This document shows positions 1-64,000 of a stretch of DNA of 64,000 bases, one piece after another. The stretch is taken from the sequence record ON529853.1. One strand, given 5' to 3'. Below the pieces are notes generated by a model. That model worked only from the letters and a program-made list of their open reading frames with translations, was not told the DNA's origin and did no database searches. Both the position numbers and the translations under genes were made by a program. Each line of letters begins with the position of its first letter. The stretch's first letter is position 1.

Positions 1-363
1 AATGTTAAGCAGGGCTTCCACGTCTTGACGCGGTTTCTGCGGGATACCCGTCGGGTGGGCCGAAGGGCTGTTGTCGTTGTTCGACACGGCCTTCGTCCCC
101 GACGGTTAGCACGTTGATAATGACGCGGAGGCTACGCGGAAACCCCTTGAAAGTCAAGATTTTTGGCAACGATTGCCAGCCAATAAATTCCTTGACGAAG
201 CACAGCGCCGGAATCACAACACCCCGCACCGGACGGGGGCCAGTGCGGGGTGTTGCTTGACGACGGAGGACAGGGTCAGCCGGACTAGGCCCCGTGGCTG
301 ACGACGTGCCTGATGCTTCTGTACGTGGAGGTGCGCCGCGTGTCAACCCTCTCGGTCAGATAA

Positions 364-444
364 TGGCGGGGGCGGAGGGAATCGAACCCCCTGGTTGACG
401 CCTTCGGAGGGCGTTGCCTACATTCCGGTCGGCACTTCGCCCCC
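364..444 (-). tRNA. trnR: tRNA-Arg(CCG)
   Basis: Cloverleaf; anticodon arm ACGCC-CTCCGAA-GGCGT; TTCGATT T-loop; encoded CCA. Confidence 0.9.
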
Positions 445-482
445 GAGGCGGTGGGCCGGGCGGACCCGGCGTTAAGTAAGAG

Positions 483-564
483 TGGCGCCCAAGGCAGGAT
501 TTGAACCTGCGTTTGCAACTCCGCTACGGATAAGGCCTTCGTAGGACCCCTCGGTTACTTGGGC
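483..564 (-). tRNA. Atypical tRNA-Arg(ACG)-like, no D-arm, long variable region
   Basis: Perfect acceptor GCCCAAG/CTTGGGC+G+CCA; T-arm GCAGG-TTCAAAT-CCTGC; loop CTACGAA; only 7-8 nt where the D-arm should be. Confidence 0.6.
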
Positions 565-567
565 ATT

Positions 568-651
568 TGGCTCCTATGAGAGGACTCGAACCTCTAAGTC
601 TTGCGACGGTCGATTAACAGTCGACTGCGTTTACCATTCCGCCACATAGGA
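568..651 (-). tRNA. trnN: tRNA-Asn(GTT) with extra variable arm
   Basis: GTCGA-CTGTTAA-TCGAC; variable hairpin GTC-GCAA-GAC; CCA. Confidence 0.9.
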
Positions 652-676
652 ACAAACTGAATACTGATGTTTTACC

Positions 677-750
677 TGGTTCTGGCTCTAGGAATCGAAC
701 CTAAATCTCGGAGACCAAAACTCCGCGTGATACCGTTACACTAAGCCAGA
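677..750 (-). tRNA. trnQ: tRNA-Gln(TTG)
   Basis: CGGAG-TTTTGGT-CTCCG; CCA. Confidence 0.9.
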
Positions 751-761
751 TCAGGAAAACT

Positions 762-839
762 TGGTAGGAGGTACTGGATTCGAACCAGTGAAATGTCGGT
801 ATGTAACACCGATGCCTTGGGCCGCTTGGCGAACCTCCC
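762..839 (-). tRNA. trnV: tRNA-Val(TAC)
   Basis: TCGGT-GTTACAT-ACCGA (G32); CCA. Confidence 0.8.
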
Positions 840-884
840 ATGAAAGAGTAGCGTATCTCCACTACTCAGTGACAAAAGTAAAGT

Positions 885-961
885 TGGTCCTAGCACCAGG
901 ATTTGAACCTGGGACCGAGCGGTTATCGACCGCGCGCTCTACCAAACTGAGCTATGCTAGG
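885..961 (-). tRNA. trnI: tRNA-Ile(GAT)
   Basis: GCGG-TCGATAA-CCGC (C33); CCA. Confidence 0.85.
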
Positions 962-965
962 GCTG

Positions 966-1040
966 TGGTAGCGGATACAGGAATCGCACCTGTGCTTGTC
1001 GGCGTGTCATACCGATGCCTTTCTACTTGGCTAATCCGCC
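966..1040 (-). tRNA. trnV: tRNA-Val(GAC)
   Basis: TCGGT-ATGACAC-GCCGA; T-loop TGCGATT; CCA. Confidence 0.8.
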
Positions 1041-1053
1041 ACACAGGAAAAGG

Positions 1054-1128
1054 TGGCCCACCCAGGAGCGCTCGCATCTCCGTCTCGGGGATTTCACTCC
1101 CGTGCTAATCTGTCTCAGCTATGAGTGG
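1054..1128 (-). tRNA. trnF: tRNA-Phe(GAA)
   Basis: CGGGA-GTGAAAT-CCCCG; divergent T-loop TGCGAGC; CCA. Confidence 0.75.
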
Positions 1129-1129
1129 A

Positions 1130-1213
1130 TGGTGGGAAGGGAGAGAATTCGCACTCTCACAGCTTGCGCGGGGGATTTACAGTCCCTTGGGCTCACTCGT
1201 GCCCAGCCTGCCC
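1130..1213 (-). tRNA. trnY: tRNA-Tyr(GTA)
   Basis: AGGGA-CTGTAAA-TCCCC; variable arm; CCA. Confidence 0.85.
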
Positions 1214-1280
1214 AAAATGTTACGGCTCAGTCGCCGCCGGTCATGGTGATCTCCTGGATCAGATGAAGGTGTTGAAACGG

Positions 1281-1316
1281 AAAAGGCCCGCCTGGTGGAA
1301 ACCAGGCGGGCCTTCG
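1281..1316 (-). terminator. Attenuator terminator upstream of tRNA array 1
   Basis: 14-bp stem AAGGCCCGCCTGGT/ACCAGGCGGGCCTT followed by TTTTCCGTTT on the minus strand. Confidence 0.9.
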
Positions 1317-1345
1317 AAACTTGGGTGTTCTAAGTGGGTATCAGA

Positions 1346-1441
1346 TTAAATCTGCGTCCCACCATCGCCCATGCACGAATGGCCCGCCCGGTTAAACCGG
1401 ACGACCTGAATCTGCTGCACGTTGTTGCGATAGGTGAACAT
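1346..1441 (-). CDS. Leader peptide of tRNA array 1, MFTYRNNVQQIQVVRFNRAGHSCMGDGGTQI (31 aa)
   Basis: ATG 7 nt after a -10 box (leaderless geometry); codons match all nine downstream anticodons; contains antiterminator segment. Confidence 0.85.
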   Translation of the reverse strand: MFTYRNNVQQIQVVRFNRAGHSCMGDGGTQI

Positions 1442-1448
1442 GAGGAGA

Positions 1449-1477
1449 CATTTACTACAGGTGGCGGGCAGTGTCAA
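1449..1477 (-). promoter_or_regulatory. sigma70-type promoter of array 1 leader
   Basis: TTGACA-N17-TAAATG. Confidence 0.8.
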
Positions 1478-1479
1478 CA

Positions 1480-1692
1480 TTATTGTCGACGATGGACCCA
1501 AGTTTTTTCGATCTCGCGATCCCAGACGCCCCAATTGCCGTCCGTCGGATAGTCGCGGTAGCGCCAGCCGCCGCAGTAACGGCACATGGCTTCGGTCTGG
1601 TCAGCCTCAGCGGGATGCGGCTCGCAGTCCCCCGAGACGTCGCACAAAGGCCACCCGTCCGGCCCCAGGGTGGGGTCGTCCGGGTCCGTCAC
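1480..1692 (-). CDS. Hypothetical protein, 70 aa, Cys motifs
   Basis: GTG start in GTGA overlap with upstream stop. Confidence 0.65.
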   Translation of the reverse strand: MTDPDDPTLGPDGWPLCDVSGDCEPHPAEADQTEAMCRYCGGWRYRDYPTDGNWGVWDREIEKTWVHRRQ

Positions 1693-1985
1693 AGCGTGTA
1701 GTCGACAGCGGGGTCGGGAAGCCAGACCTCTTCCAGCAGACGTTCCTGCCACTGGGCCTCGTGGTCCCAGGACAGGATCACGCCGGACCGCGTTTCGCTG
1801 CCGTCGGTCAGCGTCGCGCAGCCGTAGACGTCAAAGGGAGGCGCGCCATCATAGGAATGATGGCGCAAGGTATAGTGATGGGGACCGTTGCCGCCGCACC
1901 AGCGCACCAGAACTTTCGCTCCGTCGGGGAGAGCGCGGATTTCGGCCGGGGTCAGCCTGGGGGTATCGGGGACGGCGTGGGTCAT
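1689..1985 (-). CDS. Hypothetical protein
   Basis: Coupled ORF in operon. Confidence 0.7.
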   Translation of the reverse strand: MTHAVPDTPRLTPAEIRALPDGAKVLVRWCGGNGPHHYTLRHHSYDGAPPFDVYGCATLTDGSETRSGVILSWDHEAQWQERLLEEVWLPDPAVDYTL

Positions 1986-2248
1986 CAGGCGGGGTTCGGC
2001 GGCGTATACGGCATGGGGCGCAGACGGGGCTCGGTGCGCGGATGACTGATTCCGGTCGGCATGATGTTCAGTTGCAACCCGGCGCCCCGGCGCAGCAGCA
2101 TCATGAAGTCATGGGCACGCACAGCCTCGGCCGGCGAGGCGAATGCCAGTTCGATCAGCACGCGATTGCTGTCGGTGCTGCACGCGGTCGCGATCTCGTC
2201 AGGCTCCAGGTCCAGAGCCTGCGTGGGACTGATGTTGAGCCGGCTCAT
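1985..2248 (-). CDS. Hypothetical protein (MSRLNISP...)
   Basis: ATGA overlap with def stop. Confidence 0.7.
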   Translation of the reverse strand: MSRLNISPTQALDLEPDEIATACSTDSNRVLIELAFASPAEAVRAHDFMMLLRRGAGLQLNIMPTGISHPRTEPRLRPMPYTPPNPA

Positions 2249-2787
2249 GCGCGTTTCATCCGACGCACGTTGTCCTGGTGCTTCTTCAGCAGCATCGCCC
2301 GCTTCAGCGGCGAGACCCGGTCGATGTTGCGCACCCCGTCCAGGTGGTCCATCTCGTGCTGAAGGCAAATGGCCTTGTAGCCCTTGCCGGAGAGGCTCTG
2401 CATACGGCCGTGAATGTCCTGGTATTCGACCGTCACTTCCCGATGCCGTCGCACGGGGAAAAAGACGCCCGGCATGGACAGGCATCCCTCCGGCATCTCG
2501 ATCATGTCCTCGGACTTGTCGACGAACGTCGGGTTGATCAGGATCAGTTTGGGACGATCGACCATGGCGTCCTGCACCGGCAGGCCAACATCCGGCAGGT
2601 CGATCATGGTGAAGATGCGCAAGGGCACGCCGACCTGAACGGCGGCGAGCCCCGCGCCTTCCGCCAGCAACATGGTGTCGACCATGTCGAAGCAGAGCGC
2701 CCGCACCTCGTCGGTGATCTCGAAGACCGTATCAGAGGGCTTCGTCATCCGGGCGTCGGTGCAGGGGATGATCTGGCGCAGCGCCAT
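2245..2787 (-). CDS. def: Peptide deformylase
   Basis: Signature motifs GAGLAAVQVG, EGCLS, QHEMDHLDG. Confidence 0.97.
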   Translation of the reverse strand: MALRQIIPCTDARMTKPSDTVFEITDEVRALCFDMVDTMLLAEGAGLAAVQVGVPLRIFTMIDLPDVGLPVQDAMVDRPKLILINPTFVDKSEDMIEMPEGCLSMPGVFFPVRRHREVTVEYQDIHGRMQSLSGKGYKAICLQHEMDHLDGVRNIDRVSPLKRAMLLKKHQDNVRRMKRA

Positions 2788-3014
2788 TAGGGCAGGCTCC
2801 CCAGGCCGCCGGCGGCGGAAGCCCGCCCATCACGCCAGCGGCCGACGGCGCTGACCATCCGATCGGCCTGGCCCTCGACGACTTCCAAGACGTCGATCGC
2901 CTGCATCAGCGCCATGCGCGCGTCTTCCAGGTCAAGGTCCTGGAGTTTGACAATGCGGCCCCGCACCACGACCTGATAGTCGTGGTACGGCGCCCGTTCG
3001 GCCACTTCGGACAT
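2787..3014 (-). CDS. Hypothetical protein
   Basis: Coupled ORF. Confidence 0.7.
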   Translation of the reverse strand: MSEVAERAPYHDYQVVVRGRIVKLQDLDLEDARMALMQAIDVLEVVEGQADRMVSAVGRWRDGRASAAGGLGSLP

Positions 3015-3017
3015 GGC

Positions 3018-3311
3018 TCAGATTTCGCCGAGCGCGCTCAGGTACAGGTCCAGGATGGCGTCTTCTTCCTGGCGCTTGGCCTTGTCCTGCTTGCGCAGGC
3101 GCAGCACCTTGCGCAGAATCTTCACGTCGTATCCCTCGCCCTTGGCTTCGGCGAAGACTTCCTTCATGTCGACCATGACGGCCTGCTTGTCCTCTTCGAG
3201 GCGCTCCAGCCGCTCGATGATCGAGCGCAGGCGGCCCTGGGCGGAGGCGGTCAGGGCGTCGTCGGCCGACATGGCGTTGGCGGGCTCGACGCCGGTGGTG
3301 GTCTCGGTCAT
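3018..3311 (-). CDS. gapR: GapR-like (DUF2312) nucleoid-associated protein
   Basis: LRSIIERLERLEEDK...EAKGEGYDVKILRKVLRLRK...EEDAILDLYLSALG. Confidence 0.9.
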   Translation of the reverse strand: MTETTTGVEPANAMSADDALTASAQGRLRSIIERLERLEEDKQAVMVDMKEVFAEAKGEGYDVKILRKVLRLRKQDKAKRQEEDAILDLYLSALGEI

Positions 3312-3335
3312 AGGTCTCTCGGGGTTGGTCGCCGG

Positions 3336-3584
3336 TTATCCGGTGATGAGGAAACGGAGGACGGCGAGAAGTTCGCGGTCCGCATCAGGCTGTAGGGCCT
3401 TCTGGTCGATGAGGCGCAGGGCGGCGTTCTTGCGCGCCTGCTTCTTGGCGGCGTGGACGCCGAGAGTTTGCGCCAAGGCGCGCATCTCGGTCTCGTCCAC
3501 ATAGGCGCCGAGCGCATCCCCATACCGCCGGTTGGCGGGATAGGTGGCGTAGTCGGGGGCGAGCGGCGGTAGGCCGTCCATCAC
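3336..3584 (-). CDS. Hypothetical protein
   Basis: GGAGA RBS; GTGA overlap. Confidence 0.6.
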   Translation of the reverse strand: MMDGLPPLAPDYATYPANRRYGDALGAYVDETEMRALAQTLGVHAAKKQARKNAALRLIDQKALQPDADRELLAVLRFLITG

Positions 3585-3757
3585 ATGTCTCCACAAGGAT
3601 CGTGCAGGGTGTCGCCCTGGTCGAGGTCCTCGACGAAACGGCCGTCCCGGAAACGACCGGTGGTGGTCTGGCCGTTGAGCCGGCGCACGACCCGCAACTG
3701 ATGGTCCAGCCAGTAGTAGGGCACGCCCCACGCCTCGCGGTAGACCGGCTCGGTCAC
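3581..3757 (-). CDS. Hypothetical protein
   Basis: GTGA overlap with upstream stop. Confidence 0.6.
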   Translation of the reverse strand: MTEPVYREAWGVPYYWLDHQLRVVRRLNGQTTTGRFRDGRFVEDLDQGDTLHDPCGDM

Positions 3758-4014
3758 GAGTAGGTCGCGCCTGAAGCGCGAACCACCAGATCGGCGACAG
3801 GTTTGCCGTGGGCGACGATCATCTCGTCGTAGGTGTTGATGTGGAAACGCATCAGGGCGTTGTCGACCGTCTGCCAGGCGTAGGCCTTCCACGCGTCGCG
3901 GGCGTCTTCGCGGCGCGTGAAAGACCCCACGAAGATGATCTTGCGCGGATCGCGGAAGGCTTCGTCGCGGGGATGGGGGTGCTCGCCCCCATAGACGTAA
4001 TAGGTGTCAGGCAT
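3754..4014 (-). CDS. DUF4170-like protein
   Basis: YVYGGE...FVGSF...AWKAYAWQTVDNALMRFHI pattern, recognised by eye. Confidence 0.75.
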   Translation of the reverse strand: MPDTYYVYGGEHPHPRDEAFRDPRKIIFVGSFTRREDARDAWKAYAWQTVDNALMRFHINTYDEMIVAHGKPVADLVVRASGATYS

Positions 4015-4016
4015 GC

Positions 4017-4904
4017 TTACAAAGTCACGATCAATCGGGGATTGAAGTTCGGGTTCAGTTCATGCCCGACATAGCCGCGCGGATTGCAGATCACGCGGGT
4101 CTCGCCGATCTGGTAGTCGCTGCTGTCATGCATATGACCATGGACCCACAGGGCGGGCTCCCATTCCAGCATCAGCGGCTCCAGCCGCGAGGCGTAGGCC
4201 GGGTTCAGCGGCGATCCCCGATAGCGATGGTGGCTCGACTGCTCCGACGGCGCATGGTGAGTAATCACCACGGTCGGGCCGTCATGCGGAACCCGTAGCG
4301 TTTCGGCCAGGAAGAACCGGCTCTCCAGGTGAAGGCGCCGCGTGTCTTCCGCCGTCAGGCGCTGCTGCTGCTTCAGTTCGATCTGCTGATAGTCGTTCAT
4401 ATCGGACTGGGCGTGCCGGATCGACAAGGGCCAGGTCCCGTAGAGATCGAAGTCGGTCCACAGGGTGGCGCCGAGGAACCGGACGTCGCCCATATGGACC
4501 TGCTCGTTATCCATGACGAAGACGCGGGCGGGCGCCAGTTCGTCCGCCTTGGCCTTCATCTTCTCGATGTGGCGGTGGTAGCGCCGCTTGCCGTAGAACT
4601 CGTGGTTGCCCGGCACATAGAGGCAAGGGACGTCAGGGAAATGACGCGCCAGCCAGATCACGCCGACGACGCCCGTCGCCAGGTCGCCGGCGGCGATGAC
4701 CAAATCGATCTCGTCCGCCGTCGGCGCCGTCCAGGTGCGCCGGTCCATGCCGCCGAACTCCAGATGGAGGTCCGACAGGATCAGGGCGCGCAAGGGCCGT
4801 CGTCCGGACCGGCGCTGCGCCAGGCCGGCTTCGATGTCGGCCTGCATGTCGGCCGCAGCCGCCACGGTGAACTCCATCTCAGCCTTGCTCCACTCGGTCT
4901 CCAT
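4017..4904 (-). CDS. Calcineurin-like metallophosphoesterase
   Basis: SDLH, AGD, GNHE, THH, HGH motifs. Confidence 0.93.
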   Translation of the reverse strand: METEWSKAEMEFTVAAAADMQADIEAGLAQRRSGRRPLRALILSDLHLEFGGMDRRTWTAPTADEIDLVIAAGDLATGVVGVIWLARHFPDVPCLYVPGNHEFYGKRRYHRHIEKMKAKADELAPARVFVMDNEQVHMGDVRFLGATLWTDFDLYGTWPLSIRHAQSDMNDYQQIELKQQQRLTAEDTRRLHLESRFFLAETLRVPHDGPTVVITHHAPSEQSSHHRYRGSPLNPAYASRLEPLMLEWEPALWVHGHMHDSSDYQIGETRVICNPRGYVGHELNPNFNPRLIVTL

Positions 4905-4924
4905 CGTGGAGCATCCTTGAAATC

Positions 4925-4999
4925 TGGAGCGGGTGGACAGACTCGAACTGCCGCCTCCGGGTTAGCCACCCGGCGCTCCTGGGTCCACGCGAACCCCCG
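4925..4999 (-). tRNA. Atypical tRNA-like gene (GCT anticodon, short variable loop)
   Basis: CCGGG-TGGCTAA-CCCGG; TTCGAGT T-loop; CCA; mismatched acceptor stem. Confidence 0.55.
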
Positions 5000-5282
5000 A
5001 CGATGATTCGCGTGATCATCGTCGGCCCTAGAGCCTCACCCGCATAAGTTGGCAGGAGTTTTCAGATATGGCGAGCCATACCCAGGGCGACCCTCCTGCC
5101 AGGAACCCCCGTCTCGGTTTCTTTCACCGGCCCCGACACGAGCACCTGTCAAAGCCTATTTAGCCGTCAGGCTTGTGAGAACAAGAGAGGCGATTAGGCG
5201 CCTCTCGATGAACCACGTTGCGGACGGACGTAACATCGGCTTGCCGTGATTACTGGCAGACGGCGCCGTAGCTGTCAACAAT

Positions 5283-5317
5283 GAAAAACGCCCCGACCTT
5301 TCGATCGGGGCGTTCTT
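5283..5317 (-). terminator. Intrinsic terminator
   Basis: AACGCCCCGA-TCGAAAGG-TCGGGGCGTT followed by TTT. Confidence 0.8.
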
Positions 5318-5628
5318 CAGAGATTCGCCATCCACTGCTTGCGGCAGCGGGTGTGGTCCTTCCAGGACTTGCCGCCGGGACGCGACGCCATGAGGTCGTC
5401 GTAGGACGACGGCAGGACCATCCGGCGGCCACGGGCGCGGTAGAGGCGGTCGTGGGCTTCGCCGGTGTTGCGACGCCGCTCCTGCATGGTGCGGGGGCAG
5501 CGATGCATGTAGCGCCAGCGATGGCGGAAACGCCGGCAGCGGTAGGGCTCGCCGGGCTCCAGGTAGAGGACGCGCCAGCCCACGAAGTAGAAGCCGGTGT
5601 GGGTGACGCGTTCAAATTGGGGCTTCAT
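5317..5628 (-). CDS. Small basic Arg-rich protein at the end of tRNA array 2
   Basis: AGGAGG RBS; C-terminal LPSSYDD...KSWKDHTRCRKQW. Confidence 0.75.
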   Translation of the reverse strand: MKPQFERVTHTGFYFVGWRVLYLEPGEPYRCRRFRHRWRYMHRCPRTMQERRRNTGEAHDRLYRARGRRMVLPSSYDDLMASRPGGKSWKDHTRCRKQWMANL

Positions 5629-5728
5629 GACAGCCTCCTGCTAGGTTGAGTACCTAGCGGGTGCTGTATTCCAGGTAGAATTTGATCATGGCCGCATCCT
5701 ATCTCAAGCGGGGCGGTTCGTCGAGGAA

Positions 5729-5817
5729 TGGCGGATGGGGCAGGGATCGAACCCGCGTAACCCTCTCGGGTGTCGACCGCTTAGCAAGCGGCTGCCTTAC
5801 CTCTCGGCCACCCATCC
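5729..5817 (-). tRNA. trnS: tRNA-Ser(GCT)
   Basis: GCCGC-TTGCTAA-GCGGT; long variable arm; CCA. Confidence 0.93.
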
Positions 5818-5824
5818 GGGGTGA

Positions 5825-5909
5825 TGGCGGTGCGCCAGGGAATCGAACCCTCAACCTTGCGGTCGGCGACGGTTTTCAAGGCCGCTTGTCCCCATGGACG
5901 CTGCACACC
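5825..5909 (-). tRNA. trnS: tRNA-Ser(TGA)
   Basis: Loop CTTGAAA; long variable arm; CCA. Confidence 0.85.
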
Positions 5910-5914
5910 AAAGA

Positions 5915-6005
5915 TGGCGGACGGCACGCGATTCGAACGCGTGGGACCCAGGGGGTCCGCCTGCTTTCCAAGCAGGTGCCTTAAGCCGGGCTCAGCCAGC
6001 CGTCC
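5915..6005 (-). tRNA. trnS: tRNA-Ser(GGA)
   Basis: CCTGC-TTGGAAA-GCAGG; CCA. Confidence 0.92.
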
Positions 6006-6010
6006 GGTCT

Positions 6011-6228
6011 TGGTGGAGGCGAGGGGATTCGAACCCCCGTAGACGCCGAACCCCCGCATTACCGAGGGCCGATCTCAGGTTTAGAACGCGTGTGCCGTCC
6101 TGACCATCTTCCGCAGGCCAGGAGGTCTATCGTAACGACCCCGTCGATCGGTTGCCTCTGCGTCCCGGATTTACCCGGACCGTTGTTCTGTTCCACGGTG
6201 CTCATGCCGAAACCCGAGCGACGCCCCC
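6011..6228 (-). ncRNA. Short tmRNA-like RNA with Ala-type acceptor (218 nt)
   Basis: 5' GGGGGCG pairs with 3' CGCCTCC-A-CCA (G3.U70); canonical T-arm; structured insert of over 100 nt; no canonical tag frame. Confidence 0.65.
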
Positions 6229-6238
6229 GTGAAGGAAA

Positions 6239-6326
6239 TGGAGGATGGTGTGGGATTCGAACCCACGGAACCTTGCGGTCCTCCGGCTTTCGAAACCGGC
6301 GCGATCGGCCACTCCGCCAACCATCC
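6239..6326 (-). tRNA. trnS: tRNA-Ser(CGA)
   Basis: CCGGT-TTCGAAA-GCCGG; CCA. Confidence 0.93.
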
Positions 6327-6333
6327 AGAACAG

Positions 6334-6522
6334 TCAGGCCGAGGCCGGACTGTAGTTGTCGATGTCGTCGACCCGGATCGCCGTGCCCGCCGCAATCTGG
6401 CGGTCGGCGCTCAACAGGTCGGCGACCAGGTCGTCGGCCGAGACGGCGGTGCCGAGGGTGGCGAACTTCACGTTCACCAGGCGGCCGTCCGCAAACATCT
6501 CGTCGATCGCGGCGCGATCCAT
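6334..6522 (-). CDS. Hypothetical protein inside tRNA array (62 aa)
   Basis: AAAGGT RBS; fills gap between tRNAs. Confidence 0.7.
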   Translation of the reverse strand: MDRAAIDEMFADGRLVNVKFATLGTAVSADDLVADLLSADRQIAAGTAIRVDDIDNYSPASA

Positions 6523-6555
6523 GATAGACCTTTCTGCCGGACGCGCCGGCGGTGA

Positions 6556-6626
6556 TGGTGGAGACAGTGGGGCTCGAACCCACCAAGGCGTCCTTGCAAA
6601 GGATGCCTGCGCCCTGCGCTGTCCCC
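6556..6626 (-). tRNA. trnA: tRNA-Ala(TGC)
   Basis: CATCC-TTTGCAA-GGACG; G3.U70; CCA. Confidence 0.9.
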
Positions 6627-6663
6627 GTAGGGGTTGATCGTCAGCCATGCTGACAACCATTGT

Positions 6664-6739
6664 TGGTCCTGGCACTCAGATTCGAACTGAGCCATCGTGC
6701 TCCACAAACACGCGCCTCCACCGCAGAGGCTTTACCAGG
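6664..6739 (-). tRNA. trnH: tRNA-His(GTG), no G-1, A73
   Basis: CGTGT-TTGTGGA-GCACG; CCA. Confidence 0.9.
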
Positions 6740-6741
6740 GT

Positions 6742-6829
6742 TGGTCGCGACGACAGGGATCGAACCTGCCCGGCCTCTCGGCCACTACCACCTCAAGGTA
6801 GCGCGTCTACCAGACTCCGCCACGTCGCG
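6742..6829 (-). tRNA. trnL: tRNA-Leu(GAG)
   Basis: CTACC-TTGAGGT-GGTAG; CCA. Confidence 0.93.
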
Positions 6830-6838
6830 ATCGAATGT

Positions 6839-6924
6839 TGGTGCCCGACCCCGGACTCGAACCGGGACGCCACGAGGGCCACGCCTTTTGAGGGCGCTGT
6901 GTCTACCGTTCCAGCCAGACGGGC
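6839..6924 (-). tRNA. trnL: tRNA-Leu(CAA)
   Basis: GCGCC-CTCAAAA-GGCGT; CCA. Confidence 0.93.
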
Positions 6925-6933
6925 AGTGAAAGA

Positions 6934-7020
6934 TGGTGCGGGTGAGAGGATTCGAACCTCCCCGGCACAAAGGCCACGAGTACCTGAGACTCGCGCGGCT
7001 ACCAACTTCGCCACACCCGC
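6934..7020 (-). tRNA. trnL: tRNA-Leu(CAG)
   Basis: CGAGT-CTCAGGT-ACTCG; CCA. Confidence 0.93.
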
Positions 7021-7025
7021 ATTTT

Positions 7026-7108
7026 TGGAGAACCCTGGTGGAGTCGAACCACTTGCGCCTGGATTAAAAGCCCAATCCCGGCCACCCGGATTTAACGCTC
7101 AAGGTCCC
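7026..7108 (-). tRNA. trnK: tRNA-Lys(TTT)
   Basis: TTGGG-CTTTTAA-TCCAG; enlarged D region; CCA. Confidence 0.8.
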
Positions 7109-7120
7109 CTAAAATGATGT

Positions 7121-7211
7121 TGGTGAACGTGGTCGGACTCGCACCGACGATGAAGGTTGTAACCTAACGGGATTAAGAGCCCCGGCCTCTCGCTACTGAG
7201 GTGACACGTCC
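7121..7211 (-). tRNA. trnK: tRNA-Lys(CTT) with long variable arm
   Basis: CGGGG-CTCTTAA-TCCCG; T-loop TGCGAGT; CCA. Confidence 0.8.
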
Positions 7212-7249
7212 AAAACTGTTGTTCTTCTCCTGAAGACTTGATATGTGCA

Positions 7250-7320
7250 TGGAGCCGGCGGACGGTGTCGAACCGTCCCATGTCCACTACGAAAGGTCAG
7301 CCCTGCCACCAGGCGCCGGC
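7250..7320 (-). tRNA. trnT: tRNA-Thr(CGT), weak anticodon stem
   Basis: Perfect acceptor GCCGGCG/CGCCGGC; loop TTCGTAG; CCA. Confidence 0.65.
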
Positions 7321-7328
7321 GTTGTTGT

Positions 7329-7399
7329 TGGTGCCAAGGGAGGGAGTCAAACCCTCGCTGAACCCATACCAAGGGCTCGACCGATCACCCGGCCTTGGC
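7329..7399 (-). tRNA. trnT: tRNA-Thr(GGT)
   Basis: AGCCC-TTGGTAT-GGGTT; CCA. Confidence 0.8.
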
Positions 7400-7407
7400 G
7401 TTGAAGA

Positions 7408-7482
7408 TGGTCGGAACACCGGGATTCGAACCTGGGACCCCTAGCTTCCCGAGCCAGTGCGCTACCGCTGCGCTACATTCCG
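7408..7482 (-). tRNA. trnP: tRNA-Pro(GGG)
   Basis: CTGGC-TCGGGAA-GCTAG (C33); CCA. Confidence 0.88.
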
Positions 7483-7491
7483 ATTTGAAGA

Positions 7492-7568
7492 TGGTCGGCG
7501 AGGGAGGATTCGAACCTCCGATCCCTCCGACCCGAACGGAGTGACTTACCAGACTTGCCCACACGCCG
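7492..7568 (-). tRNA. trnP: tRNA-Pro(CGG)
   Basis: CTCCG-TTCGGGT-CGGAG; CCA. Confidence 0.92.
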
Positions 7569-7577
7569 ATGGAAACG

Positions 7578-7611
7578 AAAAAAGGCCCCGGAGGCTATGC
7601 GCCTGGGGCCT
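7578..7611 (-). terminator. Attenuator terminator upstream of tRNA array 2
   Basis: AGGCCCCAGGC...GCCTCCGGGGCCT followed by a T-run. Confidence 0.9.
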
Positions 7612-7682
7612 GAAACAACTGCTGTTTTGGGATTCAGCAGGTGATCGGCCCCTTAAGGGCGCCTCACCTGCGAGGACTGGAC

Positions 7683-7817
7683 TTAGGGCCAGCCTTCCAA
7701 GGAGACGCCACCGGTGGTGGGGGACTTCGGCGACAGTTTCGTCGGCGCATGCGCGAGCGTCGACAGCGCCGTGGCGGCGGTCGAAAGATGGCTCAGCTTG
7801 TGCGACAAGGTAGTCAC
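7683..7817 (-). CDS. Leader peptide of tRNA array 2, MTTLSHKLSHLSTAATALSTLAHAPTKLSPKSPTTGGVSLEGWP (44 aa, GTG start)
   Basis: Codons 2-35 encode only T/L/S/H/K/A/P, the amino acids of the downstream tRNAs. Confidence 0.85.
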   Translation of the reverse strand: MTTLSHKLSHLSTAATALSTLAHAPTKLSPKSPTTGGVSLEGWP

Positions 7818-7869
7818 GATGAAGGTCCAGTCCGAAGAAGGAGCGCGAATGCGCTGTGATGAAGTCTGA

Positions 7870-7898
7870 TCTCTACAGGAAGCTTGAGCGTATGTCAA
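7870..7898 (-). promoter_or_regulatory. sigma70-type promoter of array 2 leader
   Basis: TTGACA-N17-TAGAGA. Confidence 0.8.
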
Positions 7899-8095
7899 GA
7901 ACTTCAGCAGAAAAAGTTGGTAGAGGGGCTGATCGCGCTTGTCGAGCGACCCTCTCGAAACGCCTTGTGCCAGGATCGGCGGCGATCGTCAACAGGGAAA
8001 ATGCACGCGCGCGGCCGAGGGGGAGCGGAAGACCGCGCGCGTGCCCGGCAGACCGTCGGGGGACGGGGCCTGGGTCGTCGGGGGACGGGGAGGGG

Positions 8096-8332
8096 TCAGC
8101 CGGCGCGGCGCTTGAGCGTCTCGTGCAGCGGCGGATAGGGGACCGGGCCGTAGATCACCTCGACGAGGCGAGGGCGGCGGCCGGTGCGGATTTTGGAAGG
8201 CAGGGGCACGTTGCGGCGCCGCAGTTCGGCGGCGGCGGCGGCGCTCGCCAGGGAGCCTGACAGGTAGACGCCGATCAGTTCGGCGACCGTCAGGGTCATC
8301 ATGCGCTGGGCGCGGGTGGTGTTGTGAGCCAC
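8096..8332 (-). CDS. Hypothetical protein
   Basis: GGAGA RBS; downstream terminator-like hairpin at ~8000-8045. Confidence 0.65.
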   Translation of the reverse strand: MAHNTTRAQRMMTLTVAELIGVYLSGSLASAAAAAELRRRNVPLPSKIRTGRRPRLVEVIYGPVPYPPLHETLKRRAG

Positions 8333-8430
8333 GAGGGTCTCTCCATCTGGATGTGATCCAGGCGGGAGACGCGGTTTCGCGCTGGGTGACCGGTGTGGTC
8401 CCCGTCCTGGAAATTACCAGATGCGAGAGT

Positions 8431-8622
8431 TTAGTCGGAGGGCTTGGCCCCGAAGACCGAGGCGATCGCCGTCAAAGCCTTCTTGACCCGGTTGGGTCGC
8501 TGGGTCAGCGCCGAGGCGCAGACCTTCTTGATTTCGTCGAGGGTGAGCGAGGCCGGGTCACGCAGGCCGCGCGCGGCGATCGAGCCGACGCTGGCGGAGG
8601 TGACTTCGGGGGTGGTGCTCAT
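8431..8622 (-). CDS. Hypothetical protein (63 aa)
   Basis: GAGG RBS directly after tRNA-Asp. Confidence 0.65.
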   Translation of the reverse strand: MSTTPEVTSASVGSIAARGLRDPASLTLDEIKKVCASALTQRPNRVKKALTAIASVFGAKPSD

Positions 8623-8633
8623 GGAAAAACCTC

Positions 8634-8708
8634 TGGCGAGTCCAAGGGGAGTTGAACCCCTCTCTCCACCGTGACAGGGTGGTGTCCTAACCGATAGACG
8701 ATGGACCC
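8634..8708 (-). tRNA. trnD: tRNA-Asp(GTC)
   Basis: CCACC-CTGTCAC-GGTGG; CCA. Confidence 0.93.
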
Positions 8709-8739
8709 GTATCAGAGGGTCGATCCGCAGGAAGATGCT

Positions 8740-8817
8740 TGGAAGGGCGCCGGAGACTCGAACTCCGCTCACTTGGTTGAAAGCCAAGTATCCTGCAAAC
8801 CGCTAGACGAGCGCCCC
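8740..8817 (-). tRNA. trnE: tRNA-Glu(TTC)
   Basis: CTTGG-CTTTCAA-CCAAG; CCA. Confidence 0.92.
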
Positions 8818-8913
8818 ATAAAGCACAGGGCGTCGAACACGAGAGCCGCGATTAGGCGGCGGTCGTATCTCGGCCCTGGAAGGCCTCTCGTTCGTAGCTG
8901 GTCAGACGGTAGG

Positions 8914-9129
8914 TCATTTGGTGCTTGTAACAGAACTGTCGGTGGGTGTCAAGAAGGACGGCGAATCTTTTTTGGCCTTTCGGGCGGGACGATCTTCCTC
9001 GCCCTCAGGCTCGGCCGCGTCCCAGCCCATCCACAGGGCCGCGAGAAAGGCAGGCGGACCCATCAGGGCTTCCAACCGCTTCAAGGCCCGGTCGTTGGCC
9101 GCCAGGAAGGCGTCGCCGTATTCAAGCAT
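8914..9129 (-). CDS. Hypothetical protein (71 aa)
   Basis: GAGGT RBS before ATG at 9129. Confidence 0.55.
   Translation of the reverse strand: MLEYGDAFLAANDRALKRLEALMGPPAFLAALWMGWDAAEPEGEEDRPARKAKKDSPSFLTPTDSSVTSTK
8924..8952 (-). promoter_or_regulatory. Promoter for the Glu/Asp tRNA pair
   Basis: TTGACA-N17-TACAAG. Confidence 0.7.
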
Positions 9130-9269
9130 GGAACCTCGGAGGATACAGGGACAGGCTTCAATGGGCGGCGTTTGACCGCGCCCATCTCGGCGGTAGCAGC
9201 GCACCAGCCCTGCTCGGCTGGCCCCGCCCCTCGTTCCGGCATGTGCCAGGATCGACGGCAAAGGTCAAG

Positions 9270-9577
9270 GGGGGAATTGCGGTGGGTACAGCTTCAACCG
9301 GCCTTGCGGCCTGCGGGTCTTTCGGGCGTCCTGCCCACCGCGCCTACTACGACGCCTTTTTCGGCCCCGGCGCGCCGGAGAAGAAAAATCGACGGGTGAC
9401 CGCTACCGGCCTCGCCTGCTGGCCCGTCCCAGCGCCTGACCTTCTCGACGCGACGCCCTTGTGGGCGTTATGGCCTTCCCGTCCGAAGACAGACGCCGCG
9501 AAGGGTCAGCGGGACCGCATGATCGTCAGCCGCACGGCCAGCGCAGCGAGAGGTTCAGAGGCCTGTCCCGGAAAGAG
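9270..9577 (-). ncRNA. Unknown structured RNA directly downstream of tRNA-Gly
   Basis: Two multibranch domains with long closing stems and UUCG/GAAA/GCAA tetraloops; no credible ORF. Confidence 0.6.
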
Positions 9578-9652
9578 TGGAGCGACTGGTCGGAATCGAA
9601 CCGACGTCCCCAGGTTGGAAGCCTGGTGCTAAGGCCCCTCAGCTACAGTCGC
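9578..9652 (-). tRNA. trnG: tRNA-Gly(TCC)
   Basis: CCAGG-CTTCCAA-CCTGG; U73; CCA. Confidence 0.93.
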
Positions 9653-9666
9653 AGTATAAAACAAGG

Positions 9667-9742
9667 TGGAGCGACTCTCGGGACTCGAACCCGACCCTGC
9701 GCGTTGGCAACGCGTTGTACCCACCCATAATACGTGAGTCGC
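9667..9742 (-). tRNA. trnG: tRNA-Gly(GCC)
   Basis: ACGCG-TTGCCAA-CGCGC; CCA. Confidence 0.9.
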
Positions 9743-9754
9743 ATGGTTAATAAA

Positions 9755-9836
9755 TGGCACGGGTGGAGGGATTCGAACCCCCGACATATGCTGGTTTTGG
9801 AGACCAGTGCCTTGAGCCAGACTTGGCGACACCCGT
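9755..9836 (-). tRNA. trnW: tRNA-Trp(CCA)
   Basis: CTGGT-CTCCAAA-ACCAG; CCA. Confidence 0.92.
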
Positions 9837-9849
9837 GTAAACTTGAAGG

Positions 9850-10374
9850 CTACTTGTAGCGCTCTTGGAGGAACTTGACAACCCGCTGCGGCGTACTTTC
9901 GTCTGCGGTGGTCCGGAAATCGATCCGGTCCCCCAACAGCGCCAGCAGTTTCTTGTCCACCTCCAGGGCCTCCCTCTCGTTGTGGTGGCGGCCGTAGGTC
10001 TGATAGGCGGACGCCGGTCGATCGAGCCAGACGTTGACGTTCTCGTAGGAATCAAAGAGGTCGAAGACCTCCTGGTGGAACTCCGGCTGGGCGTAGTCGC
10101 CCTGGCCGTAGATGCAGCCCAGCAGCAAGGGGCTGTCGGTCAGAATCCAGTCGACGTGCCCGAGAAACCGTTTCAGCCGCGACGCCTGCTTCCAGGTGAC
10201 GCGCCGTTGATCCGCCAGGGTCGCCCAGTCCTTAGAGACAGAACGCTCAGTGGCGTATTCCTCGACCTGGGCGGCGCGGTAGCCGCCGATCTTCATGTGA
10301 AAGAAGGTGCCGGCCTTGACCGTCGACTTTCCGCCGCACGGGCCGGACCAGAAGTTCAGGACACGCGTCGTCAT
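9850..10374 (-). CDS. P-loop NTPase/kinase (NadR/AAA_28-like)
   Basis: N-terminal SGPCGGKST Walker A; ILTDSPLL. Confidence 0.8.
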   Translation of the reverse strand: MTTRVLNFWSGPCGGKSTVKAGTFFHMKIGGYRAAQVEEYATERSVSKDWATLADQRRVTWKQASRLKRFLGHVDWILTDSPLLLGCIYGQGDYAQPEFHQEVFDLFDSYENVNVWLDRPASAYQTYGRHHNEREALEVDKKLLALLGDRIDFRTTADESTPQRVVKFLQERYK

Positions 10375-10445
10375 TCAGCAAACGGACTTTCAACCGGCTG
10401 GCAGGATTCAGGTTTTGCGGGGGTGGCGCAGTGCGCCGGCAGGTC

Positions 10446-10745
10446 TTAGCTGCGCCAGCTTCCGTCGGCGTCGTCAACGACGTCCGTGGAATCCAGGTCG
10501 GCTTCGACCGTCCGGCGCTGTCGACCTCGGCCGCGTCCGCGCGGCGCCTCTTCAGCATCCTCGGGCTCGGCCAAGACGATGAGGGCCTCGACATCGTCGA
10601 CGACGATCTCAACCGGAGCGACGACTTCGACGCGAGTCCAGGGCGTGCGCGACCAGCCGTGCTCAAGCACGAGGTTGCTCGCCTTCGCCGTGGGAACGTC
10701 GAAGGGCTCGCAAGTTTCCGGATGATAAACGCGCTCGGTAGCCAT
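10446..10745 (-). CDS. Hypothetical protein, N-terminus resembles 26276-26824 product
   Basis: VYHPETCEPFDV...NLVLEHGWS vs IYDPNGNPEKH...DLVVGAGYT. Confidence 0.7.
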   Translation of the reverse strand: MATERVYHPETCEPFDVPTAKASNLVLEHGWSRTPWTRVEVVAPVEIVVDDVEALIVLAEPEDAEEAPRGRGRGRQRRTVEADLDSTDVVDDADGSWRS

Positions 10746-10790
10746 AGTGAGGGACCTTATACGAACTGCACGCGATTGTCAATTATTACG

Positions 10791-11576
10791 TCAATCGAGC
10801 GCCCATCGGAACCATACGGCCTTCTTCTCTCCCGGCGTTTCCGCGTATTCAGCCTCCACGGGCGTGACGAAGTCGTTGAGGAAGGCGCCGTTCAGAAAAT
10901 CGCCCGTCGCCCGATGGCCGAGGATGAAGCGCGGGGGTCCGCCAGGTCCGTAGGTGTCGAACCCTTGACCGATGCGTCCGCCCGCAAGGCGTCGAACCGT
11001 ACACGCGGCCTGGGTCCAGAGGTAGGCGCGGTAGCGGCCGCGCCGCAGGCGCGTGTTGAGCGCCAGGCGCAACATGGACCCGACAGGCGGGGCTGCCTCA
11101 ATGTGGGAGAAGACGAGTTGATCGGCGGCGTCATACAGGCCGATCCGCACCGCGCCGGCGCCGGCAGTCACCCAGACGCCGGCTTCGACCAGGCGAATCG
11201 TATCCGAGGCGACGTAGAAATCTTCAAACAGAATGGTTTCGGGCGGCAGGTCGACATCTTCCGGAGCCCCGTCCAAGGCCAGGCCAGGAACGGCGAACCC
11301 GCCCGGCGGCAAGTCTACCGCCACGACCCCGTCGACGACCGCCAGCGGCGCGAGGTCCGGGTCCCAAACCAGGACGCCGGCCTTGCGCGTCAGGGGCGCG
11401 CCTTGCGGTCCTGCCGCCGGGGCGACGCCGGAGACGGCGGCCGGCAGGTGGATGGATTCAGGGCGTCCCTCGACGCGAATGTGCAGCGTCCGGTCAGCCG
11501 TGTTGTGCCCGACCTGACCCGGCAGCAGATGCGGGCGCGCCTTCGGCGTGGAGGAGTGTTTGTTCTGGACCGCCAT
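10791..11576 (-). CDS. Putative virion fibre-associated protein
   Basis: In structural operon; fibre-type LPGQVGHNTADRTL motif. Confidence 0.65.
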   Translation of the reverse strand: MAVQNKHSSTPKARPHLLPGQVGHNTADRTLHIRVEGRPESIHLPAAVSGVAPAAGPQGAPLTRKAGVLVWDPDLAPLAVVDGVVAVDLPPGGFAVPGLALDGAPEDVDLPPETILFEDFYVASDTIRLVEAGVWVTAGAGAVRIGLYDAADQLVFSHIEAAPPVGSMLRLALNTRLRRGRYRAYLWTQAACTVRRLAGGRIGQGFDTYGPGGPPRFILGHRATGDFLNGAFLNDFVTPVEAEYAETPGEKKAVWFRWALD

Positions 11577-12190
11577 CAGAGGAACCGCAGGGAAACGACA
11601 TGGTGTTGAGGGGTAGGGGACCAGGGAGACACCGTCCGCACCTGCTCCACGATCATGTTCGACGTCGTCGGCGTGGTCTCGATCGTGTAATGCCCCGGCG
11701 CCAACGAGAGATCAAAACCAGGCTCCAACGTGAGGACGCCATTGATGGCGAAGGCGTGCGTTACGATCATGACGCCTTTTGCATCGAGAAGGCGGGCCGT
11801 CAGCGTGCCCGTCCCGCCTGCGCCGCGCACCCGCATCGCGATCAACTGGGCCGGCTCCAGCAGAGTGATCGAAGCGGTCCGCACCACGGAGCCGAACGGG
11901 AGCAGGCTCACTTCCAGGGGCGCACATCCGGGCAGAACCCACAGCTTGCGATCCATGGGTCGGCCGCCGCCGCCGGCCTGTAGCGGCCCGTGCACGACGC
12001 CGCCCTCCGTCATCAGGCGGACGTCGTCGCCGCCGAGCGTGCGTTCGGGCAGCAGGGGCACGTCCATATCGAACGCATCCGTCCCGACGCCCAGGATGCG
12101 GGCCGCCGGATCGAGCGTCAGTTCGCCCGGCGCGCGCGGCTGGGGCGGGTTGGCCTCATAGGGCGTCAGGTAAATGGTGTCAGGCATCAG
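11576..12190 (-). CDS. Putative virion structural protein
   Basis: ATGA-coupled; PGELTLDPAARIL motif. Confidence 0.65.
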   Translation of the reverse strand: MMPDTIYLTPYEANPPQPRAPGELTLDPAARILGVGTDAFDMDVPLLPERTLGGDDVRLMTEGGVVHGPLQAGGGGRPMDRKLWVLPGCAPLEVSLLPFGSVVRTASITLLEPAQLIAMRVRGAGGTGTLTARLLDAKGVMIVTHAFAINGVLTLEPGFDLSLAPGHYTIETTPTTSNMIVEQVRTVSPWSPTPQHHVVSLRFL

Positions 12191-15100
12191 GCGGTCGCCC
12201 ATACATAGGCCACGGCCAACGCCTCTCGGGCGCTTGGCGCGGGCGCGTCCAGCAGGTTGCCCGTATCGGGCGCGGAAAGGTCACCCACCAACGCCATATC
12301 CGAGGCGCGGGATTGCGGGACGCGGCGCGTCGTCAGGACGGGCGCGACGCCCGTGACGGCGATCATCGCCGCGTGCCAGCCGGCCGAGAGCGTCACAGCC
12401 TGTTCGACCGGCTTAGGTCCGACCGCTCCGGCGGCGGATACCTGGACGCTCAGGGCGACATCACCCGGCGTCTGGGTCGCCGGGTCCCATTGACAGACGC
12501 CGAACCGGATCGTTCCGGCGGACGCCACGGCGGTGGTGACGCCGAAGCGACTGAAGCGGGTCTGACGCGGCAGGAAGAACGGTCGGTAGACCACCTTGCC
12601 GACCGGCGGCTGGTCCGCCGAAGCGTCCAGGCCGCAGTCCGTCAGGTAATGATCCCCGGCGCGGGCCGGCAACAGAACAGGCGCGTCGTACACCGGCGCT
12701 GGTGAGCGCCACGTTCCATCCGCGTAAAGGATGTCCCCCGGCGCGCCGCCTTCGGGAGCCACGCCGCCACGCGCGATCCGCCCGAGCGGGCGCGACTGCA
12801 TCGTACCGCTCTGGTCGGTGGCGAAGAGGAGACCGTCGGTTTCGTTCAGGGCGATTTCCAGGGGCTCAAGCGCGACGGGCACATTGCCCTGCACCAGAGT
12901 GCGTTTATAGCGGATCACCACGCCGCCCGATCCCGAAACGAGCACGCCGTCTCCGTCTTCGACGTAGCCTTCCGGCGGCTGGAGGTAGAGCGTCGGCAAG
13001 GCGCCGGTGGCCGAGGTGCCGCCGGAGCCTTCCGATTCAGGCGGCGACACCAGGATGACGGAATCGCTCAGGTCGCCGTCCACGACCGCCGCCGTCAGTT
13101 CGGCGGCGAAGCCGCGCGGCGGGTTCACATAGATGCGGTCGAAGTAGTTGATGCGGACCAAAGCATTCCGGCTAAACGCCGCCTGGGGCGTGCCGACCAG
13201 AATGAGACCCAGATCACGCGAAACGCTCGCCGTCACCTCGATCAGCGGATCGCCGCTCATGCCGACACGGATCGTTGCGAAAGGCCCGCCCGCCTGCCCG
13301 TTACTGACGATGGCGTTCGCCGCGCCCGTCGCGTCACCCACGGCGAACGCGATCGAGATGTCGTTGTCGAACGGCGCCGTCGTATAGGTGACCGGCAGTT
13401 CGCCCAGACCATCGAGCGTGGTGATCTGAATCGGTCCGCCGAAATCAACGGAGGCCGTTTCATTCGGTCCGCGCAGTTCGCCTTGCGGCGCTTCGGTCCG
13501 CACGATCCAGATGAATTGTTGTCCCGGCGTCGGTTTCCAGCCGGCGCTGCCCTCGGCGAACCCGTCCGGCGGGGTCAGGGAGACCACGCTGTCGACCTCG
13601 CCCACCCACATGTCAGCGACACCCATCTCGCCTTCGATCGGCGAGAGGCTGATTTCCAGCGGGTCGAACATCTCGAACCCGGCGCCAAGGATGTAGTTCA
13701 TCGGCTGGAGCGTGACCGCCAGGGTCTCCTCCAACTTGATATTGGCCCCGGCCTCCAGGTCCACGGTCGGCGGGAAGGGGTAGTAGAGGTCCTCGCCCAA
13801 GCCCGTCACGACGACGGCGTCCGTCTGCGGCTGGCCGCCCAGGTCGCCGGAGACGTAGATGGTGGGCAGGTAGGCGCCGATGCCGCCCTGAGCGGTGGCC
13901 TGCGGGTCCATCATGAGGATGGTTTCGCCCAGGTCCCCCGAGCCTTGAGCGCCCATGGAGATGGCGCCCACAGGGGGAACCACAGTGACTACAGGCAGAG
14001 AACCTGAGGCGTTCGCAGCTTTCGAGCCCTCGCCGGCGCCGACCGTCGAGGTCACCTGGACCGTGCCGATGGACGTGATATTGACCAGCGCCGGAATCGA
14101 CAGGCCGCCCTCGAAGACCGACAGGGCCGCCAGGCCAGGTCCGCCCGCAAACGCCGGTTCCACGAAGAAGTTGGGCGTGCCGCCCACGGCGGTGCCCGGC
14201 AGATAGGAAGGATGGTCGGCCCCCGCCGGCGTGCCCGTCGTCGACGTCTGCGTGACGCCGTCCGTCAGCAGTTCCCCGAGGAAGGCCGAGCCGCCGCCGG
14301 CCGCTCCGGACGCCGTGCCATTGTTGCCTGCCGCGCCGCCGCCGCCATAATAGCCGCCGCCGCCGCCCGCCCCGGAGGCGACGCCGCCTGAGCCGCCCGC
14401 ACCGCCTTCGCTGGCTTCCAGCGGGAAACCGTCGCCGCCGCGCAGATAGGCGCCGTTGCCGTTGCCGCCGGTGTTGGTCGCGCCGACGCCGCCTGCGGTC
14501 TGGCTGCCCCCGGCGCCCGCGTACACGGTGCCGCCGAGGCCGGCGCCGCCGCTCAGGCCGCCGCCGAAGCCGCCGGGACGGGCCGCTACGCCCGCGCCGC
14601 CGCCGCCGCCGCCCGCAATCGCCACCAGCACGCCGTTGCGCCAGACACGGGTCGAGCCGCCGCCGGCCCCCATGGCGTAGCTGCCCGCCCCGCCGCCGCC
14701 GCCGTCAGGCCAGCCGCCGTAAGCGCCCATGAAGTCCCTGGGCGTTGCGCCGCCCTGGCCCACTTCGAACCGCAGGTGGTCGCCAGACTGGAACAGGACG
14801 ACACCGGACAGCAGGCCGCCAGCGCCGCCCAGCGAGGTGCGGGCGATCGTATTGTTGACGAGTTGCGAGGCCGAACCGCCGCCGCCCCACAAGGTGAGAT
14901 TGACGCCCCCCTCGAAGGTCGTGATGTAGTCACGAGAGCCTTGGCGGTCTCCCGGCAGGAGGGTCTCGCCGAGCGTCAGCGGGGCCAGAGCCGCGCCGGG
15001 CGCGAACTCCATAACTGCGCGGCCGTCACCGCCTGGAAGGATGGTGGCCTTCAGCGCCTGCGCGCCGCCAACGCCCACACCGGCGACGTAGTCGACGTCG

Positions 15101-18100
15101 TTTTGACGCGGGGGGTTGCGCCCCGCGCCGCTTTCAAGGCGGTGATTGTAAGCCTGCGGACCGCCGTAGCTGGACCCGCCGCCGGCGCCGCCGGCGGTGG
15201 CCGCCGCCAGATTGAGCCCAGCCGCGCCGCCGTAGTAGCCGCCGCCGCCGCCGGGGCCAGCGGCCGCCGCCGCCGCCGTATCAGCGGTCGACCCGTCCGG
15301 GTAGCCGTGGCCGCCGTAAAGGTAGGCTCCGGTCGAGATCGAGGTCGGCAGCCGCGTGCGCACCAATCCGCCGCGATAATCCCGTCCGCCGCCGCCGATC
15401 GTGTTCGACGGGCCAACGCCGGTCACACCAATGCGGGCGCCGCCTGCACCGCCATCGCCGGGGACGGCGGCCGAATACCAGCTATTGCCGCCGCCGCCGC
15501 CGGCCGCCACCAATTGCAGGACGCCGTTGACCCAGACGCGCGAGGAACCGCCGCCCGACCCCGCCAGGTTGGTCCCGGCCGCCTCGTACTTGCCGCCGCG
15601 ACCGCCATCAGGCCAGCCGCCCAGGCCTGCGGCCATGTCCGTCGGCGCCGGCGCGCCGCCGCCCGAGGCGACATCGACTTGAACGATGTCGCCGGGCTTG
15701 ACCAGGAACTCCGCCTGGCTGAAGGCGCCGGCGCCCGCGACCCCAGGCGTCGTGACCGTCCCGCGCACTGCTCCCGAGCCGCCGCCGCCCCACAACTTGA
15801 CCGTCAGGAGGCCGGCGGTGGTGACTTTGAACAACCGTTCGGAACGGATGCAGTCGAGCGCGGTCTTGCCCGTGGGCAGATCGAGCGGGATCAGATAGTT
15901 GAGAACGGCGAGGCCGTCGCCGCCTGGCGCGGGATTCTGGGCCAGGGTGGTGGTGCCGCCGGACCCGAGCGAGGTGCCCGCGACAAATCCAGGGACGCCG
16001 GTCCCGCCCAGCCCGACGACGCCTGACCCGTTCGCGGGGATCAGGTGGGAGCCGCCGCCGGCCGATCCCGCGATGCCTGCGGTGTTCGCCGTGCCGGAAC
16101 CGCCGCCATAGTAGCCGCCGCCGCCGCCCGGTCCGGTCGTCAGGCCGTTGCCCAAGGAGCCCGTGCTGTAGCGGGCGTTGTTGACCCGGAAGCCGTTGCC
16201 GCCCCGGAGATAGCCGCCGCTGTAGGAGGCGTCGGCTGGGGCGGCGGTGTTGACGCCGCCTGCGGACTGCGTGCCGCCGGTGCCGTATTTCAGGTTGAGG
16301 TTGTTGGTGGGGCCGCCGTTGGCGCCGCCGCCCGCGCCGCCGGCCTCGGCCACAGAGGACCCGCCGCCGCCGCCACCGCCACCGCCGGCGACCATAATGA
16401 GGACGTCGTTTTTGTAGAGACGCGTCGAGCCGCCGCCACCGCCCCAGCCGACCGCGCCGGAGAGGCGCGCGCCGTCGCCGCCGTCAGGCCAGCCGCCCCG
16501 GCCGCCGCCGGTCGGGGAGAAGGCTTGACCCCCTTGGCCGACCTCGACCCGCAGGCTGTCGCCAGGGTCGACATCCACGGCCGCACTGACGTACCCGCCA
16601 GCGCCGCCAGCGCGGAACGTGCCGACCGTGGGTCCGGCGCCGCCGCCGCCCCACAGATTGACGTTGATCGTGCCCTTCTGGGTGATCGTGATCGTGCGCG
16701 CCGTCGCCGTATGGCTGAAGACGTTGGTGCCCTGGACCAGAGTGGTCGGCTCAAGCGGGGTCGCCGGAGGGGTCTCATCGAACCGGATGAAGACCTGGCC
16801 GTCTCCGCCCATGGTGACCCAGGGCTGCGTGAGGACGGCGGACGCACTGGCGGGGCGCGCGACGCCCGTGACGTATTCAGGCAGGTCCGCGCCGGGCGGC
16901 GTGACCGTGAGGCTGGCCGTCGCATTGGTGCTGTTCTCAGGCGCCAGCGAGGAACCGCCGCCGCCGCCGCCGGCGACCGTGACAGCGCCAGCGAGCGTAT
17001 CGCAGCCGCCGCCGCCGCCGTAGTAGCCGCCGCCGCCGCCAGGCCCCATCCCTTCGCCGACGGACTCCGGCGACCCGCCGGTCGGATAGCCGTTGCCGCC
17101 CTGGAGGTAGCCGCCGGTGTAGGAAGTGTCGGCCGGGTAGGCCTTGTTGGTGCCGCCCGCCGTCTGCGTTCCGCCCCGCCCATTGGCGAGGTTGCCGTTG
17201 TTGTTCGGGCTGCCCTCTCCGCCCGTCTCGCCGCCGCCGCCGCCGCCCGTCGCCGTATTGAGACCGGCGCCGGCCGCGCCCGCGCCGCCGGCGACCGCCA
17301 GCAGACTGCTGTTGAAGTAAATCCGCGTCGAGCCGCCGCCGCCGCCCCAACCGATCGCCGTGGAGCCCATGGCGCCGTTGCCGCCGTCGGGCCAGCCGCC
17401 CAGACCGCCCGCCGTGGGGGTCGGACCTCGCCCGCCTTGCGCAACCTGGAAGCTGAAGGTGTCGCCCGGCACGACGTTGCGGGTGAACGAAACCATGCCG
17501 CCCGCGCCGCCGTTGGCGAGCGTACCCGTGCCCGCCACGCCGCCCGCACCCGCGCCCCAGGCGCGGATCGTCACCTTACCAGGCTTGGTGGCGGTCCAGG
17601 TCTGAACCTCGGCCCCCGTGTAGAGGCGCGTCCGTTCAGGCGCAACGGTCTGCTTGGCGACAAGCGCCAACACCGCCAGACCGTCGCCGCCATTCGTCGT
17701 GGTGGCGAGGTTCGTGGTGCCGTAACCGCTGGATGCAACGCCCGCAATGTAGTCAGGGTCCGTGGCGTTGGGGGCGCCGTTCGAGCCGGTGGTGGAGGCG
17801 GCGCCGGTCTCCGTGCCGCCCACCTTGCCATTGTTCCAGCGCAGCGTGTAGCCGTCGTATCCGGGATGGACGTAGCTGGAGCCGCCGGCGGACCCCGCGC
17901 CGGAGCCGCCGGAGCCGCCGCCGTAATAACCGCCGCCGCCGCCGCCGCCATTGCGGGTGTCAGCGGTGGTCCGATCCTGCCCCTCGCCGTAGCCGTGCCC
18001 GCCGCGCAGCAGCCCGCCCGTGGCGACCGCGTCGCCGTAGCGGCCGACCGCGAAACCGCCCGCCGCCTGGGAGCCGCCTGCGCCGTAGTTGGCGCCGCCG

Positions 18101-20337
18101 CCGTACTCGCCGTAGTAGTAGCCGCCGGAGCCGCTGTAAGATGCGCCGCCGACGCCGCCGCCCGCGCCCGCGACCGCCACAAGCACGTCGTTGATGTAGA
18201 TGCGCGTCGAGCCGCCGCCGCCGCCGCCGCAATAGGACGTCGAGGCGTAACCGCCGTGGCCGCCGTCGGGCCAGCCGCCGAGGCCGCCTTCAGTGATCGC
18301 CGAGGGCTTGCGCCCGCCTTGGCCCACTTCGACCTTGACGGTGTCGCCGGCCTTGACCGGGATCGCGACGTGCGTGAAGCCGCCCGCGCCGGCGTAGCGG
18401 GTGCCCGAGGTGCTGTATCCGCCCGCGCCGCCCGCGCCCCAAAGCTTGGCTTCCAGGAGAGAATCCTGAGCGACCGTGTATTCCTTGGCGGCCCCCTGGA
18501 AAGCGAGGGAGGTCTTGCCGGACGGCAACTCAGGCGTGGGCGGCGGCGGTTCGACGCTCAGGATCGCGAGGCCGTTGCCGCCGGGAGCCGCCTGGTTCGT
18601 GGGCGCGCTCTGCGGAGAGCCGACCGCCACGCCAGCGACGTAATCCGGGTCCGACGTCGACGGCGGGGTGGGTCCCGTGCCTTTGGTCAGTACCGCAAGA
18701 TCAACGGTGGGATGCGTGTAGGACGAGCCGCCGCCAGCGCCGGAAGAGTTGGTGGACGCCAGGCCCGACGACCCGCCGCCGCCATAATAGCCGCCGCCGC
18801 CGCCCGCGCCCACGTTGCCGCTGGAGTTGGAGGTCGTGACCGGATAGGAGACGCCGCCGCCCGAACCGCCTTTCAGGTAGCCGCCCGAGGACTGGACGTC
18901 GGTCGTGCGTTGCAGGTTGACGCCGCCCGCGCTCTGCGAGCCGCCGGTGCCGCGCCAGGCGCCGTTCGTCTCGCCGTCCGAGGCGACCAAACCGCCGCCC
19001 GCGCCGCCGTAGCCGCGCGACGACGTCGAATTTTCATTGACGCTGCCGCCGCCGCCGCCGCCCGCCACGGCGATCAGGGCACCGTTGCGATACAGGCGCG
19101 TAGAACCGCCGCCGGAGCCTGCGGAGCGGGTGTCCTGCTGGAAGCCGCCGCGCCCGCCGTCGGGCCAGCCGCCGTTGCCTGCGCCCGAGCCGATGGCGCC
19201 GTTATTGGAGCCGCCTGAAGCGACTTCCAGGGTCAGGATGTCGCCGGCGCTGAAGCGCGCTACGCCCGAGACGAAGCCGCCGGGACCGCCGTAAGAGGCT
19301 TCGCGCGAAACGATGACGGAGCCGCCCGACCCGCCGCCGCCCCACAGCTTGAAGGCGATCTGACAATCCTGCGGGATTTCGTAGGTCTTGGCCGAGCCCG
19401 TGTAGGGCATGGCGTGCTTGTTGCCCGGCTCGAAGCTGGGCGGAGCAGGCGGCGCGCCCAGTTCCAGGACCGCCAGGCCGTGGCCGGCGGGGAGCGCCAT
19501 GACGCCCGTGGAGCCGTTGTTGGCCCCGACCGCGACGCCGGCGACGTAGTCAGCGTCGTCTTGCTTCGGCGGCGTTTTACCGACGCCGCCGATGTTGGCG
19601 GGGGATTCGACCGTGGGGGCGAGATACGATGAACCGCCGCCAGCGCCCGACGACAGGTTGGTGGTCCATTGGCCGGAGCCGCCGCCACCGCCATAATAGC
19701 CGCCGCCGCCGCCACCGCCGTTCTTGTTGTCGCCGTTACCGAAGAAGCCGGAGCCGCCCTTGCGCGCCGCGCCCTGCTTGGCGGCGTTGTTGGACGGGTT
19801 GGAGAACCCGCCCGCTGACTGCGTGCCGCCCAGGCCTGCCCAACCCGCCGTCCCGAAGCCGTCTTGTCCCACGAGACCGCCGCCGGCGCCGGAGTAACCC
19901 AGGGCCACCGTGGTGCCGGTTTCATTGTGGTTGGCGCCGCCGCCGCCGCCCGCGATCGCCACCAGGACGTCGTTGATGTAGAGGCGCGTCGAGCCGCCGC
20001 CGCCGCCTGCGGCGCGAATGGTGAAGGCGTAACCCCCTTCGCCGCCGTCAGGCCAGCCGCCCGGCGAGGTTTTGGTGCCGGTGAGGGGATCGGTGGTTCC
20101 GCCGCCCCCGACCTCGACCTTGACGACGTCGCCGGCCGCCACCAGAATCAGACCCGAGACCCAGCCGCCGGCGCCGCCGTAGCCGACGCGGGGCGCAACG
20201 TTCGAGGCGTTCGAACCGCCGCCGCCGCCGCCCCACAGCTTGAAGGTCAGCGCGCCGGCCGAAGCGGCGGTGAAGGTCTGGGCGGCGCCGGTGAAGCTGA
20301 CCTTGGTTTTGCCGGTGGTAAGATCAGCCATCAGCAA
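12187..20337 (-). CDS. Giant glycine-rich repeat virion protein (2716 aa, seven ~300-aa repeats)
   Basis: Seven repeats with (L/A)WG(G/A)G, GGWPDGG, GGGS(T/S)R, GGGYYGGG motifs; distinct C-terminal region. Confidence 0.85.
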   Translation of the reverse strand: MLMADLTTGKTKVSFTGAAQTFTAASAGALTFKLWGGGGGGSNASNVAPRVGYGGAGGWVSGLILVAAGDVVKVEVGGGGTTDPLTGTKTSPGGWPDGGEGGYAFTIRAAGGGGGSTRLYINDVLVAIAGGGGGANHNETGTTVALGYSGAGGGLVGQDGFGTAGWAGLGGTQSAGGFSNPSNNAAKQGAARKGGSGFFGNGDNKNGGGGGGGYYGGGGGSGQWTTNLSSGAGGGSSYLAPTVESPANIGGVGKTPPKQDDADYVAGVAVGANNGSTGVMALPAGHGLAVLELGAPPAPPSFEPGNKHAMPYTGSAKTYEIPQDCQIAFKLWGGGGSGGSVIVSREASYGGPGGFVSGVARFSAGDILTLEVASGGSNNGAIGSGAGNGGWPDGGRGGFQQDTRSAGSGGGSTRLYRNGALIAVAGGGGGGSVNENSTSSRGYGGAGGGLVASDGETNGAWRGTGGSQSAGGVNLQRTTDVQSSGGYLKGGSGGGVSYPVTTSNSSGNVGAGGGGGYYGGGGSSGLASTNSSGAGGGSSYTHPTVDLAVLTKGTGPTPPSTSDPDYVAGVAVGSPQSAPTNQAAPGGNGLAILSVEPPPPTPELPSGKTSLAFQGAAKEYTVAQDSLLEAKLWGAGGAGGYSTSGTRYAGAGGFTHVAIPVKAGDTVKVEVGQGGRKPSAITEGGLGGWPDGGHGGYASTSYCGGGGGGSTRIYINDVLVAVAGAGGGVGGASYSGSGGYYYGEYGGGANYGAGGSQAAGGFAVGRYGDAVATGGLLRGGHGYGEGQDRTTADTRNGGGGGGGYYGGGSGGSGAGSAGGSSYVHPGYDGYTLRWNNGKVGGTETGAASTTGSNGAPNATDPDYIAGVASSGYGTTNLATTTNGGDGLAVLALVAKQTVAPERTRLYTGAEVQTWTATKPGKVTIRAWGAGAGGVAGTGTLANGGAGGMVSFTRNVVPGDTFSFQVAQGGRGPTPTAGGLGGWPDGGNGAMGSTAIGWGGGGGSTRIYFNSSLLAVAGGAGAAGAGLNTATGGGGGGETGGEGSPNNNGNLANGRGGTQTAGGTNKAYPADTSYTGGYLQGGNGYPTGGSPESVGEGMGPGGGGGYYGGGGGCDTLAGAVTVAGGGGGGSSLAPENSTNATASLTVTPPGADLPEYVTGVARPASASAVLTQPWVTMGGDGQVFIRFDETPPATPLEPTTLVQGTNVFSHTATARTITITQKGTINVNLWGGGGAGPTVGTFRAGGAGGYVSAAVDVDPGDSLRVEVGQGGQAFSPTGGGRGGWPDGGDGARLSGAVGWGGGGGSTRLYKNDVLIMVAGGGGGGGGGSSVAEAGGAGGGANGGPTNNLNLKYGTGGTQSAGGVNTAAPADASYSGGYLRGGNGFRVNNARYSTGSLGNGLTTGPGGGGGYYGGGSGTANTAGIAGSAGGGSHLIPANGSGVVGLGGTGVPGFVAGTSLGSGGTTTLAQNPAPGGDGLAVLNYLIPLDLPTGKTALDCIRSERLFKVTTAGLLTVKLWGGGGSGAVRGTVTTPGVAGAGAFSQAEFLVKPGDIVQVDVASGGGAPAPTDMAAGLGGWPDGGRGGKYEAAGTNLAGSGGGSSRVWVNGVLQLVAAGGGGGNSWYSAAVPGDGGAGGARIGVTGVGPSNTIGGGGRDYRGGLVRTRLPTSISTGAYLYGGHGYPDGSTADTAAAAAAGPGGGGGYYGGAAGLNLAAATAGGAGGGSSYGGPQAYNHRLESGAGRNPPRQNDVDYVAGVGVGGAQALKATILPGGDGRAVMEFAPGAALAPLTLGETLLPGDRQGSRDYITTFEGGVNLTLWGGGGSASQLVNNTIARTSLGGAGGLLSGVVLFQSGDHLRFEVGQGGATPRDFMGAYGGWPDGGGGGAGSYAMGAGGGSTRVWRNGVLVAIAGGGGGGAGVAARPGGFGGGLSGGAGLGGTVYAGAGGSQTAGGVGATNTGGNGNGAYLRGGDGFPLEASEGGAGGSGGVASGAGGGGGYYGGGGAAGNNGTASGAAGGGSAFLGELLTDGVTQTSTTGTPAGADHPSYLPGTAVGGTPNFFVEPAFAGGPGLAALSVFEGGLSIPALVNITSIGTVQVTSTVGAGEGSKAANASGSLPVVTVVPPVGAISMGAQGSGDLGETILMMDPQATAQGGIGAYLPTIYVSGDLGGQPQTDAVVVTGLGEDLYYPFPPTVDLEAGANIKLEETLAVTLQPMNYILGAGFEMFDPLEISLSPIEGEMGVADMWVGEVDSVVSLTPPDGFAEGSAGWKPTPGQQFIWIVRTEAPQGELRGPNETASVDFGGPIQITTLDGLGELPVTYTTAPFDNDISIAFAVGDATGAANAIVSNGQAGGPFATIRVGMSGDPLIEVTASVSRDLGLILVGTPQAAFSRNALVRINYFDRIYVNPPRGFAAELTAAVVDGDLSDSVILVSPPESEGSGGTSATGALPTLYLQPPEGYVEDGDGVLVSGSGGVVIRYKRTLVQGNVPVALEPLEIALNETDGLLFATDQSGTMQSRPLGRIARGGVAPEGGAPGDILYADGTWRSPAPVYDAPVLLPARAGDHYLTDCGLDASADQPPVGKVVYRPFFLPRQTRFSRFGVTTAVASAGTIRFGVCQWDPATQTPGDVALSVQVSAAGAVGPKPVEQAVTLSAGWHAAMIAVTGVAPVLTTRRVPQSRASDMALVGDLSAPDTGNLLDAPAPSAREALAVAYVWATA

Positions 20338-20496
20338 GCCTCAGACGCAGAAAGGCGCCCGGCGACGAACGCCGGGCGCGAAAAGGTTTGGAAAGAGCGG
20401 GGGAGACGCGCCGTCACAGCAGACCAAAGGTGAACCGAAGCCCGTCTTGTAGCACAAGACGGGCTCGATTGCCAGGAATTACGGCAGCGACTGCTG

Positions 20497-20910
20497 TTAG
20501 TTCTGGAAGCGCAGGGGCGCCGAGAAGGTCACAGCGAACGAGGCGTTCGTCGACGAGATTTCCTGGTTGAAATCGACGTAGGCGACCAGCGGGTTGGCTG
20601 CGGCGGCGCCGGCGGCGAAGTAGATCACCGCGCCGCGCGCCGTCACCGTGGCGTTGGACCAGGCGACGTTGGAGAAGGACAGGTCGACGCGGTTGCTGAC
20701 GTTGTCCTTGGAGACCGTCACGGTGGTGCCCTGTCCGCCGGCGGTGTAGCCGGTGCCGGTCACCTCATTGGTGACGTCCGTCATGCGCGTGTGCGACTTC
20801 ACGGCGTTGTATCCGGCGCCGACCAGCGCGACTTTGAAGCCGGTGACGTCGAATTCAAGGTCCCCTTTGCAGAGGTCCTCGATCATGGAGTTGTAAACGA
20901 GAGAGGCCAT
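20497..20910 (-). CDS. Virion structural protein
   Basis: Beta-rich; TNEVTGTGYTAGG motif common in phage structural proteins. Confidence 0.75.
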   Translation of the reverse strand: MASLVYNSMIEDLCKGDLEFDVTGFKVALVGAGYNAVKSHTRMTDVTNEVTGTGYTAGGQGTTVTVSKDNVSNRVDLSFSNVAWSNATVTARGAVIYFAAGAAAANPLVAYVDFNQEISSTNASFAVTFSAPLRFQN

Positions 20911-20962
20911 GGGGTTTCTGTCTCCTAGAGGCCGTTAAAGTTGAGTTCCGACCGGCCCCCGG

Positions 20963-21652
20963 TCAGAAAGTTCCGCCGTCAATCTTGACGTTGGTGAGGG
21001 TCACGCCATCCAGGATTCCACCGGTGACGTTGATGCTGTCGGCGTCCTGGAGCGCCATGGTGCCGAGGTCGCCAGGGGTGCCCGAGCCGGACCCGACGCC
21101 GGTTGCGCCGATGTAGCGGTAGGCCTCGAAGTAGACGCCGTGGCTGGCGACCGAGACCGCGCCGGTCCCGATCGTGGCGGTCTTGCCTGCCGGGATCGTG
21201 CCCGTGAAAATCAGAACCCCGGCGGCGTAGTCGAACACCCACTCTTCATCGGTGGTGTCCGGGAAGATGCGGGCCGCCGGGCCGACGTTGGGGTCGCCGA
21301 TGAAGACCTTGACCGCGTAGCCGGAGCCGAAGGTCGGGGCGATGAAGTTGTTCGCCCGCGAAGCGATGTCGCCGTGGGCGGTGGTCGCCAGCCAGGCCAC
21401 GTTCGCCGGCGAGGTCGGATCAGCCGTGGCGCGGATGCGCTGGGCGCCGGCGTAGGCCTGGATGAAGGCGTTCGCGACCGGCGTGGCCGGGATGTCATCC
21501 CCCTGCTGCCACACCGTCGACGGCAGCACCGGGGACGGCGAGGCGATCGTCTCGTTCGAGCCGAACTTGAGCGCCGCGCCGGCCGTCTTGGTGACGCCGA
21601 AGATGATCTTCTTCCAGAGGAAGTCGATCTTTTCGCTGTCGAGAATCGCCAT
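20963..21652 (-). CDS. Virion structural protein, paralog of N-terminus of 21665-23836
   Basis: MAILDSEKIDFLWKK / MAIVDSEKLDLLWKK; shared FPDTT.EEWVFDYAAGVL. Confidence 0.8.
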   Translation of the reverse strand: MAILDSEKIDFLWKKIIFGVTKTAGAALKFGSNETIASPSPVLPSTVWQQGDDIPATPVANAFIQAYAGAQRIRATADPTSPANVAWLATTAHGDIASRANNFIAPTFGSGYAVKVFIGDPNVGPAARIFPDTTDEEWVFDYAAGVLIFTGTIPAGKTATIGTGAVSVASHGVYFEAYRYIGATGVGSGSGTPGDLGTMALQDADSINVTGGILDGVTLTNVKIDGGTF

Positions 21653-21664
21653 CGTCCGCGCGCC

Positions 21665-23836
21665 TTAGTTCGTGAACGACAGCGCGGTGATGGACTGCCC
21701 CGCGTTCAGGCGGAAGCGGACGAGGATTTCGTTGCCCGTGGCGTTCGTCGACGACTGCGTGCCGAAGGTGATCTGGAACGCGCCCGTCCCGCCGGTCATG
21801 ACCGAACCCAGGGCGCAGCCCGCGTCCGTATCGCCGGCTTCGCCGGGGACGCCGGCGCCGTCGTAGGGCTTGAAGGCGTTCCACCAGCCGTTCGGTGCGT
21901 TGGGCGCACTGTCCGAAGCGCCGGGCAGTTTGATGCGGCAGTCGGCGTAGGTGCCGGTGACGTTGATCTTGAAGGCCGACAGGGCCGCGCGGTTGAAGCT
22001 GAAGGTGGCGTACTGCTCGCCCGAGCGGCCGACCGACATGTTGGGGCCGGCGGGCAGGTAGGCGCTGTAATCGGTCTGGTCGTGCTTCAGCACGCCGCCG
22101 ACCACCAGGGCCTCATGGGTCGCCGGGGTGGGCGTGGAATCCCAGGTCGCGGCGGCGCCGGCGGGGGTCGGGCCGGCGGCAAGCGACTTGCGCACGGCGG
22201 CGTTGCTGTTGGGTGCAGAGCCCAGGCCGCTGACCGGGACGGACATCTCGTTGATGCGGCTTCCGGCAGCGCCGCGCTTGACCAGGATGTTCTTGGCCTG
22301 GATCGTCGTGGCGGCGGTCGCCCCGTTGACGTTGCGGGCCGTGGCCTGGAGAACGCCGACGTTGTGGACGTTCGTCCCGTCGATCGCCACGGTCGCCGGG
22401 GTGATGGCGACCGCCGCGACGTCGCCGCGCGCCATGGGCGTCGTGATGCCCAGGGCGGCGTAGCCCAGGGTGTCCGCCGAGATGATCCCGTTGGTGCCCG
22501 AGATCACCAGCGGGTCCGCGCCGCCGTAGTAGGTCTCGCCCGGAACCAGGTTGGCGAGCGTCAGACCGACCGTCAGGGTCGCGTTGTCGCCGTAGTGCGG
22601 CACGCCCGAGGAATAGGCCAGCGTACCGGCGGCGGCCTGGACGACCGTGCCGGCCGAGATGGTCGGGTTGCCGGCGCCGGCGTCGCGTACGAAGAAGACC
22701 TCATTGGTCTGGCCCGCGCCGGAGTGGGCGATGCGCGCCTTGTTGACGCCGATCAGCGCCGCGAAGCCGGTCAGGCTGACGTCGATGGATTTCCAGAAGC
22801 CCGGCGTGGCGGCGGGGAAGTCTTTCTGATCGGCGATCGTCAGACCGTCGGTCGTGCCGTTGTCGGCCGTCCCCGTGAGGACCTTGGTGGCGACCACGAC
22901 GCCGTTGAGCGAGGCCGTGATGGAGCCCGCGTCGCCGGGACCGACGTCGCCGAACACGTTCGAGTTCACCCCGGCGGCGGTGATGCGCGTGACGGTGTCG
23001 CCCGCGACCAGGGTCGAGGCGGCGTGATCGGTCACGCCGGTCGCCAGGCGCGGAGAGTTTCCAGCGGCGTTCGCCACCGACAGGGCGCCGTTCGGGAACA
23101 TCGGCGGCTGGCTCGGGACCAGCTTGCCCAGAACCTCGTTGAGGCGATCCACGGCTTCCGACACCGGCGTGGCGTCGTCCAGCGGCACAGCGCCCGGCGT
23201 CCAGGACCCGTCTCCATGGGCGACGATGTCGCCCAGGGGCAGTTCAAAGCCGTCCGAGGCGCCCGACTTGGGGATGCCGCGCAGGCCTTGATACTGGTAG
23301 GCCTCCAGGTAGATGCCCGAGGTGGCGATGTCGACGGTGCCCGTACCGATCGAGGCCGGCTTGGAGGTCGGAATCGTCGAGGCGAACAACAGGACGCCGG
23401 CGGCGTAGTCGAACACCCACTCTTCATTGGTGGTGTCAGGGAACAGACGGGCGGCCGGTCCCACGGCGGGATCGCCGATGTAGACGCGGGCGGCGTAGCT
23501 GGAGCCGAAGGTCGGCGGGATGAAGTCGGTCAGGCGCGTGTCGATGTCGCCCTGCGTCTCCGTCGCCAGCCAGGTCAGGTTCGGCGTCGAGGTCGGGTCG
23601 GTGGTGGCGGCGATGCGGGCCGCGCCCGAGCGCACCTTGACTTCGGTCGTGTCATCGGTCGGCGCGAAGGCCGGGATCAGGTCGGTCGCGCCCCAGATCG
23701 ATTCCGGATAAACTGGCGACGGCGACGGGATGGTTTCGTTGGAGCCGGCCTTGTCGGCCGCCTTGGCCGACTTGGTCGTGCCAAAGCCGATCTTCTTCCA
23801 CAGAAGGTCCAGCTTCTCAGAGTCTACAATTGCCAT
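21665..23836 (-). CDS. Large virion fibre/filament protein
   Basis: Shares domains with both neighbours. Confidence 0.8.
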   Translation of the reverse strand: MAIVDSEKLDLLWKKIGFGTTKSAKAADKAGSNETIPSPSPVYPESIWGATDLIPAFAPTDDTTEVKVRSGAARIAATTDPTSTPNLTWLATETQGDIDTRLTDFIPPTFGSSYAARVYIGDPAVGPAARLFPDTTNEEWVFDYAAGVLLFASTIPTSKPASIGTGTVDIATSGIYLEAYQYQGLRGIPKSGASDGFELPLGDIVAHGDGSWTPGAVPLDDATPVSEAVDRLNEVLGKLVPSQPPMFPNGALSVANAAGNSPRLATGVTDHAASTLVAGDTVTRITAAGVNSNVFGDVGPGDAGSITASLNGVVVATKVLTGTADNGTTDGLTIADQKDFPAATPGFWKSIDVSLTGFAALIGVNKARIAHSGAGQTNEVFFVRDAGAGNPTISAGTVVQAAAGTLAYSSGVPHYGDNATLTVGLTLANLVPGETYYGGADPLVISGTNGIISADTLGYAALGITTPMARGDVAAVAITPATVAIDGTNVHNVGVLQATARNVNGATAATTIQAKNILVKRGAAGSRINEMSVPVSGLGSAPNSNAAVRKSLAAGPTPAGAAATWDSTPTPATHEALVVGGVLKHDQTDYSAYLPAGPNMSVGRSGEQYATFSFNRAALSAFKINVTGTYADCRIKLPGASDSAPNAPNGWWNAFKPYDGAGVPGEAGDTDAGCALGSVMTGGTGAFQITFGTQSSTNATGNEILVRFRLNAGQSITALSFTN

Positions 23837-23848
23837 GCCAGGGCCGCC

Positions 23849-25891
23849 TTAATTCGTGAAGGAGAGCGCGGAGATCGCCTGGCCCTGGACCAGCTTGAAC
23901 CGCACGAGGATGAGATTGTCGGTCGCGTTCGTGGACGACTGCGTGCCGAAGGTAAGGGTGAAGGCGCCCGAGGCGCCCGTCATGACGCTGCCGGAGGCGC
24001 AGCCCGCGAGCGGGTCGCCGGCTTCGCCGGGAACGCCCGCGCCGTCGTAGGGCTTGAAGCCGTCCCACCAGCCGCCCGGCGCGTTGGGCTGCTGATCGGA
24101 GACGCCAGGCAGTTTGACCCAGCAGCCGGCGTAGGCTCCGGTGACGTTGATCTTGAAGGCCGAACGGGCGGCGCGGCGGAAGGCGAAGGTGGCGTATTGC
24201 GCGCCGTCGCGGCCGACCGACAGGTCCGGACCGACGGGCAGGTGGCCTTGAGCGTAGTTCGAGCGGTTGTGCGCCAGCACGCCGGCGACGACCGCCGCCT
24301 CGTGCGCGGGCAGGGCCGTCGCGGCGTCCCAGGAGCCGTGAGGAGCGGCAGGCGTGTCGCCGGCGGCCGTGGACACCCGCACCGCGTTGAGGCCGTTGGG
24401 CAGCGCCCCCAGGCCCGTCACGGGCACGTTCATTTCGTCGAGGCGCGCGCCTGCGGCGCCGCGCTTGATCAGGATGGTCGGTCCGCCCAGGTCGACCGTG
24501 GTCGCGCCGTTGACGTTGCGGGCCACGCCGCTGATCTTGCCGGACAGATGGCCCGAGCCATCGACCGTGATGGTCTGCGGGGTCACGGCCTGGGCCGTCA
24601 GGGTGTTGCGCGGCAGCGGCGCGTCGATCCCGATCGCGGGGACGTAGCTGAAGGTCTTGGTCGCGATCACCGGGCCGGTGAACTGGATCGGGTCGCCGCC
24701 GCCGTAGTAGGTCTCGCCCGCCAGATTGGCGATCGACATGGAGACCGTGAGGGTGGCGCCGTCGCCGTAATGGGGGACGCCCGAGGAATAGACCAGGGTT
24801 CCGGCCGACGCCTGCGTCACCGCGCCCGCGCTGATGGTCGGGCTGGCGGTCAGATCATCACGCATGAAGGTGACGATGTTCGTGGGGCCGGCTTCGGTGT
24901 GGTCGATCTGCGCCGCGTTCAGACCCTGCGGAACGGGGACGCCCGTCAGACGCACGTCGAACGACTTCCAGAAGCCCGGCGTCTCTACCGGGAAATCCTT
25001 CTGATCCGAGATCGTCAGGCCGCCGTAGGTGCCGTTGTCCGACACGCCGTCAAGCAAGCGCGAGGCGACCAGGGCGCCGTTCAGGTAGACTTCGAGTTGG
25101 CCGACATCGCCCGGACCGACATCGTTCAGGGCCGTCGTCTGGACGGCGGAGGCGGTGATGCGCGTGACCGCCGTGCCCGGCGTCAGGGTGGCGGTGGTGT
25201 TGTTGGTGTAGCCTTGGACCAGGCGCGCCTGGTTCCCCGCCGTGTTCGAAACGGCGATGGCCCCGTTCGGGAACATCGGCGGCTGCGACGGGATCAGCTT
25301 GCCCAGGACTTCGTTGAGGCGGTCGACGGCCTCGGAGACCGGGGTTTCGTTGACCAGGGGCACGGCGCCCGGCGTCCAGGAGCCGTCGCCGAACTCGACG
25401 ATGTCACCCAGGACGACATGGAAACCGTCCAGGTTGTCGATCTTGTCGGCGGCGTCTTGCAGGCGGACGTTGACCTTAGAGATCGCCGTGGCGACATCGG
25501 TGGTTTCGTCCAGATCGACGGCGCCGCTTCCCCACAGGCCTTCGCCGGTGTCGGGATCGACGCGATCGCCCAGCGGGATGTTGGTCCCGATGGGCGAGAA
25601 GTTCGCGAGGGCCAGGTTCAGGCGCTGGAGCGCCTCGGCCATGTTGTCGGTCGGTTCCAGCACCACCAGACCGCCGGTCCAGTCGGTGCGGTCGCCCAGG
25701 TAGATTTGATCCGCGTCGCGCGCCTCGGCGACGACGACGCTGACCGAACCGTCAGCCCCATACTCGCCCGCGAACAGAAGGCCGCAGGTGTAACCCTCGT
25801 CTTCCGGCGGGGTCTTGGCGAAGAGGGGGAACGCCCGGTGGGTTTCGACGTCGACTGCGACATCGCCCGTGACGTCGACGAGCAGAGCCAT
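23849..25891 (-). CDS. Large virion fibre/filament protein, paralog of C-terminus of 21665-23836
   Basis: Shared GDGSWTPGAVPL...VSEAVDRLNEVLGKL and FGTQSSTNAT...LSFTN. Confidence 0.8.
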   Translation of the reverse strand: MALLVDVTGDVAVDVETHRAFPLFAKTPPEDEGYTCGLLFAGEYGADGSVSVVVAEARDADQIYLGDRTDWTGGLVVLEPTDNMAEALQRLNLALANFSPIGTNIPLGDRVDPDTGEGLWGSGAVDLDETTDVATAISKVNVRLQDAADKIDNLDGFHVVLGDIVEFGDGSWTPGAVPLVNETPVSEAVDRLNEVLGKLIPSQPPMFPNGAIAVSNTAGNQARLVQGYTNNTTATLTPGTAVTRITASAVQTTALNDVGPGDVGQLEVYLNGALVASRLLDGVSDNGTYGGLTISDQKDFPVETPGFWKSFDVRLTGVPVPQGLNAAQIDHTEAGPTNIVTFMRDDLTASPTISAGAVTQASAGTLVYSSGVPHYGDGATLTVSMSIANLAGETYYGGGDPIQFTGPVIATKTFSYVPAIGIDAPLPRNTLTAQAVTPQTITVDGSGHLSGKISGVARNVNGATTVDLGGPTILIKRGAAGARLDEMNVPVTGLGALPNGLNAVRVSTAAGDTPAAPHGSWDAATALPAHEAAVVAGVLAHNRSNYAQGHLPVGPDLSVGRDGAQYATFAFRRAARSAFKINVTGAYAGCWVKLPGVSDQQPNAPGGWWDGFKPYDGAGVPGEAGDPLAGCASGSVMTGASGAFTLTFGTQSSTNATDNLILVRFKLVQGQAISALSFTN

Positions 25892-25892
25892 A

Positions 25893-26264
25893 TTAGCGGA
25901 GACGGACCTGGATGTGGTCCTGCGGGATGATGATCCCTTGACCGGATTCGGTGGCCCGCGAAGTGCGCAGGCGGCCGTAGAGGACCATGTCCCCTTCGGC
26001 GTCGAAGATAGCGAAGTAGTTGACCTGGACCCAGTCGTTGATCGCCGGACCGAAGGCCAGCGGTCCAACCGAAGTCAGGTTGGTGATGCCGGCGGCGACG
26101 GTCTTGGCGAGCGTGATCGGCTGGCGAGCGTAACCGAGGTCCGCCGCCGGTTCGACGATCAGCGTGCCGTCAGGCTCGGGTGCAGACGCGAGCAGGCCCA
26201 GGGTGAGATCATCACCCCAGGCCGCGATGATCGCGTCGTGAGTCTTATACGACAGGTTGGGCAC
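25893..26264 (-). CDS. Small virion structural protein
   Basis: GYARQPIT...FAIFDAEGDMVLYG fibre-connector-like pattern. Confidence 0.7.
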   Translation of the reverse strand: MPNLSYKTHDAIIAAWGDDLTLGLLASAPEPDGTLIVEPAADLGYARQPITLAKTVAAGITNLTSVGPLAFGPAINDWVQVNYFAIFDAEGDMVLYGRLRTSRATESGQGIIIPQDHIQVRLR

Positions 26265-26275
26265 GGTGGAGGGCC

Positions 26276-26824
26276 TTACTTGACCTTGCGACCGCGACGG
26301 GGGGTCTTGGCGACGGTGGTCGTGTCGGCGGCGTCTTCGACAGCCGGGACGTCGATGGCGTCTTCATCGTCCAGGTCGGAGGCGTCTTCCGCCGGGGCGG
26401 CGGAGAAGTCCTTGACGGCGGGCTCCGGCAGATGCGCGGCGGCGGCGGCCGCTGCGGCGGCCTTGGCCTGCACCTCAGCCTGAGCGACCAGCGCGGCTTG
26501 AGCGGCGGCGGCTTCCAGGGCTTGTTGCTGGGCGATCGCTGCGGCCATGGCGGCTTGCTGCTGTTGCAGGGCCTGGGCGGCCTGGGACGCGGCCGGCGAC
26601 TGACCATTCTCGTCCTTGCCGGTGGCGCGGTCGAGCACGCGCTGCGAGGGCGCGGGGCCTTCCGGCGGGGTCACGGTGGCGAAGGGGGCGTAGGCGGCGG
26701 GGTTCGCCGGCACGAAGCGCGACCAGGTGTAACCGGCGCCCACGACGAGGTCACGCGCGTTGGGGCGGGTGTGCTTCTCGGGGTTGCCGTTGGGGTCGTA
26801 GATGATGACGGTGTTGTCGGCCAT
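26276..26824 (-). CDS. Hypothetical protein with Ala/Gln-rich helix
   Basis: Start MADNTV; biased codon use. Confidence 0.75.
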   Translation of the reverse strand: MADNTVIIYDPNGNPEKHTRPNARDLVVGAGYTWSRFVPANPAAYAPFATVTPPEGPAPSQRVLDRATGKDENGQSPAASQAAQALQQQQAAMAAAIAQQQALEAAAAQAALVAQAEVQAKAAAAAAAAAHLPEPAVKDFSAAPAEDASDLDDEDAIDVPAVEDAADTTTVAKTPRRGRKVK

Positions 26825-27037
26825 GTGCGGCGTAAATCCTGCGTATCGGGTAGATGCGAAAAAGGGCGCAGTCGAGCCGCGCGAGACTAGGCTTTCTGGC
26901 ATGAATCCTGCTCAAAGTCAAGATTTCCAGCACTGAGCGCCAGGAATCACGGCAATGGGAGTCCCCTTCGTCGCGACGCCGGCTCGATCCACATATCCAC
27001 AACAGCGACGCTTCTGTGGATAAGTCAGGATTCCTGA

Positions 27038-27066
27038 TTGACGGCTCAGGGCGACCCCGCTAAATC
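27038..27066 (+). promoter_or_regulatory. Caulobacter sigma73-consensus promoter
   Basis: TTGACG-N15-GCTAAATC (17-nt spacer to TAAATC). Confidence 0.85.
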
Positions 27067-27071
27067 CCTAA

Positions 27072-27585
27072 TCGTCGCTTCGGAAACGGAGCGGCCGGCA
27101 ACCGGGCCTCGGCCCGACTAGCCGGGCTCTGAAGGGTATGCAGTCCTGGACTGATCCTGACAGAGTTGAAGCCGGACGCCGGGGTGACCCGGTCCATCCG
27201 CCGAGACATGGTATCTCAAGGCTGCCGCAGCCCAAGAGACCGATCCTCGGGCCGCCAAAGGTCGTAAGACTGATGGTCAGGCGCATCAGCCGGTCGGCGC
27301 AGCGATGTGACGATGGGTCCTAAGGCGCCACGGACTTCGCACCCTCGGGTGCGGGAGCCAAGGCGTAGAGATGCAGTTCAGGGCCTTCGGGCTGTGGTTC
27401 TGTAGGTCAAGTCCAGCCACGGCGACGTGGGCGGCCCGCTGACCCCACCTTCTTCGGGGAAACCTGATGCCCTGGTGGACTCTCCCGCCCCTCGCTGTAA
27501 TGGCGCAGGACGGGCGCGACGTCGAACCAGAACCAGATTGTCGGGAAGGCCCGCCTCGTATCTCCGGATGCAGGCGGGCCTTTTG
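27072..27585 (+). ncRNA. Large structured non-coding RNA (~510 nt), family unassigned
   Basis: Own promoter and terminator; 5'/3' closing helix; more than ten hairpins with GNRA/UUCG loops; no credible ORF. Confidence 0.75.
27546..27585 (+). terminator. Intrinsic terminator of the ncRNA
   Basis: AAGGCCCGCCT...AGGCGGGCCTT then TTGCGTTT. Confidence 0.85.
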
Positions 27586-27589
27586 CGTT

Positions 27590-28021
27590 TCAGCCCTCAG
27601 GCGCCGCAGCGATCACCAGGGTGTAGGGGTACTGGACGGTGGTCACCCCGATCTGCACGCCCACCATGATAGTGATGGCGGTCTCGGCGAGTTCGACCAT
27701 AAACCCCGTCCCCACAATATAGGCGAAGCCTTCCTCATCCACGATGATGCGGCCGTCCTCGGTGAGGAACATGAAGCGTCCGCCGGCGTCGTCGATCAGG
27801 CTATAGTTGGCCCAGGGCTGATCCACCTTGACCATGGCGACGCCGTGCGCGGCGGACGTCTTGTCGACCAGGGGATGCAGGGGGTGAATCTCATAGCCGG
27901 TGATGGACGGCGCGAGGCCGAAGCCTACGCTGGCGCCGCGCACGTTGCGCTGGCTCTGCGGGGTCGTGGCGTGGTGATGGCGCGCGAGCGCCTGGAGGTC
28001 GATTTGGTAGGTGTGGGCCAC
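27590..28021 (-). CDS. Hypothetical protein
   Basis: Clean ORF downstream of capsid genes. Confidence 0.7.
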   Translation of the reverse strand: MAHTYQIDLQALARHHHATTPQSQRNVRGASVGFGLAPSITGYEIHPLHPLVDKTSAAHGVAMVKVDQPWANYSLIDDAGGRFMFLTEDGRIIVDEEGFAYIVGTGFMVELAETAITIMVGVQIGVTTVQYPYTLVIAAAPEG

Positions 28022-28179
28022 GGAATGTCCTGAGAGAATCTCGAAAGGGGTGATCGGCCGCTACCCGATCCGACGCCGTTCGACCCTATGTCCTGGCCGG
28101 CGTCCGCGCTGCGCGGTCCCACAGGCCTGGCGGCCTGACTCATATTTACCCAGCGCAGGGTGTAGATGCGCTGCAAAAG

Positions 28180-28210
28180 AAAAGGGCCGCCCCTTGCGGA
28201 GCGGCCCAGT
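28180..28210 (-). terminator. Terminator of capsid transcript
   Basis: GGGCCGC hairpin followed by TTTTCTTTT on the minus strand. Confidence 0.8.
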
Positions 28211-28235
28211 CTTTACCCGAAGGCGAAGGCCTGGA

Positions 28236-28661
28236 TTAGGCCTTCGAGTTCGGTCCGGCGAACGCGTAGTACGAAACCGTACCGCTCGCTTCGACTTCCG
28301 CGTAAACGCGGATGCCAGCGGCGTCGGCGTCAGCCGCAGCCAGGGTGGCGGGGTCGAACTTCAGCACGAAGGTCTTGCCGGCGACGGCAGTGACCGTGCC
28401 ACCGGGGGCGTCGACCGGGTTGGCGCCAGCGGCGTCAACGGTCTGGACCTTGATGGTGGCGTCCGTGGCCGCGTCGACGACGATGACGACGTCGAACGGC
28501 GTTTGGCCGTACAGGTTCTTCAGGTCGCCGCGACCAGCGGTCAGGCGGTGAAGGTCGACCACGAGGCCGCCGGCGGCCGAGGCCGTGACAGCGGTAGCGC
28601 GATCATCGATCGAACGGAGCGCCAGAAGGGCGTCATAACCGTGCTTGATCTTGGAGTTCAT
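28236..28661 (-). CDS. Minor capsid/decoration protein
   Basis: Follows the major capsid gene; strong codon bias; phiCbK-like synteny. Confidence 0.75.
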   Translation of the reverse strand: MNSKIKHGYDALLALRSIDDRATAVTASAAGGLVVDLHRLTAGRGDLKNLYGQTPFDVVIVVDAATDATIKVQTVDAAGANPVDAPGGTVTAVAGKTFVLKFDPATLAAADADAAGIRVYAEVEASGTVSYYAFAGPNSKA

Positions 28662-28739
28662 CTTGAAATGTCCGTTTCGAAGAAGGTTTGTAGAGAGAAA
28701 GCCGGGGTGGCCGAAGCCACCCCTTAGCCATCATCGCCC

Positions 28740-29675
28740 TTAGGCGACGACGGCAGCCTTCTTGATGCCCCAGACGCGAGCGGCGGCGCGGCCCGACAGC
28801 ACCGCGAGGCTGATCAGCCACTCGATGCGGGTACGGTAGACGGGCTTGTCGTTGACTTGGCCGAGGTCGTCGACTTCCATCACGCCGTTTTGCAGGCCCA
28901 TGACGCCCGAGTCGCCGATGTTCACGACGTAGATCGAGGTGCCGACAGCGGCGCCGCCACCGGGGTTCGCTTCATTGAAGTCGATGACCTGGGTGTTGGT
29001 GTCGTCGTAGTCGGTGGTCAGGATGGGCAGGTCGTTGTAGAACGCGATGCGCTCGCCGAACTCGTTCTTGTCCCAGGTGATGAAGCCGGCAACCGACGTC
29101 TGACGCGAAGCGGCCGACAGCAGGTTACGCATGCGCTTCGACATGATCAGGTGCGTGGCACCGTCAACGGCGTCGATGGCTTCGTCCAGGACTTGCAGCG
29201 ACAGAGCGTCGCCGCCCGACGAGGCGCCGGCCGGGATCAGTTGGTCGCCGACGATGCGCTTGCGCAGGCCGTCGAATTCACGCGGATCGGCTTCCGAGTC
29301 GCCGGTGATGATCTTGCCAGCCAGGAAGAGCGAGAGGGCCTTGACCTTCATCTTCTCCTGCATGGTGCGGATGTTCGCGCCATGGGTCTTGATCAGGGCC
29401 TTGTCGACGTCCAGGTCGCCGCCAACAATCTTCAGGACTTCGACCTGCGAGTTGATGACGCCGACGCCGTTGCCGTAAGCTTCGTTGAAGCCACGGAACG
29501 CAACGCCCGGCAGTTGGCCTTCTTGGGTGTAGGTGTACGAGCCACCCGGAACATCCATGAACGGCAGGACCTTCAGGAGGTCCGGATAGGCGAAGAGTTC
29601 GATGATCGCCGAACGCTTGACCTCGTCGTTGCCCATCGCCAGATCGGCGGCTTCGAGCAGAGTGAGAGCAGCCAT
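28740..29675 (-). CDS. Major capsid protein
   Basis: LPGVAFRGFNE, GGDLDVDKAL, EFDGLRKRI, YRTRIEW motifs of phiCbK-type capsid proteins; extreme codon bias. Confidence 0.92.
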   Translation of the reverse strand: MAALTLLEAADLAMGNDEVKRSAIIELFAYPDLLKVLPFMDVPGGSYTYTQEGQLPGVAFRGFNEAYGNGVGVINSQVEVLKIVGGDLDVDKALIKTHGANIRTMQEKMKVKALSLFLAGKIITGDSEADPREFDGLRKRIVGDQLIPAGASSGGDALSLQVLDEAIDAVDGATHLIMSKRMRNLLSAASRQTSVAGFITWDKNEFGERIAFYNDLPILTTDYDDTNTQVIDFNEANPGGGAAVGTSIYVVNIGDSGVMGLQNGVMEVDDLGQVNDKPVYRTRIEWLISLAVLSGRAAARVWGIKKAAVVA

Positions 29676-29996
29676 GCTACTGTATCCTCAGAGTTTTTAA
29701 TGGTGGTCGCAATTGAGGAGGCGGCCCCCGCCTCGGGCTCCCCCTCGGACCGACCACCGGCACCCGAGGGAATGAGTGAGGAGTCATGTTTCCCAGGGAA
29801 ACGTGACTCCGTTCTTGTTTCGCGGATCGCCATGCGGGCGCTCGACGCGGAAAGTAGGTTGCCCATTCGGGCGAAATCTGTGCCGGCAGTTAACGAGGGC
29901 CGGCGGCTCGGCGGGCTGATTAAGGAGAGCCCGCAGTCTCCGATCGACGGTGCCGCCGATCACCTCTTGGCGGAGAGGAAGCCGTGGGAGGCGTCT

Positions 29997-30788
29997 TTAC
30001 AGACGCGCACCCTTGTCGCCGTTCGCCAGGGCCAGCTTGTCGTTGGCCGACATGCCGCGCATCTCAGCGGTCGTCTTGCCGAGCGGACCGCGCTGGTCGC
30101 TTGCGCCACCACCGCCGGCGCCGCCGCCGTGCGTACCCTTGAACATGTGCGGGGCTTCGTCCTTCAGCTTCATGATCCACTCCTTGGGCGTCAGCGGCGA
30201 GCCGCCGTCAGCACCGTACAGTTGCAGATCGCCTTGGAACGCCAGCACACGGCCGTCGTCTTGGGCGCGCCACACATCGGCTGCGCGGGACAGGATGTCG
30301 CGAACCGCCGAGGGCTGGACACCGAGTTCCGGGTCGATGATGGCGTCCTTGATCGCAGTCGACACCAGCGTGCGCTTGTGCGTGCTCTCAATCTCGCCGG
30401 CCTTGGTCTTCCAGAGCGCGCCTTCCTTCTGGGCGGCGCGAATCTGATCCTCCAGGACCTTCTTCATGTCTTCAGTACGACGGATCACTTCTTCTTCGAT
30501 CCGGCGACTGTCGGTCAGTTGACCGTCTTTGACTCGCTGCGAGGTCGCCCGCAGTTCGGTCAGTTCGTTGGTGAAGGCGGTGGGGTCGTCGCCGACGATC
30601 GGCGCCAGGACCTCAACGGCCTTCTTGAGTTCGTCGCGCTCCTTGACGAGCGAGATGTTCGTTTCGCGGAACTCGTCCATCTTGTCCTGGGGGACCAGAT
30701 TGATTTGAACCTTGTCGCCTTCAGCCTTGGCGTAGGTGCGCAGGGCGTCCGGAATTTGATCGAGCGAGTCGAACGTAAAAATGGGCAT
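29997..30788 (-). CDS. Scaffolding protein
   Basis: Coiled coil; PHMFKGTHGGGAGGG; C-terminal MSANDKLALAN; upstream of capsid gene. Confidence 0.8.
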   Translation of the reverse strand: MPIFTFDSLDQIPDALRTYAKAEGDKVQINLVPQDKMDEFRETNISLVKERDELKKAVEVLAPIVGDDPTAFTNELTELRATSQRVKDGQLTDSRRIEEEVIRRTEDMKKVLEDQIRAAQKEGALWKTKAGEIESTHKRTLVSTAIKDAIIDPELGVQPSAVRDILSRAADVWRAQDDGRVLAFQGDLQLYGADGGSPLTPKEWIMKLKDEAPHMFKGTHGGGAGGGGASDQRGPLGKTTAEMRGMSANDKLALANGDKGARL

Positions 30789-30903
30789 AAGTGGATGTGT
30801 CTCTTGGACCCTGGACCCCAGGGCATGGCGCTACGACCCGTGCGTCGCGAGATGATGTTGCGGACGACGCCTCGGGAGCGCAGTCCTATTCGGGATGACG
30901 CGG

Positions 30904-30932
30904 ACCCTAACAAAAAAGATCGCCATTGTCAA
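30904..30932 (-). promoter_or_regulatory. Promoter of scaffold/capsid operon
   Basis: TTGACA-N17-TAGGGT. Confidence 0.7.
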
Positions 30933-31006
30933 GATTCTCAGCAAATAACGCTTGCAATCCTGACAATGGCGATCTAAAGATGGGGGTTTGCCGGAAGTTC
31001 GGGTCG

Positions 31007-31579
31007 TTATCCGACGATAGGTTGCTTCAGAGTCTTGACAGGTTTGCGGTTCTTGCGGTCAATAACGAAACCGTACCGCGCCATGTCAGACTTGGACTTC
31101 GCCTTGTGGCACGGGTCCTTGCACAAGATTTGGACGTTCTCCGGCTCCCAAAATGACCAATCCCCAAACGCCAAAAACAAGGGAATGACGTGGTCGGCCT
31201 CCCAAGCATCAGACAAGAAGCGCCAGACAACTCCGCAGGAGGCGCACTCACCTTTGTCGCGCAAGAAGACGTGCTGGCGCATGACTGAAGGATCGGATCG
31301 AAGCAAGTAATTTCCGACGCAACGCTGCGAACACCAGGATCGGCGCAGGTTGATCGTTCCGTCTTTCTTCAGAATCCGCACGCCGCACCACCGGCAATGG
31401 CCCGGCGGCGGTCGGTTGATCTTCGAGGGATGGGTGCGGTGGTTGTAGGACACAGGCAGTTTCGATCCGCGCGGCTTCTTGGCGCGGCGCGGCCGACGCG
31501 TCGTTGCGCGGCGGCGGGTTACGGTGCGGGCGGTGGTCGACTTGGGAGGCGAGGCGCGCCGCTTGGGGCGGCGGGCCAT
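31007..31579 (-). CDS. HNH endonuclease (start could be GTG at 31453)
   Basis: CRWCG, CASCG, EADHVIPL...ENVQILC..CHKAKS. Confidence 0.85.
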   Translation of the reverse strand: MARRPKRRASPPKSTTARTVTRRRATTRRPRRAKKPRGSKLPVSYNHRTHPSKINRPPPGHCRWCGVRILKKDGTINLRRSWCSQRCVGNYLLRSDPSVMRQHVFLRDKGECASCGVVWRFLSDAWEADHVIPLFLAFGDWSFWEPENVQILCKDPCHKAKSKSDMARYGFVIDRKNRKPVKTLKQPIVG

Positions 31580-31612
31580 CAGGCGACCTGCGCGCGATGC
31601 TTGGGGTCGGCG

Positions 31613-32065
31613 TCAGTCATCAGTGAAGAGGTAACGCAGCGCCATCGCGTCCCAGTAGGCGTTGTGCTGGACGGCGCCCTCCAGCGTGGTCGGATAGGCC
31701 TGGGCGCGGATCATCTCGAAGGTGAGGTGGCGCTTGGAGATCATCTCACCCGGACCGGTCATCAGGGCGCGGCAGAAGTAGGCGATGTCGTCGGGCCAGT
31801 CCGAGATGATGTGCGGCCGCTCGTCGCCCAGCAGGAAGGCGGCGATGGTGCGGGCGGCGTTGCCCGGCGTCAGGCGATCCCAGACGGTCTGGGTCGCGGG
31901 GACGGCGCCCATCAGCGGCTTGACGTTCTCTTCCACCCAGGGCGTGCAGGGCTGATAGGCCCGGTCCATGATGATGTAGAGGGCGCGGCCGTCCTGGCGC
32001 ACCAGGGCCAGGCTCAAAAGGTCGCCGCCGAAGCCGTCGAACTCGCAGTCGAGGTAGTAGTTCAC
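31613..32065 (-). CDS. DEDDh 3'-5' exoribonuclease-like protein
   Basis: YYLDCEF...LSLALV...HNAYWDA. Confidence 0.8.
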   Translation of the reverse strand: MNYYLDCEFDGFGGDLLSLALVRQDGRALYIIMDRAYQPCTPWVEENVKPLMGAVPATQTVWDRLTPGNAARTIAAFLLGDERPHIISDWPDDIAYFCRALMTGPGEMISKRHLTFEMIRAQAYPTTLEGAVQHNAYWDAMALRYLFTDD

Positions 32066-32307
32066 AGGATGTAAATCCGATCTATACGCCCAGGAGCGAG
32101 CAGGGCCGGCAGCATGCCCAGCCAGCGCGAATAGCCGTCGCGGGCGCCTTGGGTCTTCAGGCGGTGGTCCGGCGGCGGAACCACCAGGATGGTGTCGAAC
32201 CGCTCGACGGTGTAGGCCCCCACGACGTAGACCTTGACGTCGCCGCCCAGGGCCGGCGCCATCCGATCGGCCAGACCCGCGTTCCAGTGAAACAGCGCCG
32301 TCGTCAT
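32062..32307 (-). CDS. Hypothetical protein
   Basis: Coupled ORF. Confidence 0.65.
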   Translation of the reverse strand: MTTALFHWNAGLADRMAPALGGDVKVYVVGAYTVERFDTILVVPPPDHRLKTQGARDGYSRWLGMLPALLAPGRIDRIYIL

Positions 32308-32576
32308 GTCAGCTTTCCCTTCAGCGCCGCCAGGTGGGCCAGGTTGTCGTGGTGGATGCGCATCGCATCGAGCAGCGCTTCGTAGGCCGAGACGGCGTGC
32401 AGCCGCAGGTTCTCCAGGTCCGTGCCGCTGCGCCGGCCCTTGGCGGGCGCTTCGGTCATGGCGCTGTTGTAGGCGTTGTGGGCCAGGGCCTGTTCACGGT
32501 GAACGATCGTGATCTGCGCCAGCGAAATCTTGGCCTGCTGGATCGCCTCGCGCAGCTTGTCCTTGCGGGTGCTCAC
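32304..32576 (-). CDS. Hypothetical protein
   Basis: GTGA overlap. Confidence 0.65.
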   Translation of the reverse strand: MSTRKDKLREAIQQAKISLAQITIVHREQALAHNAYNSAMTEAPAKGRRSGTDLENLRLHAVSAYEALLDAMRIHHDNLAHLAALKGKLT

Positions 32577-33010
32577 AGGCGAGTGTCCTCGGCGGCGCCG
32601 TCGATCCCGACCCACTCGACGAAACGGACCTCATGCGGGTACGCATCGGAAGGGTCGCGCGGCCCGAACATCGTCTCCAGGTCCCCCAGCGACCAGGGTC
32701 CGGTCGGGTTGGCGCGCAGGATGGCGTCGATCTCTTCGGTCACGGCGTAGCCCAGCCGTTCGACCACCGTGCGCAAGGTCAGCGCCTCGGCGTCGGCCTC
32801 GAACACTTCGGCCAGCAGCGCGTCGCTGAAGCGGGCGGTTACGGCGGCAGGGGTGCTGTGAAGCACGGGCGACGCCGCCATCTCGGCCGTCAGGTGAACC
32901 GTTCCAGGCTCGGTGCGCACCAGGGCGTCGTAGAGGTCCGGGTCCGACAGATAGAGGGCGCGTTCGTCACGCTCGGCGGCGATCTCGCCCAGGGTCTTGT
33001 CAGCCGACAT
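32573..33010 (-). CDS. Hypothetical protein
   Basis: Start MSADKT. Confidence 0.65.
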   Translation of the reverse strand: MSADKTLGEIAAERDERALYLSDPDLYDALVRTEPGTVHLTAEMAASPVLHSTPAAVTARFSDALLAEVFEADAEALTLRTVVERLGYAVTEEIDAILRANPTGPWSLGDLETMFGPRDPSDAYPHEVRFVEWVGIDGAAEDTRL

Positions 33011-33425
33011 GGCGGTGCTCTTCTTCAGCTTCAGCTTCTTGCTCAGCCTTGGGGCCGAGGGAGGCGCGGACCTGCTCGATCCAGGCGCGGTTGTCTTCGG
33101 CCGACGCGGCGCGCGGCGGCAGGTGGGGTCGAAAGCCGACGACTTCATTGGAGCCGGGCGCGTAGACGATCTCGACCGCCTCCGCATGAGCGATGTCGCT
33201 CTCCAGTTCCTCGGCCGGACCGGCGATCTCCAGGATCGCCAACGCCAGCCGACGCGCCAGGCGGCGGTCGAACAGCATCGTGTTCTGCCCGGTCACGATC
33301 TCCACGCAACGGCCGTCGGGGTTGCCGATCGTGCGGAAGACATAGTGAAACCGGGGGTCCATCGCCTCGGTGCAGCGCCAGACCATGAGACCGGCCTGGA
33401 TGGTCACGCTGAAGTCGTCGACCAA
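33000..33425 (-). CDS. Hypothetical protein
   Basis: ORF in operon. Confidence 0.6.
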   Translation of the reverse strand: MVDDFSVTIQAGLMVWRCTEAMDPRFHYVFRTIGNPDGRCVEIVTGQNTMLFDRRLARRLALAILEIAGPAEELESDIAHAEAVEIVYAPGSNEVVGFRPHLPPRAASAEDNRAWIEQVRASLGPKAEQEAEAEEEHRHVG

Positions 33426-33430
33426 CGACG

Positions 33431-33571
33431 TCAGCGCCGCGTGATGGGTTGCAGAGCGGTGGTGTTCATCAAGGCGCTGCGCAGCGTCTTGTAGGTCGGG
33501 ACTTCGTAGACCTTCGCCGGGGCGGTGGTGTTGAAGTCGTCGACGTAGGTGTATTGGATGGGGTCGGACAT
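33431..33571 (-). CDS. Small hypothetical protein (46 aa)
   Basis: GAGG RBS; fills gap. Confidence 0.55.
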   Translation of the reverse strand: MSDPIQYTYVDDFNTTAPAKVYEVPTYKTLRSALMNTTALQPITRR

Positions 33572-33581
33572 GAAAGCCTCG

Positions 33582-33809
33582 TTAGCGGGATTGGATGTTG
33601 TGACGACGGGCCTCGCGGCGCCGGCGCTTCTGGTCGCCCAGGGCGAGCCAGTGGAGGAAGGTGAGGGCGGCCAGGGCCAGGCTGAGCGCCGCGCCGTATT
33701 CGACGCCGGGCGGCGGGTCCTGGGTCATGGAGCCGACCAGAACGAGAAGGCTGGACGCCAACGACGTGAGCGACGTCAGCAGCCAGAGAGTGCGGGCGCG
33801 CTCGGTCAT
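33582..33809 (-). CDS. Small membrane protein
   Basis: Two hydrophobic segments; ATGA overlap. Confidence 0.6.
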   Translation of the reverse strand: MTERARTLWLLTSLTSLASSLLVLVGSMTQDPPPGVEYGAALSLALAALTFLHWLALGDQKRRRREARRHNIQSR

Positions 33810-34060
33810 GCGAACTTCGCGAACAGCCATTCCGCCAGCAGGTAGAGGCCGGCGGCGACGGGCGGGATCGCCGAAAAGATCGAGACGGGCAGGATCATCA
33901 CGGTGAAGTCGTGCTGCCACAGGGCGAAGGGCAACGAGAAGATCGCCCCAACCACGGCGCCCAGGAAGGCCAGGGCGACGGCGCCGCCGACGAAGGTCAG
34001 GCCGATCAGGAAGGTGAGCGCCCCTTGATCAAAGACGGGTGCGGCCGCCATGTCATTCAC
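33806..34060 (-). CDS. Small membrane protein
   Basis: Two TM-like segments. Confidence 0.65.
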   Translation of the reverse strand: MNDMAAAPVFDQGALTFLIGLTFVGGAVALAFLGAVVGAIFSLPFALWQHDFTVMILPVSIFSAIPPVAAGLYLLAEWLFAKFA

Positions 34061-34796
34061 CCCCGTCGAGCAGGTGCTGGATGCGGTCCCAGCCCAACTG
34101 GTCGATCTTGGAGATCGCCGCCAGCAGCAGGCCGACCAGGGTGTCCTTGTGGACCTGCGGTCCCGCCATGCCGTGCACCGGCGCCTGGCCGCGCGGAGCG
34201 AGGATGCCGGCCCAGGTCTCTTCCTGGTTGAACTTCTTCATCACCGTCAGGGTGACGCCGTGGCCCCGGCTCTCGTGGTAGCGGCGCTTCGGGAAGCTGT
34301 AGGTCTCGCCGGCGCGGATGACTTCGATGCCGTCGATCGTCACGTCGACGCCGTCGCGACGGATGGTCGGCTCGGCCGATCCCAGGTGGGCCGGCATGAC
34401 TTCCCACTCGGAGAAGACGCCAGCGCCATCCAGGGCGTGATCCTCGTCGGCGTTGAGCCGGACAACACTGTCGTGGGCGCTCAGGAAGATGTTCGTCACC
34501 GCGCCCAGCAGCACCGTCGAGGTGAAGTCGAAACGGTGGTCATGGCGGCAGCCGAAGGATTCCGGCTCGGTCGGCAGGTCCGGATGCCACAGGTGCAGAC
34601 GGACGTCCTCGTTCAGATAGACCTGGGCGAAGCCGACCCCGGCGTGATAGCGCGGCTTCAGCGTGCCGCTGATCAGTCCCGCGCGGACAGTCTGATAGAG
34701 GGGATGCTGATCGGACACAGAGAGGATTTCCTTGATACGGGCGTTGGCGGCGGCGCTGGCGCGCTTGAGGGTTTCGGGGGAGACGCGATGCGTCAC
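34053..34796 (-). CDS. Cupin-like hypothetical protein
   Basis: RLHLWHP...RHDHRFDF...RRYHES His pattern. Confidence 0.6.
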   Translation of the reverse strand: MTHRVSPETLKRASAAANARIKEILSVSDQHPLYQTVRAGLISGTLKPRYHAGVGFAQVYLNEDVRLHLWHPDLPTEPESFGCRHDHRFDFTSTVLLGAVTNIFLSAHDSVVRLNADEDHALDGAGVFSEWEVMPAHLGSAEPTIRRDGVDVTIDGIEVIRAGETYSFPKRRYHESRGHGVTLTVMKKFNQEETWAGILAPRGQAPVHGMAGPQVHKDTLVGLLLAAISKIDQLGWDRIQHLLDGGE

Positions 34797-35704
34797 CCCT
34801 CGCCCTCCCAACCGGCGGGGACGCGGAAGCCGGCGGCGTTCTTGTGGCCGCCACCGCCGAACTGGCTGGCGACCTGGGAGACGTCCACCGCCTTGGGATC
34901 GTCCTTGTCCGAGCGCAGCGAGAACGAGCGCTGGCCGTCCGAGGTGTCGAAGTAGCTGGCCGAGAAGGCCTCGCCGCGACACATGATGTTGCCGCCCTCA
35001 GAGGCGAAGATGTAGGGCAGGTTCGCGACCGGGACGTCGTAGCCGCCGATCACCATGCGGCGCTTGGCGGCGCGGATGGCGCCGGAGATTTCGGCGTCCT
35101 GCTTCTTGACCAGGGCCTCGCCGATCTTCACGGCGTGGCGCATGCCCTCGTCGTCGTCGAGCGTCTGGGCCATGTCCATCCAGCTATCGAAGTCCAGCGA
35201 CGACAGGCCCATCCAGGCGCAGACCGCCTTGGCGTTGGGCAGAGCCCAGGTCCACAGATCGCGGTCCTGGACGTAGCGGACCAGAGCCGGCGCGCCTTCG
35301 TCGTCCTTCAGGTCCCAGACGGCGGCAACGCCGTCTTCGGCGCCGAAGCAGAACTCCCACGACAGCATGGCGCCCGACTTGGTCATGTCGAAGACGCCCA
35401 TGATCGTGCCGTCCTGGATCAGCGGCTCCAGCAGGCGCTGGGCCGAGACGTGGTGATCCAGAATGGTCACCGAGGCCGCCTCGGACACGATCTGCATCGT
35501 CGGCTCAGGCTTGTAGGAGAAGTCGACGATCAGGACGTGCTTGCCGGCGACATCCGGCAGGGTGTCGGCCTGGTAGACGCCAGGGACCATCTTGCAGTTC
35601 GGCCAGCGAAGCTGCACGGCCCAGGCGGCGGTGAAGCCGTCGGCGCAGGGGTGATGGTAGATGCAGACGTCAGGCTCGTACCCGAACGGGGCGTGATAAG
35701 CCAT
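34793..35704 (-). CDS. DHH/DHHA1 phosphoesterase
   Basis: CADGF, IVDFS, ILDHH, GGGHKNAAGF. Confidence 0.92.
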   Translation of the reverse strand: MAYHAPFGYEPDVCIYHHPCADGFTAAWAVQLRWPNCKMVPGVYQADTLPDVAGKHVLIVDFSYKPEPTMQIVSEAASVTILDHHVSAQRLLEPLIQDGTIMGVFDMTKSGAMLSWEFCFGAEDGVAAVWDLKDDEGAPALVRYVQDRDLWTWALPNAKAVCAWMGLSSLDFDSWMDMAQTLDDDEGMRHAVKIGEALVKKQDAEISGAIRAAKRRMVIGGYDVPVANLPYIFASEGGNIMCRGEAFSASYFDTSDGQRSFSLRSDKDDPKAVDVSQVASQFGGGGHKNAAGFRVPAGWEGEG

Positions 35705-35970
35705 CAGTCTTCGGCCCCGAACGCGTCGTCTTCATCTTCGTCGTCGCTCTCGGCGAGGTTTTCGATCTCCTCGACGGCGCGCTCGATCAGGTCGTGCGTG
35801 ACGGGCGTGGTGGTCGAGGAGGCGACGTAGATTTCGTCGTCCTCGGTCAGGCCGATGACCACGACCTGCTCCAGGTCCGCGTCCAGGGCGCCTTCCAGCA
35901 CCTTGTGGACAGGGACGCGGAACTGCGGGCCTTCACGCACGATGCGCTTGCGGGTGAACTTGGAACTCAT
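35704..35970 (-). CDS. Hypothetical acidic protein
   Basis: ATGA overlap. Confidence 0.65.
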   Translation of the reverse strand: MSSKFTRKRIVREGPQFRVPVHKVLEGALDADLEQVVVIGLTEDDEIYVASSTTTPVTHDLIERAVEEIENLAESDDEDEDDAFGAED

Positions 35971-36188
35971 GGTAGGGTCTCGGGGAACAGGTCGTATTGA
36001 CGGGGGACGAACCCGACGCCCTTGCACGTTGGGCAATGGACGGTGCGGGCGCGTAGGGTGTAGGAATCGATGTCGTCGGGGTCGGGGGCGATCCACCCGG
36101 CCTGACAGCCGGCGAGGCAGATGGTGTGCTTGTCGTGGTAGGCCTCGGTCATGGCCTTGAGGGCGGCCCTAGTGATCAGGTGTCGCAT
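35967..36188 (-). CDS. Small Cys-rich protein
   Basis: CxxxC and CPTCKG. Confidence 0.6.
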   Translation of the reverse strand: MRHLITRAALKAMTEAYHDKHTICLAGCQAGWIAPDPDDIDSYTLRARTVHCPTCKGVGFVPRQYDLFPETLP

Positions 36189-36546
36189 CGAGCGGCAGAC
36201 CCGTCTTGAGGTCGAAGGACAGGCCGGCGGCCTTGGCCTCTTCCATCTTGCGTTTGACGTGGGTGAACTCGCAGCAGGAGAACTGGAAGCCGTGAACCAG
36301 GTCGGCGTAGATGAAGATCGGCAGTTCGCCGGCCAGCTTGGACGCCGCGAAACGTGACTCCCACGCCGCCTTCAGGCGCACGATGTCCAGCGGCGTCTCC
36401 TTGACCGTCAGATAGTCGGTCTTGTCGGTCGCGAAGGTCGTGTAGACCTGGGTGCGCGGGACGGTGGCGGCGTTGCCGCGCGTCGAGACGATCTGCTCGG
36501 GCGCGACGTAAACGTATTCGCCGGTTGTGAGGGTGAGGCGGATCAT
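36169..36546 (-). CDS. FlbD-family-like protein
   Basis: MIRLTLTTG...VAPEQI...TVKETPLDI pattern. Confidence 0.5.
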   Translation of the reverse strand: MIRLTLTTGEYVYVAPEQIVSTRGNAATVPRTQVYTTFATDKTDYLTVKETPLDIVRLKAAWESRFAASKLAGELPIFIYADLVHGFQFSCCEFTHVKRKMEEAKAAGLSFDLKTGLPLDATPDH

Positions 36547-36851
36547 TCGGCGATCAACCGGAACGACATATCGCCGTCCTCGTCGCGGTGCGCGTAGAGG
36601 GCAGGCCTCGGCGGGGCGAACTCGGCCCGCGCGCCCCAGGCCGCGATCAGCGTGGCGACCTCGTCGGGCGTCTCGACCACGTCGATCGGATCATGACCGC
36701 CCGTCATCAGAACGAAGTTGCGCAGGACGGCGCCCTCGGCGTCGGTCGCCACGGCGAAGCCCCGGTGGTCGCAGGGATAGACTCCGACCTCCTGGACCTT
36801 GGTCGGGTTCAACAGGCGCTTGAGGCCGTTGAGCAGGGTCACTTGAATCAC
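36543..36851 (-). CDS. FlbD-family-like protein
   Basis: MIQVTLLNG...LNP..V...VVETPDEV pattern. Confidence 0.55.
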   Translation of the reverse strand: MIQVTLLNGLKRLLNPTKVQEVGVYPCDHRGFAVATDAEGAVLRNFVLMTGGHDPIDVVETPDEVATLIAAWGARAEFAPPRPALYAHRDEDGDMSFRLIAE

Positions 36852-37324
36852 AGGATCACCGTCGGCGCCCCAGGCGCCACGTAGCAGTTGATGGAGTCAC
36901 GGAGCCATTCATCGAAGGCTTCGCGGGTGATGAGGTCGCCTTCGCGGGGCGGGATCACGACCAGGGCGCGGAAGTTCTCCTGCCGGCGGCCGACATAGGT
37001 CATGCCCTTCGCGCCATAGGGAATGACGCGGACGCCGTCGTTCGCCTCGGTCGGGAAGGACGTCACCAGCGGGATCAGGGCCTCGGCCTGGGCGTGGCTC
37101 GCCACCGCAAAGGCCAGGGCGCCGACCCGCTCAGGGTGGGTGGCGATGGGCCGCGTGAAGCCGCCCAGCTTGTAGGCGTCCATCTGTGCCTGGGTCGGCG
37201 GATGCAGGAAGCGCAGGTGCGTCGGATAGACGTGCCCGTTGCCGCAGCGGTCGTTCCCGCCGGGCCGGCGCTCGCGTGCATGTCCGCCGTCGCCGCAAAC
37301 GGGGCAGTAACCGAGCAGGCTCAT
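36848..37324 (-). CDS. Hypothetical protein with N-terminal Zn finger
   Basis: CPVCG...RCGNGH. Confidence 0.65.
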   Translation of the reverse strand: MSLLGYCPVCGDGGHARERRPGGNDRCGNGHVYPTHLRFLHPPTQAQMDAYKLGGFTRPIATHPERVGALAFAVASHAQAEALIPLVTSFPTEANDGVRVIPYGAKGMTYVGRRQENFRALVVIPPREGDLITREAFDEWLRDSINCYVAPGAPTVIL

Positions 37325-37638
37325 CGCGGCGCCCACGAGACGTCAAAGGACGCGGAGCCGTGATGCCCGCCTTGATTGAAGCTGACCGCGTATCCGGCTT
37401 TCACCAGGGCGCGGTGCGTCGACACGCGACAGTCGTTGATATAGGACGACGTCAACTGGCCGTCGTGCCGAGGCAAGACGCTGATGACGTCGACCTGGTC
37501 GCGCCCGACGCGGGCGGCCGCCACGATCAGGGCTTCGATCCGCTCCAGGGCCTCGGCGAGATCGAAGGCGGGCATGAGGCCCCGCACGGCGTCCGCCGAA
37601 GCGATGCCGCCGATGCGGGTGAGGGTGGGTCGAGCCAT
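37321..37638 (-). CDS. Hypothetical protein, related to 37677-38000
   Basis: Both have A..GR..VD(V/I)S...L..AGY.V. Confidence 0.65.
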   Translation of the reverse strand: MARPTLTRIGGIASADAVRGLMPAFDLAEALERIEALIVAAARVGRDQVDVISVLPRHDGQLTSSYINDCRVSTHRALVKAGYAVSFNQGGHHGSASFDVSWAPR

Positions 37639-37676
37639 GGTCGAGTCCAGTTCAGGGCGCGGCGTCGAAGCCCACA

Positions 37677-38000
37677 TCAGGCGTCGGCCGTTTCCGCCCA
37701 CGAGAGGTTGATGAAGCCGCGCTTGGCCGGCGAGCCTTCGAAGGCCTCGACCCGATAGCCCGCGTCAGCCAGGGTTTCGATCAGGCCCAGGACCGTGGCG
37801 TTGCCGGCGATCTTGCCGGTCATCCAGGCGCCCGAGTTGGGCTGGGGGACGATCGTCGAGATGTCGACGTGGGAGCGCCCGAGCGAAATCGCGTTGCGGA
37901 TCGCGTGGTCGATCTTGGCGTAGACGCCGGTCGGGTCCAGCGCCGGCACATAGGCGCGGGCTTCGGCGGCGGACAGGAGGGGGAGGGTCTTCTTGGTCAT
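37677..38000 (-). CDS. Hypothetical protein
   Basis: Clean ORF. Confidence 0.7.
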   Translation of the reverse strand: MTKKTLPLLSAAEARAYVPALDPTGVYAKIDHAIRNAISLGRSHVDISTIVPQPNSGAWMTGKIAGNATVLGLIETLADAGYRVEAFEGSPAKRGFINLSWAETADA

Positions 38001-38002
38001 GT

Positions 38003-38710
38003 TTACTCAGGGGTGATTTGGGTCGCCAGGTAGGCCTGGATGGAGGCGTGGTCGCCGCGCATGGCGGCCTCGATCTGCTCACGCGGCAGACCGGTGATCC
38101 GCATCATGCTGCGGATGTTCCGCTCGCGCAGTTCAGCCGGCGTCACCTCGGGGATGACGAAGGTCTGGGGGTCCTTCATCTGACCGAACATCCAGGTCTT
38201 GATCTGGGCGCGGTGCGCGACTTCCCAGGCGCGGAACGCATCCTGGAGCAGACGCTGAAGGTCTTCCTCAGCCGTGACGTCGTCTGGGCTGCGGATGAAC
38301 ATCCAATCGCCGGCCGCTTTCGTCAGGCCCGAGATCAGGGCGATCTCGGCTGCTTCGGCGTCGCCGGTCAGGCCGTCCCAGCCGTCCTCGCCCCAGCAGT
38401 CCTCGTTGGCCTCCATGAAGAGGTCCAGGACCGCTTCGGCGTTGAAGGTCACGCCGCCGGTGGTCTGGTATTCCGCCAGCAGCGCCTGGGTGTCGAACAC
38501 CGGCGGCACGGTGGTGCGCTTGTCGGCTTCACAGACGTAAATCGTGACTCCAGGCTCAGGACCGAAGGCTACGTCCTCGGATTCCTTCAGCGCGTGCGCC
38601 TTGGCGGCCGCGAAGCTGTCGAACGGGCCTTGGGCGTATTCGAACTCTTCGTGGTCCGCCCAGTAGAAGCGGAACACGCCGTCCGAGGGCGTATCGTCCC
38701 AGAGCGCCAT
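38003..38710 (-). CDS. Hypothetical protein
   Basis: 235-aa ORF. Confidence 0.7.
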   Translation of the reverse strand: MALWDDTPSDGVFRFYWADHEEFEYAQGPFDSFAAAKAHALKESEDVAFGPEPGVTIYVCEADKRTTVPPVFDTQALLAEYQTTGGVTFNAEAVLDLFMEANEDCWGEDGWDGLTGDAEAAEIALISGLTKAAGDWMFIRSPDDVTAEEDLQRLLQDAFRAWEVAHRAQIKTWMFGQMKDPQTFVIPEVTPAELRERNIRSMMRITGLPREQIEAAMRGDHASIQAYLATQITPE

Positions 38711-38889
38711 CAGCGTGCGGCCTCAAGGGCCGCGACCAGGTCGCCGATCTCGGCGCGATGCAGGACGAAGCGGCGATCGCCCATGTAGGTCTCGCCCGAG
38801 GTCTGCTCGACCAGGATGAAGGGCGAGTTGGGATCGCACTCGACGATGTCGCCCTGCGGCGTGCAGGGATAGGTGGTGAAGGCGGTCAT
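38710..38889 (-). CDS. Hypothetical protein (59 aa)
   Basis: Overlaps both neighbours. Confidence 0.6.
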   Translation of the reverse strand: MTAFTTYPCTPQGDIVECDPNSPFILVEQTSGETYMGDRRFVLHRAEIGDLVAALEAAR

Positions 38890-39233
38890 GCCGCGACGTC
38901 CTTGCGCAGGGCGTAGACGACCGGGTTCGCGACGACCTCTTCGGCCTTCGCGATGGTCGCGGTGATCTGGGCGTGCGCCTTGGTGATCGCCTCGACGTCG
39001 ATGTCCAGGCGGTCCGCCGGACTGCCTTGCAGCAGGTTGTAGAGACGGTTCTGCTCGTGGCGCAGCGTGGCGATGCCGACGCCCTTGAAGGCCAGCAGGC
39101 CCAGGCTGATGTCGCCGGCCTCGTAGCGCGCCAGCACGTCGTTGTAGCGGCCGTCGGCGTTATTCGCGGCGATGTGGTCCAAGGCTTCCTGCTCGGATTC
39201 CGTCGGGGACTGGAGTTGCGGTTGCACGGTCAT
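38886..39233 (-). CDS. Hypothetical protein, related to 39238-39477
   Basis: Shared Q..AL....ANN..G.Y...L..Y.AG.I..G. Confidence 0.7.
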   Translation of the reverse strand: MTVQPQLQSPTESEQEALDHIAANNADGRYNDVLARYEAGDISLGLLAFKGVGIATLRHEQNRLYNLLQGSPADRLDIDVEAITKAHAQITATIAKAEEVVANPVVYALRKDVAA

Positions 39234-39237
39234 GGGC

Positions 39238-39477
39238 TCAGAGGGCTCGCGGCGTGAAGTAGATCACCGGCTGGGCGATCGAGATTTCAGCCTGTTTGAT
39301 GATGTCGTCGTACTTGCCCAGGACGTTCGCCTGCTTGAGAATATGCAGGCTCGGGCCGAGGTAGCGGATGATGCCGACGTTGATCTTGCCGGCGGCGTAG
39401 TCCTCCAGGGTCTGGTCGTAGACCCCGGTCTGGTTGTTCGCCCGCATGTACGCGAGGGCGTCTTCCTGGTTAGTCAT
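39238..39477 (-). CDS. Hypothetical protein
   Basis: Paralog pair. Confidence 0.7.
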   Translation of the reverse strand: MTNQEDALAYMRANNQTGVYDQTLEDYAAGKINVGIIRYLGPSLHILKQANVLGKYDDIIKQAEISIAQPVIYFTPRAL

Positions 39478-39488
39478 GGAACTCGTTA

Positions 39489-39860
39489 CTAAGTCGGAGG
39501 GGAGTCGGCCTTCGCGTCGTAGCGGCAGGGGCGCCCTTCGAACGGCGGGGTCGTATGGGAATAGGTGATGGGGGCGCTGACTTCGGCCTGGACCAGGATC
39601 GCCGCGACCAGGTCCTTGACCGCGACGCCCGCGTCGACCGCCGCCGCAATCACCATGCGGGCCAGTTCCGGCGCCTTGGGCTTGATGGGCGGGGCGGCGG
39701 TGATTGTGGCGGGGGGCTCATGCAGGAGGTTGTTGACGATAACGGTCTGGACGCCGCTCCCGATCACGAGGGCTTGGTCAGGCCGCAGACCGGGAACGCC
39801 GCCTCGGGCGTAACGATCTTGCGCGACCTCGCGCTCAACCTGGGCGAAGATGTCGGTCAT
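39489..39860 (-). CDS. Hypothetical protein
   Basis: Clean ORF. Confidence 0.65.
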   Translation of the reverse strand: MTDIFAQVEREVAQDRYARGGVPGLRPDQALVIGSGVQTVIVNNLLHEPPATITAAPPIKPKAPELARMVIAAAVDAGVAVKDLVAAILVQAEVSAPITYSHTTPPFEGRPCRYDAKADSPPT

Positions 39861-40918
39861 CAGTGACGTCCCACGACGGTGTGGATCGCCGAGCCGTGCC
39901 AGGGGTAGGACGGCGGCGAGACAGGGTTGGCCCGGCGGAAACCTTCCACGTATGCGGCAGGTGCGTCATTATGTGGCGTGGCGTAGGCTTCGCCGGGCTT
40001 GGGGAACACGCCCTGGGTCAGGTACGCGTATCGGTGCAGGAACCGCTGGCGCGCTTCGAGCGGCGACCAGGGTTCAATGGTGAAGGGCAGCGGCTCGACG
40101 CCGCGCAGCATCGTCCAGACGGCGTCATCGTCGGCGCGGCGCGGCATCAGATCGCGCTTCTCGGTCGCCAGCATCACCAGGTCGATCGCCTTGACCTCGG
40201 GGCTCAAGGTGGTCGGCACGCCGAAGGTGGTGAAGATGCAGTTCTCGACGCGGGCCTCGACCGCCTTGTAGCAGGGCAGAAGCTGTTTCAGCGGGCTCGA
40301 CATGTCACCGATGACGCTCTCGGCGCCGTCGTGCAGCAGGGCTGCCAACTCATGGCCTGGTTCGCAGTTCTCGCTCGCCAGGACCGAATGCTGGGCGATC
40401 GTGTAGATCGCGTCGGACGCAACATGGGCGCCGAGTTGACCGGTGAAGCGACACAGCCGTGACAGGCCGGCGGCGATGTCCTCGATCGTCAACGGCGTGT
40501 CGCAGGGATTGAGGAAGTCGAAGTATTCGCCCGAGGCCAACTGGACCGACGGATACATCTTCAGCGGGGCGGTGGTCTTGGCGCGGGCGTTGATCGCCGC
40601 AACGTGCAAGGCGTTCTGGTCGTCCCGGTTCGCCTGCATCAGGTCGAGGTAGGCCTGGGCGACCAGGGCGGCGTCCGTGCCGGGATCGGAAGCCCCCGAG
40701 CGGTAATCTGCGCCGCCGATGCGCGTTTTCATGGTCAGGCGGAGCGCCGCGCGCTCAAGCTGGACCTCGGTCATCGACAGGCGATTGTTGTCCACTTGGA
40801 CGTCGCGCTCTCGATTATTGCGGGCGGTGTCGGAGAGGGGCACTGGGAGCGGGGTCCAGATGTGGTTAACGCCAGCCGTTGTGCCACGGCTGGCGCTCCC
40901 TGTCAACAATACTGGCAA
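39860..40918 (-). CDS. HD-domain phosphohydrolase (YfbR-like)
   Basis: LSRLCRFTG, AQHS, LLHDGAE..IGDM..PLK; start uncertain. Confidence 0.88.
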   Translation of the reverse strand: MPVLLTGSASRGTTAGVNHIWTPLPVPLSDTARNNRERDVQVDNNRLSMTEVQLERAALRLTMKTRIGGADYRSGASDPGTDAALVAQAYLDLMQANRDDQNALHVAAINARAKTTAPLKMYPSVQLASGEYFDFLNPCDTPLTIEDIAAGLSRLCRFTGQLGAHVASDAIYTIAQHSVLASENCEPGHELAALLHDGAESVIGDMSSPLKQLLPCYKAVEARVENCIFTTFGVPTTLSPEVKAIDLVMLATEKRDLMPRRADDDAVWTMLRGVEPLPFTIEPWSPLEARQRFLHRYAYLTQGVFPKPGEAYATPHNDAPAAYVEGFRRANPVSPPSYPWHGSAIHTVVGRH

Positions 40919-40936
40919 TCAATGTTGCCTGTGGAG

Positions 40937-41296
40937 TCAGTCGCAACCTCCGCCGCCGTCGCCGCCGCCCGAAGAGCAGGACCCGCCGGAATGGTGGCTG
41001 TCGGACGAGGAGCCGTAATCGACATAGCCGAAGTCCACGATGTGCGACGTCGGGGCGGCGCGCTTGGCGTAAGGCTGGTAGGGCGTGTAGCGGGACGTCT
41101 CGACCGGATGTTTGTCGAGGGTCGCGCGAGACGCAAACGAGCGAGCGCGCGCCGCACTGGCCGCGCGCTTGGCGGCTTCGTTGCTGCGCACCTGCGCTTC
41201 GTACCGGCGATTGGCGGCGGAGACCGCGCCGCGCGCCCACAAGATCAAAGCGATGGTGAGGGCGATGACGACCCCGATGGTGATGGCGAGCCCCAT
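40937..41296 (-). CDS. Membrane-anchored protein with Gly/Ser tail
   Basis: N-terminal TM; GGDGGGGCD tail. Confidence 0.65.
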   Translation of the reverse strand: MGLAITIGVVIALTIALILWARGAVSAANRRYEAQVRSNEAAKRAASAARARSFASRATLDKHPVETSRYTPYQPYAKRAAPTSHIVDFGYVDYGSSSDSHHSGGSCSSGGGDGGGGCD

Positions 41297-41442
41297 GCTC
41301 GTCTCCTTAAAGCATTGTCAGAAAGGGCGCCGGCGGGGCCGCATCGACGTTCGGTGGTCTTCGGGCGGGGCGCGCAACACTGAAACGATCTCCACGGCGG
41401 TCGCCAGGAGCAGCGTAGCGAGCAGCAGTTGCGGCAGGCCCA

Positions 41443-41736
41443 TCAGAGGCGTCCCGACATGAAGGCGCGGTGCAGTCCCATGACCTGGGCGTCGGTGGCC
41501 TTCTTGGTCTGGGCCGGCAGGAGGCGGCGGCACATGGCGACGATCTGGGCGTCGCGGGCTTCGCCGTCCGGCTCGGGCGCGGTGTCGGCCTGGGTGAAGC
41601 GGGCGATGTAGTCGCGGCTGGTCATGGCTCCGGGGGCCTTGGCGCGGCGCGCTTCCATGTCCGGGTTGATGCGGGTCGGCCGCACCGGCGACTGCTCAGC
41701 GTCGGGGCGCGGCTTGCGTTCAGTCTGTCGGCTCAA
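41443..41736 (-). CDS. Hypothetical protein
   Basis: TTG start overlapping upstream stop. Confidence 0.55.
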   Translation of the reverse strand: MSRQTERKPRPDAEQSPVRPTRINPDMEARRAKAPGAMTSRDYIARFTQADTAPEPDGEARDAQIVAMCRRLLPAQTKKATDAQVMGLHRAFMSGRL

Positions 41737-42152
41737 AGGGTCAGGCTCCGGATTGGTCCGCCGGAATGGATGTCCAGCTTGATGGCGGCGGCGACCGCTT
41801 CGACCGCCGAGGCGCCGGCCAGCATCGCCCCCATCGCCAGGTCGCCGCCGGAGCCGAACGCCACCACGCCGGTGGTGTTGACCCAGGGGCCTTGCGAGCC
41901 CCAGACCACCATGGTGCCGTCCGGGGTGATGACGAAGCCGTTGGCGTTGTTGCTACCCTCGACCGGGCACTTGCCGCGCATGCCGCCCCGGACCCACTCG
42001 CAGAAGCGATGACAGATCGCGGTGCATCCCGCGCCGCCGATCAACACCCGCCTATGACGCCAAATCTTCTGGGAGAACCCGTCCCGTTGTCCGCCGGACG
42101 TCACGAGAGAGTCGGCGGCGAGCACGCCGTCTTTGAATGCGATGGTCGTCAA
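41733..42152 (-). CDS. Ntn-hydrolase (HslV/proteasome beta-like)
   Basis: MTTIAFKDGVLAADS N-terminal Thr; AFGSGG. Confidence 0.75.
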   Translation of the reverse strand: MTTIAFKDGVLAADSLVTSGGQRDGFSQKIWRHRRVLIGGAGCTAICHRFCEWVRGGMRGKCPVEGSNNANGFVITPDGTMVVWGSQGPWVNTTGVVAFGSGGDLAMGAMLAGASAVEAVAAAIKLDIHSGGPIRSLTL

Positions 42153-42167
42153 GAGGGGAAATCGATA

Positions 42168-42455
42168 CTAGGGGCGTGGCTTGATGTTGCGGAAGTCCGC
42201 AGGCAGGGGCCAGCAGGTGATCAGGATGTCGTCGACGAACACGTAGAGATGTCCGCCGTGGACCCTCATGTTGTTCGCGGTGCGCTCGCGCAGGTAGATT
42301 CCGTCCAGATAGCGACGGAACTTACCGGAGAACTGACTGTGGGTCGCGCCCTTCTCCAGGGCGGCGGCGGCCTGCCGTTCAACGGCGCGGCGAGGTAGAC
42401 CCAGGCGTTTCCGCACTCTCAGGTCCGCGTGGTCGGTCACTTGAACATCGGTCAT
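42168..42455 (-). CDS. Hypothetical protein
   Basis: Clean ORF. Confidence 0.65.
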   Translation of the reverse strand: MTDVQVTDHADLRVRKRLGLPRRAVERQAAAALEKGATHSQFSGKFRRYLDGIYLRERTANNMRVHGGHLYVFVDDILITCWPLPADFRNIKPRP

Positions 42456-42494
42456 GGCGTATTGTCAGCTAAACCGGCATTCAGTGTCAAGGAA

Positions 42495-42689
42495 TCAGTG
42501 GTCCGGCGGCGGCGTTTTCGGCGGCTGCGGTTCGGCCAGCGCCTTGTAGTCTTCCTCGGACATCAGGACGTAGCGGTGGTAGCCGTCCACGATCACCAGG
42601 GGCTCGACGTAGGCCTTGCGGGAGAAGTTGGACCAGTGGTCGCGAATCTGGCTGGCGGAGATGCGCAGCAGGCCGTTGAAGCCGATCAT
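42495..42689 (-). CDS. Phd/YefM antitoxin-like protein
   Basis: ISASQIRDHW...EPLVI...RYVLMSEEDY. Confidence 0.6.
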   Translation of the reverse strand: MIGFNGLLRISASQIRDHWSNFSRKAYVEPLVIVDGYHRYVLMSEEDYKALAEPQPPKTPPPDH

Positions 42690-42925
42690 TGCGGTCGATC
42701 CTTGAAACCGAACTGGGCGGGGACGCCATAGTGGGGCGCGTAGGCTGAGTAATCCTGATCGTTCAGGATCACCCCGTGGAAGTTGCGCATGTAGCGCCGG
42801 TAGAAGATGTGGGCGCTCTTGGCGTCGTCTTCATCAAAGGCCAACTGGCGCCCGTTGACCTGGGCGCCGAACGCCTCCAGCTTCGCCGTCCCAGACGGGT
42901 TGAGCGTGAAGATGAACCGGGTCAC
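42686..42925 (-). CDS. Hypothetical protein
   Basis: Coupled ORF. Confidence 0.6.
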   Translation of the reverse strand: MTRFIFTLNPSGTAKLEAFGAQVNGRQLAFDEDDAKSAHIFYRRYMRNFHGVILNDQDYSAYAPHYGVPAQFGFKDRPQ

Positions 42926-43092
42926 ATCGTCTCCGCGATGAACTGCTCATCCCAGTCGGCCTCGTGCATCGTCGCCGGCCAGTGCTCCGCGTTGAGCGCG
43001 TGCATCGCGCGCCACTTCACGGCGAAGGCGTCGACTTCCGCGTGCAATCGGCGCACGTAGTCGTCCAGGTTGAGTTCGGTCGGTTCAGGCAT
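42922..43092 (-). CDS. Hypothetical protein
   Basis: Likely start MPEPTE. Confidence 0.55.
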   Translation of the reverse strand: MPEPTELNLDDYVRRLHAEVDAFAVKWRAMHALNAEHWPATMHEADWDEQFIAETM

Positions 43093-43285
43093 CAGGCGTT
43101 TCCAGGTCGACCCGCTTCTGACGGCGGGCATGATGTCCGGCGATGCTGGCTTGGGTCGCGAGTTCATCGCGATAGTATTTGAGACGGATCACCAGCCGCG
43201 CCATCTGCTCCTCCATGGAGGCGATCTGGTTTTCTAGGCTGATGCAGCGGGCGGACGCGGCGGCCGAAAGGAGGCTGTCGGTCAC
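43085..43285 (-). CDS. Small coiled-coil protein
   Basis: Coupled ORF. Confidence 0.6.
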   Translation of the reverse strand: MTDSLLSAAASARCISLENQIASMEEQMARLVIRLKYYRDELATQASIAGHHARRQKRVDLETPDA

Positions 43286-43593
43286 AGCAGGGCTCCCTGC
43301 GGGCCGCCTTCCACCTGGTTTTTCGTCAGCCGGGCCAGGTCTTCAGCGGAGAGACGGGTGAAGTCGACCGCGTTGACCGTGACGGTCGACTGAACCTCAA
43401 CGGTCTTGACGTCCTTGGTCGCCACCAGGATCACGCCCGCCAGGCCGGAGCCTACGCCGCAGATCAGTTCGACGTGCTCGGGCTGGACCACGACGCCGAA
43501 CGCCGCCAGCAGGGCGATGACGCCGAGCCAGGTCGAGCGCTCGGTGGCGCGGGCGAGGGCCGTGGCCCAGAGGATGTTCCAGTCGATGTTCAC
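43282..43593 (-). CDS. Small membrane protein (holin-like)
   Basis: ERSTWLG plus two TM segments. Confidence 0.55.
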   Translation of the reverse strand: MNIDWNILWATALARATERSTWLGVIALLAAFGVVVQPEHVELICGVGSGLAGVILVATKDVKTVEVQSTVTVNAVDFTRLSAEDLARLTKNQVEGGPQGALL

Positions 43594-44459
43594 GCGGTGG
43601 TTCCGTGCATGGTGCCGGCGGCGCCCGTCAGGAGTGACGCGACATTGACCGGTTGGGCTTTCGTCTGCGGCACGCCGAAGCGGATATGGGAGAGGTCCAG
43701 CTTCGGCGCGGCGACGGGATTATCCAGGATCGCCAGGACCTTGTCCGGCGTCATCGGCTCGGGGATCGGAGCCTGGTCCATTTCCGGGTGATACGCCTGC
43801 GTCAGTCGCAGCGCCTGGGTTTCGCGATCCAGCAGACCCTTCGGCTCATTGATCCCGTAGGGCAGGCCGGCGAGCAGGGGCGCATAGGCGTTGTCGATGT
43901 AGAAGCGGGCCAGACCGGTCGGCAAGTCGACGTCGATCTGGGTGAAATACTCTCCCGAGCCGCAGGCCGCGACCTTGAGGCCGGCGTCAGCCGCCAGGCG
44001 CGCGTAAGCAATGATCAGGTGGTCGTAGTCCTCGCGCAGCTTCAGCGCGGCGGCCTCGGCGCCCTTCAGGTCGTCCTTCAGGGTGAGGTTTTCCTTGGTG
44101 GCGGCCGCCAGGGCGGCCTCGGCGCGTTTGGCCCGTTGCAGGTTCTCGTCAGCTTCCACCCGAATCGCCTGAGCGGCCTTGGCTTGCGCCGTGTAGTCTC
44201 GATCCCGCTGCGCGATCGCGGCGCGGTACTGCTCCGGGGTCAGTTCCGGCGGTGCGGCGGTCTTTTCGGCCGACTTGGCGCGGGCCTCTTCCAGGAACTT
44301 CAGCTTCTCGGGGTCGAAGCACTCCGGCTGCTTGGCGAGGCGGTCGAACTCGTTCGCCTTCTTGACCAGGTCGTCGAAGATCGGCAGGGCGCCGGGCAGA
44401 GTCCAGGTGTCCTGGGGCAGCTTGGCGCCGTAGTCATGAACCATGGAGACGATGCACAT
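43590..44459 (-). CDS. Hypothetical coiled-coil protein
   Basis: 289-aa ORF. Confidence 0.7.
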   Translation of the reverse strand: MCIVSMVHDYGAKLPQDTWTLPGALPIFDDLVKKANEFDRLAKQPECFDPEKLKFLEEARAKSAEKTAAPPELTPEQYRAAIAQRDRDYTAQAKAAQAIRVEADENLQRAKRAEAALAAATKENLTLKDDLKGAEAAALKLREDYDHLIIAYARLAADAGLKVAACGSGEYFTQIDVDLPTGLARFYIDNAYAPLLAGLPYGINEPKGLLDRETQALRLTQAYHPEMDQAPIPEPMTPDKVLAILDNPVAAPKLDLSHIRFGVPQTKAQPVNVASLLTGAAGTMHGTTA

Positions 44460-44461
44460 TT

Positions 44462-44746
44462 TTAGCGGTCCAGCGTTTGGGCGACCACGGCGTAGCGTCC
44501 AGCGACGGCGACGGTGTCGAGATAGGTGTCATAGTCCTGGGTCGCATAGACCTCGATCTGGGACGGGGTGACCGCCACAACCCCGTAGGGCTTGCCGGCG
44601 GCGTCCGCCGGGGGACGGCCAGTGTCCAGGTCGAGCACCATCACGCCCTGGAGGGCCGTGACGGCATCGGGGCCGCCCAACGTGATCATGGTCACGCCGT
44701 CCCGAACTTCAATCCGGGCGGTGTCGTGCAGGGTGAGGGTCTTCAT
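44462..44746 (-). CDS. Hypothetical protein
   Basis: Coupled ORF. Confidence 0.65.
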   Translation of the reverse strand: MKTLTLHDTARIEVRDGVTMITLGGPDAVTALQGVMVLDLDTGRPPADAAGKPYGVVAVTPSQIEVYATQDYDTYLDTVAVAGRYAVVAQTLDR

Positions 44747-45657
44747 GCGCGGCCTTCCATCAGCTTGGTGATCACGGGATGGGCGAGGGTGCCTTCGTCC
44801 AGGCCGCGCTCGATCTCCGAGGCCAAGGAGGCTTCTCCGGAGGAACCGGGCTCCACCATGGAGTCGGCGATGGTCTTGGCGTGGCCGTCCAGCCCCGCCG
44901 CGACGACCTGTTCGGCCGACGTCACCGGACTGGCGCCGTTCGCCAGGGCCAGCTTGTCCTGCGCGCTCAACTGCCGGGCGGCGGCGCGGCGCTCCAGGGC
45001 GATGTCCGCCGGGGTCTTGACGCGGGGGCGCGCGCCGGTCAGGGCGTGCGTCAGAAGGGCGTGGGCCTCATTCAGTCGGGCCGAAGCCTCGTCGCGCATC
45101 TTGCTCGATTCCGTCTTCAGGTCCTCGGTGCGGCGCACCACTTCCTGACGATCGCGCTCGATGATGGCGCTCTCGCGGGCGTAGGTCAGCGCCTCGGTGA
45201 TCATCGCCTCGGCCCTGGCGGGCGAGGGGATGCGCTCGCGCAGGTCGTGCAGTTCTTTGGAGCGCTCGATCAGGGCTTGGCGGAACTCGCCCAGCTTGGC
45301 GTCAGACTTCGCAGCGCGGGCGGATGCTTCGGCCGCTTCCTGGCGCGCGGCGGTGAGCGCCTCGGCCAGGCGCTCGGTGCGATCGACATACTCGCTCAGA
45401 TCGTTGGAGAGGTCCTTGGTGTCCACCACCACGGTCAAGGTTTCAACGCCCGGCTTCGCTTCGCGGAAGGTGACACGGTAGGGGCGCGACAGGTCCGAGA
45501 TCGCCCGCGTGGTGCTCGGGGTGTTCTCGGGCACGACGACTTCGTGACCGGCGCCGCGCAGGGCCTGGGCCAGCACCGCCATCAGGGTGGACTTGCCGGA
45601 GCCTGCGTCGCCGGACACCGTCACGGTCACTTCGCAGGTTTGGTTCTTATCGGTCAT
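44743..45657 (-). CDS. Protein with N-terminal P-loop and coiled coil
   Basis: GDAGSGKST. Confidence 0.7.
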   Translation of the reverse strand: MTDKNQTCEVTVTVSGDAGSGKSTLMAVLAQALRGAGHEVVVPENTPSTTRAISDLSRPYRVTFREAKPGVETLTVVVDTKDLSNDLSEYVDRTERLAEALTAARQEAAEASARAAKSDAKLGEFRQALIERSKELHDLRERIPSPARAEAMITEALTYARESAIIERDRQEVVRRTEDLKTESSKMRDEASARLNEAHALLTHALTGARPRVKTPADIALERRAAARQLSAQDKLALANGASPVTSAEQVVAAGLDGHAKTIADSMVEPGSSGEASLASEIERGLDEGTLAHPVITKLMEGRA

Positions 45658-45666
45658 GGAGTTCTT

Positions 45667-45951
45667 TCAGAGCCACACGGGGCGGCGGGAAGGGCGCAGG
45701 CGAGGCGCGACGATGGTGTTGATCCAGTCCACGAGGCGCTTGCGCAGGTCGGGATCGACGAGGCGCGCTTCAGCGTCCGGACAGGAGTAGAGACTGGACC
45801 AGCAGATGATCGCGGTTTCGAAACGGAAGCCGTAGATCGCGTCGCTGTCGAACGCTTCGACCGCATGGACCATGGAACCCTCCAGGCCGACGTCGATCTT
45901 GTCCTCAGCGACGTTGAACGCCACCAGAAGGACGGGCTTGGGGAACTGCAT
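45667..45951 (-). CDS. Hypothetical protein
   Basis: TGATG overlap. Confidence 0.6.
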   Translation of the reverse strand: MQFPKPVLLVAFNVAEDKIDVGLEGSMVHAVEAFDSDAIYGFRFETAIICWSSLYSCPDAEARLVDPDLRKRLVDWINTIVAPRLRPSRRPVWL

Positions 45952-46112
45952 CAGAAGCACTTCCCGAGAATGAAGCCGATGGCGACGCCGGTCATGACGG
46001 GCGTCCCGCCGACGACCACCAGGGTGGCCCGCCAGTGGGAGACGCACCAGGCGAGAAGCCGGTTGCCGCCCTCATCGAGCCATCCGAAGTAGTCGTCGGA
46101 GGTGGAGTTCAT
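45951..46112 (-). CDS. Small membrane protein
   Basis: C-terminal TM. Confidence 0.55.
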   Translation of the reverse strand: MNSTSDDYFGWLDEGGNRLLAWCVSHWRATLVVVGGTPVMTGVAIGFILGKCF

Positions 46113-46273
46113 CAGTTTGAGCCCAGGCCCTCGAAGATCGCTCCGAGGAGTTCGCCGCAACCTTCCAGAAGGTCGCCGAGGAAAGCGAAGACGAAGAAAC
46201 CGTCCCAGAAGCTGTCGTTGTGACGACGCTGCGGCCGGGCCGGCTCCTTCTTCTTCAGGTCGATGCGCGTCAC
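46112..46273 (-). CDS. Small hypothetical protein
   Basis: GTGA and TGATG overlaps. Confidence 0.5.
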   Translation of the reverse strand: MTRIDLKKKEPARPQRRHNDSFWDGFFVFAFLGDLLEGCGELLGAIFEGLGSN

Positions 46274-46416
46274 GCGTAGATGACGCAGCCGGACATCACG
46301 CCGAGGATGAAGATCATCGCGGCGGCGATCTTGGTCTCCTTGACGATGGTGACGGCCTGCTTGGCGCCGGCTTCAAGGGCGGCCTTGACGGCCAGGAAGA
46401 TGGAGTTGAAGTCCAT
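46270..46416 (-). CDS. Small membrane protein (48 aa)
   Basis: C-terminal TM. Confidence 0.55.
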   Translation of the reverse strand: MDFNSIFLAVKAALEAGAKQAVTIVKETKIAAAMIFILGVMSGCVIYA

Positions 46417-46420
46417 AGGA

Positions 46421-46573
46421 TCAGGTCTCGGTTCGTTTGGGGGCGGTAAGGAAGGCGTAGAAAAGTTGGGCGGTCTCGATCACGTCATGCTTGTCGTCAT
46501 CTTTTTCGCGAATGGCGACGGCGGCGCGGAGCGCGTCCAGGGCCAGGTCGGGGTTGTAATCGGTGGGGCTCAT
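46421..46573 (-). CDS. Small hypothetical protein (50 aa)
   Basis: TGATG overlap. Confidence 0.55.
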   Translation of the reverse strand: MSPTDYNPDLALDALRAAVAIREKDDDKHDVIETAQLFYAFLTAPKRTET

Positions 46574-46782
46574 CAGGAGGTCTTCCGAGGCCGGCCGCGT
46601 TTCGGTTTGGCCGGCGCGGGCTTCTTGACAGGGAGGGGACGCGGGCCGTCGGGCGAAAAGCCGCCCAGGATCGCAAGGTCTTCATCGTCGAACTCGGCGA
46701 TCCCGAAGGGGTTGTCCGAGTGAGCCTCTTCTTCATCCAGGTCGTGGATGAGATCGTTGAGGTCGGAGTAGCGGCGAGACAT
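46573..46782 (-). CDS. Hypothetical protein
   Basis: Start MSRRYS. Confidence 0.6.
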   Translation of the reverse strand: MSRRYSDLNDLIHDLDEEEAHSDNPFGIAEFDDEDLAILGGFSPDGPRPLPVKKPAPAKPKRGRPRKTS

Positions 46783-46802
46783 GATCTGGGCGGCTGACGC
46801 GG

Positions 46803-47213
46803 TTACGGGTTCGGGTTGATCCGGTAGATCGGCAGCGGCGCCGCCTCCTGACCGTTGCGCGCGGCATGGAAGAGGGCGGTGGTCTCCTCGACGGCGCCCT
46901 TGGCGATCAGTTCCGGGATGCGGAATCCGCGCACGCGGTGCGCCGCCAGGTCGCGATCGGTGAAGGACCGCCACTGGGTCTCCGTCACCCAGCCGGCGCC
47001 GGAGGCTTCCATCACGCGGGCCAGGCCGACGCAGGCCTTGATCTCGGTGTTGGTCATGCCGACGGTGGTCAGATGGTCCGGCAGGGACGTCGCGGTCAGC
47101 GTGTCTTCGGCTTCGGGCAGCTTGGCGAACGCCACGGAGCCGGCGGGGCGCAGTTGCTGGGGCGCGCCGGCGGAGCCGGGGCCAGTGCGGAACTTATCGG
47201 TTTGGGAGGGCAT
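46803..47213 (-). CDS. Hypothetical protein
   Basis: Clean ORF. Confidence 0.6.
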   Translation of the reverse strand: MPSQTDKFRTGPGSAGAPQQLRPAGSVAFAKLPEAEDTLTATSLPDHLTTVGMTNTEIKACVGLARVMEASGAGWVTETQWRSFTDRDLAAHRVRGFRIPELIAKGAVEETTALFHAARNGQEAAPLPIYRINPNP

Positions 47214-47219
47214 GTACGG

Positions 47220-47336
47220 TTACGACTTCTTGCGCTTGTGCGGCACGGGGTTCTTCTTGGTGTTCGGTTTGGCCTTGCCGGGCTTTCCGGCGGGCTTGGC
47301 GAACGGGTTGGCGGTGAGGGCGTCGAGCGGCGGCAT
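47220..47336 (-). CDS. Small Lys/Pro-rich protein (38 aa)
   Basis: TGATG overlap with portal stop. Confidence 0.55.
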   Translation of the reverse strand: MPPLDALTANPFAKPAGKPGKAKPNTKKNPVPHKRKKS

Positions 47337-49315
47337 CAGGTGGCGCTGCCGGGTCGACGCGGGGTGGGGGCGGGGGCGGTCGCTTTGTTCGCGGCGGCCC
47401 TGATGGCGGCGTCGGCCTGCTTCGCCTGAATGTCCAGTTGACGCTGGGCCTTCTGCGAGGGCGGGGCTTGCTCGATGTCGCCGAGTTCGCGCGACGCCGA
47501 GACGGACGTGGCGCCGTACTGCTGCGCAAAGGCCAGCTTCTCTTCTTCCAGAGCGCGGGCGCGTTCCTGGAGGTCGATTTCCTGCTGCTGGAAGTCGGCT
47601 TCGCGAGCGATGCGGGCCTGCTCCAGTTCCTGGGCGCGGGAGACGTAGCCGCGACGCATGGCTTCAGCGTCAGGCTGGCCGACGAAGGAGTTGGCGTCCT
47701 TCATCTTGGTGGTGAACTCGTCCAGGGTCTCGCTGGACGGGATCAGGCCGTACTTGATCCACACCTCATACACATGCTCGGACGTCAGGAGGCCGGCTTC
47801 GACCAGTTGCTGCACCGCGCGGATCGCGCGGGCGTCCAGGGCGGTCGACAGGAAGGTCGTGTCGATCTCGTAGCGCACCTTGGCGGTGTCGCTCAGCAGG
47901 ACGTCACGGAACATCAGCCAGAAGCGCACGACCTGCGTCATGCCTTCTTCCAGGGCGGTGATGACGTTCAGCAGCAACGACTGTTCGTTGGCCTCGCGCA
48001 TCGCCGACTGCTGGTTGGATTCAGAGGTGGACTTGGAGGCGCCGGGCATCATGCGCCCACCGATCGCCGCGATCTGCTGCTCCTTCTCGTTCAAGGCGCG
48101 TTCCAGGGTCTTCAGACCCTCGCCCTTGAACTCCAGGATGCCAGGCTGCTCGCCGGACGGCACTTCCCAGACGGTGCCGGGGCCGATGTGGTATTCCGCC
48201 GCGTCATTGTCGGCGTTGCCCGGCGCGTAATAGGTCGGCAGGGCGGTGTAGAAGCGCCCGTACTCCAGTTCGGCGTAGGTGCGGTAGTGCTTCAGGTTCA
48301 GGTCGACGATGTCGAGGATCGGCGGCTTTTCACAGTCGGCCGCGTTCGAGAAGGCGCCGAAGAAGACGAAGGGGATGAAGCGCAGCGGGTTGCCCCGGAT
48401 CAGCGGCGTCAGCACCTCTTCGGGAATGCCGGTCGGGTCCTCGCGGTAGACGCGCTGGACGTAGACGCGGGAGCCGTCATCCTGGAACTCCAGGACGAGT
48501 TCGCGATAGAGCGTGGTGTAGTGGTAGCCGCCGGCGACCGTCGCATCGGGCATCGCCTGTCGCGACTTGCCCGCCGCCGGGGTGATGGTGCCGTCGGCCG
48601 TGCGGACCATGGCGGTCTGCGGGCGCGTGCGGCGCCCACGGCGGTTCGGCTCGTCGATCCACCGGTTATCGTGACTCCCTGACGCCTGCTCGCGAACGAA
48701 CTCACGCAACAGGATGCGGGTGGGGACGTAGAAGCCGTCAACGTCTTCGATCTGCCAGTCGAGGATGTTTTCGGCGGCGTAGCCGACCGCGAACGCCTGC
48801 GGCTTGGCGCCGGGCGTCGACTTGGCGGCGTCGACGAGCACGCCGAACCGCCCCAGGGCCAACTGCTCGGTGGCGATCGTCTTGGCGAAGGTCGAGTGGC
48901 TGGAGCCGTCTTTGGCGAAACGGTAAAGCGAGGGCGCGATGTCCTGGCCGGCGTTGACGACGATTTCCTCGCCGTCTGAGCCGCGCGCGATCACCGCGCC
49001 GGGACGCGGCAGGCCGCGCACCTGGGGCGGGCGACGGAAGACCTGACCCACCATGCCCGCCAGGGTCTGGTTGGTCATGTTGTAGAAGACGGCGCGGTGC
49101 AGGTATTCTTCGTACTGGGCGCCGTCGGACCCGGTCATCGGGCGCAGGTACTCCGCGCCCTTCTTCTTGATCTCGCGCTCGCCGGCGATGGCGTCGCGAA
49201 TCTTCGACCACTCGGGGCGCCAGTATTCGTATTCGGGGTGAACGACGTGGCTGAAGGCCTGGACAGCGCGCTTGGTGCGGCTGATGTTCGTCGAGTTGGG
49301 CGCGGTGCCGGCCAT
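47336..49315 (-). CDS. Portal protein (DUF4055-type)
   Basis: HPEY...WSKIRDAIAGE, YLHRAVFYNMT, PPILDIVDLNLKHYR..A.LE.G. Confidence 0.9.
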   Translation of the reverse strand: MAGTAPNSTNISRTKRAVQAFSHVVHPEYEYWRPEWSKIRDAIAGEREIKKKGAEYLRPMTGSDGAQYEEYLHRAVFYNMTNQTLAGMVGQVFRRPPQVRGLPRPGAVIARGSDGEEIVVNAGQDIAPSLYRFAKDGSSHSTFAKTIATEQLALGRFGVLVDAAKSTPGAKPQAFAVGYAAENILDWQIEDVDGFYVPTRILLREFVREQASGSHDNRWIDEPNRRGRRTRPQTAMVRTADGTITPAAGKSRQAMPDATVAGGYHYTTLYRELVLEFQDDGSRVYVQRVYREDPTGIPEEVLTPLIRGNPLRFIPFVFFGAFSNAADCEKPPILDIVDLNLKHYRTYAELEYGRFYTALPTYYAPGNADNDAAEYHIGPGTVWEVPSGEQPGILEFKGEGLKTLERALNEKEQQIAAIGGRMMPGASKSTSESNQQSAMREANEQSLLLNVITALEEGMTQVVRFWLMFRDVLLSDTAKVRYEIDTTFLSTALDARAIRAVQQLVEAGLLTSEHVYEVWIKYGLIPSSETLDEFTTKMKDANSFVGQPDAEAMRRGYVSRAQELEQARIAREADFQQQEIDLQERARALEEEKLAFAQQYGATSVSASRELGDIEQAPPSQKAQRQLDIQAKQADAAIRAAANKATAPAPTPRRPGSAT

Positions 49316-49764
49316 ATAGGGATGTGTCGGTCAAAAAGACCGGGAGGGTCACCGCCCGAACGACGGACCGAGACCCTCCCGAAGGGTCAGACGAAAACGT
49401 CAGGGCCAGAAGGCCCTAACGCCGCCATACCTGCCATGAAACGGCACCTGTGTCAAGATTTACGGCAATCAAGGCCGCCGTTCGAGTCATCAATCCCGGC
49501 CGTTAACCCTCTTTTGCCATTGACGTTGACAGATTCGCCTCTAAGGTCGGGCTTTCCAACGAGGCCTGCGGGCTTCCTGATAACCCGAGCGGAGGAGGTC
49601 GCCATGTGAAAGACACACCGCCCTGGGGGAGCCAGGGGTCGGCCGGCGCGAGACTTTACCCAGAGGCGCGACCGGTCTTCAGCAGCGCACGCTTGACCAC
49701 ATAGTGTGAAGGCCCCGTCGAGCAATCGGCGGGGCCTTCTTCTTGGGCGGGGTCTGGGCAGGTG

Positions 49765-50472
49765 CTACGGCTGGGGCGTCCTCCATTGCAGGGCCGCGCA
49801 TAGCGGCGTTTCAACCAGGTTTCGGGCGCCGGCCGATTTCGGCCCGCCCGTATTGAAGATCGCCACCACCTCTCCGGCGCCGTTGACGATCGGGCCGCCC
49901 GACATGCCAGGGTGGGCCTCGCCCCCCAGGACCGCCTGGTGATAGGCCGTCTCGCCCGTCTTCAGGCGCTGGTCGGCGTAACCGCCGGCGAAGGTCAGGC
50001 GCTGCGCGGCGAAATCCACGCCGTGCGCGTAGCCGAACCCGAGATACTCCGTGCCGGCGCGAAGCCCGTCGCAGTTCACCGGCGTGACCGGCGTCTCGCC
50101 CAGATCGGCGGTCAGAACCGCCATGTCCAGACGCCGGTCCAGGTAGGAGACCGCGACGATCCGCTCCTTGAAGACGCAGGCGGCGTTGTGGTCCACGACG
50201 TGGGCGGCGGTGAGGATGCGGTTGCGGGCGATGATCGTGCCGGTGCCGGTGTAGATGCGCGACCGCGCCTTCTGGTCCGGCGTCATGGCGTCAAGGTCCG
50301 CGATCCCCAGGCCGTCCGGCAGGCGCAGGCAGGTGATCAGACCGACGGTGTTCAGGTTGAGGAAGTATCGATCCTGGGAGGAGCCGGAAAGGCTCAGGGG
50401 CGCCGCCGCCGGCGTCAACGTGGACGCGAAAAGGACTATGGCCGTGAAGAGCACGGCGAGCGATCGGCGCAT
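49765..50472 (-). CDS. Trypsin-like serine protease with signal peptide
   Basis: LTAAHV, LDMAVL, GMSGGP catalytic triad. Confidence 0.92.
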   Translation of the reverse strand: MRRSLAVLFTAIVLFASTLTPAAAPLSLSGSSQDRYFLNLNTVGLITCLRLPDGLGIADLDAMTPDQKARSRIYTGTGTIIARNRILTAAHVVDHNAACVFKERIVAVSYLDRRLDMAVLTADLGETPVTPVNCDGLRAGTEYLGFGYAHGVDFAAQRLTFAGGYADQRLKTGETAYHQAVLGGEAHPGMSGGPIVNGAGEVVAIFNTGGPKSAGARNLVETPLCAALQWRTPQP

Positions 50473-50970
50473 GGCGAGGACCAATGTAATGTGTCAGGAA
50501 TACTGACACACTTGACCTAAAAAGGCAACGCTTACGCAACGCCCATGCGAAAATAGCGAGAACCTTGCAGCGCTGCGCACGATCCTGCGCCCCACAGTCC
50601 CCGGAGGGCCGCGTCGGGGAGAATTGTGTCATGACCTGGGCAGGTTTCGCGGCGAGCGCACCTGGAGTCTTCCCCATTCCCGGTTCGTCAAAATTGGATT
50701 CAATAATTTTTCGGAAATTCGATGTTCAGTTTTGAATCCGATTCCGGGAAAACGCGCCGGCCGTTTTGATCAAGACCCCCTACCCCGCCCCCCCTGGCGG
50801 ACGCGCGCCTGGTTCGGAAGGGAATGCTCAAATCTCAATCCATCCGCCTGGCGCCCCGGCGAAAATCGGCCAAGGGTGGGGGGCCTTGGGTCCCTGCCCG
50901 TCCCGTTTTGAAACAGGGGGGCCATGGGGGGTCCGGCCCCCGTGGGAGGGGGCCGGGGGAGGCGGGGCCG

Positions 50971-51198
50971 TTAGGCCGCCGCCGCCATTTCCTCCGCGAC
51001 CGCCGCCGAGATGCGGGCGAAGTCGGCGGCGGAGGTGTTGGCTTCGAGGTCCGCCATGGAGCGGATTTGACGGCCCGCCATGTTGGCTTTGCGGAAAGCC
51101 GCGTTCAGGACGTAGTGGAAACGGGTGGCGAGCGCACCGGCTTGCTGCGAGGCCAGCATGGTGGCGAGAACTTCGTAGTGCGATTGAACCGTTTTCAT
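50971..51198 (-). CDS. Hypothetical early protein
   Basis: Downstream of a CtrA-box promoter. Confidence 0.7.
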   Translation of the reverse strand: MKTVQSHYEVLATMLASQQAGALATRFHYVLNAAFRKANMAGRQIRSMADLEANTSAADFARISAAVAEEMAAAA

Positions 51199-51400
51199 TT
51201 TCGTCAGTCCCTGTGCGGGGGGCCAATCCCTCCGTCCATGTGAAGAGAATACGGGGAAAGTCTTAACAAGAAGTTAACGCGCACAACAAAACGCACGCCG
51301 TGCGAAGAAAAACGCACGCCGCCGGGAAGGCCGTTTTTAGCCCCATACAGGGCAGGGGAGGGCTCGCCGCTGTCAGGTGACAGGCGAGCCCCTGAAGCCC

Positions 51401-51646
51401 CTAGCTGGCCGCTCCCTCGGCCTCGCAACGCAGGTCGTCGGAGGCTTGCGCCGCGTTCAGGCAATCTTGCGCGCTCATGCCGTAGTCATCGACGTAGGCG
51501 TGAACCTCGCCGCCCTCGACCACGTAATGAACGAGGGCGTAGGATTCGGCGGGGGGCGTCGGCAGGGTGAAGCCGTGGCCGTTAAAGGCGACAAGGCCAA
51601 GGGCGGCGACGGCGAAGAGGGCGGCGGGCAGGATCAGGCGGGGCAT
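51401..51646 (-). CDS. Small exported protein
   Basis: N-terminal signal/TM. Confidence 0.65.
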   Translation of the reverse strand: MPRLILPAALFAVAALGLVAFNGHGFTLPTPPAESYALVHYVVEGGEVHAYVDDYGMSAQDCLNAAQASDDLRCEAEGAAS

Positions 51647-51670
51647 GGGCGGGGTTCCTTTGGGCAGGGG

Positions 51671-51829
51671 TCAGGCGTGAAGGTCGAGGGCGGCGGCGGC
51701 GGCCTTCGCCAGAGCGTCGGCCTTGGCGTAGGCGACGGCGGCGAGGGTCAGCGTATCCAGCCGGGCGGCGATCTGGCGGCGCGCGGCGCGGCGCTGGCGG
51801 CGTTCTTGGGGGGTCAGGTCGCGGAGCAT
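51671..51829 (-). CDS. Small Ala/Arg-rich protein
   Basis: ATG at 51829; operon position. Confidence 0.55.
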   Translation of the reverse strand: MLRDLTPQERRQRRAARRQIAARLDTLTLAAVAYAKADALAKAAAAALDLHA

Positions 51830-51881
51830 GGGGGAAGCCTTGGCAGGAGGGCAGGGCGGGCTTGCGCCCGCCCCTTGGGGC

Positions 51882-52046
51882 TTAGGCCAGCAGGGCGGCG
51901 ATGCGAGCGGCGGCGCCTTGCGGGCGGGCTTGCTCGCCGGTCCACTCGGCGCGGACGTGGGCGGGGGCGGGAGCGGCGGCTTCCATGGCGGGCTTGCGCT
52001 GGCCGAAGGTGGCGGTGCGGGTCAGGGGCGAGGCGTTCTTGAACAT
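51882..52046 (-). CDS. Small hypothetical protein
   Basis: GGAGA RBS after CtrA promoter. Confidence 0.6.
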   Translation of the reverse strand: MFKNASPLTRTATFGQRKPAMEAAAPAPAHVRAEWTGEQARPQGAAARIAALLA

Positions 52047-52171
52047 GGGTCGTTCTCCGTTGTTGAACCCACTATAGGGGCGCAGAACTTAACAGCAAGT
52101 TAAAATCGACAAGCCCCTGAATCTTTTTTGATGGCAGGGCGGGGAGGCGCGCGGCCTCCCCTTGGGGCGGG

Positions 52172-52309
52172 TCAGCCGCGCGCGCCGCGCAGCCAGCCGT
52201 CCGCCCATTGCGCGGCGTCCGCCGAGTCGAGGGGATGGGGGCAGACGTCGAAGGGCTGGCCCGATTCGTAAGCATCACGGCCAGCCTTGTAAGCGGAGGT
52301 CAGGGGCAT
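52172..52309 (-). CDS. Small hypothetical protein
   Basis: AYKAGRDAY..G...CP...W.DGW pattern; after CtrA promoter. Confidence 0.6.
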   Translation of the reverse strand: MPLTSAYKAGRDAYESGQPFDVCPHPLDSADAAQWADGWLRGARG

Positions 52310-52564
52310 GAGAGGCGTTCCCGTCGGCGCGGTCTGGGGCCAATCCCCTAGCGGCGACATAGGCAGATTAGCCGTCCAACCGTTAACAAGAAGTTAACAC
52401 CGCGAAAGTTTTTCCGGGCAGGATGGTTAACGGATTCGCCCCCCGTCGTTAACCATAGGGCCAGGCGCGGCGCGCCTCCCGCGTTAACGTTAATGCGACG
52501 TTAAGGTTAACAGGCGCGGGCAGGGCTGGAAAACCCCGCCCGGCGCGCCGGGCGGGGTCTGGCG

Positions 52565-52843
52565 TCAGGCGACCTGACGAATCAGCCGCCGTTCCCGGAA
52601 CAGCCGATAGGTGAAGAAGGCCCGGCCCATTTCCGATTCGGTCTCGCCCGCGAAGTGGTCGGCGAACGCCAGCGGCATTGACGCATAGTCGGCGCCGTCG
52701 TCGCCCGTCCGGGCGATCAGCGAGCCTTCCGCGTCGCAGATGTAGAGGTCGAAGTCGCGACCGTCGTTCGGCGCGACCGCCGCGACCAAACGGCAGGCGG
52801 CGCAGTCGTGAGCGAAGCGGGCGGTTTTGAAGAAAGAGGCCAT
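52565..52843 (-). CDS. Hypothetical protein
   Basis: RFAHDCAAC; after CtrA promoter. Confidence 0.7.
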   Translation of the reverse strand: MASFFKTARFAHDCAACRLVAAVAPNDGRDFDLYICDAEGSLIARTGDDGADYASMPLAFADHFAGETESEMGRAFFTYRLFRERRLIRQVA

Positions 52844-52959
52844 GGCGTTTCCCTTGGGGTTGCCGTTGAATGTCACCCTTTATCCCACCCAACCCTTAAC
52901 AAGAAGTTAACAGCGGAAAAGAAAACGCCCGCCCGGCGAACCGGGCGGGCGGGGTCGTC

Positions 52960-53871
52960 TTAGGCGGCGAGGGCGACGTCTAGGGCCTCGCCAGCGGGCT
53001 CCGCCTCGCCCGCGTCGGCCTTGGCGTTCAGAATGAACTCGGCGGCGGCTTGGGCCTTCGAGCACGCCTGAATGAAGGCCTTGGGGTTGGAGCGGATGCG
53101 CTTGGCCCATGCGCCGATATAGGCGGCGTGGTCGTCACGCTCGACGCTGGCGAAGCCTTGCGAGGCGCAGACAAACGCCGCCGTCAGTTCCGCAACCAAT
53201 TCCTCAAAGGCGTAAGCGTCGTCGCCGAACTCGCGCCCAAAGACGCGATTCAGGCGGTGCGCCGCGCCGGTCCAATGGCCGATCTCATGGAAGGCCGTCG
53301 AGTAAAAGCCATCGACCGAAACGAAGTCGGCGAAGGCCGGAAGCTGGATGCGATCGACGCTCGGCGCGTAAAAGGCTTTCGTGCCGCCGTAACGGATTTC
53401 GGCGCCGGTGGCGGTCATGAGGGCGTCAGCGGCGGCGATGCGCTCCAGTTCCGGGCGAGCGGCGGCGGGCTCCGCTTGGGGCAGTTCGATTCCGTCGCAC
53501 TGGGCGATGTTGAACACGGTGTAAGCCTTGGCGAAGAAAGACGCCTTTTCCTCGCCCGTCGCCTTGTCTTTGCGATTCGTCCGCGACCAGAAAAAGACTT
53601 GCGTTCCCTTCTCGCCCGCCCGGACGGAACCGCCCTTGGCCTTGGCTTGCTTGAACGTCAGCCAGACGGGTTCGGCATAGCCGCGCGCTTCCTGTTCCAT
53701 CCAGAGCCAGAACACGTTCGCGCCGCGATAGGCGCGGCCTTCGATGTTGTGCGGCATGGCGATAGCGCCGGGGCGCGAGGTCCAAGGCTTGGCCCAAGGG
53801 CGCACGCCCGATTCCAGCTTGCCCGCGATGGTCGCGGCGATCTTGTCGAAAACGTCGTTTGCTTGGGCCAT
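52960..53871 (-). CDS. ardC: ArdC-like ssDNA-binding/antirestriction protein (DUF1738 + zincin)
   Basis: PWAKPW, YRGANVFWL, WLTFKQA, VRAGEKG, YTVFN, AFHEIGHWTG, YAFEELVAE. Confidence 0.9.
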   Translation of the reverse strand: MAQANDVFDKIAATIAGKLESGVRPWAKPWTSRPGAIAMPHNIEGRAYRGANVFWLWMEQEARGYAEPVWLTFKQAKAKGGSVRAGEKGTQVFFWSRTNRKDKATGEEKASFFAKAYTVFNIAQCDGIELPQAEPAAARPELERIAAADALMTATGAEIRYGGTKAFYAPSVDRIQLPAFADFVSVDGFYSTAFHEIGHWTGAAHRLNRVFGREFGDDAYAFEELVAELTAAFVCASQGFASVERDDHAAYIGAWAKRIRSNPKAFIQACSKAQAAAEFILNAKADAGEAEPAGEALDVALAA

Positions 53872-54159
53872 GTCAGGCGCTCCCGTTGAGGTGATAGGGC
53901 CAAACTACCGTCCAACCCTTAACAAGAAGTTAACGGCAGAAATCTTTTTCGGCAAGTCCTATTTTAATCTTTTGTTAAGACTTTCGCCCTATGGTGTATC
54001 TTAGGGAGGGATCGGCTGGGCCGTTAACCATGTTCGTTAGGGCGGCGTTAACCTTAACGGAATCGGAGGCCGCGTTAAGGTTAACGAATCGGGCGGCGGC
54101 GTTAACCATGGGCCAGGCCCGCCGAAGGGCGGGCGGGGCCAGCAGCCCCGCCGCGCCGG

Positions 54160-54522
54160 TCAGAACGGCTTGACGATTCGATAGGCGTCGTTCGCCCGCG
54201 CTTGGGCGCCGCCGTAGTCGCAAGCGAGGAAGTTTTCCGCCGCGCGGGCTTGCAGCATGAGCGACTCTTGCAGGGGCGTCGCCGGGGCGTTGTCCGGGCG
54301 CGCCTCGATCAGCTTGGCGATCACCACGCGAACCATGCCGGTCGCGTCGTTGCGGGTCAGTTGGCGCGTGTCGCGCATCCACTGAATCGCCTTTTCGTGA
54401 ACGTCGTGAACCATGGTCAGGCACTCGCGATCAAAGGCCGATGCGCCGCGCGCGGCGGCGGTGATGTCGCCGAGGGTTTGCAGCATGAAGCCGATGGTCC
54501 GGGTTTTGCGTTCGTTCCGCAT
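54160..54522 (-). CDS. Hypothetical protein
   Basis: Clean ORF. Confidence 0.7.
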   Translation of the reverse strand: MRNERKTRTIGFMLQTLGDITAAARGASAFDRECLTMVHDVHEKAIQWMRDTRQLTRNDATGMVRVVIAKLIEARPDNAPATPLQESLMLQARAAENFLACDYGGAQARANDAYRIVKPF

Positions 54523-54618
54523 CGCGGTGATTCCTTGGCAGGGGCGGCAACAGCGCCGCCCGACTGTTAGAGCACGCGGAACATTCCTTTACAAGAGCGT
54601 TCCGCGCCTTTTTTGAGG

Positions 54619-54804
54619 TCAGCGGCGCGCCGGGCGCGACCAGCGGGGTTCGGTTCCGCGCGGCGGCATCGGGGCCGATTCGTCGTCGTCGTGGTCGCGC
54701 CACTTGCGCGAGCGAGAGGCTTCGCGGCTGGCGAATCGGTCCTGCTTGTCGAGCGTGTTGCGGGCGTCGTCGAGGGCGGCGTTACGGCGGAAGGTGCGGG
54801 CCAT
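54619..54804 (-). CDS. Small charged protein
   Basis: GGAGT RBS; CtrA promoter. Confidence 0.65.
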   Translation of the reverse strand: MARTFRRNAALDDARNTLDKQDRFASREASRSRKWRDHDDDESAPMPPRGTEPRWSRPARR

Positions 54805-55118
54805 GTCTGGACTCCAAGGGTTCGGGCGGCGGCCAATCCGTCGCCCTGTTGACACCCTAGAGGCCGAGGTCTTAACAAAACGTTAAGAGCGGAGCCAGTT
54901 GAAAATCTTTCTGCTGTTAATCTTTTGTTAAGACTTTCGCCCTATGGTGTATCTTAGGGAGGGATCGGCTGGGCCGTTAACCATGTTCGTTAGGGCGGCG
55001 TTAACCTTAACAAAACCTTAAGCCCGTTAACCTGAATCGTTAAGGTTAACGGATTCGCCCGCCGCGTTAACCATGTTTCCCACGGCACAAAGAGAGGGGG
55101 CTGTCAAGCCCCCTCGCC

Positions 55119-55361
55119 TTAATCGTGGCGGAAGATCGTGCGGGGCTTCGCGGCCAGCCGCATGGCGTGGCGGCGCTCGATTCGCTTGCCCTGATAGAAA
55201 TAGGTGCAGCGACCGAAACGGCCCTTCGGGCCGCGATGGATGCGCGTGACCAGTTCGCCGCCGTTCACTTGCGCGACCAGAACGGTCAGGCGAGCGGTGC
55301 GGGCCTCGACCAGCGAGGCGGTCAGGGCGTTGCGGGCGTTCAGGGTGCGGGCGGTTTGCAT
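55119..55361 (-). CDS. Small basic protein
   Basis: GGAGA RBS; CtrA promoter. Confidence 0.7.
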   Translation of the reverse strand: MQTARTLNARNALTASLVEARTARLTVLVAQVNGGELVTRIHRGPKGRFGRCTYFYQGKRIERRHAMRLAAKPRTIFRHD

Positions 55362-55639
55362 CGGGCGTCTCCGTGAGGGCCAATCCCTCTTGACCTGACC
55401 AATATGGGGCCAAGAAGTTAACAAGAGGTTAACACCAGAAAAAAGTTCGGTGAAAACGACTCGCAAGTTTTCGGCCCTCGGCGCCGGGCGCGGAGGGGGT
55501 GCGGACGGGCCGGGGCGGCGGGCCTCGACCGGGCGGGGCGGCCCGCCGAGGGGCGCGGGCCGGGGCTCGACCGGGCCGGGGCGACGGGCGCGGCCATCCC
55601 CGCCCGGCGTGGGTCGGACGATCTGGGCGGGCCTCCCGT

Positions 55640-55805
55640 GGGCGGAAACGGCCCGGCGTCAAGTTCGCCCGTGTGGGTGGAAACGGCCCGACGTCAAGTT
55701 CGCCCGTAGGCGGAAATGAAGCCGCGTCAAGTCAAGTCCGCGAGCGAAAGCGAAGCGGCGTCAGGTCAAGCCCGAAGGCGAAAGCGACGCCGCGTCAGGT
55801 CAGGG
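55640..55805. repeat. Five degenerate repeats CGTCA(A/G)GT, period ~34 bp
   Basis: Cores at 55657, 55692, 55725, 55759, 55793. Confidence 0.7.
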
Positions 55806-56306
55806 CAGGGCGACGCCGCGCACCAGCAAGGTCGCCGGCTCGCCGGTGACGCCCTCGACGAAAGCCCCGACGAAGTCCTGGACCTTGACCACATGGTCAG
55901 GCGGGAAGCCGAACGATTGCGTTTCGCCGTCCAGTCGAATGCAGTCCGGCGTCTCCTGTTCTAGGCGGACCACGGTGAACCACGAATGCTCCAGCGACGG
56001 GTCGTCCCAGTTCGGGTCGGCGATGTCGTCGTGTTGCAGGTCCAGTTGGTCGCCGGGGTGCAGGTCGCGCACGGCGATCTCGCTCGGGATGCTCGGCCCA
56101 TAATAGACCACGGCGCCGTCTTCGATCTTGCCGCCGGTCCAGCCGCGCGCGCGGGCGAAGGCGTAGAGGGCCACCGAGTCCGCGAAGACCGGGGACAGCA
56201 GGTCGGCGTCTTTCGGCCCCTTGCCGTCCGTGGGGTCGAACAGGAAGGTTCCCGTCGCGCCATTGGCGGCGGTGCATTGGATGGCGAGGTGAGCGATCTT
56301 GGACAT
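55800..56306 (-). CDS. Hypothetical protein
   Basis: GGAGA RBS; CtrA promoter. Confidence 0.75.
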   Translation of the reverse strand: MSKIAHLAIQCTAANGATGTFLFDPTDGKGPKDADLLSPVFADSVALYAFARARGWTGGKIEDGAVVYYGPSIPSEIAVRDLHPGDQLDLQHDDIADPNWDDPSLEHSWFTVVRLEQETPDCIRLDGETQSFGFPPDHVVKVQDFVGAFVEGVTGEPATLLVRGVALP

Positions 56307-56454
56307 CGGGCGTCTCCGGTTTCGATCCTGCTACCCTAGCGGACAGAAGTTAACAAGAGGTTAACGCCGGACGATTTTCCGGCGAGGCCAGCGCCGGGCG
56401 GGCGTTAACCTTAACAGGCGTTAACGAAGCCAGGCCAGCGGTCCCCGCCGCCGC

Positions 56455-56784
56455 CTAGTGCGCGTGGAAGTCCACGCGCCCGGCGGGCGAGACGTCGAAG
56501 TCCCAGACGTTGAAACGGGCGGCTTCGGCGGCCTCGGCCTCTTCAGCCGCGCGGGCGGCGGCGTAGGCCTCGCCCTCGGCCTTGTAGGCCGCTTCGGCCT
56601 CGGCCAGTTCCGCGCACTCGCGGGCGTAGGCCTCGGGGCAGCCGTAGCCCGTGGGGCGGTTGGGGCGGGCGTCGAGCCACGCTTGCGCGGCGGCGACCGT
56701 GACGCCCGCCATGACCGGGCGGACGCCGTAGTCGTTGCGGTGCAGGGCGTAGTAGAGGTCGAGGGTTTCCTGATCGTCGGTCAT
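56455..56784 (-). CDS. Hypothetical protein
   Basis: GGAGAG RBS; CtrA promoter. Confidence 0.7.
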   Translation of the reverse strand: MTDDQETLDLYYALHRNDYGVRPVMAGVTVAAAQAWLDARPNRPTGYGCPEAYARECAELAEAEAAYKAEGEAYAAARAAEEAEAAEAARFNVWDFDVSPAGRVDFHAH

Positions 56785-56871
56785 CACGTCTCTCCGGCGG
56801 GCCAGTCCCGCCACGTCCTCACCCTAGCGGACAGTTGTTAACAAGAGGTTAACGTCAGTGAGAAAATCGGA

Positions 56872-56980
56872 CAGGGTCCCCGGCGATGAATTGGGCAGGG
56901 TCCCCGGTCGAAAAATCAGGCAGGGTCCCCGGCGATGAATCGGGCTGGGTCCCCGGTCGAAAAATCAGGCAGGGTCCCCG
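56872..56980. repeat. Iteron-like array, 5 x C(A/T)GGGTCCCCG, alternating 24/25-bp period
   Basis: Copies at 56872, 56896, 56921, 56945, 56970. Confidence 0.9.
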
Positions 56981-57005
56981 TTAACCTTAACGGGCGGGGG
57001 CCGCG

Positions 57006-57125
57006 CTAGGCTCCGCGACCCTTGCGGGAGTAGGAGCCTTTACCCTTGCGGGCCTTGACCACGCGGACCCGATAAGCCGGGGTGGCGAGGGCGGCGGCGG
57101 CGGGGTTGCGTTTCGGGGCGGCCAT
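57006..57125 (-). CDS. arfA: ArfA-like ribosome-rescue factor (39 aa)
   Basis: MAAPKRNPAAAALATPAYRVRVVKARKGKGSYSRKGRGA; KGKGSYxRK motif; GGAGA RBS; CtrA promoter. Confidence 0.75.
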   Translation of the reverse strand: MAAPKRNPAAAALATPAYRVRVVKARKGKGSYSRKGRGA

Positions 57126-57179
57126 GGGGTGTCTCCGTGGTTGATGGAAACACCCTAGCTGACAGTTGTTAACAAGAGG

Positions 57180-57626
57180 TTAAGCGGTCGGATATTTCGC
57201 CTGAAGCGCCGCCAGCTTGGCGCGGTCCTCCGCTTCGGCAGCGCGGCGGGCGGCGGCGGCCTTACGGGCGGCGGCGGCGCGCTTGGCGTCGCGGGCGGCG
57301 GTTTCCGGGGCCAGCCACGCCGGGTCAGCGCCATCCGCGACAGGGGCCAGGTACGTCAAGGGGAAAGACACCTCAACCCAGTCCTGATGGCCGTAGCTTC
57401 CCGAAACGTAGAATTTGGCATCCACGGTTTCAGGTTTGTCGCCGCGCGCCTCGTCCAGTTCCCAGCTTTCGAGATAGCCGTAGACGACAGTGTCCAGTCT
57501 TTGGTCCTTGGGCTTCACAGGCTCATCCAGCCGGAAGATGTAAATCTCACGGGCCAAGTGTTCCAGCGCCTCGTTGAGGGCGTCGCGCTCGGCCGCAAAG
57601 GCCTTAAGACGGTCAGGGGTCAGCAT
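57180..57626 (-). CDS. Hypothetical protein
   Basis: GGAGA RBS. Confidence 0.7.
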   Translation of the reverse strand: MLTPDRLKAFAAERDALNEALEHLAREIYIFRLDEPVKPKDQRLDTVVYGYLESWELDEARGDKPETVDAKFYVSGSYGHQDWVEVSFPLTYLAPVADGADPAWLAPETAARDAKRAAAARKAAAARRAAEAEDRAKLAALQAKYPTA

Positions 57627-57641
57627 GGGCGGTTCTCCGGT

Positions 57642-58115
57642 TCAGGGCGCGGGCGTTTCGGTCAGGGCGGCGCGCAGGGCTTGGGTGACGGGGCGGATCG
57701 TCAGGGGGTAGGCTTTCGAGGCGTCCCAGTGGCGCTGCATCAGGGCTTCGGCCTCGTCCAGCGTCTCGGCGGTTCCGCTTTTCAGCTTGACCCAGCCGGG
57801 GGCGATTGACGACACGTCTTCGAGCACGACATAGGGGGCGGGCAGACGCACAACCTCAAACCGTAGGGCCGGGTTTTCCGCCACGCCGAACGACTTGACG
57901 ACTTTGAAGTGCGACTCATCCACGACGCGCAAGGCAAAGCGCGCCTGATAGGTGTCGGCGTCTTTCTTTTCGACAAAAAGGCCCAGTCCGTTGTTCCGCT
58001 CCCACTCGGCCAGCTTCTTGGTGAAGCGCGCGGGCGGCTTGGCGGTCCCGTCGGTGAAACGGATCGTCGCGCCGTAGGGGGCCAGCGCGTGCAGTTCGGT
58101 GGCGGTCAGAAACAT
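57642..58115 (-). CDS. Hypothetical protein
   Basis: GGGAGA RBS; CtrA promoter. Confidence 0.75.
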   Translation of the reverse strand: MFLTATELHALAPYGATIRFTDGTAKPPARFTKKLAEWERNNGLGLFVEKKDADTYQARFALRVVDESHFKVVKSFGVAENPALRFEVVRLPAPYVVLEDVSSIAPGWVKLKSGTAETLDEAEALMQRHWDASKAYPLTIRPVTQALRAALTETPAP

Positions 58116-58253
58116 GGGGGCTCTCCCGTAGATGATGCGTCGGTTCTAGCACCGATTCGTTAACAGGAGGTTAACGCGCCGGGCGGGCGGCGGGCGTTAA
58201 CCTTAACGGGCGGGCGGGAAGGATCAGGCCCGCCGAGAAGGCGGGCCGTCGCC

Positions 58254-58766
58254 TTAGACGGTGATGGCGTCGCGGGCCTTGGTCAGTTCCTCGATCAACA
58301 CATCAAGGCGGCGCACGGCCTCGGCGCCGCTGTCGCAGTCTTCCTTGGCGTCCAGTTCCACCATGACGGCGGTGAAGATGGTGTCGCCCGCGTCCGTCGC
58401 GTCGGCCAGGGTTTCCATCCACACGTAATCCGCCTCGCCGTAGGCGTTGGCGAATTCGCGTTGCCACGGCGACAGGGGCGTGTCGGGCAGGGTCACGCCC
58501 AGCGTGTGCGGCATCAGGTCGGCGGCGACTTTCAGGATTTGGAAAGACCCCGCCATGCCGTCGTCATAGGCGGCTTGCAGTTCCTTGGCGATCTGGCGGG
58601 CGAGGTCGCCGCCGGTCGCCGTGCCTTGTTCGTCGCCCAGCACGGCCTCGTCGTCGCCGAGGTCGCGGGTCAGCAGCACGATGGCCTGATATTGGTGATC
58701 AGGGTGGACGCGGCAGTGTTCCACCACGTCAGCGCGCGGCAGGATGAAGGGGGTCAGGTCGGTCAT
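58254..58766 (-). CDS. Hypothetical acidic protein
   Basis: GGGAGA RBS; CtrA promoter. Confidence 0.75.
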   Translation of the reverse strand: MTDLTPFILPRADVVEHCRVHPDHQYQAIVLLTRDLGDDEAVLGDEQGTATGGDLARQIAKELQAAYDDGMAGSFQILKVAADLMPHTLGVTLPDTPLSPWQREFANAYGEADYVWMETLADATDAGDTIFTAVMVELDAKEDCDSGAEAVRRLDVLIEELTKARDAITV

Positions 58767-58878
58767 GGGCTCTCCCGTCGATGATGGGTCGGTTCTAGCA
58801 CCGATTCGTTAACAGGAGGTTAACGCGTCGGGCGGGGCGGCGGGCGTTAACCTTAACGGAAGGTGAAGGGTCGGCGCG

Positions 58879-59208
58879 TCAGGGGAGGCGCGCCGGGTTC
58901 AGGGCCAGACTGACGCGGCGGGCCTTGGACGGCTTGCCGGTCAGGATTCGCTTGTCGGTCTTGGCCCCGCAGCAGGTGCAGACGGCGCGGCCTAGATCGA
59001 ACCGGACCGAAGCCAGGGGGTCGCAGGTGCCGTTCACGGTCAGCTTGAGCGCGGCGTCTGACAGCTTGGGGTGATGGCCCAGCCTGTCCCGGCGGCGCTC
59101 GGCGTGGGCGCTCATGCCCGCCGCGTTGCGGTTGCCCCGGCGCACCACAGTCCCGGCGACCTTGTAGAGGCCGCCGGAAAAGGTGTTGTCGATGGCGTAG
59201 CGCCGCAT
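58879..59208 (-). CDS. Hypothetical protein with CxC(C) motif
   Basis: TGATG overlap. Confidence 0.65.
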   Translation of the reverse strand: MRRYAIDNTFSGGLYKVAGTVVRRGNRNAAGMSAHAERRRDRLGHHPKLSDAALKLTVNGTCDPLASVRFDLGRAVCTCCGAKTDKRILTGKPSKARRVSLALNPARLP

Positions 59209-59381
59209 CAGGCGTTCACATCAAAGCGACCAACGCGGTTCCCGTTGACGTCGCGCACGGCGCCCATGTCGGCCCCGTTCTCGATCTTGTCGGCGAGGTC
59301 GCGCAGGATGCGGGCGAGTTCGCCGGGCTTGGCGTCGTCGTCAAAGGCGGCGTTGCCGGTGTCGATTTCCAGTTTGAACAT
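59208..59381 (-). CDS. Hypothetical protein (57 aa)
   Basis: MFKLEIDTGNAAF...; GGAGA RBS; CtrA promoter. Confidence 0.75.
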   Translation of the reverse strand: MFKLEIDTGNAAFDDDAKPGELARILRDLADKIENGADMGAVRDVNGNRVGRFDVNA

Positions 59382-59536
59382 GGTCTGTCTCCGTTTCGAT
59401 CCTTAGACCATAGCCGACAGAAGTTAACAATAGGTTAAGGGCTTCGCGACCTGTTGCGAGGGGTTGGCGTTAACCTTAACGGGGCGGGGCAAAAGAGGGA
59501 CGGCGGCCATCCCGGCGCCGTCCAGTTGCAGGCGGA

Positions 59537-59830
59537 TCAGGCCGCGAAGGGCCGATTACGGGTGCGGCGCTCGCCGTAGTCGGTGACGGCCTCGCGCAGG
59601 TCCGAGAAATAATGACCCGACGAATAGCCAGGGCGGGGCTGATTGCGGTAGTCGACTCGCATATGGGTCACGTAGCGATTCGCGTCGTGATGGTCGGGGC
59701 CGAAGTCACGCAGGACGATGGCGCCGGGTTCGGTGGCGGAGTCGCCGCGCAGCTTGAACTCCGCGAGGGTGACGGGGAACTTCGTCGCCGCTTCAGAGCG
59801 GGCCTTGATCTGGTTGAACAGGTCGGACAT
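59537..59830 (-). CDS. Hypothetical protein
   Basis: GGAGAG RBS; CtrA promoter. Confidence 0.7.
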   Translation of the reverse strand: MSDLFNQIKARSEAATKFPVTLAEFKLRGDSATEPGAIVLRDFGPDHHDANRYVTHMRVDYRNQPRPGYSSGHYFSDLREAVTDYGERRTRNRPFAA

Positions 59831-60013
59831 CGGTTTCTCTCCTTCGATGCCCCAACATCGCACAAAGGTCTTAACGAACCGTTAACACGGTAGGGACCGG
59901 GTGGTGAAGGCGCGTTAAGGTTAACAGGGCGGGGCAAAAGAGGGGACGGCGGCCATCCCGGCGCCGTCCAGTTTGCCGCGATCAGCGTTCGCGGCGACGC
60001 GTTCGGTTGCCGC

Positions 60014-60313
60014 CTAGAGGGCGGTCAGGGCGTGCCACAGGGCATTAGGGACCACGGCGCCCGCCGCGACCGGCGCGAAGGCGGTTTCCCCGCCCTCGGG
60101 GCCGTAGTGGGGCATGACGCAGCCGGGCAGGGCGTCGATCATGCGGATGCGGTAGAGCGGCACGTCCGCGAAAGGGGGGTTCTCGACCCGGCCCAGCACC
60201 TCGGCGCGACCTTCGCCGCCGTTGAGGTAGCCGGGTGCATAGGTCACGATCTGGCCCGGCGCAAAGGTGGTGTTTTCCGGGGTGCGGGCGGGGGCGAGGG
60301 CGATGCGGGTCAT
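60014..60313 (-). CDS. Hypothetical protein
   Basis: GGAG RBS. Confidence 0.65.
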   Translation of the reverse strand: MTRIALAPARTPENTTFAPGQIVTYAPGYLNGGEGRAEVLGRVENPPFADVPLYRIRMIDALPGCVMPHYGPEGGETAFAPVAAGAVVPNALWHALTAL

Positions 60314-60314
60314 G

Positions 60315-60494
60315 TCAGGCTCCAGCGGACAGAAGAACGGCGGTCGAGAGGTGTTGCGTCGCCTGCTTGCGCAGGGCGGCGGTCAGGAGGCGGGCCGCTT
60401 CCTTGGCGTTCCCGGCCAGCGCCGCCGCTTCGGCGCGCTTGGCGAAAAAGGCCTTGGACTTGCGGGCGCGCCGGGCGCGTTGGTGATCGGTCAT
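60315..60494 (-). CDS. Small Ala/Arg-rich protein
   Basis: GGGAG RBS; CtrA promoter. Confidence 0.65.
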   Translation of the reverse strand: MTDHQRARRARKSKAFFAKRAEAAALAGNAKEAARLLTAALRKQATQHLSTAVLLSAGA

Positions 60495-60619
60495 CGGGCT
60501 TGCTCCCTTGTGATGCCCCTAGTCCTACAGGATAGAAGTTAACAAGAGATTAACGCCGAGACGATCGGTCGGCGGGGGCGCCGGGCCTTAACCTTAACGC
60601 CGGGCGGCGGTGGGGCGGC

Positions 60620-60832
60620 CTAGCGGCCAGCCCCTTGGGTCTTTTGCGCCATACGCCGCGCGCGCCCGGCGGTCCAGCCCCGGCGGTAGGCGTCGCCGAT
60701 CTGGCGGCGGTCTTCGCCCACGGCCCATGACATCCGGTTGTCGCGGCGCCCATATTCCAACCCGCCCTCGGCGTCAATGACGCCGCCGTGATATTGCGCC
60801 ATCAAGGCGCGTTCCGTGACCGGGAGCCCCAT
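60620..60832 (-). CDS. Hypothetical protein
   Basis: TGATG overlap; AYRRGW motif. Confidence 0.65.
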   Translation of the reverse strand: MGLPVTERALMAQYHGGVIDAEGGLEYGRRDNRMSWAVGEDRRQIGDAYRRGWTAGRARRMAQKTQGAGR

Positions 60833-61056
60833 CAGTGAACCCCGCCCAGCCGGGCGGCGCGCTGGCCGTCGTTTTCCATGTAGAAGTGACCGTCGATGCG
60901 GTAGATGCGTTTCCCGGCGTCATAGGGGCGCAAGCCCCCGAACGCGACTTGGAAGGTGGCGGGCGCGTCGCCCACGTAGAGGGTCGCCCCGTCCGGCTTG
61001 ACGCAGACGGCGGCGCCCTCGCGGACCTGAACGGTTCCGATCAGTCGGCGGGCCAT
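60832..61056 (-). CDS. Hypothetical protein
   Basis: TGATG overlaps. Confidence 0.7.
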   Translation of the reverse strand: MARRLIGTVQVREGAAVCVKPDGATLYVGDAPATFQVAFGGLRPYDAGKRIYRIDGHFYMENDGQRAARLGGVH

Positions 61057-61355
61057 CAGGCGGCGGCCTTCTTGGCGGCGGGCTTGTAGGCCTCGACGCG
61101 ACCGTCCAGCAGGGCGGCGCCGTCCAGCGGTCCCTCGAACGACTGCACGTCGTCCAGCGCCGCCATCGTCACGGCGCGGAAGGCCTTTTTGCGGACGTTG
61201 GAATTGACGGCCCCGTCCGTGGCGCGGCTAACGGCGCGGTAACAGGCTTCGGGGTGGGATTGCGCCTGAACCGTCCTCTTATAGACGCCCAGGTCATCGC
61301 CCAGCCAGAACATGACGACGAAATCTTGGCGGGCGGGTCGGATCGGGTGTTGCAT
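61056..61355 (-). CDS. Hypothetical protein
   Basis: CtrA promoter; likely start MQHP. Confidence 0.7.
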   Translation of the reverse strand: MQHPIRPARQDFVVMFWLGDDLGVYKRTVQAQSHPEACYRAVSRATDGAVNSNVRKKAFRAVTMAALDDVQSFEGPLDGAALLDGRVEAYKPAAKKAAA

Positions 61356-61507
61356 CGCGGGTGGTCCCTTGCGGTGGTTTGTTCCCTTATACATAGACGA
61401 CAGAAGTTAACAAAAGGTTAAGACGCCGACGTTGTCGCGGGGCGGCGGCGGGGTGTTAACCTTAACGACAGGTTAACGGGTCAGCGGCCCCGAAGGGCCG
61501 CCTTGCG

Positions 61508-61927
61508 TCAGGCCGCGACCGGCTGGCGCAGCAGGGACCACAGCCGGTCCATCGCCTTGTTGACGACGTGAGGCGACCCGACGCCGAACGGTGTGACGTT
61601 GACCACGTCGGCGGACTTCCAGACATAGGCCCGGATCGTGCCGACGCGCGGGCCGTGCGGCGGCTGTTCGGTGGTGACGAACAGGGTCACGCCCAGGTCT
61701 TCGAAGTCATAGAAGCCGCCGGGGAACTTCGTGCCGAATCCCTTCATGGCGTTCTTGTCGAACCAATGGCCGCGACGGCGGCGGGCGTAGTCGCGCTCGA
61801 TGTTGGCGAGGCAGTTGCTCGAACCCTCGAAGGCCGGGCCTTCGTGCGGGGCGGGCGCGGCGTCCGCCAGAAGGCCCGGCAGGGCGGCGGCGGCGGCGAG
61901 GGCGATGCGTTCGGCTTGGGTGGTCAT
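61508..61927 (-). CDS. Hypothetical protein
   Basis: GGAGA RBS; GHWFDKNAMKGFG. Confidence 0.75.
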   Translation of the reverse strand: MTTQAERIALAAAAALPGLLADAAPAPHEGPAFEGSSNCLANIERDYARRRRGHWFDKNAMKGFGTKFPGGFYDFEDLGVTLFVTTEQPPHGPRVGTIRAYVWKSADVVNVTPFGVGSPHVVNKAMDRLWSLLRQPVAA

Positions 61928-61987
61928 GGTCGTCTCCGGTTTGATAGGGCCAACCTACAGGGAGGAAGTTAACAAAGCGTTAACAGG

Positions 61988-62317
61988 TTAGTCAATGACC
62001 TTCAGCCCGGCGGCGATCTGATCCTGATAGTGGGCGGCGTTCGCCGTGGCCTCTTTGAAGCCGGGGCTGTCCACAGGGAAGCGCGCCGCCTGTCGCGTGT
62101 AGGTCGCAGCGGCGTCGCGGGCCATGGCCTCGATGCGGGCGCGGGCGCGGCGCTTGGCCTCCGCTTCGTTGGGCGCCGCGTCCGAATCATAGCCGCCTTG
62201 CGACCACACAGAGGCCGATTGCCCTTCGCGCCAGTCGCCCCGGCCATGGGATTGCACGTAGCCGTGAATGACGTGACCGCCTTGGCGGTTGTCGGCTTTC
62301 AGGGATGCGACGAACAT
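61988..62317 (-). CDS. Hypothetical protein
   Basis: GGAGAG RBS; CtrA promoter. Confidence 0.7.
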   Translation of the reverse strand: MFVASLKADNRQGGHVIHGYVQSHGRGDWREGQSASVWSQGGYDSDAAPNEAEAKRRARARIEAMARDAAATYTRQAARFPVDSPGFKEATANAAHYQDQIAAGLKVID

Positions 62318-62475
62318 GGGACTCTCCGTGGGTTGAGGCTTCACACTAGAGGCTAGTTCTTAACAAACAGTTAAAGACTGTCAAGCGGTTTCGCAGGGCT
62401 TAACCTTAATGCGGCGTTAAGGTTAACGGCGGGCGGGCGGGCGTCGCCCCGGCGCGAGGCCGGGGCGATCCTGGG

Positions 62476-62751
62476 TCAGGCCGCCGGGAGTGGTTTAATG
62501 ACTTCCAACGCCCGCAAGGTCCGATCCGAGTCGCGGTTCATCGGGCCGGAATGAAGGGTGAAGCCGTTATGCCCGCGCACCTTGCAGACCCGGCGGGCTT
62601 CGGCGGCGCAACGCTCCAGACTCCAGCGCCCGTCGAAGAACAAATAGGCGTCGTTTCCGCAGCCCCCGATCAGCTTGACCGGGCCGGAAAAATCCTTGCC
62701 GTTCCAGCCGGTCGAGGGATACCAAAAGTTTGCGTAGCGTTGGTAGGCCAT
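62476..62751 (-). CDS. Hypothetical protein
   Basis: GGAGA RBS; CtrA promoter. Confidence 0.75.
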   Translation of the reverse strand: MAYQRYANFWYPSTGWNGKDFSGPVKLIGGCGNDAYLFFDGRWSLERCAAEARRVCKVRGHNGFTLHSGPMNRDSDRTLRALEVIKPLPAA

Positions 62752-62804
62752 GGGTCGTCTCCGTTTCGATCCTTGGACCATAGGCGACAGAAGTTAACAA
62801 GAGG

Positions 62805-63446
62805 TTAAGACGTGAAGTTTTCCAGATAGCGGCGGCGCATGGCCGCGACCGTCGTCGGCGTGACCCGGACAATGTCAGCGTTTTTGCGCATCATGTCCGC
62901 CCGCATGAACGACGTCGTCGCCAATTGCAGGGTGTGATTCACGCAGGAATGAAAGCCGTCTTTCAGGCGTTCAATCGGCCACGTCGCCGGTTGCAGCTTG
63001 GCGTGTTCCAAGGTCTCCAGCGGAATGGGCAAGGGGAGGTCGTCGCGATGCTGATCGGCCTCGGTCCGCTCATAGGTCGCGCCGCGCGGATAAACGCCCA
63101 AGATCAGGTCGCCATTGTTCAGGCGGAACCACGTCAGACCGGACCGCCCGTCGTCGTCAACCGCTTGCGCCATCACATAGCGGGCCACGGCGGCGTCAGC
63201 CGGGACGGCCCACGCCACGACCAAATCCAGCATATTGCCGTCGGCGTCATGGGCGAAGATCGCGGACGGGGGGCCAGGTTCCTCCACGACGTCGGACGGT
63301 TCGAGGCCATTGCGTCCTTCGAGCCAGACGGCGCGGGTCATCGTCAGGCCGTCGCGGTAAGCGTCGCGTTCGGCCTCCGTCGCAAAGGGGCCGTGCAGGA
63401 TGTTCGCCGGGCAACGCAGATAGTATCCAACCGCTGATTCGGTCAT
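62805..63446 (-). CDS. Hypothetical protein
   Basis: GGAGA RBS; CtrA promoter. Confidence 0.75.
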   Translation of the reverse strand: MTESAVGYYLRCPANILHGPFATEAERDAYRDGLTMTRAVWLEGRNGLEPSDVVEEPGPPSAIFAHDADGNMLDLVVAWAVPADAAVARYVMAQAVDDDGRSGLTWFRLNNGDLILGVYPRGATYERTEADQHRDDLPLPIPLETLEHAKLQPATWPIERLKDGFHSCVNHTLQLATTSFMRADMMRKNADIVRVTPTTVAAMRRRYLENFTS

Positions 63447-63558
63447 CGGGGTCTCCCTTGAGTGATGTTCCTATCTAGCACTGATTCGTTAACAAGAGGT
63501 TAACGCAGTGCGGCGGCGGACGCCGGCGTTAACCTTAACGGGCGGCGAGGGTAGAACG

Positions 63559-63789
63559 TCACCGGATAGGCCGGTAACGCTCCACGGGGTAAGAGCCCGC
63601 CTTGGTGTAGATGGCGTAGGCGGCGTCGGCGTCGGGACCCAGGCAGACAAAGGCGCCGCGCGCGGCATTGCGATTGCGCCGGTAGAACAGGGCGAGGAAT
63701 CCTGCGGGCGTTTTGGCGGCGGTCTCTTCAAGGTCCGGCAAGTCGCGTGAGCGACCATCCTCATAGTCGGTGACACTGTAGCGTTTCAA
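63559..63789 (-). CDS. Hypothetical protein
   Basis: TTG start after GGAGGA; CtrA promoter. Confidence 0.65.
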   Translation of the reverse strand: MKRYSVTDYEDGRSRDLPDLEETAAKTPAGFLALFYRRNRNAARGAFVCLGPDADAAYAIYTKAGSYPVERYRPIR

Positions 63790-63897
63790 GGGGCTTCCTC
63801 CATTGCTGCCCCATTCTTGTAGCACTGATTCGTTAACAAGAGGTTAACGCGTTTCGGTGGTGGGCGTTAACCTTAACGGGCGTTAGGGAAGCCAGGG

Positions 63898-64000
63898 TCA
63901 CAGACCCCGGCAGGTGGGGCCGAACCCGGACTCGATCGACACGGGGTCGGTCAGGGGCAGGGCGCAGCGCCCGCAACGGCCCTCATGATAGACCTTGAGC
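63898..64000 (-). CDS. DUF6011-like Zn-finger protein, C-terminal part
   Basis: HEGRCGRCALPLTDPVSIESGFGPTC. Confidence 0.7.
   Translation of the reverse strand, partial: LKVYHEGRCGRCALPLTDPVSIESGFGPTCRGL

Follow-up and report, generated by a model that had tools for sequence, protein, structure and literature searches.

A candidate leader-peptide attenuator with codons matched to its own tRNA array in Brevundimonas phage vB_BpoS-Bambus and other large phages

Codon-usage compensation, replacement of host tRNAs after shut-off and escape from anticodon nucleases are the roles discussed for tRNA arrays in the literature on phage T4, phage T5, vibriophages and mycobacteriophages. The same three roles have been put forward for large phage tRNA arrays (PMC9127768, PMC3556154). 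The locus described here raises a further question, namely whether such an array could be switched on by a shortage of the very tRNAs that it encodes. It lies in a 64,000-nucleotide stretch of record ON529853.1 (the 64-kb window), the source of which is Brevundimonas phage vB_BpoS-Bambus, a relative of phiCbK, and the original prediction had read the region ahead of its tRNA array 1 as an attenuator. We find that this reading is supported by the codons of a short ORF, by a terminator, an antiterminator and an anti-antiterminator, and by compensatory changes in related phages, and on this sequence evidence we consider it probable that the element is a ribosome-mediated (leader-peptide) transcription attenuator controlling a phage tRNA operon. 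The leader, the switch and the tRNAs of array 1 all have minus-strand coordinates, and the array is composed as follows.

367-1213, minus strand: tRNA array 1, nine genes
1213-1130, minus strand: Tyr-GTA, relaxed ARAGORN only
1128-1054, minus strand: Phe-GAA, relaxed ARAGORN only
1040-966, minus strand: Val-GAC, default ARAGORN
961-885, minus strand: Ile-GAT, default ARAGORN
839-762, minus strand: Val-TAC, default ARAGORN
750-677, minus strand: Gln-TTG, default ARAGORN
651-568, minus strand: Asn-GTT, default ARAGORN
564-483, minus strand: Arg-ACG, Rfam tRNA match at 486-564 with 32.1 bits, above the gathering score
444-367, minus strand: Arg-CCG, Rfam tRNA match with 35.3 bits, above the gathering score

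All nine tRNAs named in the original prediction were recovered, five by ARAGORN at default settings, two by Rfam, and Tyr and Phe by relaxed ARAGORN; the GenBank annotation of the array gives five tRNAs only. Four of the nine (Tyr, Phe and both Arg) are atypical. The Tyr and Phe tRNAs, which have odd T-loops, were missed by both Rfam and default ARAGORN, and default settings suffice to call the genes at the equivalent positions in Kikimora and Bajun (Tyr) and in phiCbK, Rogue and RB23 (Phe). For the tRNA at 564-483, relaxed ARAGORN reads Arg-CCT; its loop reads CU-ACG-AA by eye and its equivalent is called ACG in Colossus, CcrPW, RB23 and CcrSC, in agreement with the anticodon first proposed.

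Upstream of the array, the reading of the minus strand gives a promoter and a short leader ORF.

1477-1449, minus strand: array 1 promoter, with the -35 element TTGACA at 1477-1472, a 17-nt spacer and a -10-like TAAATG at 1454-1449
1441-1346, minus strand: leader 1 ORF, 31 codons and a stop, MFTYRNNVQQIQVVRFNRAGHSCMGDGGTQI, with its ATG at 1441-1439
1438-1388, minus strand: regulatory codons 2-18 of leader 1

Both the promoter and the ORF translation are as originally predicted, and a codon count bears out the central claim that 16 of the 17 regulatory codons encode F, Y, R, N, V, Q or I, the exact amino-acid set of the nine tRNAs downstream. The tRNAs of the array could themselves decode these codons and, as had also been claimed, the leader holds a readable codon for every anticodon. 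The six frames of the 64-kb window contain 90,974 stop-free windows of 17 codons, and leader 1 alone reaches this level of matching (binomial P = 1.7e-7).

No Shine-Dalgarno sequence is visible upstream of the ATG. In nine of the 11 related phages TTGAC lies 36 nt from the ATG, in the remaining two 37 nt, and the sequence between them has diverged despite this kept spacing. Because the -35 element sits at a fixed 36-nt spacing from the ATG, we infer that transcription starts at the A of the leader 1 ATG, and the array 1 mRNA therefore appears to be leaderless. Leaderless mRNAs are common and efficiently translated in Caulobacter (PMC4117421). A generic scan for sigma-70 promoters and terminators lists neither the array 1 promoter nor its terminator: the promoter escapes since the scan demands a final T in the -10 hexamer, which here ends in G, and the terminator escapes because its stem absorbs part of the U tract.

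An orthologous leader 1 ORF is present in all 11 sampled Dolichocephalovirinae, the hosts of which are Brevundimonas or Caulobacter. Across ten of these phages, 146 of the 149 residues in the 15-column leader core belong to the F/Y/R/N/V/Q/I set, and of at least 16 derived residues 13 stay within it (P = 8e-5 to 2e-6), including such radical swaps as N to F, V to R and Q to R. As judged from these alignments, selection is acting on the composition of the leader, not on the peptide sequence. This bears on another possible arrangement, in which the hairpin terminates the upstream operon (peptide deformylase and neighbours), the ORF encodes a micropeptide and the tRNAs are expressed by leakage or from another promoter. 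The ORF does follow directly on a protein gene, with an in-frame upstream ATG in Bambus overlapping the stop codon of that gene (TAATG), and GenBank lists the leaders as hypothetical proteins, leader 1 in a 44-aa form; leader 1 matches no PHROG family, and the phiCbK counterpart of leader 2 (see below) has its own, with function unassigned. The upstream extension is not conserved, however, nor is the core peptide beyond its amino-acid set, the -35 element keeps its fixed 36-nt distance from the ATG, the stretch from the terminator to the first tRNA has no further promoter-like site, and a plain terminator would need no covarying antiterminator and anti-antiterminator of the kind described below. 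We therefore regard a micropeptide ORF behind an ordinary operon terminator as very unlikely and the attenuator as the better account of the locus.

Array content is near-invariant in the Dolichocephalovirinae, and evidence for independent co-variation of leader and array therefore has to come from the Trp case and from the Lacusarx/L02 lineage, both described below. A scan of IMG/VR for the combined leader and terminator signature yielded nothing beyond these isolate genomes and one unrelated terminator pair, and so brought in no new diversity.

Within Bambus itself, two further arrays are preceded by sister elements.

7898-7575, minus strand: sister element before array 2, with promoter, ORF, structured spacer and terminator
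7898-7893, minus strand: leader 2 promoter TTGACA
7817-7683, minus strand: leader 2 ORF, VTTLSHKLSHLSTAATALSTLAHAPTKLSPKSPTTGGVSLEGWP and a stop
7611-7583, minus strand: leader 2 terminator
8952-8830, minus strand: weaker sister element before array 3 (Glu, Asp)
8952-8947, minus strand: leader 3 promoter TTGACA
8917-8852, minus strand: leader 3 ORF, MTYRLTSYEREAFQGRDTTAA and a stop, with a conserved E-x-E...D pattern embedded in hairpins

Array 2 comprises Pro, Pro, Thr, Thr, Lys, Lys, three Leu, His, Ala and four Ser tRNAs. All 33 of the 33 codons counted in leader 2 fall in T/L/S/H/K/A/P, the set of its own array, and none in the set of array 1; this is the sole such place in the 64-kb window, and it is conserved in relatives. 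A W within the codon run of leader 2 occurs only in Bertelyviruses, as does a Trp tRNA in array 2. The tail of leader 2 in Bambus also has a W, although array 2 lacks a Trp tRNA. The match of leader 3 is weak (three of 20 codons), with a terminator that is weak in Bambus and clear in phiCbK, and array 4 (Trp, Gly, Gly) has no leader.

In Sphingobium phage Lacusarx and Erythrobacter phage vB_EliS-L02 the tRNAs are grouped differently and the leaders differ to match. Together these phages add five further matched leaders, among them NVIAMNNPAPAIMVPVAMA before Pro-Pro-Met-Val-Ile-Ala-Asn and a leader with ...CHYW... ahead of an array whose tRNAs include Cys, His, Tyr and Trp. Set out as a leader-by-array matrix, the matches are diagonal-dominant, with all array amino acids but one present in their own leader; the first array of Lacusarx (Pro...) has no convincing matched ORF. 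The terminators of leader 2 and of the Lacusarx and vB_EliS-L02 leaders were read by eye, as their long structured spacers were mis-parsed by automated picking. Ruegeria phage RpAliso, used as a negative control, carries tRNA clusters without matched leaders. Rhizobium phages RHph_X66 and RHph_TM16, which surfaced solely through a Tyr-like tRNA, were set aside, as their two or three tRNAs come straight after a gene, with no leader in front. It had been set down beforehand that leader composition should track array content, and it does so in the in-set substitutions, in the disjoint leader 2 and in the different partitions of Lacusarx and vB_EliS-L02.

These correspondences can also be read in the reverse direction. 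The invariant Tyr codon and the Thr codons of the leaders flag Tyr and Thr tRNAs, which relaxed searches then find; the phiCbK genome paper had reported both as absent. Leader composition could thus predict cryptic tRNAs missed by gene finders.

The RNA between the leader codons and the first tRNA holds the parts expected of a switch.

1316-1275, minus strand: intrinsic terminator, with segment 3 at 1316-1301, a loop, segment 4 at 1296-1282 and a U-rich tract at 1281-1275
1392-1376, minus strand: segment 2, ACCGGGCGGGCCAUUCG, codons 17-22, partner of either segment 1 or the terminator 5' arm
1406-1396, minus strand: segment 1, GGUCGUCCGGU, codons 12-16, 5' strand of the anti-antiterminator with segment 2
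1363-1334, minus strand: stop-codon hairpin, with the TAA (1348-1346) in its loop
1255-1227, minus strand: AGGAG Shine-Dalgarno sequence at 1255-1251 and a mini-ORF, ATG ACC GGC GGC GAC TGA, at 1244-1227

The terminator, which sits between the leader 1 ORF and array 1, had been predicted at 1281-1316 with a 14-bp stem; the terminator stands, but its G+C-rich stem has 15 pairs (1315-1301 with 1296-1282, GAAGGCCCGCCUGGU / ACCAGGCGGGCCUUU). In the alignment of ten phages 97.9% of its cells are paired, with four compensatory pairs, and in phiCbK and Colossus the annotation places a rho-independent terminator at the orthologous site. The 16-bp antiterminator predicted between codons 17-22 and the terminator 5' arm likewise holds: 1392-1376 pairs with 1316-1301 as 12 + 4 bp around a one-base bulge, 91.9% of the alignment cells are paired and four pairs are altered on both sides (ten phages), and as long as the 3' arm has yet to be transcribed it is the fold of lowest energy for the nascent RNA. 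As both structures use the terminator 5' arm, the antiterminator excludes the terminator. To these we add an anti-antiterminator that was absent from the original prediction, a hairpin of segments 1 and 2 (1:2) spanning 1406-1381, which is found in the minimum-energy fold of both the nascent and the full transcript and has 91.7% of its alignment cells paired, with two compensatory pairs (ten phages). Sliding the partner by one to three columns leaves only 24-63% of cells paired across the three helices, and 31-52% for the antiterminator. RNAalifold independently predicts the 1:2 hairpin and the terminator, and the 167-nt leader has a folding z of -6.4 against shuffled versions.

Two further features lie downstream of the regulatory codons. 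A hairpin with the stop codon in its loop or at the loop edge is found in 11 of 11 leaders, with differing stem sequences, and may act in RNA polymerase pausing or in coupling. The five-codon mini-ORF follows the terminator and precedes the first tRNA of array 1, and similar ones (MTGGD or MNNGG) occur in Kikimora, Colossus, CcrPW, CcrBL10 and Rogue.

A row of codons for all of the array's tRNAs would also be displayed if the leader RNA sensed those tRNAs much as a T-box does, by direct pairing of codon with anticodon, or soaked them up without being translated. We hold this to be extremely improbable, because the codons keep to one frame from a conserved ATG to a conserved stop in a hairpin loop, and because 1275-1441 contains no T-box or other Rfam family. 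In particular, cmscan found no T-box in 1-12000 at E <= 1, and at 1275-1364 Rfam gave only chance-level sRNA matches (E 0.23-0.65), none at or near gathering. We also know of no T-box RNA with fifteen adjacent specifier codons. A translated leader that acts through ribosome stalling thus remains the preferred reading.

Since the 1:2 helix overlaps the regulatory codons, the position of the ribosome would select the fold. When we folded the RNA with a ribosome footprint in place, the antiterminator was worth 25-30 kcal/mol with the A site at codons 10-14 in nine phages (codons 11-15 in leaders with one extra codon) and only about 3 kcal/mol with the ribosome at codons 16-25, and the ribosome-mask profile had the same shape in all nine. 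A stall at codons 2-9 does not disrupt the 1:2 hairpin in this equilibrium model, and this suggests that stalls near codons 10-14 matter most and that the codons are not equal. The original prediction, that loss of any of the host tRNAs would trip the switch, is accordingly kept, with the qualification that not every codon is likely to count equally. In leader 2 the effect of ribosome position is weak in a simple folding model.

Even with no ribosome present, RNA that still lacks the 3' arm favours the antiterminator by 7-16 kcal/mol, and termination would therefore depend on kinetics, that is, on the 1:2 hairpin as a trap and on pausing. A failure of translation might then also give read-through, and leaderless architecture makes initiation sensitive to the state of the ribosome. 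Both points would fit a real attenuator that senses translation in general (70S availability for leaderless initiation, overall elongation rate or a polymerase slowed by (p)ppGpp) and that acts as a timer or growth-state switch for tRNA expression. Such a general sensor would leave unexplained why every leader is built of exactly those amino acids that its array serves, with sets that are disjoint within a genome, and why substitutions stay within the set and leader composition tracks the arrays of Lacusarx and vB_EliS-L02; we consider it unlikely, and prefer an attenuator that polls the tRNAs of its own array.

For such an attenuator we envisage the following course, in which it is inferred from the sequence that the leader is translated, that ribosome and polymerase are coupled, and what the physiological trigger would be. 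Transcription would begin at or beside the ATG of the 31-codon leader, and a ribosome would translate the leader while RNA polymerase proceeds toward the terminator. With charged tRNA plentiful, the ribosome would pass through segment 2 (codons 17-22), behind it the 1:2 hairpin could re-form, segments 3 and 4 (3:4) would fold, and the transcript would end before the tRNAs. Scarcity of any tRNA of the array would stall the ribosome within the codon run, with the greatest effect around codons 10-14, where segment 1 would be covered and segment 2 left free to pair with the terminator 5' arm; the resulting 16-bp antiterminator would allow read-through, and the phage tRNAs would be made. As these accumulate they would end the stalling, and the operon would shut itself off in a negative feedback on tRNA supply. 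A sensor of this type would answer any shortage of cognate charged tRNA, including amino-acid starvation and feedback from the phage tRNAs, and need not be specific to host tRNA loss through a defence nuclease. Candidate triggers are the loss of host tRNAs after shut-off, a defence that cleaves tRNAs, high demand in late infection and a shortage of amino acids. Extra tRNA would be no cure for amino-acid starvation, though starvation would also trip the sensor.

More broadly, we lean slightly towards the view that the tRNA arrays of large alphaproteobacterial phages are sense-and-replace modules, with leaders that poll their own tRNAs, array-specific induction and self-shut-off. If this is true, an array would be induced by loss of just those tRNAs that it replaces, linking it to host depletion and to tRNA-targeting defences, and the locus would provide the first case of leader-peptide attenuation of tRNA genes and the most multivalent attenuator known, with up to eight amino acids. 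Confirmation would extend leader-peptide attenuation to the regulation of tRNA genes, with decoding capacity feeding back directly on tRNA synthesis, and would account for the way in which jumbo phages set the timing and dose of their many tRNAs. The leaders would then be natural sensors of translation capacity with seven or eight inputs.

The cargo is the one known from the literature on phage tRNA arrays, in which large arrays in big lytic phages would sustain translation when host tRNAs run short. Expression there is treated as constitutive or temporal, and a built-in sensor of the encoded tRNAs is not described; the phiCbK genome paper gives no RNA elements besides tRNAs and leaves attenuation unmentioned. 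We found no earlier report in the literature of tRNA genes under leader-peptide attenuation, nor, in line with the original prediction, any description of codon-matched attenuators on phage tRNA arrays. Conditional termination does tie a component of decoding to the charging or supply of its cognate tRNA in pheST (with its pheM leader), in thrS-type control of aminoacyl-tRNA synthetase genes and in T-boxes. The pheM leader responds to one amino acid and controls a synthetase. The T-boxes of Gram-positive bacteria bind uncharged tRNA directly without a ribosome, and the phage leader carries no T-box motif. The closest likeness is to the enterobacterial attenuators, which share with it a short ORF with clustered regulatory codons and the same four segments, forming the 1:2 hairpin, the 2:3 antiterminator and the 3:4 intrinsic terminator; in these a ribosome stalled on hungry codons picks the antiterminator, as we propose for the phage. 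The trp, his, leu and pheA leaders each respond to a single amino acid, whereas those of ilvGMEDA (Leu, Val, Ile), ilvBN and thr (Thr, Ile) are multivalent, as is leader 1. The phage leaders differ from these enterobacterial counterparts in regulating tRNAs instead of biosynthetic enzymes, in covering seven or eight amino acids instead of two or three, in having an apparently leaderless mRNA and an extra conserved stop-codon hairpin, and in being phage-borne, with several in a genome, each matched to the array that it precedes.

The first 3 kb of the window match Brevundimonas phage vB_BpoS-Bambus (ON529853.1, 348 kb; Bambus), a member of the Dolichocephalovirinae (phiCbK group), at 100% identity. 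Four tRNA clusters lie in the first 10 kb on the minus strand, in the transcription order Trp-Gly-Gly, Glu-Asp, a long Pro...Ser array (array 2) and array 1, with small protein genes, including peptide deformylase, separating the last two. Array 1 is preceded by a short open reading frame, leader 1, and the sequence of this ORF and of its promoter is as described in the original prediction:

1477-1439, minus strand: leader 1 promoter as read from the sequence, TTGACA (1477-1472), 17 nt, TAAATG (1454-1449), 7 nt and the ATG (1441-1439)
1441-1346, minus strand: leader 1 ORF, reading MFTYRNNVQQIQVVRFNRAGHSCMGDGGTQI and then a stop codon
1315-1282, minus strand: terminator hairpin of 15 bp, GAAGGCCCGCCUGGU / ACCAGGCGGGCCUUU, followed by a U-rich tail

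The codon match holds as well: within codons 2-18, 16 of 17 residues belong to the set F/Y/R/N/V/Q/I (set 1), and the leader offers a readable codon for each of the nine array 1 anticodons. Among 90,974 stop-free 17-codon windows (six frames, 64 kb), leader 1 is the sole case with at least 16 set 1 residues, and the binomial expectation is 1.7e-7 per window; the match is not a chance one. From TTGAC (-35) to the ATG, nine genomes have exactly 36 nt and the other two 37 nt, and the intervening bases have diverged. Given the 17-nt spacer, the 6-nt -10 element and the 7 nt to the start codon, transcription is inferred to begin on the ATG, and the leader 1 mRNA would thus be leaderless, as are 375 Caulobacter mRNAs whose translation equals that of others (PMC4117421). 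In the leader ORFs of Caulobacter phages (L003 at 11977 and 10176, L007 and L008), the first two or three codons after the start belong to the set of the other array: leader 1 opens M-S-K-T/S, which are array 2 amino acids, and leader 2, the ORF ahead of array 2, opens M-F or M-T-R-I, which include array 1 amino acids. This may reflect chance or cross-talk.

The predicted count of nine tRNAs in array 1 stands, with the qualification that four are atypical: five are called by default ARAGORN, two more by Rfam and two by relaxed ARAGORN only. The default calls are Val-GAC, Ile-GAT, Val-TAC, Gln-TTG and Asn-GTT, the same five as in the GenBank annotation. The Rfam tRNA model adds two above the gathering score (367-444, 35.3 bits; 486-564, 32.1 bits), and Tyr-GTA (1213-1130) and Phe-GAA (1128-1054) appear only when the ARAGORN threshold is relaxed. 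By eye, these Tyr and Phe tRNAs have complete acceptor and anticodon arms and a CCA end, with T-loops reading TGCGA instead of TTCGA and D-loops without GG; default ARAGORN calls the positional equivalent of Tyr in Kikimora and Bajun and that of Phe in phiCbK, Rogue, RB23, CcrSC and CcrBL9. For the tRNA at 564-483, the relaxed ARAGORN call is Arg-CCT and the loop seen by eye is CU-ACG-AA; the corresponding genes of Colossus, CcrPW, RB23, CcrSC and CcrBL9 receive the call Arg-ACG. Across the window, about ten tRNA-like genes are absent from both the GenBank annotation and the default ARAGORN calls (Tyr, Phe, two Arg, two Thr, two Lys and Ser-TGA), and their existence is predicted by the codons of the leaders:

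1054-1213, 367-564, 7026-7400 and 5825-5909, minus strand: missed tRNA-like genes

Two further features flank array 1. The gap between the terminator and the first tRNA (1227-1255, minus strand) holds AGGAG, a strong Shine-Dalgarno sequence, and a mini-ORF of five codons (MTGGD and stop); Kikimora, Colossus, CcrPW, CcrBL10 and Rogue have comparable mini-ORFs, MTGGD or MNNGG, which are absent in phiCbK. Directly after the array, 215-346 (minus strand) is a candidate small RNA, with a TTGACA promoter (346-341), about 90 nt that do not open with an ORF, and a hairpin and T tract (238-222). Kikimora shares this arrangement, and the phiCbK annotation has a terminator at the corresponding position.

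With the leader region as query, a BLASTN search for distant matches returned 53 phage records from Brevundimonas and Caulobacter Dolichocephalovirinae, with identity down to about 70%. We compared ten further genomes (Kikimora, Bajun, phiCbK, Colossus, CcrPW, CcrBL10, Rogue, RB23, CcrSC and CcrBL9), all ten of which possess the leader 1 ORF, for example MMTYRQNVQNIRVVRFYRAG... in Kikimora, MSKTYRQFVRQIQVVRNIRAG... in phiCbK and MMTYRNNVRQIRVRQFNLAG... in Colossus. In a 15-column core, 146/149 residues fall within the set, as do 13 of at least 16 derived states, many of them chemically radical swaps that need two base changes (N/F, V/R, Q/R, N/Y/I/F). The probability of such set-preserving swaps by chance is 8e-5 with proteome frequencies and 2e-6 with single-base neighbours, indicating that the amino-acid set of the core is conserved, and not its sequence.

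The predicted terminator was confirmed as a hairpin with a U-rich tail, its stem comprising 15 rather than 14 bp. In ten leaders, aligned from ATG to U tract, we counted three mutually exclusive helices formed by four segments (1, 1406-1396; 2, 1392-1376; 3, 1316-1301; 4, 1296-1282):

Terminator, segments 3 and 4: 97.9% of cells paired, 4 pairs changed on both sides
Antiterminator, segments 2 and 3 (codons 17-22 with the terminator 5' arm): 91.9% of cells paired, 4 pairs changed on both sides
1:2 hairpin, 6-bp core (codons 14-15 with the start of segment 2): 91.7% of cells paired, 2 pairs changed on both sides

When the 3' partners were slid by 1-3 columns as a control, pairing was 24-63% for all three helices. 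One G-C pair of the antiterminator is A-U in Bajun, CcrSC and CcrBL9, and in the last two the terminator 3' arm, the third strand, is altered along with it. On the same alignment RNAalifold independently predicted the 1:2 hairpin and the terminator, with 8 compensatory pairs, and the Bambus leader fold has z = -6.4 against dinucleotide shuffles. A further hairpin, with the leader stop codon in its loop, is present in 11/11 leaders with differing stem sequences; because it lies between segments 2 and 3, it may act in pausing or coupling.

We then mimicked the ribosome as a 28-nt stretch held single-stranded, with the nascent transcript ending just before the terminator 3' arm. In Bambus, the energy (kcal/mol) gained when the terminator 5' arm pairs with upstream RNA depends on the codon in the A site: 16-19 for codons 2-9, 26-30 for codons 10-13, 24 for codon 14, 2-5 for codons 17-25 and 15 for the stop codon. 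Nine phages share the shape of this profile, with a one-codon shift where the leader is one codon longer. In minimum-energy folds of the full-length RNA, the antiterminator is kept only with the ribosome at codons 11-13, the 1:2 hairpin and terminator forming otherwise; in this model, stalling within roughly the first eight codons should weigh less. Even with no ribosome on the RNA, the equilibrium favours the antiterminator as long as the 3' arm is still missing; termination must therefore depend on timing and on a kinetic trap formed by the 1:2 hairpin. Stalling within the codon run would leave segment 2 free for the antiterminator, and a ribosome running on would cover it and allow the terminator to form, which is the ribosome-position logic of the trp, his and ilv attenuators.

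The window holds two more leaders:

7575-7898, minus strand: leader 2 element, with TTGACA (7898-7893), ORF (7817-7683) and, immediately ahead of tRNA-Pro, a hairpin with U tract (7611-7583)
8830-8952, minus strand: leader 3, a short near-leaderless ORF, MTYRLTSYEREAFQGRDTTAA, ahead of the Glu-Asp pair

Leader 2 encodes the peptide VTTLSHKLSHLSTAATALSTLAHAPTKLSPKSPTTGGVSLEGWP. The start codon is followed by 33 codons that all encode T/L/S/H/K/A/P, the only such 33/33 place in the window. Array 2 carries one His and one Ala tRNA, two each for Pro, Thr and Lys, three for Leu and four for Ser; several were seen only at relaxed settings and one Thr-GGT by eye only. Leaders 1 and 2 are built on disjoint sets (one leader 2-type residue in 17 for leader 1; 0/33 for the reverse), and rare codons of leader 2 address particular isoacceptors (TTG/Leu-CAA, AAA/Lys-TTT, CTT and CTC/Leu-GAG, AGC/Ser-GCT). 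The long structured spacer of leader 2 contains GGGGCC (about 7652-7647), which by eye can pair either with the immediately upstream GGCGCCC or with the terminator 5' arm, and the 3' end of the ORF pairs with the GGCGCC-containing stretch; these pairings suggest a relay of alternative helices. Leader 3 is far weaker than the other two, both match and terminator being weak in Bambus; its E-x-E...D pattern is kept in all relatives within hairpins, and in phiCbK the Asp codon lies inside the 5' arm of a clear terminator. The Trp-Gly-Gly cluster lacks a leader.

Other elements were seen nearby. Between two Ser tRNAs lies a tmRNA-like fragment (6011-6142, minus strand; Rfam tmRNA 31.9 bits, gathering 47, E = 8e-10), and a full tmRNA is annotated in Sphingobium phage Lacusarx. 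The motif TTGAC(G/C)-N14-TGGCACA occurs twice (7967-7992 and 9243-9268, minus strand), each time followed by a G+C-rich structured RNA; its TGGCAC resembles a sigma-54 -24 element, but lacks the following TTGC, and Kikimora has CTGACA at these positions.

Arrays are nearly constant within the Dolichocephalovirinae, leaving little co-variation to test there. One clear case comes from the Bertelyviruses RB23, CcrSC and CcrBL9, whose Trp tRNA has been relocated to the end of array 2: they alone carry a Trp codon in the leader 2 codon run (...LTLASWPASSK...). Outside the subfamily, Lacusarx (Lacusarxvirus) and Erythrobacter phage vB_EliS-L02 divide their tRNAs differently among arrays, and their leaders, none of them annotated, differ in composition from those of Bambus:

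vB_EliS-L02 (L023 3392-3544, 4983-5082, 6514-6629):
MFNVIAMNNPAPAIMVPVAMACVEGTRD before Pro-Pro-Met-Val-Ile-Ala-Asn
MTFGRTKRDRREGDERGFTS before Lys-Lys-Gly-Gly-Asp-Ile-Glu-Glu-Arg-Arg-Phe-Arg
MFTQTALHLLTQTTLCWQCQYSSLSPF before Ser-Tyr-Leu-Leu-Thr-His-Gln-Gln-Ser-Cys-Trp-Thr
Lacusarx (L020 5377-5518, 6749-6851):
...FTRFGKRDRREGERGF before Lys-Lys-Gly-Asp-Glu-Glu-Gly-Arg-Phe
MFTQTTLLTQCHYWQLLSSSSL before Ser-(Tyr)-Leu-Leu-Thr-His-Gln-Ser-Cys-Trp

All three vB_EliS-L02 leaders have a hairpin and U tract downstream, and TTGACA again lies 36 nt upstream of the ATG of MFTQTTLLTQCHYWQLLSSSSL. When eight leaders were scored against eight array sets, the top score went to the leader's own array or to another phage's orthologous array, the weak Glu/Asp leader of Bambus being the sole exception, and all amino acids of an array occur in its own leader, save Ile in one case. 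Val, Ile and Asn codons keep company with Pro, Ala and Met in vB_EliS-L02 and with Tyr, Phe, Gln and Arg in Bambus, exactly matching how the tRNA genes of each phage are grouped. Leader composition thus tracks array content across genera, as the original prediction had proposed to check. Ruegeria phage RpAliso has tRNA clusters, and codon-matched leaders were not found there, and the match is therefore not an automatic by-product of clustering. In leader A of vB_EliS-L02, the stop codon again sits within a hairpin.

Leader 1 is most likely a multivalent leader-peptide attenuator gating a tRNA operon and closing a feedback loop, in which the ribosome would stall when a cognate charged tRNA runs short, the stall would permit read-through, and the additional phage tRNA would end the stall. 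This reading is supported at the sequence level by conservation, covariation of three helices, set-preserving substitutions and leader-array co-variation across genera; translation of the leader, its coupling to transcription and the natural trigger are inferred. The proposed trigger, loss of host tRNAs switching on the phage replacements, is one plausible candidate, and late-infection demand, host shut-off or amino-acid shortage would act via the same sensor. A T-box identity was rejected, given the absence of an Rfam hit and the presence of a framed ORF.

The phiCbK genome paper lists tRNAs and predicted terminators and never mentions attenuation or leaders; it reports that Rfam gave no functional RNA elements besides tRNAs and that Thr and Tyr tRNAs are absent. 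In phiCbK, leader 2 carries the annotation hypothetical protein gp083 and belongs to a PHROG family of unknown function. In open-access full text, we found no description of phage tRNA arrays or tRNA operons under leader-peptide attenuation, nor of such attenuation in work on Dolichocephalovirinae tRNAs, and an earlier mention outside open access is possible. The evidence supports the view that codon-matched leaders represent a new form of a known regulation, leader-peptide attenuation, here acting on tRNA genes. Mechanistically, they would work like classical attenuators, with the multivalent leaders of ilv and thr as the nearest counterparts. Compared with these, however, the phage leaders would regulate tRNAs, address seven or eight amino acids each, have an apparent leaderless start and an extra stop-codon hairpin, and occur as several differently tuned copies within one phage genome.

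Follow-up and report, generated by a model that had tools for sequence, protein, structure and literature searches.

A putative leader-peptide attenuator ahead of a tRNA array in the giant Brevundimonas phage vB_BpoS-Bambus

Introduction

The tRNA genes of phages T4 and T5 and of mycobacteriophages are clustered in arrays that are generally considered to support translation late in infection or to substitute for cleaved host tRNAs. The genome of the giant Brevundimonas phage vB_BpoS-Bambus (348 kb) also contains such arrays, and one of them (array 2), located in the 64 kb stretch of DNA analysed here (the window), is preceded by a short upstream open reading frame (uORF) in which nearly all of codons 2-35 are decoded by the downstream tRNAs. 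This arrangement raises the question of what such a frame does between a promoter and a terminator in front of tRNA genes. The best explanation, advanced with reasonable confidence, is that this region (leader 2) acts as a ribosome-mediated (leader-peptide) transcription attenuator that governs the array and feeds back on tRNA supply; judging from modelled folds, the array 2 tRNAs are probably made only when translation of 34 leader codons is slowed. The core of the original prediction, a translated codon-matched leader controlling a terminator before the tRNA array, was supported by every computational test that was feasible.

Results

The tRNA array and its promoter

All parts of leader 2 (promoter, uORF, terminator and tRNA array) lie on the minus strand. 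The main features upstream of the terminator and in the array are as follows:

7893..7898, minus strand: -35 hexamer TTGACA, invariant in 7/7 Brevundimonas jumbo phages
7870..7875, minus strand: -10-like hexamer TAGAGA, 17 nt after the -35 hexamer, by resemblance to the consensus
7826..7828, minus strand: Shine–Dalgarno (SD)-like GGA, 8 nt upstream of the GTG codon
7683..7817, minus strand: leader uORF, (M)TTLSHKLSHLSTAATALSTLAHAPTKLSPKSPTTGGVSLEGWP, GTG followed by 43 sense codons and TAA (7685-7683)
7713..7814, minus strand: sensing codons 2-35, encoding solely Thr, Leu, Ser, His, Lys, Ala and Pro (34/34)
5729..7568, minus strand: array of 15 tRNA genes, from default and relaxed ARAGORN searches, with Thr-GGU added by homology
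6522-6334, minus strand: 62-aa CDS inside array 2
6230-6008, minus strand: tRNA-like element inside array 2

The array includes genes for Pro-CGG, Pro-GGG, Thr-GGU, Thr-CGU, Lys-CUU, Lys-UUU, Leu-CAG, Leu-CAA, Leu-GAG, His-GUG, Ala-UGC, Ser-CGA, Ser-GGA, Ser-UGA and Ser-GCU, the same total of 15 and the same list as had been predicted (two Pro, two Thr, two Lys, three Leu, His, Ala and four Ser). A default ARAGORN search found 11 of them, and relaxed settings added Thr-CGU, Lys-CUU, Lys-UUU and Ser-UGA; the Thr-GGU gene (7395-7325), which has an atypical T-loop, was assigned by homology only, to Thr-GGU genes of Bajun, phiCbK and one metagenome contig. Several array 2 tRNAs are atypical and invisible to default tools, which makes them putative as functional tRNAs and counts against the attenuator reading.

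The expected promoter, TTGACA-N17-TAGAGA, is present at 7898-7870, and in phage Gurke the -10-like hexamer is TAAAGA. The motif CTTGACA-N17-TA occurs three times in the window, compared with 0.04 occurrences expected, and tRNA leaders follow two of these three sites. Transcription of leader 2 would be expected to start near 7862. A simple promoter/terminator scanner detected neither the promoter nor the terminator of leader 2; its rules leave out a -10 hexamer ending in A and interrupted stems, and the terminator was missed because its stem is interrupted. Since both elements are excluded by these rules, they were judged from sequence, folds and conservation.

The uORF and its codons

Translation of 7817-7683 gave a peptide identical to that proposed originally. 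The GTG start codon at 7817 is invariant in seven phages, and GGA, AGGA or AAGGA is found 8-10 nt upstream of the start codon in every lineage. The SD-like motif of the leader is weak. Frames on the opposite strand, one of which is annotated as a CDS in the phages Papperlapapp and Kabachok, were considered as evidence and set aside as uninformative, since in this region each of the six frames runs far without a stop codon.

The confinement of codons 2-35 to seven amino acids was borne out by a search of all six frames of the window, where this run of 34 codons is the longest of its kind; the next-longest runs (27 and 21 codons) are both Ala/Pro/Thr low-complexity sequences. In the window, these seven amino acids account for a background fraction of 0.456 among six-frame codons and 0.416 among the codons of long ORFs. 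We know of no classical leader with a sensing stretch as long as 34 codons, and this length, unusual beside classical leaders, counts against the attenuator reading.

The further claim that the isoacceptors match as well holds in part. By strict wobble rules, 32/34 codons are cognate to array 2 tRNAs, the exceptions being two GCC codons set against Ala-UGC, and a cognate leader codon exists for each of the 14 array tRNA species called by ARAGORN (14/14). Ser-UGA is matched by TCG wobble only, the leader having no TCA codon, and Thr-GGU, for which there is no ARAGORN call, is matched by ACC and ACT codons, as read by eye. Once the amino-acid sequence is given, this agreement becomes suggestive: full isoacceptor coverage has P of about 0.2 per lineage and alone is not significant.

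Predicted folds of the leader

Folding of leader 2 predicts five pairing segments, which form the following elements:

7689..7709, minus strand: segment 1, the uORF tail GGCGUCUCCUUG..AGGCUGG, predicted to pair with segment 2 if left uncovered by the ribosome
7658..7680, minus strand: segment 2, CCAGUCCU..CAGGUGAGGCGCC, the spacer and the 5' arm of hairpin A in fold predictions
7634..7673, minus strand: hairpin A (segments 2:3, anti-antiterminator), which forms in folds with the tail masked
7635..7652, minus strand: segment 3, GGGGCCGA.CACCUGCUG, the loop and 3' arm of hairpin A, paired with segment 4 in free-tail folds
7605..7624, minus strand: segment 4, CAGCAGUUG..UCAGGCCCC, containing the terminator 5' arm; 3:4 is the antiterminator
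7578..7611, minus strand: intrinsic terminator (segments 4:5), a GC-rich stem with six U, ending 9 nt before tRNA-Pro

The terminator predicted ahead of tRNA-Pro is present, with the stem AGGCCCC AGGC GCAUA GCCU CC GGGGCCU at 7611-7583 and the six-U run at 7583-7578. Both alternative pairings named in the original prediction, 7709-7698 with 7670-7658 and 7652-7645 with 7613-7605, appear in the minimum free energy (MFE) fold. In that fold, segments 1 and 2 are also joined by a second helix (7695-7689:7680-7673), and the antiterminator, found by both MFE and alifold predictions, includes the additional pairs 7643-7635:7624-7616. The RNAalifold consensus of eight leaders corresponds to the antiterminator form, with compensatory changes at nine pairs, and leader 2 is more stable in folding than shuffled sequences (z = -4.3).

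Full-length equilibrium folds with ribosome masks always contained the terminator and truncated transcripts always contained the antiterminator; since such folds do not discriminate, base-pair probabilities and tail shuffles were used instead. With a ribosome at the stop codon, the predicted probability of the Bambus terminator rises from 0.40 to 0.97. Across the sequences of Bambus, Papperlapapp, phiCbK, Colossus, CcrPW and three metagenome variants, the range shifts from 0.07-0.45 with the tail free to 0.63-0.98 with a ribosome at the stop. An effect of ribosome position on the fold was thus obtained by equilibrium modelling in 8/14 sequences, and the equilibrium folds of Gurke, Kikimora, Bajun, Rogue and CcrSC showed no clean switch. 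In each lineage tested, the native tail suppresses the terminator better than 83-95% of shuffled tails.

Proposed mechanism

In the proposed mechanism, a host-type promoter would start the transcript about 45 nt upstream of the GTG uORF, whose first 34 sense codons would sample the codons decoded by the 15 downstream tRNAs. The last nine codons would be no sensor; their RNA (segment 1) would complement the hairpin 5' arm (segment 2). A ribosome keeping up with RNA polymerase would cover segment 1 and halt at the TAA codon, 11 nt before hairpin A, allowing hairpin A (2:3) and the terminator (4:5) to form, and transcription would stop 9 nt before tRNA-Pro. A ribosome lagging on any one of these 34 codons, where cognate charged tRNA is scarce, would leave segment 1 to pair with segment 2 once the latter is made; segment 3 would then be free for segment 4 and polymerase would enter the array. 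Such a circuit would constitute negative feedback, with the tRNAs made under limitation, depletion or cleavage of the host pool and switched off once they are plentiful. Stalls caused by amino-acid starvation would not be relieved by extra tRNA, which counts against the attenuator reading.

One point of the original prediction disagrees with the modelled folds: a start-codon knockout had been expected to lock termination, and the folds suggest that readthrough is favoured in untranslated RNA instead, so that the knockout should give high expression.

This no-translation state, unlike that of trp, is among the arguments for a different, translation-dependent logic, in which the leader would serve as a general rate gauge or late-infection timer, or would act with the opposite polarity, and would not sense specific tRNAs. 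The ribosome would fall behind with any slowing of elongation, and several lineages have ambiguous equilibrium folds. A gauge, however, needs neither codons limited to the set of the array nor two leaders with complementary sets, and the opposite polarity is at odds with the rise in terminator probability on masking of the tail; these explanations are considered unlikely.

Conservation across lineages

The comparison covered the Brevundimonas phages, phiCbK, Rogue, Colossus, CcrSC and four metagenome contigs. Every lineage examined has the uORF, a hairpin 11-13 nt past its stop codon and a distance of 107-119 nt from the stop to the first tRNA; the homologous uORFs are 39-48 codons long in all lineages, and indels between relatives are multiples of three. 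Among 16 distinct homologous leaders from at least six lineages, 514/536 sensing residues fall inside the seven-amino-acid set, compared with the background of 0.456, and amino-acid identity to the Bambus leader drops to 26-40%. A few peptide motifs, e.g., LSH and LAHAP, are common to the leaders.

These figures bear on the possibility that a small protein with a function of its own is the product of the uORF, the hairpins being an ordinary leaky terminator or insulator and the likeness to the tRNA set being a product of GC-rich low complexity. The annotations of phiCbK, Rogue, CcrSC and Bajun list the homologues as hypothetical proteins, there is a separate PHROG family for phiCbK gp335 (12742, match 4.8e-28), the leaders share the motifs just mentioned, and Ala/Pro/Thr-rich runs exist elsewhere in the window. 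The PHROG search (E<=0.01) gave no match for the leader peptides of Bambus or CcrSC and assigned no function, and homology was detectable only by custom alignment. Against a protein function stand the low identity between lineages, at which 96% of residues nevertheless remain within the seven-amino-acid set, the presence of His, Lys and Leu in this set, which is atypical of low complexity, and the match of leader 1 to a wholly different amino-acid set. The tail motif, moreover, is kept at the RNA level across reading frames and the stop-to-hairpin spacing is fixed. Bajun retains the segment 1 motif GGCGUC in another reading frame, and the constraint there is therefore on the RNA and not on the peptide. 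A small-protein function is thus rated as quite improbable.

Codon-level evidence for the attenuator reading comes from AAA, which is present in 7/7 leaders whose array has tRNA-Lys-UUU and in 0/6 leaders whose array is without it; the codon occupies position 27 in Bambus and position 31 in Gurke. The array of CcrSC includes Trp-CCA and its leader contains a TGG codon; the same leader retains ACC codons though Thr-GGU is located in a different array. Array content is nearly invariant across the subfamily, and true array-leader covariation therefore rests on the Lys-UUU/AAA association and one Trp case.

The same predicted switch is formed from different sequences in phiCbK and Colossus: the antiterminator analogue of phiCbK pairs GGAGCCGC with GCGGCUCC, and an analogous pairing is found in Colossus. 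Gurke, Bajun, phiCbK and Rogue likewise have a clear terminator, and it is weak in Colossus and CcrSC, in both of which the last hairpin has no good U-tract. Hairpin A, unlike the 5' UTR, does not vary between the Bambus and Gurke groups, and the uORF core and the hairpins are nearly invariant in nucleotides between these groups, third codon positions included.

This last feature, together with the folding stability relative to shuffles, would also be expected of an untranslated structured RNA (for example an element for precursor processing or stability, or a small RNA that termination releases) with an incidental open frame; this GC-rich DNA has long stretches without stop codons in each of its six frames, and the SD-like motif is weak. 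Such an RNA would hardly account for a frame-specific composition kept across lineages with little nucleotide similarity, for the conserved positions of the start and stop codons and the indels of whole codons, or for the Lys-UUU/AAA association, which is a codon-level property, and this explanation is regarded as very improbable.

Beyond the subfamily, no codon-matched leaders were found in Roseobacter phage DSS3P8 and Erythrobacter phage XM05, and there were no tRNA calls in the 18 kb stretch of Sphingobium phage Lacusarx that was examined. An IMG/VR scan with a neighbouring conserved protein returned known isolates only, and a PhoH tblastn search was of no help in locating arrays.

Leader 1

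The other large array of Bambus is also preceded by a leader:

1441-1346, minus strand: leader 1, four-segment trp-type attenuator by folding

In leader 1, 16/17 codons belong to the set of its own array and 1/17 to the set of array 2. Its folds contain 1:2 and 3:4 when the RNA is free and 2:3 with a ribosome stalled on the sensing codons, which is exactly the four-segment logic of trp (trpL). Leader 2, in comparison, has five segments, and its ribosome-sensitive part is the uORF tail and not the sensing codons. The suggestion that the same control was built twice agrees with this difference in design and with the matching of leader 1 to its own array.

Discussion

In the enterobacterial his, thr and ilvGMEDA leaders, a promoter-proximal short ORF is enriched in regulatory codons, and the position of the ribosome selects between an antiterminator and an intrinsic terminator; the leaders of ilv and thr respond to more than a single amino acid, and the his leader has more than four pairing segments. 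Leader 2 likewise has a short ORF rich in regulatory codons and a predicted ribosome-dependent choice between antiterminator and terminator. It differs in being phage-encoded, in sampling seven amino acids and roughly 15 tRNA species over 34 codons, in that the genes it would regulate are 15 tRNA genes and the 62-aa ORF instead of biosynthetic enzymes, and in that the untranslated leader is predicted to give readthrough and not super-attenuation. The region 7570-7900 has no match to Rfam leader families at E<=1.

The pheM-pheST leader and T-box riboswitches place aminoacyl-tRNA synthetase genes under the control of tRNA charging. Leader 2 is proposed to couple the expression of a translation component to the cognate tRNA pool too, but its output would be tRNA itself and the ribosome would do the sensing, with no direct binding of tRNA to the leader. 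The T-box sequence and specifier loop are absent, and a cmscan search of 1-12000 at E<=1 gave only tRNA-like and chance matches, none of them in 7570-7900.

To our knowledge, textbook leader-peptide attenuation is confined to amino-acid biosynthesis and a few synthetase genes, and no case of its controlling tRNA genes is known to us; the literature search found no description of such leaders ahead of tRNA genes. Nor do we know of demand-sensing leaders in the tRNA arrays of T4, T5 or mycobacteriophages. Bambus resembles these in being a large phage with clustered tRNA genes and differs in that both of its large arrays have their own codon-matched predicted attenuator. The phiCbK genome paper proposed no role for the tRNAs beyond codon supplementation (PMC3556154).

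Perhaps the Dolichocephalovirinae, including phiCbK, operate a closed-loop tRNA homeostat, in which the tRNA repertoire is divided among arrays, each large array lies behind a leader mirroring its anticodons, and depletion (by demand, host shut-off or anticodon nucleases) induces the matching array; the chances that this broader scheme is correct are considered even. Such a scheme would be the first case of tRNA genes under leader-peptide attenuation and a new phage counter to tRNA-targeting defence. If the attenuator reading is true, tRNA supply can be sensed directly via decoding speed and corrected by tRNA transcription. Phage tRNA arrays would then be inducible on demand and not constitutive, which bears on the debate between codon usage and evasion of tRNA-cleaving defence, and there would be a concrete reason for how phage tRNA genes are grouped. 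A long multi-codon leader of this kind would, in addition, lend itself to use in synthetic sensors of translational capacity. The element is directly testable, because it is also found in phiCbK, a phage of the genetically tractable Caulobacter crescentus.

Leader 2 and its genomic setting

The window matches the genome of Brevundimonas phage vB_BpoS-Bambus (ON529853.1, 348 kb, Dolichocephalovirinae) with 100% identity. On the minus strand, the tRNA region begins with a P-loop protein gene, followed by Trp-Gly-Gly tRNA genes, a small CDS, Glu-Asp, two small CDSs, leader 2 with array 2, ~4 kb of genes and leader 1 with array 1. The GenBank record leaves the 527 nt from tRNA-Pro of array 2 to the neighbouring CDS without annotation. 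The original prediction placed a promoter, a GTG-initiated uORF and a terminator here; all three were found, the translation gives the same peptide, and the observation on leader 2 is confirmed:

7898-7870, minus strand, promoter, TTGACA (7898-7893), 17 nt, TAGAGA (7875-7870), from sequence
7817-7683, minus strand, uORF, GTG 7817 to TAA 7685-7683, from sequence
7611-7578, minus strand, terminator, stem 7611-7583 and six U 7583-7578, from sequence, ending 9 nt short of tRNA-Pro

The window contains three copies of the motif CTTGACA-N17-TA (0.04 expected), two of which precede tRNA leaders; the remaining one (30908-30933, minus strand) lies away from tRNA genes. In two relatives, Papperlapapp and Kabachok, a 50-aa CDS is annotated on the opposite strand over the uORF (L002 5113-5265 and L004 5115-5267, plus strand in those loci), a call that is probably spurious, since the sense-strand features are conserved.

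Codon content of leader 2

All sensing codons (2-35) belong to the seven amino acids of array 2 (Pro, Thr, Lys, Leu, His, Ala and Ser; below, the set), as had been claimed, and no longer run of this kind occurs anywhere in the window (64 kb, all six frames); the runners-up (27 and 21 codons) are both Ala/Pro/Thr low complexity. The set frequency is 0.456, and 0.416 in long ORFs. On the proposed isoacceptor match, strict wobble pairs 32 of the 34 codons with an array 2 tRNA, all 14 ARAGORN-called species have at least one cognate codon, and Thr-GGU, not called by ARAGORN, is matched by eye to ACC and ACT codons. For a given peptide, full isoacceptor coverage has an expected frequency of ~20% per lineage, and is therefore only suggestive.

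The association of Lys-UUU with AAA across leaders is clean: each leader with tRNA-Lys-UUU in its array has one AAA codon (7/7), at codon 27 in Bambus and codon 31 in Gurke, whereas leaders lacking this tRNA use only AAG (AAA in 0/6; 16 Lys codons). Only in CcrSC does this array include Trp-CCA, and a TGG codon occurs among the sensing codons of that lineage. Counter-examples are the ACC codons retained in CcrSC, whose Thr-GGU is located elsewhere, and CTA codons present without a Leu-UAG tRNA.

Conservation of leader 2

The uORF was found in all seven Brevundimonas jumbo phages, and homologous small ORFs with hairpins precede the first Pro tRNA in Bajun, phiCbK (where the ORF is annotated as gp335 and a terminator is annotated after it), Rogue, Colossus and CcrPW (both unannotated) and CcrSC. 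Four further variants, from metagenomes and with the same arrays downstream, came from a profile search against 5.8 billion proteins. The first tRNA lies 112-119 nt beyond the stop codon in isolates (107-119 nt in metagenome contigs), and at the lowest the peptides share 26-40% amino-acid identity with that of Bambus. Of the 536 residues that precede the tail (the last nine codons) in 16 distinct leaders, 514 are in the set; replacements remain within it (e.g., T to K, H to L, H to P, K to T, P to T), indels comprise whole codons, inserted codons being in the set (e.g., the AAT insertion in Ccr2), and an SD-like GGA/AGGA lies upstream of the start codon in every lineage. The low peptide identity, composition, replacements, indels and the SD-like motif are signatures of a translated frame selected for codon content and not for the peptide.

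Predicted folds

The original prediction described a four-segment switch; folding likewise predicts alternative pairings, but among five segments:

7709-7689, minus strand, segment 1, uORF tail
7680-7658, minus strand, segment 2, spacer and 5' arm of hairpin A
7652-7635, minus strand, segment 3
7624-7605, minus strand, segment 4
7595-7583, minus strand, segment 5, then the U run

With the tail free, 1:2 (~19 bp, the stop codon in the enclosed loop) and the 3:4 antiterminator are predicted; a masked tail, which mimics a ribosome at the stop codon, gives hairpin A (2:3) together with the terminator (4:5). Hairpin A starts 11-13 nt 3' of the stop codon in every lineage, just too far away for a terminating ribosome to cover. 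For eight Brevundimonas-type leaders, RNAalifold gave 1:2 plus 3:4 as the consensus, with nine compensated pairs.

Predicted terminator probability (equilibrium folding)
Phage: tail free; ribosome at stop
Bambus: 0.40; 0.97
Papperlapapp: 0.45; 0.97
phiCbK: 0.07; 0.67
Colossus: 0.10; 0.72
CcrPW: 0.15; 0.81

A similar shift is predicted for three metagenome variants, and with the ribosome set at codon 16 or 24 the predicted terminator probability stays low. In phiCbK and Colossus the same predicted switch arises from unrelated sequences, the phiCbK pairings being GGCCUCGCACUC with GGGUGCAGGCC and GGAGCCGC with GCGGCUCC. Folding of the Gurke, Kikimora, Bajun, Rogue and CcrSC leaders gave no clean equilibrium switch, and Colossus and CcrSC lack a good U-tract. 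In each lineage tested, the native tail outdid 83-95% of shuffled tails in suppressing the predicted terminator; each of these modelled results is marginal alone, and they are consistent over three lineages with diverged sequences. Bajun retains GGCGUC of segment 1 but reads it in another frame, so the tail is constrained as RNA, and for this reason the codon match ends at codon 35.

Leader 1 and a possible third leader

Leader 1, upstream of array 1 (Tyr, Phe, Val, Ile, Val, Gln, Asn, Arg, Arg), comprises the following:

1477-1472, minus strand, promoter -35 TTGACA, from sequence
1441-1346, minus strand, ORF MFTYRNNVQQIQVVRFNRAGHSCMGDGGTQI, ATG 1441 to TAA 1346
1315-1282, minus strand, strong terminator, 3' of the ORF

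Among its first 17 codons, 16 are in the array 1 set and one in that of array 2; conversely, 34/34 sensing codons of leader 2 are in the array 2 set and 0/34 in that of array 1. The free RNA is predicted to form 1406-1396:1392-1381 and the terminator; a ribosome at codon 8 would free 1393-1376 to pair with 1316-1300 (17 bp), with loss of the terminator, which would return when the ribosome is further along. This predicted fold is of the textbook four-segment trp type. Leader 1 is conserved in phiCbK, CcrSC and Bajun and, as an independent case in the same genome, strongly supports the general idea.

The leader 1 span is 1282-1441 (minus strand), and its peptide begins MFTYRNNVQQIQVVRFNR. The GenBank start of BAMBUS_04500 (1480) falls within the -35 hexamer, so its true start is probably ATG 1441. 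Directly ahead of tRNA-Glu and tRNA-Asp (8852-8953, minus strand) lies a third CTTGACA-N17-TA promoter with a 20-codon ORF, MTYRLTSYEREAFQGRDTTAA, containing two Glu codons and one Asp codon and conserved in phiCbK (MTHLLTRYEREATGLDTTTA), Rogue, Bajun and Colossus; in phiCbK, the 5' arm of a terminator is within the ORF. This region may be a third attenuator, differently built.

Proposed mechanism and known systems

Conservation, composition, spacing, the predicted alternative structures and the second, classical attenuator in the same genome support the interpretation of leader 2 as a translation-dependent attenuator controlling array 2, which we consider likely; its specific polarity and a role as tRNA homeostat are put forward with less confidence. 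Leader 2 would act as a ribosome/polymerase race summing delays across 34 codons and ~15 tRNA species, where a ribosome reaching the tail in time would cause termination. Since 1:2 could form before segment 3 is transcribed, we infer that a late or absent ribosome is the default state and would give readthrough, contrary to the original expectation that a start-codon knockout should lock termination.

At the sequence level, leader 2 has the features of the leader-peptide attenuation class, its closest likenesses being the his leader (multi-segment) and the thr and ilv leaders (multi-amino-acid), from which class it differs in target (tRNA genes), breadth (seven amino acids), length and phage origin. 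Leader 2 is no T-box, and no Rfam family matched it. The phiCbK genome paper reports tRNAs and predicted terminators, no leader or attenuator, and only tRNAs from Rfam (PMC3556154); the Bambus description only counts tRNAs (PMC10070969). The full-text literature searched yielded no account of tRNA arrays under attenuator control, and this proposed use of a leader-peptide attenuation mechanism is therefore rated as unreported there.

tRNA genes and other elements of array 2

Default ARAGORN called 11 tRNAs in array 2, a slightly relaxed threshold added Thr-CGU, Lys-CUU, Lys-UUU and Ser-UGA, and Thr-GGU (7395-7325), with an aberrant T-loop, was recognised only by alignment with Thr-GGU genes called in relatives; the predicted content of 15 tRNAs for seven amino acids is thereby borne out. 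That Thr and Tyr tRNAs are lacking from all phages of the group, as stated in PMC3556154, is probably a detection artefact.

Nine tRNA genes, several with atypical arms, are absent from both the GenBank annotation and the default ARAGORN output: Arg-CCG, Arg-CCU, Phe-GAA, Tyr-GUA, Ser-UGA, Lys-UUU, Lys-CUU, Thr-CGU and Thr-GGU (368-564, 1054-1213, 5825-5909 and 7026-7395, minus strand). Other elements lie within array 2:

6008-6230, minus strand, tRNA-like element of ~225 nt, between Ser-CGA and Ser-GGA
6334-6522, minus strand, 62-aa ORF BAMBUS_04660 (MDRAAIDEMFADGRLVNVKF...), between tRNA-Ala and tRNA-Ser

The tRNA-like element has an acceptor stem (GGGGGCG:CGCCUCC), a T-arm, a CCA end and a large insertion (roughly 150-170 nt); an insert of like length is present in Brevundimonas jumbo phages and absent from phiCbK. 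It gave a sub-threshold Rfam tmRNA match (31.9 bits, gathering score 47) and no tmRNA call by ARAGORN. The BAMBUS_04660 ORF is conserved in Gurke. In three separate lineages lacking tRNA-Lys-UUU, a palindromic motif, (A)TGTTCCCGATCGGGATCA, occurs twice in its slot (Bajun, L010 7813-7893; CcrSC, L009 11346-11425; metagenome, L025 1971-2046), perhaps as a small repeat element or as a scar left by replacement.
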